From Bdellovibrionota bacterium (lineage in GTDB: Bacteria > Bdellovibrionota_C > UBA2361 > CALJRW01): a stretch of DNA of 14,287 nt. The stretch lies in the NCBI GenBank assembly GCA_041740355.1, contig JBGSMD010000033.1, positions 1-14,287 of the forward strand, in the 5' to 3' direction. How positions within the stretch are numbered: position 1 is the first letter of the stretch; every line of letters starts with the position of its first letter. The notes under the pieces are model-generated. The model made no database searches. It saw nothing but the letters and a program-made list of their open reading frames with translations, and had not been told where the DNA came from. Positions 1-14,287 of the stretch are shown one piece after another. The translations under genes were made by a program, and so were the position numbers.

Positions 1-87
1 GTAGCAATGCACCTTACTAAAGAAGATGAGCAATTCTTTGATACTTTTAGAAGGCAAATAAAACAAAAAAAGTATTATCATGCTTAA
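1..87 (+). CDS. trbD: TrbD/VirB3 family protein, 3' end (partial, runs off the window start)
   Basis: Frame 1 reads VAMHLTKEDEQFFDTFRRQIKQKKYYHA* (TAA 85-87), resembling the KxDxxFFxxxRR..Y C-terminus of TrbD. It overlaps the trbE ATG by 8 nt (ATGCTTAA), the canonical position. Not in the supplied ORF track. Confidence 0.8.
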   Translation, partial: VAMHLTKEDEQFFDTFRRQIKQKKYYHA

Positions 88-2506
88 CTTAAAACAGTAT
101 AAAGAAAATCCTGATTGCTTATCTGATTTGCTACCATTTGCAGCACTTGTTTCAAATAGTGTTGTATTAAATAAAGACGGATCGTTTCTTTCAACCTTTA
201 AATATAGAGGTCCTGACCTTGATTCTGAAACAGATGGAAGTTTAATTGCAATTAGCGCCAGAATTAATAATATTCTAAAAAGATTAGGCTCAGGATATGC
301 CATTTATGTTGAATCAAAACGAGACGAAGTTAAGTTTTATCCGAAATCATATTTTCCAGACTACATTAGCTATTTAATTGATGAGGAACGAAGAGCCGAA
401 TTTATGTCGGGAGATAACTTTGAGTCTAGTTATTACCTGACTCTTGTTTATTTACCACCAAAGGAAATTTATAATAAAGTAACAAATAAGTTTATTGAAA
501 GTAAGGAAGAGGTCGGGGCTAGAAGTTATCAGCTAATACTTAATAATTTTCAGATTGAAATTGAAAGGATCTTAGGACTTCTTGCAGGTGTTTTTCACGA
601 AGTTGATATTCTAAAAGAGTACGAGTTGCTAACTTATCTTCATTCCACAGTTTCTAGTAAAGATCACAAGGTTAGAGTTCCAGATAATCCAGTATACCTA
701 GATTCAATTTTAAGTGATTCTGATTTACTAACAGGATTTGAGCCAAAGCTTGGAAATAAATTTATCAAGGTAGTTTCAATTAGAGCCTATCCAACCGCAA
801 GTTATCCAGCAATCTTAGATAAATTAAATCATTTAAGTATTAAGTACCGCTTTGTTACAAGATTTATTTCCCTTAATAAGTTAGAAGCAGAAACAGAGCT
901 TCGCCGTTATAAGAAAAAATGGTTTGCAAAAAGAAAGGGCGTATTAACTCTTCTTAAGGAAACAATAACTGGGGAAACAAGTGTCATGGAAGATTCGGAC
1001 GCTGTTAATAAAGCAATTGATGCGGAGAGTGCCTTAGAGGAATTGCAGGACGATCAGGTAAGGTATGGATATTTTACTGCGGTAGTAGTTCTTATGGATG
1101 AAAGCCTAGAAGTAGCAAGTCAGTCAGCAAAGGAAGTGGAAAGAGTTATTAATAGTCTTGGTTTTAGTACTAAAATTGAGCAGGTAAATGCTGTTGATGC
1201 ATTCCTTGGAAGTATTCCCGGGAATACTAGAAATAATGTTAGGAGGCCAATTGTAAATACTCTAAATCTCTCGCATCTCATGCCAGTATCTTCTGTTTTT
1301 GCAGGTGAACTTACCAATCAGCATTTAAAAGCAGAGCCACTATTTTTTGCTAAAACAAGTGGAAGCACTCAATTTCGTTTTAGTCCTCATGTTGGGGATG
1401 TGGGACATACCCTTGTTCTTGGACCAACTGGAGCTGGAAAGTCAGTGCTTCTTAATTTAATGGAGGTACAGTTTTTAAGATATGAAAATGCCCAAGTGTA
1501 TATATTTGATAAGGGAGGAAGTGCCAGAACACTAACCTATGGGGTAGGAGGCGATTACTATGATCTAGGATCTGAAAAATCAGCACTTTCATTTCAACCA
1601 CTTGCCAGAATTAATGAAGATAGGGAACTTCGTTTTGCACATGACTGGATACTAGATATTTTTATCCAAGAAAATATAAAAATTAATCCTGTAATTAAAG
1701 ATAATTTATGGATTGCTCTTAAAAGTTTAAGTACGGCTCCAAAATCTGAGAGAACTATCTTTGGACTAACAGTACTTTTACAGGAGGAACAACTTAGAAA
1801 GGCACTTCTTCCTTATACGATAACTGGGGCGTATGGAAATATTCTTGATCGAGAGGCAGATAATTTAAGTTATGGCTTTTGGCAGTGTTTTGAAATGGAA
1901 ATCCTAATGGATACTCCAAGAATTATTATGCCAGTCCTTTCTTATTTGTTTCATAGATTAAAAGAGAGATTTAAAGGGCAACCAACTCTACTAGTTCTTG
2001 ATGAAGCTTGGATTTTTTTAGATAATCCAGCTTTTCAAAGTAAAATTCGGGAATGGTTAAAGGTTTTAAGAAAATCAAATGTTGCCGTAGTCTTTGCTAC
2101 TCAAAGCCTAGCTGATATTGATGAGAGTGAAATCAGCCAAACTATTAAGGAAGCTTGTCTTACAAAAATATACCTCCCTAATAGTGTTGCTCTTAATTAT
2201 GAAGTAAGTGCCATTTATAAAAAATTTGGGTTAAATGACCAGCAAATTAGAATTCTTGCTACAAGTATTCCCAAGAAGGAGTATTATTATACTTCCCCAC
2301 TTGGAAATAGAATTTTTGAATTGGGGTTAGGGGAGATTGCCCTTACATATCTTGCAGGAACAAGTAAGGAGAAGCAGAACTTAGTTAATGAGATTAAAGA
2401 AAAGTCGATTGAAACCTTAGGGTTTAATATTGAGTATTTAAAATCTCAGGGGTTGGGTGAGGTAAGTGAATATCTTTCAAAACATAAAAATGAAGTAGTC
2501 TTTTAG
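80..2506 (+). CDS. trbE: Conjugal transfer ATPase TrbE (VirB4 family)
   Basis: 808 aa. Typical TrbE N-terminus (LSDLLPFA..VVLNKDGSF..YRGPDLDS), DVGHTLVLGPTGAGKS Walker A, LLVLDEAW Walker B, IREWLKVLRKSN.AVVFATQS. Confidence 0.97.
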   Translation: MLNLKQYKENPDCLSDLLPFAALVSNSVVLNKDGSFLSTFKYRGPDLDSETDGSLIAISARINNILKRLGSGYAIYVESKRDEVKFYPKSYFPDYISYLIDEERRAEFMSGDNFESSYYLTLVYLPPKEIYNKVTNKFIESKEEVGARSYQLILNNFQIEIERILGLLAGVFHEVDILKEYELLTYLHSTVSSKDHKVRVPDNPVYLDSILSDSDLLTGFEPKLGNKFIKVVSIRAYPTASYPAILDKLNHLSIKYRFVTRFISLNKLEAETELRRYKKKWFAKRKGVLTLLKETITGETSVMEDSDAVNKAIDAESALEELQDDQVRYGYFTAVVVLMDESLEVASQSAKEVERVINSLGFSTKIEQVNAVDAFLGSIPGNTRNNVRRPIVNTLNLSHLMPVSSVFAGELTNQHLKAEPLFFAKTSGSTQFRFSPHVGDVGHTLVLGPTGAGKSVLLNLMEVQFLRYENAQVYIFDKGGSARTLTYGVGGDYYDLGSEKSALSFQPLARINEDRELRFAHDWILDIFIQENIKINPVIKDNLWIALKSLSTAPKSERTIFGLTVLLQEEQLRKALLPYTITGAYGNILDREADNLSYGFWQCFEMEILMDTPRIIMPVLSYLFHRLKERFKGQPTLLVLDEAWIFLDNPAFQSKIREWLKVLRKSNVAVVFATQSLADIDESEISQTIKEACLTKIYLPNSVALNYEVSAIYKKFGLNDQQIRILATSIPKKEYYYTSPLGNRIFELGLGEIALTYLAGTSKEKQNLVNEIKEKSIETLGFNIEYLKSQGLGEVSEYLSKHKNEVVF

Positions 2507-2529
2507 GATTTTAGAGAGCCAAATTAAAT

Positions 2530-3357
2530 TTAAGAAATAGCTTTTCTTTTGTCCCATGTTTCTAGCACAAATAGTACAACAGTATGTGCTGCATGGATCG
2601 CAAGTCTAGCATGACGTGGTTCAATATTATAACTTTTATTATCTGATCCATGTGCCGAGCTTGCATGTGTTCTAAGTGATCCAATGCCGTGAACAGTGGA
2701 GATAAGTCCACTAAGAATTGTTTTTAAGTCATTATCTTCTAAAACAGAGGGATCAAAACCCAAATGAGCTCTTACAACTGACCATAAAGGCTGAAGGTCT
2801 TTTTTATTAGGCATTTCCAGGCCTTCTTCTTCAATATAAATTTTACAAAGTGATTCTATTATATTACACGCAGAAGATAAGGCATCCTTTGGACTAACAT
2901 CTAAGGATTTTAGAGCCCTATCAAATTCAGCATTCAAAACTGCGAGATTTCTTTTCTTTATTGATTCGTTGAGGCTAATCGAGGGTGTTGCTAAAGTGCC
3001 CGCGATATTACCCCCGTCAAAATATTTAAGATTAGCTCGAGCAAGCGCATTAGAAATTGCTTTAAAGTGAGTTTGTTTTAATTCAAGTGTGACACCTTCG
3101 GCTGTGTATGACCTTTCAGTTAAATCCTCTTCCATATAGCTCTCAATTAGTTTTCCAAGAATAACTAATGGCATAACAGACTCATCTTTATTGATTCGTT
3201 GTAACCACTCCATTACTTTAACGGGCTTACTACCTGATGGGGGCTCTCCTGGAGCATCAGCATAGGCAAAGAGACGGTCAAGTGTCGCATGACTTTCGCG
3301 CCTTGGAAGTATATCCGCAAGGATCGTTATTATGGGAGCTGGAATAACTTTTCGCAT
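2530..3357 (-). CDS. Abortive-infection family protein with C-terminal Abi_C (HEPN-type) domain; probable anti-phage effector
   Basis: C-terminal half has ALSSACNIIESLCK...LSGL...GIGSLRTHASSAHG (Rx6H HEPN motif)...EPRHARLAIHAAHT, characteristic of Abi_C. The ORF track starts at TTG 3363; ATG 3357 (MRKVIPAP...) is preferred because the TTG lies upstream of the predicted transcription start. Confidence 0.85.
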   Translation of the reverse strand: MRKVIPAPIITILADILPRRESHATLDRLFAYADAPGEPPSGSKPVKVMEWLQRINKDESVMPLVILGKLIESYMEEDLTERSYTAEGVTLELKQTHFKAISNALARANLKYFDGGNIAGTLATPSISLNESIKKRNLAVLNAEFDRALKSLDVSPKDALSSACNIIESLCKIYIEEEGLEMPNKKDLQPLWSVVRAHLGFDPSVLEDNDLKTILSGLISTVHGIGSLRTHASSAHGSDNKSYNIEPRHARLAIHAAHTVVLFVLETWDKRKAIS

Positions 3358-3365
3358 ATTCAAAC

Positions 3366-3394
3366 ATTCTAGGAGGGGATAATTTTCTAGTCAA
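3366..3394 (-). promoter_or_regulatory. Sigma70-type promoter of the Abi_C gene (near-leaderless transcript)
   Basis: Minus strand reads TTGACT-agaaaattatcccctcc(17 nt)-TAGAAT-gtttgaat-ATG. Both hexamers match consensus 5/6, the spacer is ideal, only 8 nt separate the -10 from the ATG, and there is no Shine-Dalgarno. Confidence 0.75.
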
Positions 3395-3407
3395 TTCAGC
3401 TATAGAT

Positions 3408-3437
3408 TTAGCAACTTTAGTTTTCTATTAGCGATTA
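3408..3437 (+). promoter_or_regulatory. Conserved bipartite motif copy 1 (putative alternative-sigma promoter) upstream of trbJ
   Basis: TTAGCAACT-ttagttttctattag(15)-CGATTA, ending 7 nt before the trbJ ATG. The same boxes and spacing occur at 5785-5814 and 13523-13552. Confidence 0.75.
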
Positions 3438-3444
3438 GTAGCAA

Positions 3445-4170
3445 ATGAAAAGACTAGTGCTATTAATAATATTATTTTTGGGTACGGAGAAGCTTTATGC
3501 CCAAGTCCCTGTATTTGATCCAAGTAATTTCTCTCAGAATATCCTACAGGCTATCAGGGCACTTAAAAGTAATATGAATGAAGCCAAAATGATCGCAAAC
3601 GAGGTTGAAATGCTATCTAACGATGTTAAGAATTTAACGAAGCTTCCATATTCAACCGTTCATGAATTAGAGGCTCAGTTCCAAAGCCTATTTTCTGAAA
3701 TGGGTAAAATTCATGGACTAGTCGATGATCTTACTAATCTTCAGAATGAATATGAAAGGCTTTATCCTGAATTTGGTTTAATGGAGGATAAGATTGAGGG
3801 TAAAACAGTTTCTAGTCTTACAAGTGAGTGGTTAGAAGAAAGTAGAAAATCAATGCTAAAGGCTAGTGCAACAGGTGCAAAAGTTTTAGAAGATCTTCCA
3901 AGTTCTCAAAATCGAATCGAGCGACTTGTTACTGATTCCAGTAATGCTGTAGGAATTCTTCAAGCTGCTCAGGCAGGAAATGAAATAAGTGCCATGGTTG
4001 TGGGTAATTTAACCAGTTTGAATGCCCAGCTGGCGACATATAATTCAGCTCATAGTAATTACTTAATGCAAATTAATACTGGAGCTAGTATTTCACAGAA
4101 TAGGATGAAGCATGTGCTTGATGGATTAAAGCCGAATTCGGGTAAGAGGGTGCCCCTTAGTAAGTATTAG
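3445..4170 (+). CDS. trbJ: P-type conjugative transfer protein TrbJ (VirB5-like minor pilin)
   Basis: Signal peptide (MKRLVLLIILFLG..LYA|Q), VFDPSNFSQNILQA motif, coiled-coil body, S.NAVGILQAAQAGNEI motif typical of TrbJ; lies between trbE and trbL. Confidence 0.92.
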   Translation: MKRLVLLIILFLGTEKLYAQVPVFDPSNFSQNILQAIRALKSNMNEAKMIANEVEMLSNDVKNLTKLPYSTVHELEAQFQSLFSEMGKIHGLVDDLTNLQNEYERLYPEFGLMEDKIEGKTVSSLTSEWLEESRKSMLKASATGAKVLEDLPSSQNRIERLVTDSSNAVGILQAAQAGNEISAMVVGNLTSLNAQLATYNSAHSNYLMQINTGASISQNRMKHVLDGLKPNSGKRVPLSKY

Positions 4171-4185
4171 TTAGAGGAGAAATTC

Positions 4186-4269
4186 GTGATTTTGAAAATG
4201 AAGAAAGGAATTTTACCTTTTTTATTAAGTCAGCAAATCAGATCTAATGAGAGCAAACCTCAGACCTAA
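4186..4269 (+). pseudogene. Short ORF with strong RBS at the trbK position; possible truncated remnant of an entry-exclusion or other exported protein gene
   Basis: AGAGGAG (4173-4179), then GTG 4186: MILKMKKGILPFLLSQQIRSNESKPQT*. It begins like a signal peptide (KMKK plus a hydrophobic stretch), turns hydrophilic with no lipobox Cys, and overlaps the protease 3' end. Confidence 0.3.
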
Positions 4270-5614
4270 TTTTATTAGATGAGAAATTAAACCATTGATC
4301 AAAAATATTTTTTGAGAAAATAAAATAACTAGTAATCCCTGAGCCACCACTTCCACCACTCATTTCCTCTACAAGATAAATATCTTTTTTTTGTTCAGCC
4401 TTAATAATATTAAAACAAATTCCGTTTAAAATCTCTGTGGAGTAAAGGGGATAGTCACGTATACTTTTTAAGAAAGCACTTTCTGACTCACAGTTAACTT
4501 TTTCAGAATTGAAATCTAAGAAAGTAGTGCTAATGCAGATTAGATTTTCTGTGCTTAAATGCCCCTTGGACTTTTTCCAATCTACGGTATCAATTGTTCT
4601 AGTACTAATTGAAATTATATCAGCAGATTCGTTTGTATTTGACCAAATTTGAACTATTGCTGGGTGATCAACTAAAGTTACCTCCTCAGAATCTGCACTT
4701 AAAGATTTACCATTAATAGTTAAAGGTAAGCATCCTGTAAAATTTGGTTCATTAAACATGGGAGGTTTGCCATGACTCTGACAATTATCATCATTCAGTG
4801 ATGTTAGGTGCTCACGAAAGATTGTGGCAGCAAACCTTTCACTATTTAAAGAATCGTTCCTGCTACTATCCATTAAGTTGAAAATAAAGTTTGAAACTTC
4901 ATAATCGTCTTTATTTCTTTTTGGAGGAAGTTTGAAATTTTTTGTATTATCATCCATAGGAGCAATTTGCGTATGTTCTTTGGCACCAGAGAGTTGCTCC
5001 CGAGAATCTTTCAGTAATTCTAAAATTACCGAAGTTGGAATTGCAAAATTTAGATTTTGTGAGTTTGTAAGTGATGCAGTAACAACACCAATTACTTTGG
5101 ATTTATTATTTAATAAAGGTCCTCCGCTGTTACCTGGAGAGATAGGTGCCGTAGTTTGAATTATTTTTATATTATCTACATCTCTAATTGAGCTTATAAT
5201 ACCCGATGAAAATGTAGCATCGAGTCCTCTGGGGCTTCCAATTGCGTAAACATCATCCCCTATTTCTAGGTTTTGAATAGATAGTGATAGTGGGGAACAT
5301 TTTTTATAAGGTGATTTTAAGATAACAATATCGTTATATTCATCAATCCCCACAATTTCTTTGATATTTAAGTTTATCCCCTCCGAAGATATAGAAATCT
5401 TTATTTCATTTGCATCCTTTATAACGTGTAAATTAGTGACAATTAGGCAATCTTGAATGAAGAAACCGGAACCTTGCATGCGATCTGTTGATATACTTAC
5501 AACGCTAGGAAGTGCGTCCTTCATAATCTGTTGGGGTGTTTTTGTCGCAACAACTTTAATAACTATGAATATAGTTAAAAATAATAAAAGACCTAGAGAG
5601 ATTTTTTTAAACAC
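4244..5614 (-). CDS. Exported or membrane-anchored trypsin-like (S1C/HtrA-like) serine protease with an unrecognised Cys-containing C-terminal domain
   Basis: GTG start; N-terminal hydrophobic segment; GSGFFI, VTNLHVI (His), NDIVILK (Asp), AIGSPRGL, TTAPISPGNSGGPLLN (Ser), QNLNFAIP. The C-terminal half shows no recognisable PDZ. Confidence 0.9.
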   Translation of the reverse strand: MFKKISLGLLLFLTIFIVIKVVATKTPQQIMKDALPSVVSISTDRMQGSGFFIQDCLIVTNLHVIKDANEIKISISSEGINLNIKEIVGIDEYNDIVILKSPYKKCSPLSLSIQNLEIGDDVYAIGSPRGLDATFSSGIISSIRDVDNIKIIQTTAPISPGNSGGPLLNNKSKVIGVVTASLTNSQNLNFAIPTSVILELLKDSREQLSGAKEHTQIAPMDDNTKNFKLPPKRNKDDYEVSNFIFNLMDSSRNDSLNSERFAATIFREHLTSLNDDNCQSHGKPPMFNEPNFTGCLPLTINGKSLSADSEEVTLVDHPAIVQIWSNTNESADIISISTRTIDTVDWKKSKGHLSTENLICISTTFLDFNSEKVNCESESAFLKSIRDYPLYSTEILNGICFNIIKAEQKKDIYLVEEMSGGSGGSGITSYFIFSKNIFDQWFNFSSNKIRSEVCSH

Positions 5615-5693
5615 AGCAAATATGAATGTTATGTATTGCTTTAAAGCGATTGTAGAAAAGACTAAATTTTAGAGAATTCTTGCTCGATAATTT

Positions 5694-5723
5694 AAGGTAT
5701 CATCGAATAAGTGAATGGGTCAA
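5694..5723 (-). promoter_or_regulatory. Candidate sigma70-type promoter of the protease gene
   Basis: Minus strand TTGACC-cattcacttattcgatga(18)-TACCTT, with a TGn extended -10, about 80 nt upstream of the GTG. The -10 is only a 4/6 match. Confidence 0.4.
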
Positions 5724-5784
5724 GAAGTATTGAGCTATCTCCTTCTATTATAAAGAACAAGAAAAATCTCAGATTAAGAAATTA

Positions 5785-5814
5785 TTAGCAACTAATCAAT
5801 CCGAACTCCGATTA
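5785..5814 (+). promoter_or_regulatory. Conserved bipartite motif copy 2 (putative alternative-sigma promoter) upstream of trbL-F-G-I-lipoprotein-traF
   Basis: TTAGCAACT-aatcaatccgaactc(15)-CGATTA, ending 39 nt before the trbL ATG. Confidence 0.75.
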
Positions 5815-5847
5815 TGTCATTAGAGCCTTCAAGCTTTATGACATGAT
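5811..5847. repeat. Inverted repeat/hairpin between the promoter motif and the trbL start
   Basis: ATTATGTCATTAGAGC-CTTCAA-GCTTTATGACATGAT: about 15-bp stem with one bulge and two G-T pairs. The perfect core is ATGTCAT-N17-ATGACAT. Confidence 0.6.
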
Positions 5848-5853
5848 TATTAA

Positions 5854-7122
5854 ATGACCCCAGATACTGATTCACTTACATTAATTTTAGATACTTTTCT
5901 TGATGCCTTTAGCTTAGGGAGAACTGCCGTTGGAAGATCGGCAAATAGCTTACTTGCTATCCTTGCAACGCTTGAAATCCTAATGGCCGCGATCTGGTGG
6001 ACAATTACTGGTAGTGATGTGGTGGTTAAGTTCTTAAAGAAGGTAATTCTCATTGGGTTCTTTATTTGGATAGTGGAAAGTTGGGATAGTTTAGTAGGAA
6101 GTGTAATTGCAGGTTTTATATATACTGGGGAGACTGCTGGAGCAACCGCAGGCGGTAATATTGTAAGCCTTGAGAATCCATCTGCAATAGTTGATGCTGG
6201 GTTTAATGCAGTGCTCCCCATTTTTGAACATCTTAGATCTTTTGATTCTTATTTTTCAGCAGTTTCAAATCCAATTGATTTAATCATTGCCCTTCTTGCT
6301 TCAGTTTTAATTATTGGTTCCTTTTTTGTCCTAGCCATTCAAGTATTTATTACAAGATTAGAGTTTGGATTAATGGCAACTCTAGGCCTAATTCTTATTC
6401 CTTTTGGAGTGTATAGGCATACTGCCTTTCTAAGTGAAAAAGTTTTTGGGGCGTTAATATCCTTTGGGATAAAGCTCATGATCTTATCATTTATTATTTC
6501 AATTACATTTCCAATTTTAATTCAGTTTAAAGTACCAGCCGATCCCAGTTGGATTGAAATGCTTAATATGGTCTTAGTTTCGATGTCAGTGATGATTTTA
6601 AGCTGGCATGCCCCAAGTGTTGCTACAGGGTTACTTTCTGGAAGCCCAAATTTATCAGCAAGAGATGTAAGTGGGGCAAGTATGACGGCAAGTCACGCGC
6701 TAAGTCAGATTGTTAAACAGTCAGGAAGTATTGGTAGTAGTACTAAGGGTGCAACGGCAGTAGCAAGTAGTGCAACAGTGAGTTCCGTAAGCACAGTAGG
6801 AAAAGTTGCAAGTTTTGGAGCAGGGATGGCAGTTGGAGCTTATAACTCCCCAGGAAGCACCATTAAAAATTTTGGAGAACGAGCTTTTAGTGTCGGTAAA
6901 GAAGTCTTGTCTTCAAGTTTTAGCACAGAAGGTAAGACTTCAAAAAATTCTCTTCGCGAATCATTTAATAGTGGCCGTGAGGTAAGAGTTTCAAAGGGTA
7001 AAATGCAGGGAGAAAATCTAAGAGAGGCAGAAAATACTAGCCCAAAAGTGAAAGAAGGCACTCAAAATGAACAGGCAGTAAAAAGCCTAAAATCTAAGTC
7101 AACAAATACAAGGAGTAAATAA
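5854..7122 (+). CDS. trbL: P-type conjugative transfer protein TrbL (VirB6 family)
   Basis: Multiple TM helices; LAIQVFITRLEF.L....GLILIPFG...TAFLSEK..G....GIKLMIL; P.VATGLLSGSP.L followed by the usual Ser/Ala/Gly-rich tail. Confidence 0.95.
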   Translation: MTPDTDSLTLILDTFLDAFSLGRTAVGRSANSLLAILATLEILMAAIWWTITGSDVVVKFLKKVILIGFFIWIVESWDSLVGSVIAGFIYTGETAGATAGGNIVSLENPSAIVDAGFNAVLPIFEHLRSFDSYFSAVSNPIDLIIALLASVLIIGSFFVLAIQVFITRLEFGLMATLGLILIPFGVYRHTAFLSEKVFGALISFGIKLMILSFIISITFPILIQFKVPADPSWIEMLNMVLVSMSVMILSWHAPSVATGLLSGSPNLSARDVSGASMTASHALSQIVKQSGSIGSSTKGATAVASSATVSSVSTVGKVASFGAGMAVGAYNSPGSTIKNFGERAFSVGKEVLSSSFSTEGKTSKNSLRESFNSGREVRVSKGKMQGENLREAENTSPKVKEGTQNEQAVKSLKSKSTNTRSK

Positions 7123-7124
7123 CT

Positions 7125-7829
7125 ATGAGTAAAGAAATGTTAGCTACTCCCCAATCTAATAAAGTGGAGTGTTTTCCTGAAACTCCGTTTCTTCGAGCCA
7201 AGGAAGAGTGGGATAATCGAATTGGAAGCTCTGTTGTACAAGCTAAAAATTGGAGGCTAGTGGCAATTATTTTAAGTATTAGTTTTCTAATGTTAAGCAC
7301 GGGTAGCATTTATCTTGGAAGCTTAAAAAAGGAAGTTCCAATTATAGTAACACTTGATTTGAGTAGCGGACAAACAAACGTCCTTGGTTTTGCTAAGTCA
7401 ATTAAGTATGAACCTAGAATTCAGGAAATTAAATATTTCCTAAGTAGTTTTATTAATAAGGTAAGAGCAGTACCAATTGATCCAGTCATTATCAAGCAAA
7501 ACTGGAATGATGCCTATGTCTTTTTAAAAAGAGAAGCAGCAATAAAATTAAATAATCAGGTAAATACAGATAAAAATAATCCCTTAAATAATATTGGCAC
7601 TGAAACTGTCATAGTTGAGCCAATATCAGTAAATCAAGTAGCAAACAGCTCCTCTTATCAAGCAAGGTGGAGTGAAACTAGATATAATAAAAATGGCGGA
7701 TTAATTGATTCTTATACAATGAGTGGAGTTTTTAGCTTAGAAATTGAAACTCCAGATAGTGAAGCAGTAATTAGAGTAAATCCACTTGGAATTTTTATTA
7801 CCAATTTTAGTTGGAGTAGGGAGCTATGA
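7125..7829 (+). CDS. trbF: Conjugal transfer protein TrbF (VirB8 family)
   Basis: PETPFLRAKEEWDNRIGS..VQAKNWRL, single TM, VRAVPIDPVIIKQNW..AY.FL, SYQARWSE, NPLGIFITNFSWSREL; AGGAG RBS at 7111-7115. Confidence 0.96.
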   Translation: MSKEMLATPQSNKVECFPETPFLRAKEEWDNRIGSSVVQAKNWRLVAIILSISFLMLSTGSIYLGSLKKEVPIIVTLDLSSGQTNVLGFAKSIKYEPRIQEIKYFLSSFINKVRAVPIDPVIIKQNWNDAYVFLKREAAIKLNNQVNTDKNNPLNNIGTETVIVEPISVNQVANSSSYQARWSETRYNKNGGLIDSYTMSGVFSLEIETPDSEAVIRVNPLGIFITNFSWSREL

Positions 7830-8815
7830 AGATACTGCAAGTTTTGTTTGTTTTAACACTTATACCTCAAATATTAATTGCTGATGAAGGGTTAAGTTCC
7901 AACAACAAGCTTTTAAGTCTTATGGAAGAGAGCGAAGAGGCTATAAAACAAAAAGATAAAGTGACTCACTTAGATCTTTTACCTCAGACTTTAGATAAAA
8001 AAGATACCTATCAGGAAATGGTTAGTCTTTTAGATGAGGTTGAGCAGTTAAAGTCAAAAGTTGTTGCTACTAAACAAAACAGTTTAGCAACTTCTAAGAT
8101 GAAGAGCCAAAAGAAGGAAGGAACTATTACTTATTATAATTACTCAAAAGGAACTATTTACGAGCTGTACGCAGGCGTCGATCGGGTAAGTGATATTGTT
8201 TTACAAGCTGGGGAGAAGTTAACTAACAATCCAATCTCAGGAGATACCGTTAGGTGGAAAGTAGTTAGTACTGAAAGTGGCATGGGGGGAGACCAAGTGA
8301 CTCATATTCTTGTTAAGCCTCTTGAAGAGAAAATTGAAACAAATTTTATAATTACAACAAATCGGAGAACCTATCACATAAAAGCAATCGCAACTGATTG
8401 GTATATGCCTCAAATATCTTGGAATTATCCAGATGATGAGTTTGAGAATATTAAGCAGGAATCAATAAAAAGAAAGGAACATGAAAGTAATCAGGAAGAA
8501 GTTCAGTTTAGTGCGGAAGATTTAGACTTTAATTATGAGACTGACGGAGATGAGTTTTTTACTCCAATTCGTATTTTTAATGATGGAGCTAAAACTTATA
8601 TCCAGATGCCAAAAAATGTTGAGAATCGGGAAGCTCCAGCACTTTTTATAATTGAGGCGGAGAGTGTTCTTCTTACCAATTACCGAGTTAAGGGTAATTA
8701 CTATATTTATGATGGAATCTTTAACACAGCACAGCTTCGAATCGGACAAAAGCAAATTGTAAATATTTATAAAGATGGTTTTGGTCCATCATTATTTAAG
8801 AAGATATTTGGATGA
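7826..8815 (+). CDS. trbG: P-type conjugative transfer protein TrbG (VirB9 family)
   Basis: Signal peptide; SDIVLQAGEKL, GDTVRW, HILVKP...TNFIITTNRRTYH, YMPQISWNYP, LDFNY...P.RIFNDGAKTYIQMP...EAPALF...NYRV. ATGA overlap with trbF. Confidence 0.95.
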   Translation: MKILQVLFVLTLIPQILIADEGLSSNNKLLSLMEESEEAIKQKDKVTHLDLLPQTLDKKDTYQEMVSLLDEVEQLKSKVVATKQNSLATSKMKSQKKEGTITYYNYSKGTIYELYAGVDRVSDIVLQAGEKLTNNPISGDTVRWKVVSTESGMGGDQVTHILVKPLEEKIETNFIITTNRRTYHIKAIATDWYMPQISWNYPDDEFENIKQESIKRKEHESNQEEVQFSAEDLDFNYETDGDEFFTPIRIFNDGAKTYIQMPKNVENREAPALFIIEAESVLLTNYRVKGNYYIYDGIFNTAQLRIGQKQIVNIYKDGFGPSLFKKIFG

Positions 8816-9951
8816 GTGAAAAAAATCTAAAGCTTCGTACTCAAGTACCAAATATAGTTGGGATTCATAAGAGAAATGTAATGGCGTTACTAGGATTAGT
8901 GCTACTTATATTATTAACTATAATTGTCTTTGCTACAGGAAAAGTTAAGCCTAAGACTAATAACTCAAAATCTTTATCTGGAGTGGTTAAACCTGGAGAA
9001 TTAATCAGTTCTCTTCCTGAAAATTATCAATCTCTTACAGATGATAAGCCTAAGAGCTTTAGTAATAAAGAAATTTATCATGATAAGGGACAACGTGGGG
9101 AGGATTTAGAAGCAAAGCTTTTAGAGCAGGAAAGGCTTAGACGAATAAAAAGAGCAATTGAAGCTAGGGAATCAGAGTTAAGTTTTAAGGGAGATAAGAA
9201 AGTTAGTGAAGAGATAAGTTATAGGGGGAGTGATCCTCAAAACTTAACTAATGCTAATCACTTTGGACTCACACAAAGTGAACGTGATACTGATAATCGG
9301 CAAGACGATAAGTATGAATTTTTAAATCGTCCGCGTGAAAGTAAAACTGAGCTTTTAGAGAAGATTAAGGAATCTAAGACTCCATATGAGCTAAAAGCAG
9401 GAAGTCTTATTTCAGGATTACTTCTTACTGGAATTAGTAGCGATCTTCCTGGGCAGATCCTTGGACAAGTAAGTAGAAATATTTATGACTCAGTAAGTGG
9501 TAAATATCTTTTAATTCCAAAAGGAGCACGTGTTCTTGGGGAGTATGATAGCAGGGTAAGCTTTGGACAAGAACGAGTTCTAGTTGCGTGGACAAGACTA
9601 CTATTTCCAAATGGTGACTCAATTAACTTAGGCTCAATGGCTGGTGCTGATTTGCAGGGGCTTTCAGGACTAAAAGATCGAGTTGATAATCATTACGATA
9701 AGTTAATTACTGGAGTTATTTTTGGTTCAGTTTTTGGAGCTGGGGCTCAAATGGCAAGGGGGGAAAATAGAACAGTAGATCCAAGCTTTACGCAGTTAGC
9801 ACTTGAAGGATCGGCACAAAATATTAACCAAGCTGGGCAAACAATCACTAGAAAAAATTTAAATATCCAGCCAACTCTAGAAATTGGGGCAGGGGAGAGG
9901 TTTAATATCTTTGTAAATAAGGATGTAGTTTTACGCCCATATAAGGAATAA
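8812..9951 (+). CDS. trbI: Conjugal transfer protein TrbI (VirB10 family)
   Basis: N-terminal TM; PYELKAGSLI...LLTGISSDLPG...GQVSRNIYDSVSG..LLIPKG.R..G.YDS.V.FGQ.RVLVAW.RL.FPNG, D.VDNH, LNIQPTL, FVNKD.VLRPY. ATGA overlap with trbG. Confidence 0.96.
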   Translation: MSEKNLKLRTQVPNIVGIHKRNVMALLGLVLLILLTIIVFATGKVKPKTNNSKSLSGVVKPGELISSLPENYQSLTDDKPKSFSNKEIYHDKGQRGEDLEAKLLEQERLRRIKRAIEARESELSFKGDKKVSEEISYRGSDPQNLTNANHFGLTQSERDTDNRQDDKYEFLNRPRESKTELLEKIKESKTPYELKAGSLISGLLLTGISSDLPGQILGQVSRNIYDSVSGKYLLIPKGARVLGEYDSRVSFGQERVLVAWTRLLFPNGDSINLGSMAGADLQGLSGLKDRVDNHYDKLITGVIFGSVFGAGAQMARGENRTVDPSFTQLALEGSAQNINQAGQTITRKNLNIQPTLEIGAGERFNIFVNKDVVLRPYKE

Positions 9952-9956
9952 GAGAA

Positions 9957-10304
9957 ATGTTAAAAGTCATAATTACTTCTCTGGTAATACTTACTTTAGG
10001 TTGCAGTACTAAAAACTCTCAACACTTACAGGGCTATAATTTTAATTATAAAATTGATAAGCCTGAAAATAACGATCTAATTCAGATCTTTGATGATGGA
10101 GAAAAAACTTATCTTCATATCTTTGAGTTAAGTAATAAGAAAGAGCCAAGCGTTACTGCATTAAAAATTGGAGAAGATAGCCCTAAAAGAAAATATTACA
10201 AGATAGTTAATAGTTATATTGTCCTTGATGGACTCTTTAAGGAGGTGGACGTTAATTCAAATGGGAAAGTTACCAAGATAAGCCAAGATGAAAATCAGAA
10301 GTAA
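9957..10304 (+). CDS. Lipoprotein consisting of a stand-alone VirB9/TrbG C-terminal-like domain
   Basis: Lipobox LTLG|C at residue 16. YNFNY...QIFDDGEKTYL...YIVLDGLF aligns by eye with LDFNY...RIFNDGAKTYI...YYIYDGIF of TrbG in this window. Confidence 0.75.
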   Translation: MLKVIITSLVILTLGCSTKNSQHLQGYNFNYKIDKPENNDLIQIFDDGEKTYLHIFELSNKKEPSVTALKIGEDSPKRKYYKIVNSYIVLDGLFKEVDVNSNGKVTKISQDENQK

Positions 10305-10827
10305 GCGGGCACTAAGTCTGCTATTCGCTAGTTTACTGGTAATTGGGATTAGCATTACTGCAAATCAGATTTTAGGAAAATTATTTTATATTAATCTTTC
10401 AGCAAGTATGCCACGAGGGATATATAGAATTTCAAGTGGGGAAATTAAGAAAGGGGATACTGTAATTTTTAGCGTACCTCAGGGGTATCAAGAACTAGAC
10501 TTTCTTAAGAATCGTAAAAACCTAATTAAAGAAGTTTATGGGGTAGCGGGGGATAGGTATTGTATTACTGAGAAGGGTATAAGCTTAAATAATAAATTTA
10601 TTGCCTCTAGACTTAAAGGCTTCAAAAAAAAGATTGGTTGTTTTCAAGTTGCACCAGATCATATTTTACCATTAGCACTTTATAAGCCTGACTCTTTTGA
10701 TGGGCGGTATTTTGGGGAGGTGAAAGCGATAAAAGTTAGGAAGTTTAAGATTATCGATAATCTTCAGAACAACTTTGTAGTTACTAACAAAAGCGATGAT
10801 TTTCATCTAAAGTTGAAACGTATTTAG
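10288..10827 (+). CDS. traF: Conjugative transfer signal peptidase TraF (S26 family, pilin maturation/cyclisation)
   Basis: N-terminal TM, INLSASMPRGIY (catalytic Ser region), LIKEVYGVAGD (catalytic Lys region), DSFDGRYFG. Overlaps the upstream gene by 17 nt. Confidence 0.9.
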   Translation: MKIRSKRALSLLFASLLVIGISITANQILGKLFYINLSASMPRGIYRISSGEIKKGDTVIFSVPQGYQELDFLKNRKNLIKEVYGVAGDRYCITEKGISLNNKFIASRLKGFKKKIGCFQVAPDHILPLALYKPDSFDGRYFGEVKAIKVRKFKIIDNLQNNFVVTNKSDDFHLKLKRI

Positions 10828-10844
10828 GTGTCGTCATTGCCTAG

Positions 10845-13280
10845 TTATACTGGTGTCGTAGCTACTGGAGGAACTGGATTTCTAATTGCATCAATAATAA
10901 ATAGGTACCTGTCTATGTGTTGTAATAATTCAGTTAATATAGAAGATGCTTCTTTGTCCGCGTGAAGAAAATTTGCATAATTACAATATTTATAGACCTT
11001 CTCTATTATATCTAGATCTGTGTCTGTCAAACGTTTTATTTTACTATTTGCATCTTTCAATCCAGTAGTGAGATTTGAAAAATTATCATCTTTATTCCAT
11101 AGTAATAAATCATTTTTGATAAAACGCTCAACTGATAAACGCAATAGGTGACCATAAGTTATGGTTGCTTCTTCTACGCTCAATGTTCCCCCAGCCGCTT
11201 TTGTAACTAATGACTGATGACAACCTTTCAATGTCGCATGTAAATCAAAATTTGAATCAACGTATATCAATGAACCTTTAAAAGCGGTAGTGTTTTTTAG
11301 GATTCCAAATTTACTGGGATTAGGACGTTCTTTTTTTACAAGATATTTATAAAATAAGGGATGGTGTGTAAAAACAAAAACTTGAGAATAGATATTTACT
11401 TGTTCAAAAATTGCATCAGAAAGAATTTTTAAATTTGATGCGTCTAAACTTGTAATCGGGTCGTCAAATATTAATATTTTTCCCCCTTTGTCAGCGGTAT
11501 TTTCATTTATGGCAAAAAAGAATGCTAATGAAATTAATTGTCTTTCCCCCTCGGATAATCCAGTTTTAATATTTCTCTCTCTTCCTTTTAAATCAAGTAC
11601 TTTAAAGGAAAATGGAACCTCTAAAGTTGAGCCTGTGACACGATTTGGTTCTAAGGTGAATGAAAGATTAAACCTGTTTAAAAATACCATCATCTTCGAC
11701 AAAATCAACGTCGGAGCTTGTGTAAGAATATATGTTTTTAAATCCTCTTTTGCAGTATTATTGGCTAATTTTAATACTTCCTTTTCATCTTTAAGCTTAT
11801 TCCATTCTTTAATTAGAGAATGATAATTTTTGTCGAAATAATCTTTAAGGTCTGAAGATTTAATGAGTTCTGATTCTTTTTGTTGAATTTCTTGGTCGAT
11901 AGTTGCAACGTCTGAATACCTTGCCTTAAAAGCAATGATCTTGTCTGTGTATTTTTTTAATGATTCAGTTGCGATAACTACTACAATTTTAATATCGTTT
12001 AAATGAGTAGAAATTTCCCTGTAGTCCTTATTAAAATCATAAGCGTTATTGTCTACAGTTTTTAAATTTCCTAGTGCAACTAATAAATTGTCAATGGCTT
12101 TTGAGCAATTTATAATAGTGCTCAATTTCTCTTCTATGGGGTAGCGTTCTCTAAACGCCTCTAAAGTATCTACTTCTGTTGAATTTTCGTCTAAATTCTT
12201 ACCAACATTGTAGTTAGTCCAAAATTCAGATAATACGTTGAAAGAATGATTTATCCTGCTTGGAAGTAAAGAAACAGCTTCTTTTAAGTCAGTTAAGCTA
12301 GATTTTATCAATTCAATCTCTGAAATATATTTGGCTTTCTGTTCTTTGTAGGTTTGATTGAAAAATGCTGAATATGAATTTATTATTTCCTCTTGAGATT
12401 TTAAAGATTGCAAACAAAAGGGACACTCCTCTTTATTTTCTGAGGATTCAATAACTTGAAGACCTTTTTCAATAAATTGCTTATGTCTTGAGATATGTTT
12501 TATTAAATTTTCGCTTGCAATTTTTGATGAGTTATCTTCAATTTTACGAGTAAATATTTCCTGGATTTCTGAAATGGGAACTAGCTCTTTTGTAAGTGTT
12601 ACTTCAACAGGAAGAGTGAATGAAGCAACATTTGATGTTTGATTTTTTCTTACCTTAAGTTGTTCAATATCATCCGAAGAATTTTTATGTTTGCTAATAT
12701 TAGCATCCTTTAATTCAACTAATTCTGCTTCTGACTTTTCGTTATGAGTAACATATATTTCTAGGTCTTTAGGTAAAAAGGTTTGATTTAATTTTATAGT
12801 ATTTGTATCTTCAAAGTCCTTTAACGCCTTTGCCGTATCTATTTCAGATTGCTTTTTCCTGTTTGCTTCTGCATCAAGATCTATTAATAATTTGCCTGAA
12901 TTTTGGCTATGTTTATTTCTTTCATTACTCCTTTCCCCATTTGTATGTACGTTTTCGTCAATAAAAGTTTGGTCGAAAAATAAAATAGAATTTTGCGGCA
13001 ATGAGTTGTCCCAAGCATTTGCAGTATAGTTATATAAGTTATTATCAACTTTTAATTGAATTGAATTTGGCTTGTCACAATTATTACTGAAAGGTCTATT
13101 ATCAGAGAGGTCTTTTAGAATTTCACATATTGAACTCTTACCACTTCCATTCTCACCAAATAGTACATTATATGGACAAAAAGATTTTTCAACACCAGCT
13201 TGATCAATGCAGAATTCTGACCAATTAAAATCAACAAAGGACTTGTACTCTTTAATATGATTTATTTTCTTGATTTTCAT
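10845..13280 (-). CDS. rloC: RloC-like Rad50/SMC-type ABC ATPase (AAA_13) with zinc hook and C-terminal HEPN-type anticodon-nuclease domain
   Basis: Walker A FGENGSGKSS; Q-loop region FFDQTFIDENV; long coiled coil with central CPFC zinc hook; signature LSEGERQLISLAFF; Walker B/D-loop ILIFDDPITSLD; H-loop VFTHH. C-terminal LRLSVERF (Rx3E) plus NFLH matches the PrrC/RloC Arg-Glu-His triad arrangement. Confidence 0.8.
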   Translation of the reverse strand: MKIKKINHIKEYKSFVDFNWSEFCIDQAGVEKSFCPYNVLFGENGSGKSSICEILKDLSDNRPFSNNCDKPNSIQLKVDNNLYNYTANAWDNSLPQNSILFFDQTFIDENVHTNGERSNERNKHSQNSGKLLIDLDAEANRKKQSEIDTAKALKDFEDTNTIKLNQTFLPKDLEIYVTHNEKSEAELVELKDANISKHKNSSDDIEQLKVRKNQTSNVASFTLPVEVTLTKELVPISEIQEIFTRKIEDNSSKIASENLIKHISRHKQFIEKGLQVIESSENKEECPFCLQSLKSQEEIINSYSAFFNQTYKEQKAKYISEIELIKSSLTDLKEAVSLLPSRINHSFNVLSEFWTNYNVGKNLDENSTEVDTLEAFRERYPIEEKLSTIINCSKAIDNLLVALGNLKTVDNNAYDFNKDYREISTHLNDIKIVVVIATESLKKYTDKIIAFKARYSDVATIDQEIQQKESELIKSSDLKDYFDKNYHSLIKEWNKLKDEKEVLKLANNTAKEDLKTYILTQAPTLILSKMMVFLNRFNLSFTLEPNRVTGSTLEVPFSFKVLDLKGRERNIKTGLSEGERQLISLAFFFAINENTADKGGKILIFDDPITSLDASNLKILSDAIFEQVNIYSQVFVFTHHPLFYKYLVKKERPNPSKFGILKNTTAFKGSLIYVDSNFDLHATLKGCHQSLVTKAAGGTLSVEEATITYGHLLRLSVERFIKNDLLLWNKDDNFSNLTTGLKDANSKIKRLTDTDLDIIEKVYKYCNYANFLHADKEASSILTELLQHIDRYLFIIDAIRNPVPPVATTPV

Positions 13281-13313
13281 TTCTTAATTGTCTTCGGAAT
13301 CTTTTTTATAATA

Positions 13314-13346
13314 AGGTTTATCCAAAGATTGGATTTTATAAAACCT
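13314..13346. repeat. Nested inverted repeat upstream of the rloC-like gene
   Basis: AGGTTT-ATCCAA-aga-TTGGAT-tttata-AAACCT: perfect 6-bp inner arms and 6-bp outer arms. Confidence 0.4.
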
Positions 13347-13357
13347 CTACAACCGAA

Positions 13358-13429
13358 CACTTTTTAGAGTTGGATTGTTTTACTGATAAGCCAGTAGAAA
13401 TAGTCAAAATCTCAACTGCTAAAGGCGTG
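13358..13429 (+). other. Long imperfect hairpin (about 72 nt) in the divergent intergenic region
   Basis: CAC-TTTTTAGAGTTG-GATTGTTTTACTG-ataagc-CAGTAGAAATAGTC-aaaatct-CAACTGCTAAAGG-c-GTG. The arms pair along their length with single-base bulges and several G-T pairs. Confidence 0.5.
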
Positions 13430-13522
13430 ATGATCTGAATTAATTAGTAAGATATGGGGAAAATCTAAGAAAAGCAATATAGAATAGCTAGCATAAGCAG
13501 TAATAAAATTATTAGTAAAATA

Positions 13523-13552
13523 TAAGCAACTTCCCAACTGTTCTCACGATTA
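13523..13552 (+). promoter_or_regulatory. Conserved bipartite motif copy 3 (putative alternative-sigma promoter) upstream of the 114-aa ORF
   Basis: TAAGCAACT-tcccaactgttctca(15)-CGATTA, ending 29 nt before GTG 13582. Confidence 0.75.
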
Positions 13553-13581
13553 GGTAACAAATATTTTTTTGTGAAAGAAGC

Positions 13582-13926
13582 GTGAAGGAAAAGAAATTAG
13601 CACCAATATTTGAATACGATCCCCCTGATAACTTTTTGTGTACTCCAGAAGAGCTCTTATTAATTGCCGTTATTAAGAATGCAATCGCAGATTATCTTTT
13701 TATCTATGAAAATATCTATTTTACTGATTCCGAGTTAAGAGAAGGTAACAGGGCAAATAAATGGCTTTTTGAAGAGCGAGAAGATGACAAAGAGTGGCCA
13801 TGGACGTTTAACTGGATCTGTTGCCAGTTAGAAGAGCTAAATCATGTAACAAATATTAAAAGTATAATTTTAAGTCATGTTGCAATGAGAAGAGATGAAA
13901 TCATTGAACATCAATTAGCAGCTTAA
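13582..13926 (+). CDS. Uncharacterised small acidic helical protein
   Basis: GTG start, 114 aa, preceded by motif copy 3. The pattern PEExLLxAVIxxAIxDY...A.KWLF...WPWTF.WIC..L looks like a conserved hypothetical family. Confidence 0.75.
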   Translation: MKEKKLAPIFEYDPPDNFLCTPEELLLIAVIKNAIADYLFIYENIYFTDSELREGNRANKWLFEEREDDKEWPWTFNWICCQLEELNHVTNIKSIILSHVAMRRDEIIEHQLAA

Positions 13927-13940
13927 ATCTCGTTTACGTT

Positions 13941-14287
13941 ATGTTTATGAAAGAAATACTAATTTATTTAACAAGCTTTGTATTATTTATCAGTGCTGTA
14001 AATGCTGAGCCTCAATTTGTAAGAAGTAGTTTGCTTGGGAATTCTAGTAAAATTACTTTAACAGCAACTAATCCAACTGCTATTTTCTGGGAACTCTCTA
14101 AGGGCAATCAAAGTATTCCACTAAGAATTACAGTAAACGGAGGTAAAGAATTTAACCTAGAAGCTAAAGCACAAAGATTTTCAGGTAATACTAAGAAAGC
14201 ATTAATTAAAAAGACTGGATGGTACAAACTAAAACTTAAAAATCAGAATGAACATGTAAATCAATTAGGAAACTGTGGTGAAATTAA
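13941..14287 (+). CDS. Secreted hypothetical protein, 5' part (runs off the window end)
   Basis: Open from ATG 13941 (or 13947) to the end: MFMKEILIYLTSFVLFISAVNA|EPQFVRSSLLGNSSKITLTATNPTAIFWELSKGNQSIPLRITVNGGKEFNLEAKAQ... It has a Sec-type signal peptide ending VNA and starts 14 nt after the previous stop. Not in the ORF track. Confidence 0.75.
   Translation, partial: MFMKEILIYLTSFVLFISAVNAEPQFVRSSLLGNSSKITLTATNPTAIFWELSKGNQSIPLRITVNGGKEFNLEAKAQRFSGNTKKALIKKTGWYKLKLKNQNEHVNQLGNCGEI

Follow-up and report, generated by a model that had tools for sequence, protein, structure and literature searches.

How can a conjugative transfer operon accommodate single accessory genes, transcribed against it, at several points of its core, and what distinguishes the points that accept them? 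The locus that raises this question is an entire contig (C33, 14,287 nt, in the following called the window) of a 3.27-Mb MAG that is 97% complete and belongs to an uncultured Bdellovibrionota-like bacterium. Its transfer genes are arranged in the order trbD'-trbE, trbJ, trbL-trbF-trbG-trbI-virB9-like-traF and orf114, and each of the three joints between these groups holds a single antisense gene, encoding an AbiJ-like HEPN protein, an HtrA-like protease without PDZ domain and an RloC-type anticodon nuclease, respectively (Table 1). The occupants are separated from the block in front of them by convergent spacers of 23, 73 and 17 nt and from the following block by divergent gaps of 81, 239 and 301 nt. 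Thus, the threefold unit of plus-strand block, convergent cargo gene and divergent gap that had been described in a sequence-only reading of this DNA is borne out by gene calls, spacers and gaps. Scanning the three convergent spacers revealed no terminators (folding z-scores 0.66, -0.58 and 0.22), and no RNA genes were detected in the window with Rfam and a tRNA scan. A weak hairpin with a T-run 3' of trbJ was the sole terminator-like feature.

Table 1. Features of the window, with positions counted from its first nucleotide
Feature	Position	Strand	Basis or remark
trbD 3' end (VirB3-like)	1..87	+	read from sequence; 8-nt overlap with trbE start
trbE (VirB4 ATPase)	80..2506	+	NCBIfam NF010447 TrbE, 1108.7 bits vs cut-off 1020
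Variable segment 1	2468..3407	.	last 13 trbE codons, spacer, Abi_C gene, most of divergent gap
AbiJ-like HEPN protein (Abi_C domain)	2530..3363	-	Pfam Abi_C 4e-19, residues 193-268; PADLOC AbiJ 1.1e-14
Sigma-70-like promoter match facing Abi_C gene, TTGACT-17-TAGAAT	3366..3394	-	consensus scan, 10/12 positions
Motif copy 1	3410..3437	+	ends 7 nt ahead of trbJ ATG
trbJ (VirB5-like)	3445..4170	+	TIGR02780 TrbJ_Ti, 124.6 bits vs cut-off 100.55
Variable segment 2	4153..5784	.	trbJ tail, protease gene, most of divergent gap
Trypsin/HtrA-like serine protease, predicted exported	4244..5614	-	Pfam Trypsin_2 1.2e-23; PDB HtrA/DegP matches
Motif copy 2	5787..5814	+	39 nt ahead of trbL ATG
trbL, trbF, trbG, trbI, small VirB9-like ORF, traF	5854..10827	+	densely packed/overlapping
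trbL	5854..7122	+
Small VirB9-like ORF	9957..10304	+
Variable segment 3	10726..13515	.	new 34-codon traF tail, rloC, 235 nt of gap
RloC-type anticodon nuclease	10845..13280	-	Pfam AAA_13 4.1e-30; PADLOC PDC-S06 3e-29
Motif copy 3	13525..13552	+	29 nt ahead of GTG of ORF 13582 (orf114)
orf114 (ORF 13582..13926) and start of orf355	13582..14287	+	conserved backbone; copies 89% and 86% identical on C58

We assign the window to a P-type (trb, MPF-T) conjugative plasmid or ICE, of which it represents the mating-pair-formation region. Besides TrbE and TrbJ, also TrbF (NF010446) and TrbG (TIGR02775) scored over the NCBIfam cut-offs and TrbI reached 202 bits in Pfam, whereas TrbL (TIGR02783, 120.4 vs 128.85) and TraF (TIGR02771, 56.4 vs 100.25) remained under the NCBIfam cut-offs but exceeded those of Pfam. 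The element is split across several contigs. Contig C40 shares an exact 141-nt overlap with the window start and carries the remainder of trbD (positions 55-312, Pfam VirB3) as well as the gene for the pilin TrbC; the adjoining contig encodes a type IIG restriction enzyme besides repA and parA. A second copy of the element, about 90% identical (DNA 86–92%) and derived either from one and the same cell or from a co-binned strain, is present in the same MAG on contigs C23 and C58. The T2SSE/VirB11-type ATPase TrbB was found only on C58 of this sister copy, after orf114-orf355. The presence of two such similar copies and the breaking of contigs in this region might suggest that the layout is an assembly chimera. 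This is highly improbable, however, since contigs from run X4, which stems from an independent study, bridge trbE to the Abi_C gene and the Abi_C gene to trbJ, all six gene junctions are spanned by contigs from run X1, possibly the source sample, and the flanking genes are all intact.

The Abi_C match of the occupant between trbE and trbJ reached 68.9 bits in Pfam (cut-off 24) and includes RTHASSAH, an R-x6-H sequence within the Rx4-6H pattern, so that the protein is likely an abortive-infection RNase, as judged from its sequence. It resembles AbiJ of Lactococcus lactis, which is described as a stand-alone gene product with a C-terminal Abi_C/HEPN domain containing R-x6-H and a variable N-terminal domain (PMC3710099), but its own N-terminal half has no Pfam match. 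The occupant after traF is composed of a Rad50-like ABC ATPase, containing a CxxC zinc hook, and a nuclease domain at the C-terminus, and its homologs are annotated in the sources as 'wobble nucleotide-excising tRNase'. Walker A (GENGSGKS, residues 42-49), the signature motif (LSEGERQ, 575-581), Walker B (DDPITSLD) and the switch histidine (THH) were invariant in 12 aligned homologs, as were C286-P-F-C289, located between Walker A and the signature motif, R714-x3-E718 and H773. RloC of Geobacillus kaustophilus is described with the same ABC motifs, a CxxC hook in a long insert and a C-terminal Arg-x3-Glu...His, and, as here, RloC genes usually stand apart from type I R-M loci (PMC2610378). The spacing of 54 residues from Glu to His is slightly beyond that of the published triad Arg-x3-Glu-x36-52-His (PMC2610378), and unlike known RloC genes the one in the window lies at the end of the transfer block of a conjugative element. 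Residues 560-811, the region that was searched, have homologs with 79–85% identity in unrelated taxa, e.g. Lacibacter. Since the best outside relative of the backbone has 63% identity, rloC looks recently acquired. Both nucleases presumably act in abortive infection.

The occupant between trbJ and trbL is a protein of 456 aa with a hydrophobic N-terminus in the translation, a catalytic domain at residues ~35-205 and an orphan C-terminal domain (215-456). TNLHV, DIVILK and GNSGGP in its translation are taken by us to represent the His-Asp-Ser triad. No Pfam match to a PDZ domain was obtained, protein searches with residues 215-456 returned only the protein itself and the Protein Atlas gave no usable match for them. 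We therefore do not file the protein as HtrA and ascribe to it an HtrA-like catalytic domain only. Its PADLOC match runs through the protease domain only. Hence, the proposal that the slots hold defence genes stands in part: two of the three occupants in the window fall into defence-type families, whereas neither of the two occupants of the sister copy gave a PADLOC match. The envisaged connection of the cargo with pilus-specific phages found no support.

The only exact word common to all three divergent gaps is the 7-mer AGCAACT. By itself it carries no significance, since some 7-mer is likewise shared in 330 of 2000 shuffles, and our first verdict that it was a chance match was overturned only by a second box at fixed spacing. 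The full motif AGCAACT-N15-CGATTA occurs on the plus strand of all three gaps (from 3410, 5787 and 13525), and the shared motif noticed in the sequence-only reading is thereby confirmed as real. The whole MAG contains seven exact copies at spacing 15, five of them ahead of trb blocks, against 0, 0, 1, 0 and 0 copies at spacings 10–14 and 0, 1, 1, 0, 0 and 1 at spacings 16–21. With seven copies at one spacing and 0–1 at eleven others, coincidence does not account for the motif. A relaxed version gave 10 matches in the MAG, seven of which lie on the 58.5 kb of trb-element contigs (1.8% of the MAG), all pointing into trb or rep genes. A fourth comparable unit is found on C40: there, a DUF6908 gene in antisense orientation precedes a motif copy located 47 nt ahead of trbC. 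The internal promoters that had been postulated for the block boundaries thus have a counterpart in a promoter-like motif ahead of each block. Words of the ATTAG type were also enriched in the gaps, but this was a post-hoc pattern that is covered by the CGATTA box.

Comparison of the junctions with the nearest relatives, as had been proposed, revealed that the sister copy and a variant of the element in run X4 differ from the window at the same joints. In the sister copy, 1440 unrelated bases take the place of variable segment 1 (blastn breakpoints C33 2467/3408 vs C23 858/2299) and hold an orphan 323-aa gene between trbE and trbJ. At variable segment 2, the sister copy diverges from position 4153 onward and carries a DUF4124 gene for a signal-peptide protein after trbJ; in run X1, one contig is again continuous with the window from 5785 onward. 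At variable segment 3 (C33 10725/13516 vs C58 2561/2612), the sister copy lacks rloC and 50 nt replace the 2.79-kb segment; an X1 contig also links 10725 to 13641. Both occupants of the sister copy are co-directional with the trb genes, and antisense orientation is consequently not a rule for the cargo. The X4 variant is ~93% identical to the window and has the Abi_C gene in the same slot. Between 4154 and 5838, at trbJ|trbL, one of its contigs contains 1815 other letters, which could be the same protease gene in a strongly diverged allelic form; the rloC region has next to no cover in this run. At each joint, homology after the variable DNA restarts 2–9 nt ahead of the motif. The motif itself is kept in the sister copy ahead of trbJ, with both boxes retained and a diverged N15 spacer, and in the form AACAACT-N15-CGATTA also ahead of orf114, in the same position despite the lack of cargo there. 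Other contents at the same points were therefore found at three joints in the sister copy and at one in X4, in a comparison that comprises a small number of near-identical elements. Runs X2 and X3 contributed small shares and fragments, with loose ends at 4323 and 10602 that hint at further variants.

Of 91 genomes from the host order, 77 contained the motif class, with a maximum of 28 matches per genome compared to 0–1 for a reversed control; it is therefore not private to the element. It represents an order-wide promoter-like class and not a mark of the slots. In two other genomes, 21 sites were sampled, of which 13 were intergenic-like, compared to 254 of 2000 random positions, and most sampled sites have a ribosome-binding site and an ATG downstream at a distance of 17–68 nt. 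Judging from these patterns, G[CA]AACT-N15-CGATTA is presumably a promoter-like signal used across the host order. Alternatively, the motif might function as the operator of a transfer regulator or as a site of recombination through which cassettes are inserted. The variable DNA that abuts the motif and the accumulation of seven of 10 relaxed matches on a small fraction of the MAG would agree with such a function. The motif has no dyad symmetry, however, its occurrences in the order are mostly single chromosomal sites upstream of ORFs, it consists of two boxes at a fixed spacing with a -10 box similar to that of sigma-28, and the ATG of trbJ lies where a leaderless transcript would begin, all of which makes this alternative quite improbable. 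A motif copy upstream of recA, considered as evidence for promoter function, lies inside the lexA coding sequence in five of five genomes, is probably conserved by the LexA protein sequence and is for this reason uninformative either way.

For sigma-28 (FliA/WhiG), a promoter with the -35 box TCTAAAG and the -10 box GCCGATAA has been described (PMC12784957). The -10-like box CGATTA matches CGATAA of this promoter, and the boxes are equally far apart (21 nt, counted from the first base of TAAAG to CGAT), but the -35-like box is G[CA]AACT instead of TAAAG. The MAG encodes a sigma factor of the FliA/WhiG family, and no flagellin gene was found in this 97% complete assembly. All 17 sigma-family matches in the MAG are located elsewhere than on the element contigs, where no sigma genes were detected. 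A divergent group-3 sigma gene on contig C20, preceded by the motif-like GCAACTTT-N11-TTCGATAA, was considered as a candidate and rejected: homologs with 28–38% identity are present in five of five genomes irrespective of whether the trb locus has the motif, and no link between this sigma factor and the motif can therefore be drawn. The sigma-70-like match facing the Abi_C gene is weak, as the window overall has no excess of such sites.

In a census of 160 related loci with TrbE 35–63% identical to that of the window, no antisense insert was found at trbE|trbJ (0/120) and no gene-sized insert at trbJ|trbL (0/103). This agrees with the assumption that trb genes normally form one uninterrupted operon, and it means that the inner slots are not a family trait and that the evidence for their variability rests on two or three near relatives. 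At trbE|trbJ, one locus was rearranged and 13, mostly from Planctomycetota, had a gap of ~0.9 kb, which was rejected as a case of antisense cargo because the ORFs in it are co-directional. These ORFs have 255–324 aa in 11 loci, whereas L045 has a fused frame of 491 aa and L050 two small ORFs; the one from L036, the sole pair tested, encodes a TrbJ paralog (39% identity, E 4e-51). Relatives were found neither by Megablast against plasmids with the window as query nor by scanning genome contigs with TrbE as the single protein, and alignment-based scans reached best identities of 63% and 62%. In the closest outgroup, L023 (TrbE 63%), five plus-strand copies of GAAACT-N15-CGATTA precede trbC (two copies), ssb, the gene after traF and the next gene, and none lies inside the tight trbE-J-L run. 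The two inner motif copies are therefore specific to the lineage with inner cargo. In L031, a 55% relative, trbI is followed by a convergent gene for a PtuA-like ATPase, an exact motif copy and the next plus-strand gene. The check proposed in the sequence-only reading is thus positive for the nearest relatives, but the inner slots are confined to this lineage.

These data also bear on the possibility that three unrelated insertions occurred by accident in one plasmid lineage, in which case the joints would not be special and the motifs pre-existing or incidental. The lack of comparable inserts in the related loci, the general use of the motif in the host order and the failure to find repeats or recombinase genes beside the three inserts are compatible with such accidents. 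On the other hand, both the sister copy and the X4 variant have other DNA at the same breakpoints, the variable DNA stops just short of the motif every time, and L023 lacks the motif at precisely the inner joints that carry cargo here. We consider accidental insertion unlikely.

A different explanation would apply to the joint trbJ|trbL, which is the classical position of entry exclusion. In IncP plasmids, the exclusion gene is situated between trbJ and trbL, and in IncN plasmids it is flanked by the virB5- and virB6-like genes; within the operon, it is the gene that is non-essential and poorly conserved (PMC8923210, PMC2848598). Among papers that mention a position 'between trbJ and trbL', those consulted deal with entry exclusion or a strain difference; for the phrase 'between trbE and trbJ' no match was found. 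The occupants might then act in exclusion or surface compatibility and delimit exclusion groups, instead of being anti-phage cargo. As with trbK and eex, they would be exported, poorly conserved and non-essential members of an otherwise essential operon at the same junction; both readable occupants, the protease and the DUF4124 protein, have hydrophobic N-termini, the C-domain of the protease has no homolog, and the occupants of this joint change fast. TrbK is, however, a co-directional lipoprotein of 69–151 aa, whereas the protease is antisense, much larger and without lipobox, and the other two joints would be left unexplained. We regard entry exclusion as a fairly unlikely explanation.

Taken together, we consider it rather probable that the trb genes of this lineage are organised as separate self-starting blocks and that the joints between them are swappable slots for accessory genes. 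The blocks would be trbC-D-E, trbJ, trbL-to-traF and orf114-orf355-trbB, each with its own copy of the start signal G[CA]AACT-N15-CGATTA. DNA inserted after a block's stop but ahead of the following signal would leave the downstream genes unsilenced; the joints could therefore have become points at which accessory genes are exchanged by recombination between related elements. We infer that it is the motif that makes the joints tolerant to cargo. A more far-reaching combination of ideas adds to the self-starting modules a transcriptional collision between cargo and transfer genes. All modules would be driven by the same promoter of an alternative-sigma type, which would open slots in the core of the machine, and expression of the nucleases, convergent to the transfer blocks across spacers of 17–73 nt without clear terminator, would be mutually antagonistic with that of the transfer genes. 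The orphan C-domain of the protease and the 323-aa protein would then be new defence or exclusion factors. Were this the case, a cell would either mate or guard, but as a whole we find this combination rather doubtful. As by-products, the analysis provides a candidate class of promoters in an uncultured order, as well as two orphan proteins whose slots are otherwise occupied by genes of abortive-infection or exclusion type.

Among known systems, the organisation as swappable slots can be compared with the hotspots HS1–HS5 of SXT/R391 ICEs, in which a conserved syntenic transfer backbone carries variable DNA at fixed intergenic points with conserved boundaries (PMC2791158). There, the contents likewise vary among near-identical elements and include phage-defence genes (PMC2791158; bioRxiv 10.1101/2020.12.16.423150). 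The SXT/R391 backbone is of F-type and occurs in Gammaproteobacteria, whereas the slots described here are located inside the trbE-trbJ-trbL core of a P-type system, hold single genes and are each followed by one copy of a promoter-like motif; the comparison is based on two or three elements here and on 13 for SXT/R391 (PMC2791158). That conjugative elements carry defence genes and have fixed hotspots in their backbones is already established. In the present lineage, the hotspots are located inside the trbE-trbJ-trbL core, which is uninterrupted in the related loci examined, and coincide with added copies of the motif. This suggests a rule by which a transfer operon may accept cargo, namely directly upstream of a block's own promoter.

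The window (14,287 bases) is the whole of contig C33 of a MAG that comprises 3.27 Mb with 36% G+C and is 97% complete and 0.4% contaminated; judged by the closest trb loci, the relatives of the host are Bdellovibrionota, Bdellovibrionales and Oligoflexia MAGs. Family scans bore out the earlier gene calls in the window, and the proposed architecture of trb blocks split by three antisense genes is real. An open-ended ORF of 101 aa antisense to the trbD/trbE junction (1-303, - strand) was rejected as a gene, its tblastn matches in relatives being read as the shadow of a conserved coding strand. Nucleotides 1-141 of the window exactly match the end of contig C40, which carries trbD, trbC, an antisense DUF6908 gene, repA, parA and several element-specific genes, as well as an HKD-Snf2 helicase and a type IIG restriction-methylase. 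Therefore, the element is a conjugative plasmid or ICE with many defence genes aboard. The HKD(PLD)-Snf2 helicase (1061 aa) and the adjoining methylase (1235 aa; C40 11259-18154, + strand) form a two-gene defence module (PADLOC C3a139 'HKD+Snf2' and REase_MTase_IIG).

Genes of the window and exact copies of the motif AGCAACT-N15-CGATTA on the trb contigs
Feature	Sequence	Position	Strand	Basis
trbD'	window	1-87	+	read from sequence
trbE	window	80-2506	+	family scans
Abi_C/AbiJ-like gene	window	2530-3363	-	family scans
Motif 5' of trbJ	window	3410
trbJ	window	3445-4170	+	family scans
Trypsin/HtrA-like protease gene	window	4244-5614	-	family scans
Motif 5' of trbL	window	5787
trbL, trbF, trbG, trbI, small VirB9-like ORF, traF	window	5854-10827	+	family scans
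AAA_13 gene (rloC)	window	10845-13280	-	family scans
Motif 5' of ORF 13582	window	13525
Two ORFs without assigned function	window	from 13582	+
Motif 5' of trbC	C40	672-699
Motif 5' of sister-copy trbJ	C23	2301

Alignment-based scans of genome and of metagenome contigs yielded 80 loci each, and among these 160 matches listed TrbE was at most 63% identical to that of the window. Among the same matches, none of the 120 loci with both genes located had an antisense gene between trbE and trbJ, and none of 103 had a trbJ-trbL gap above 600 nt, a threshold that would overlook a small trbK-like gene. The trb core is thus normally uninterrupted, as the sequence-only reading had held, and the interrupted operon is unusual among related loci. 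Co-directional ORFs were present between trbE and trbJ in 13 of the 120 loci, mainly from Planctomycetota, and one locus was rearranged. In L034-L048 and L050 (mostly Planctomycetota, with Methylococcaceae, Terracidiphilus and Denitrobaculum as well), the roughly 0.9 kb after trbE contain an extra co-directional ORF between trbE and trbJ; in L036 this ORF proved to be a paralog of the neighbouring TrbJ (39% identity; one pair tested). In 12 annotated Bdellovibrionota relatives, the zone 3' of trbI is a cargo area holding AbiE, an RmrA-like gene, a PtuA-like ATPase, a type I restriction enzyme, HigBA or an RND pump. In the 55% relative L031, trbI is followed by a convergent PtuA-like ATPase gene, an exact motif copy and the next + strand gene. 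In this Bdellovibrionales locus (17506-20909), the PtuA-like (Septu-type) gene is solitary (no neighbouring PtuB gene was seen), and past the motif copy lie a 204-aa gene without assigned function and an antisense 416-aa gene.

In a first test limited to exact words, the 7-mer AGCAACT was the only word common to the three gaps, and 330 of 2000 shuffles of three gaps of such composition also shared a 7-mer. Alignment of the window with a second (sister) trb copy in the MAG revealed another box at constant distance. The claim of a motif shared by the divergent gaps proved correct: AGCAACT-N15-CGATTA has seven exact copies in the whole MAG, compared with 0-1 at each of eleven other spacings. Of these, five are located on trb contigs and are all directed into trb genes. 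The relaxed form G[AC]AAC[CT]-N15-CGATTA is also found upstream of repA in both element copies, and seven of its ten MAG matches are on trb-element contigs, which make up 1.8% of the MAG. On contig C51 (46540-47884), one exact copy precedes two small ORFs that by eye are a putative ribbon-helix-helix antitoxin and MazF/PemK-type toxin, and a one-mismatch copy precedes a putative helix-turn-helix antitoxin, also assigned by eye. In the closest outgroup, L023, five variant copies are located 5' of trbC (two), ssb, the post-traF gene and the next gene, and none inside the tight trbE-J-L run; therefore, the two inner motif copies accompany the inner cargo.

The motif is not restricted to the element: among 91 genomes of the host order, 77 contain the variant G[AC]AACTT-N14-CGATTA, in up to 28 copies each (0-1 for the reversed control). 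Among 21 sites sampled in two other genomes, 13 had no long open frame through them, compared with 254 of 2000 random positions, and most were followed by a ribosome-binding site and start codon 17-68 nt downstream. At the sampled loci L203-L222, a conserved sTAGTCGG-like extension was often visible downstream by eye. A copy inside lexA, upstream of recA, was dropped as promoter evidence and is probably kept by protein sequence. In its -10-like box and spacing the motif is like sigma-28 promoters (PMC12784957), whereas its -35-like box differs, and the ATG of trbJ is located where a leaderless transcript would begin. We read the motif as a putative promoter recognised by an alternative host sigma factor. 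A clear FliA/WhiG-family sigma factor is encoded in the MAG (C16 20838-21596; 244.8 bits, cut-off 189.6); despite this gene, the MAG, which is 97% complete, yielded no flagellin gene.

Occupants of homologous joints had been expected to differ, and the sister copy indeed differs at all three. Incompletely assembled on C23 (1-3981, L183) and C58 (1-6115, L184) and 86-92% identical to the window in DNA, it could be a second plasmid sharing the cell with the element of the window, or come from a co-binned strain. Its trbE-trbJ joint contains 1440 bases unrelated to the window, with a co-directional gene (L183 1057-2028, + strand) for a predicted membrane protein of 323 aa without homolog or family match. 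A co-directional DUF4124 signal-peptide gene is located 3' of trbJ, and the post-traF joint has 50 nt, compared with 2790 nt in the window. The extra segment of the window gives traF a new tail and further comprises rloC and the greater part of the gap; the final 34 traF codons (10726-10827) belong to it. The insertion rewrote the traF tail outside the S26 peptidase domain, and TraF is 179 aa long in the window, as against 162 aa for the sister copy and 171 aa for L023. Homology picks up again 2-9 nt upstream of the motif at each joint. Retention of the motif while contents change, also expected, was found before trbJ (exact) and the ORF 13582 counterpart (one mismatch) of the sister copy. Among public contigs aligned to the window, run X4 from another study contains an independent variant (~93% identical). 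Its contigs connect Abi_C with trbE on one side and with trbJ on the other, so this occupant is shared with the window, and one contig links 4154 to 5838, across trbJ-trbL, via 1815 other letters, representing either a different occupant or a strongly diverged one. Runs X2 and X3 gave additional break points at 4323 and 10602.

As to the cargo, the AAA_13 protein has all ABC motifs and invariant CxxC, R714-x3-E718 and H773. The published RloC signature is Arg-x3-Glu-x36-52-His (PMC2610378), and the Glu-to-His spacing of 54 is slightly beyond this range. Homologs are labelled "wobble nucleotide-excising tRNase" in their sources, and recent transfer of rloC is suggested by homologs of the C-terminal region searched (residues 560-811) that are 79-85% identical in unrelated taxa. 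The AbiJ-like HEPN protein contains R-x6-H inside its Abi_C match (for comparison with the AbiJ family, see PMC3710099). The protease has an HtrA-like catalytic domain, a hydrophobic N-terminus and no PDZ domain. Its C-domain of 242 residues (215-456; window 4247-4972, - strand) had no meaningful homolog in 5.8 billion indexed proteins or 1.84 billion representatives, and the sole non-self match of the protease query was a 29-residue stretch (203-231), by eye a low-complexity Gly/Ser run. Since the protease is located where IncP and IncN plasmids classically have their entry-exclusion gene (PMC8923210 and PMC2848598), an exclusion-type role is a live rival explanation for the trbJ-trbL joint.

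Most likely, block-specific promoters would free the joints upstream of them for exchangeable genes. It is speculation that the cargo is tied to pilus-specific phages, as had been proposed, or that its antisense orientation plays a role. The arrangement is a lineage-specific form of a known phenomenon, and no more than two or three close relatives document it; the backbone hotspots of SXT/R391 elements show similar behaviour (PMC2791158).

Follow-up and report, generated by a model that had tools for sequence, protein, structure and literature searches.

A promoter-like motif shared with host secretion genes heads the transfer units of a Trb-type conjugative plasmid in a Bdellovibrionota bacterium

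The 14,287-nucleotide stretch of Bdellovibrionota DNA analyzed here (the window) is part of a conjugative plasmid of the Trb type, approximately 49 kb long, with RepA and ParA, and present in two variants. Each of its five transfer units is headed by the same two-box motif, or a close variant of it, which we judge from its sequence to be, more probably than any other kind of site, a promoter read by a host alternative sigma factor, most likely a group 3 sigma encoded on contig C20. The motif is common to the transfer blocks, host secretion genes, and one host sigma gene, from which we infer that the plasmid probably uses a host sigma factor and switches on mating through it. The reader sigma was assigned by association, and a −10 box of the CGA type might also be read by the canonical FliA that this genome encodes.

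Results

The plasmid contigs encode RepA (RPA family), ParA, a TrwC relaxase, and a TrwB-like coupling protein; the relaxase model PF03432 had no match, the relaxase instead being of the TrwC type. Overlaps between contig ends close a circular map (C33-C40-C1-C60-C58/C33), with one arc inferred from variant B. The genes of a P-type (Trb) type IV secretion system (T4SS) are present, namely those for TrbB, C, D, E, J, L, F, G, and I together with the TraF peptidase. TrbE, TrbJ, TrbF, and TrbG exceeded NCBIfam equivalog cut-offs, TrbL, TrbI, and TraF were matched by Pfam and NCBIfam models, and TrbC, VirB3, and VirB11 are located on adjoining contigs. Specifically, window 1-141 and C40 1-141 are reverse complements of each other, and C40:55-312(-) matches Pfam VirB3, while the gene order in variant B (C58) is orf114, orf355, and then trbB (VirB11; T2SSE 3.6e-40). 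A Pfam scan of the plasmid ORFs, covering the contigs other than C60 and a small part of C14, found no LuxR-type or KorB-type protein. A gene for a receiver-domain-like protein of 149 aa lies immediately upstream of the motif on both C1 and C14.

The motif or a close variant was found at 5/5 transfer units, namely trbC-D-E, trbJ, trbL-F-G-I-orf115-traF, orf114-orf355-trbB, and orf81-orf111-relaxase-coupling protein, and the −10 box of every one of these copies reads CGATTA or CGATAA. The initial annotation had proposed a search upstream of trbB, trbC, the relaxase and coupling-protein genes, and a sigma-factor gene, and copies were found at all of them: ahead of trbC at G000:C40:699 on the minus strand, ahead of the trbB-containing unit at window 13525 and C58:2622, ahead of the relaxase/coupling-protein unit at C1:3241 and C14:8075, and ahead of the sigma gene described below.

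Table 1. Features of the window, with the three exact motif copies and the genes around them
Feature	Position	Strand	Evidence or remark
trbD 3' end (VirB3-like)	1..87	+	gene extends onto contig C40; TAA at 85-87
trbE (VirB4-type ATPase)	80..2506	+	NCBIfam NF010447 TrbE, 1108.7 bits, above cut-off
Cargo: AbiJ-like protein with Abi_C domain	2530..3363	-	Pfam Abi_C 4e-19; PADLOC AbiJ 1.1e-14
Sigma-70-like promoter match TTGACT-17-TAGAAT, 10/12 positions	3366..3394	-	ahead of AbiJ-like gene; consensus match only
Promoter-like motif TTAGCAACT-N15-CGATTA	3408..3437	+	exact match; ahead of trbJ
trbJ	3445..4170	+	NCBIfam TIGR02780 TrbJ_Ti, 124.6 bits, above cut-off
Cargo: trypsin-like serine protease	4244..5614	-	Pfam Trypsin_2 1.2e-23; PADLOC protease part of RT-Protease_XI 4e-24
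Promoter-like motif TTAGCAACT-N15-CGATTA	5785..5814	+	exact match; ahead of trbL
trbL, trbF (VirB8), trbG (VirB9), trbI (VirB10), orf115 (VirB9 C-terminal-like), traF (S26 peptidase)	5854..10827	+	Pfam and NCBIfam; ORFs contiguous or overlapping
Cargo: AAA_13 / PDC-S06-like ATPase	10845..13280	-	Pfam AAA_13 4.1e-30; PADLOC PDC-S06 3e-29
Promoter-like motif TAAGCAACT-N15-CGATTA	13523..13552	+	exact match; ahead of orf114
orf114 and start of orf355	13582..14285	+	neither ORF with a family match

Within the window, AGCAACT-N15-CGATTA occurs exactly three times, always on the + strand (Table 1). The bases directly ahead of AGCAACT are TT, TT, and TA, the 15-nt spacers are unrelated to one another, and the gaps from CGATTA to the start codon are 7, 39, and 29 nt, in that order, the 7-nt gap of trbJ recurring in both plasmid variants. 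Three co-oriented copies with 13 shared box bases, an exact N15, and a distance of 7-39 nt to the start codon were what the initial annotation had described, and its coordinates were reproduced exactly. As a control for chance, four matches with at most two mismatches compare with a shuffle mean of 0.38, and 0/200 shuffles reached four. A sigma-70-like promoter match was also sought on the + strand of the three window gaps that carry the motif, and none was found.

Across the whole 3.27-Mb genome (G000), seven exact copies stand against 0.14 expected from base composition, and the exact boxes never occur with a spacer of 14 or 16 nt. Copies of the 13-base motif with one mismatch are not enriched at N15 (11 genome-wide, vs 18 at N16 and 1 at N14), and we therefore take the exact 13-base form to be a narrow part of a less stringent core. 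This core, CAACT-N15-CGAT[AT]A, has 23 matches at N15 vs 3 to 13 at spacings of 11-14 and 16-19, and the plasmid contigs (73.5 kb) hold 8 of the 23. Of these 23 matches, 16 lie outside any open frame of at least 100 aa, and 7 fall in coding-like sequence. The corresponding figures for lying outside such frames are 632/4000 (15.8%) for random windows and 5/40 for matches at other spacings. When all 5-mers upstream of CGAT[AT] were scanned without bias, CAACT at distance 15 ranked first (53 vs 18.2), and TAAAT at the equivalent register was weakly enriched (70 vs 42). An alignment of 24 sites has the C, G, A, and T of the −10 box each in 23/24, followed by A or T and then mostly by A. The boxes differ from each other and are asymmetric, their orientation is always that of the downstream gene, and 6-46 nt separate the box end from the start codon. 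By these features, we regard CAACT-N15-CGAT[AT]A as a spacing-specific, mostly intergenic class of predicted host promoters. Spacing, location, and the association with a sigma gene all support the original proposal of a probable alternative-sigma promoter.

The motif had also been taken to define a conjugation regulon, a description that fits all five transfer units but is too narrow for the host genome, where the motif heads three type-III-secretion-like units (sigma-SctJ, 96-aa-SctV, and 96-aa-SctR/S/T/U) and the same promoter class stands ahead of some toxin-antitoxin genes. Proteins encoded downstream of host copies had few family matches. Further, the core pattern is enriched across the host's order and is common in a sister species without the plasmid. 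In many genomes of the order its count exceeds that of a reversed control, for example 24 vs 3 in G002 (where no TrbE or TrbL match was found), 38 vs 3 in G026, and 31 vs 3 in G033. At the heads of SctR-type operons in five relatives, the relaxed motif lies upstream in 3 of 10 loci; at the best SctR-type match per genome, G001 and G033 have it, G040 and G026 lack it, and G002 has a one-mismatch form.

Among the 17 sigma-family genes of G000, a single one carries the motif in the 300 nt ahead of it: the secretion-linked gene on contig C20 (G000:C20:74884-75597), with which a conserved type-III-secretion-like cluster begins. Upstream of its orthologues, G[GC][AC]AACTTT-N13-CGA[TA] was found in 20/28 loci (30 loci, two of which were dropped for having less than 200 nt of upstream sequence), compared with 1/28 in an antisense control and 0/28 in an in-gene control. 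Of 7 loci scanned, 6 keep the sigma-YscJ gene pair, as does G040. The solved structures closest to the C20 protein are FliA proteins (E 4.5e-10), and it scores 74 bits on the FliA_WhiG model, for which the cut-off is 189.6. It is a group 3 sigma factor (FliA/SigF-like, FliA/sigma-28-like), host-encoded, and not of the ECF type. Where the initial annotation had allowed for either a dedicated or a host sigma, the candidate is a host protein and the sigma region-2 profile had no match on the plasmid contigs. The annotation had likened the boxes to ECF promoters, and the −10 box also to that of sigma-28; the candidate belongs to group 3, and the approximately ten ECF-like genes all lack the motif upstream.

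Four DNA runs were compared with the window, which yielded structural variants. The place of the AbiJ-like gene is taken in variant B by a different gene on the + strand, and homology to variant B (C23) picks up again at window 3408. The AAA_13 / PDC-S06-like gene is missing in variant B, which has 50 nt in place of window 10726-13515; homology (C58) picks up again at window 13516, and AACAACT-N15-CGATTA is found there without any cargo gene. In run X1, one contig skips window 10725-13641, and a variant contig diverges upstream of window 5785. At four variant junctions (window 3408, 5785, and 13516; C1:3237), homology restarts 2-9 nt ahead of the motif and the upstream DNA differs. In each variant comparison, the motif lies at the left edge of a conserved block, directly 3' of variable, mostly defense-like cargo.

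The Trb element of G040, which belongs to another host family and has a TrbE that is 63% identical, carries five + strand copies of AGGAAACTTT-N13-CGATTAA at its unit heads, with partly conserved spacers (GAAAAAAT), and the sequence upstream of the secretion-linked sigma gene of that host is of the same GAAACTTT flavor as its Trb element. When seven other Trb loci of the order were mapped, the motif stood at unit heads in G040 only: a single candidate was seen in each of G032:C98 and G054, and none in G023, G018, G079, G032:C70, and G001. The sigma is carried by all 5 hosts of motif-poor Trb loci that were in the sigma search (all but G079). A TrbL search across genome contigs gave six loci, none with the strict motif; a relaxed match in L035 was rejected, as it falls inside a long coding frame. 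The family-level search covered three genomes. Conservation in related elements, for which the initial annotation had called, thus extends to the second plasmid variant and to G040 but not to most related Trb elements of the order, and the motif therefore does not characterize the element family as a whole.

Discussion

Several other readings of the motif were weighed, the nearest being that it is a promoter of the canonical host FliA (sigma-28; G000:C16:20838-21596), retargeted to other genes, which we think unlikely. The C16 protein passes the cut-off of TIGR02479 FliA_WhiG with 244.8 bits, and G000 has no flagellin match; in a host without flagellin, FliA would have been retargeted, as proposed for Bdellovibrio attack-phase genes. 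Characterized sigma-28 promoters have TAAA as their −35 box, and the −35 box here, CAACT (GAAACT in relatives), departs from TAAA(G), although the spacing becomes identical if CAACTT is aligned with the AAAGTT of the E. coli consensus. The −10 box, CGATTA or CGATAA, has the CGA core of sigma-28 promoters (GCCGATAA-like; see also PMC3627812). That source describes the FliA of B. bacteriovorus as a global non-flagellar regulator, with a regulon far beyond flagella, and gives TTAAG-N16-CCGATA for attack-phase promoters. The corresponding FliA pattern, TAAG-N16-CCGATA, was not clearly above control in the order (7 vs 4 in G000). Against a FliA reader, the C16 gene lacks the motif within 300 nt upstream and has the sigma-54-like TGGCAT-N5-TTGCA instead, and the flagellin genes of five motif-rich flagellated relatives have the relaxed motif upstream in just 2/27 (29 loci, two of which were dropped for short upstream sequence). 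For most of these flagellin upstream regions, inspected by eye and by pattern, no common promoter was recognized, and sigma-54-like boxes were present in 3/27. A reader among the approximately ten ECF-type sigmas of the host, or one of two divergent 261-aa sigma-like proteins on C6, appears improbable. Many ECF-like genes are present, and an AAC in the −35 box with a CG-initial −10 box 16 nt after it, seen here as AAC-N16-CG, is the common ECF geometry; the −10 box is CGAT(T/A)A and not the CGT followed by C or A of the ECF consensus. Besides the C20 gene, 0/16 sigma genes have the motif within 300 nt upstream, and the relaxed motif was likewise found within that distance of none of the ECF-like genes. 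Two of the latter show, by eye, different candidate promoters of their own, with −10 boxes of the CGTC and TCTAA types.

The two boxes might instead form the site of an activator or repressor with an unrecognized promoter nearby, which we also consider doubtful. The receiver-domain-like gene adjoins the motif on two contigs, and the partly conserved spacers of G040 could be an additional binding site; on the other side stand the asymmetry of the boxes, their co-orientation with the downstream gene 6-46 nt before the start codon, and the three window gaps, which lack a sigma-70-like promoter on the + strand. The motif is also abundant in a sister species without the plasmid, and any such transcription factor would therefore be a host protein. 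A recombination or attachment site for cargo cassettes would explain why the motif borders every variable region, being exactly at the right-hand edge of four of them and at one "empty" site. Direct or inverted repeats of the motif were sought at the other end of the cargo segments and none were found, so that no repeats flank the cargo genes, and the cassette site was rejected; the spacer of the motif is unconserved, many genomes of the order have the motif ahead of chromosomal operons that show no trace of a cassette, and no variable region was seen at trbC, which it also heads. We regard this last reading as very improbable.

In the favored reading, in which the C20 sigma or another host alternative sigma recognizes the motif, the −35 box would be (A/G)CAACT(T) and the −10 box CGAT(T/A)A, with 15 nt between them. 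With one promoter copy on each of the five units, all mating functions would fire together when the sigma is active, and the C20 sigma would be self-activating through a promoter of this type. Expression of each unit from its own promoter would persist despite opposite-strand cargo inserted between units. Transcription is predicted to start approximately 6-8 nt past CGATTA, in which case the trbJ mRNA would be leaderless and trbJ would need leaderless translation.

In the textbook picture, transfer genes of P-type plasmids are transcribed from sigma-70 promoters under the control of repressors or quorum sensing, and the trb operons of IncP and Ti plasmids are controlled by KorA/KorB/TrbA or by TraR. 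These systems have the same gene set as this plasmid (trbB, C, D, E, J, L, F, G, I, and traF), but the trb genes here are split into several units, each with a predicted promoter of the alternative-sigma type. Among the papers listed by our literature search, none dealt with control of trb genes by a sigma of the sigma-28 type. The cargo pattern resembles that of SXT/R391 elements, in which cargo, often defense genes, sits at fixed intergenic points of a conserved transfer backbone and differs between variants. Unlike in SXT/R391, a separate copy of the shared predicted alternative-sigma promoter comes after each insertion point here, and the backbone is a Trb plasmid in an uncultured Bdellovibrionota-like host.

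A secretion-cluster-linked alternative sigma is also found in type III secretion of plant pathogens, where the cluster-linked HrpL reads a bipartite promoter, the hrp box, heading each apparatus operon. HrpL is an ECF (group 4) sigma, however, whereas the candidate here belongs to group 3 and the box differs; we know of no link between HrpL and conjugation genes. With the sigma-28 promoters of E. coli class 3 flagellar genes and B. bacteriovorus, the plasmid motif shares a bipartite form, a −10 box with a CGA core (CGATA/CGATTA), a fixed long spacer, and a group 3 sigma as reader or candidate reader. It differs in its −35 box, (G)CAACT(T) or GAAACTT vs TAAA/TTAAG, and the C20 sigma differs from FliA in falling under the FliA_WhiG cut-off and sitting in a type-III-secretion-like cluster. 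In Tn916, according to bioRxiv 10.64898/2026.10.01.756105, an element-encoded split sigma, Sig7-8, drives the conjugation genes. Common to both elements would be an alternative-sigma promoter for conjugation genes, rather than repressor-controlled sigma-70, and a self-activating sigma (as proposed here). Tn916, an element of Gram-positive bacteria, has its own two-subunit sigma and one main promoter, whereas this plasmid has no sigma on its contigs, at least five promoter copies, a putative host sigma shared with secretion genes, and a Trb (P) T4SS.

The broadest proposal, which we offer tentatively and hold to be possible rather than probable, is that a Trb plasmid family of uncultured Bdellovibrionota-like bacteria has abandoned repressor control and tied all of its transfer operons to a sigma-28-like factor of the host, one that drives a type-III-secretion-like apparatus as well, thereby placing mating within the contact or secretion program of the host, and that the repeated promoters make the T4SS operon modular, such that defense genes can be inserted without silencing it. 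The transfer apparatus as a whole seems to answer to an alternative sigma of the host, shared with the secretion machine of the host. If so, the plasmid would time mating by tapping a developmental or contact program of its host, a simple sequence signature would predict when such plasmids transfer, and the presence of defense cargo inside a T4SS cluster without polar damage would be explained. Beyond the plasmid, these results draw attention to a so far unstudied sigma factor that is found order-wide in Bdellovibrionota-like bacteria, and to its regulon.

A Trb element, most likely a conjugative plasmid, with a motif at the head of every transfer unit

The window, which is the entire contig C33 of a host genome of 3.27 Mb (36% G+C, 74 contigs, numbered C here), carries on its + strand, in order, the 3' end of trbD, trbE, trbJ, trbL, trbF, trbG, trbI, orf115 (a small VirB9-like ORF) and a TraF peptidase gene; its last two + strand ORFs are without a family match. 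Three defence-like cargo genes on the minus strand, for an AbiJ-like protein, a trypsin-like protease and an AAA_13/PDC-S06-like ATPase, interrupt this run (Table). Overlapping contig ends and the presence on C40 of RepA (RPA family) and ParA close a circle of approximately 49 kb, one arc of which is deduced from a second variant, so that the element is most likely a conjugative plasmid. The second variant (variant B: C23, C58 and C14) is 82-96% identical in DNA to the first, and a small contig, C45, also overlaps C40 and has no place in the circle.

The initial annotation had described three + strand copies of a bipartite motif with unrelated spacers, and all three were recovered at their positions (Table). 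Further, it had named copies upstream of the trbB/C, relaxase and coupling-protein units as support, and these were found on C40, C58 and C1/C14, such that every transfer unit of the plasmid is headed by the full motif, AGCAACT-N15-CGATTA, or a close variant. No sigma-70-like match was found on the + strand of the three motif-bearing gaps of the window, and a good one, on the minus strand, faces the AbiJ-like gene.

Several other features of the plasmid were observed. The orf115 gene (9957-10304) is a short paralogue of the TrbG/VirB9 C-terminal part (Pfam CagX, 6e-09), and forms a direct repeat with 8563-8607 (78% identical); variant B retains it, as do related elements, though weakly. In the presumed 5' leader of trbL (5815-5843), an inverted repeat, TGTCAT-N17-ATGACA, follows CGATTA directly. 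An ArdA antirestriction gene (C1:344-892 and C14:344-892) lies near the start of the arc towards the relaxase unit, with a DUF2130 gene and a receiver-domain-like gene further along.

Table. Coordinates of motif copies, cargo genes and contig joins
Feature	Location	Strand	Context
T(T/A)AGCAACT-N15-CGATTA	3408-3437	+	ends 7 nt before trbJ start codon
T(T/A)AGCAACT-N15-CGATTA	5785-5814	+	ends 39 nt before trbL start codon
T(T/A)AGCAACT-N15-CGATTA	13523-13552	+	ends 29 nt before ORF 13582 start codon
Exact motif	C40:699	minus	46 nt before trbC, then trbD, trbE
Exact motif	C23:2301		before second trbJ (variant B)
AACAACT-N15-CGATTA	C58:2622		before second orf114, then orf355, trbB/VirB11
ACAACT-N15-CGATAA	C1:3241 and C14:8075		before 80/81-aa ORF, then 111-aa ORF, TrwC relaxase, TrwB-like coupling protein
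Exact full motif	C51:47181		before mazE/mazF-like pair
AGGAAACTTT-N13-CGATTAA	L130 (G040:C78) 2491, 3021, 11344, 13134, 15577	+	two upstream of trbC; single copies after trbI, between traF and orf355, and after trbB
ttacaCAACTaatt-N-CGAA(t/c)a family	C13:1054; C16:249336, 236723, 232392; C39:103769; C51:14084, 22060, 11690, 4264; C26:28181		host genome
AbiJ-like gene	2530-3363	minus	interrupts + strand transfer genes
Trypsin-like protease gene	4244-5614	minus	interrupts + strand transfer genes; resembles protease part of RT-Protease_XI
AAA_13/PDC-S06-like ATPase gene	10845-13280	minus	interrupts + strand transfer genes
Cargo genes differing between variants	C23:1057-2028, 3166-3981; C14:6063-7961, 8428-8955; window 2530-3363, 4244-5614, 10845-13280	minus (window)
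Contig overlap	C33 start with C40 start		141 nt
Contig overlap	C40 end with C1 start and C14 start		86 nt
Contig overlap	C58 end with C60 start		89 nt
Contig junction	C1 end abuts C60 end		within coupling-protein gene

A putative promoter class of the host

Statistics over the window and host genome, with comparative genomics, on which all of our claims rest, suggest that the motif is a host promoter class rather than a plasmid peculiarity. When as many as two mismatches are allowed, four matches occur in the window, as compared to a shuffle mean of 0.38 (0 of 200 shuffles reach four). In the host genome, the exact 13-base motif occurs seven times (0.14 expected from base composition) and never with a 14- or 16-nt spacer; since its one-mismatch versions show no N15 enrichment there (11 at N15 vs 18 at N16), it represents part of a less strict core. 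The strict core, CAACT-N15-CGAT[AT]A, gives 23 matches (4.7 expected), as compared to 3-13 at spacings 11-14 and 16-19, and long open frames do not cover 16 of these 23 (15.8% of random windows; 5/40 at other spacings). When all 5-mers upstream of CGAT[AT] were ranked, CAACT at distance 15 was the most enriched (53 vs 18.2). The plasmid contigs (73.5 kb) hold 8 of the 23 core matches. Across 61 genomes of the order, the pattern exceeded its reversed control in many and not in others, with 24 vs 3 in G002, 38 vs 3 in G026, 31 vs 3 in G033 and 29 vs 4 in G023; G002, of the same genus as the host, has no TrbE or TrbL match.

Besides the mazE/mazF-like pair, the core motif stands upstream of other toxin-antitoxin-type genes, namely C26:24975 and C19:374 (BrnT-like by eye) and C39:59514 (HicA-like by eye); the Pfam check covered MazF-like and RHH proteins. 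An exact full motif also lies within the 3' part of lexA (C30:106673-106700, minus), 183 nt before recA, and its sequence is almost unchanged in G001 and G002; this site may serve recA as a promoter internal to lexA, or may simply be conserved coding sequence. The ttacaCAACTaatt sites lie 18-28 nt before paralogous ORFs of approximately 325-341 aa, some truncated, and look like a multi-copy mobile gene carrying a variant of the promoter.

A candidate sigma factor linked to a secretion cluster

Among the 17 sigma region 2 matches in the host genome (RpoD-like, RpoH-like, a canonical FliA, three divergent group-3-like and approximately 10 ECF-like), none of which lies on plasmid contigs, only one gene is preceded within 300 nt by the relaxed motif. 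This is a 238-aa group-3 sigma (C20:74884-75597), with CGCAACT-N15-CGATAA at -138; the anticipated sigma-factor gene behind the motif exists, while an ECF sigma is an unlikely reader, no ECF-like gene being so preceded. Its nearest solved relatives are FliA proteins (E 4.5e-10), and it scores 74 bits on the FliA_WhiG model, far under the 189.6 cut-off. It is the first gene of a cluster continuing with an SctJ/YscJ-like lipoprotein, a 96-aa ORF (preceded by a second motif copy), an SctV/FHIPEP protein and a TPR protein, and a third copy, AGCAACT-N15-CGAATA (C64:24820), stands before a 96-aa ORF, a 257-aa ORF and FliP/SctR-, FliQ/SctS-, FliR/SctT- and FlhB/SctU-like genes. Hence, of the conjugation regulon first proposed, the motif at all transfer units stands, while exclusivity to transfer does not, as the putative promoter class also heads type-III-secretion-like operons of the host.

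Orthologues of this sigma gene carry G[GC][AC]AACTTT-N13-CGA[TA] 57-231 nt before the alignment start in 20 of 28 loci (antisense, 1/28; in-gene, 0/28), counted where the upstream sequence was 200 nt or longer (2 of 30 dropped as too short), which is the mark of a sigma gene driven from its own type of promoter. The sigma-YscJ pair is kept in six of seven relatives' loci scanned (G002, G026, G008, G034, G013 and G004; not seen in G033) and in G040, and SctR-type operon heads bear the motif in G001 and G033, a one-mismatch form in G002 and none in G040. The gene for the canonical FliA on C16 (244.8 bits on TIGR02479) instead has a sigma-54-like TGGCAT-N5-TTGCA approximately 60 nt before 20838 (by eye). 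No flagellin match was found in the host genome, and in five flagellated, motif-rich relatives the relaxed motif lies upstream of 2 of 27 flagellin genes.

The type-III-secretion-like set (SctJ, SctV, SctR, S, T and U-like; C20:71335-75774 and C64:21438-24820) comes with its own FliA-like sigma, and conservation of the sigma-YscJ pair extends through the order to flagellated members. The sigma-54-like sequence also occurs approximately 145 nt before an ECF-like sigma gene at C20:69452 (by eye).

Patchy use among related Trb elements

A TrbE match is present in 12 of 91 genomes of the order, the host included. The closest related element, in G040 of a different family (TrbE 63% identical), has five + strand copies of AGGAAACTTT-N13-CGATTAA, and in G040 the sigma gene linked to secretion is preceded by GAAACTTT-N13-CGATGA at -96. 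A -35 flavour common to Trb element and host sigma gene is therefore seen in that pair and in the present one (GCAACT), two of two hosts and no more. The expectation that related elements keep the motif held for the G040 element and not for most others: one candidate each was seen in the elements of G032:C98 and G054, and no unit head carries it in those of G023, G018, G079, G032:C70 and G001. Trb elements therefore make patchy use of this putative promoter class. The G040 copies also share much of their spacer (e.g., GGAAAAAAT), and those of the present host do not, which suggests a recent duplication or a second binding site in G040.

Relation to known systems

The motif resembles sigma-28 promoters in -10 element and geometry but differs in its -35 element. 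In Bdellovibrio bacteriovorus, 92 of 140 attack-phase promoters carry TTAAG-N16-CCGATA, which is assigned to FliA (PMC3627812); no clear enrichment of that pattern was seen in this order. Conjugation genes under an alternative sigma are described for Tn916 (bioRxiv 10.64898/2026.10.01.756105), whose split sigma, Sig7-8, is element-encoded, whereas no sigma match lies on the plasmid contigs here. Among the papers listed in our literature searches, none concerned trb clusters in which each unit has a sigma-28-type or host alternative-sigma promoter.

Cargo between units and a model of coordinated transfer

Conserved blocks have the motif at their edge. The two variants become homologous again at window 3408 and 13516 and, for C1 and C14, 4 nt before CAACT, and a variant contig from sequencing run X1 departs upstream of window 5785. 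Variant B has a + strand 323-aa ORF where the window has the AbiJ-like gene, a DUF4124 gene after trbJ and no gene in place of the AAA_13 gene, and C14 has an additional 632-aa gene; trbE, trbJ and trbL adjoin one another in related elements. The insertion points between transfer units behave like fixed hotspots. That the motif is itself a recombination site, as its position at block edges might suggest, was rejected because no motif repeat was found at the far ends of the cargo segments.

Read instead as a promoter, the motif would allow an active host sigma to direct RNA polymerase to start, in all five units, approximately 6-8 nt downstream of CGATTA, which would lead to co-expression of pilus, channel, ATPases, relaxase and coupling protein. 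Exactly 7 nt separate CGATTA from the start codon of trbJ (ATG or GTG) in the two variants, and this stretch contains no ribosome-binding sequence, implying a probably leaderless trbJ mRNA. Finally, if every unit is driven from a promoter of its own, cargo on the opposite strand could be tolerated between units without silencing those that follow.
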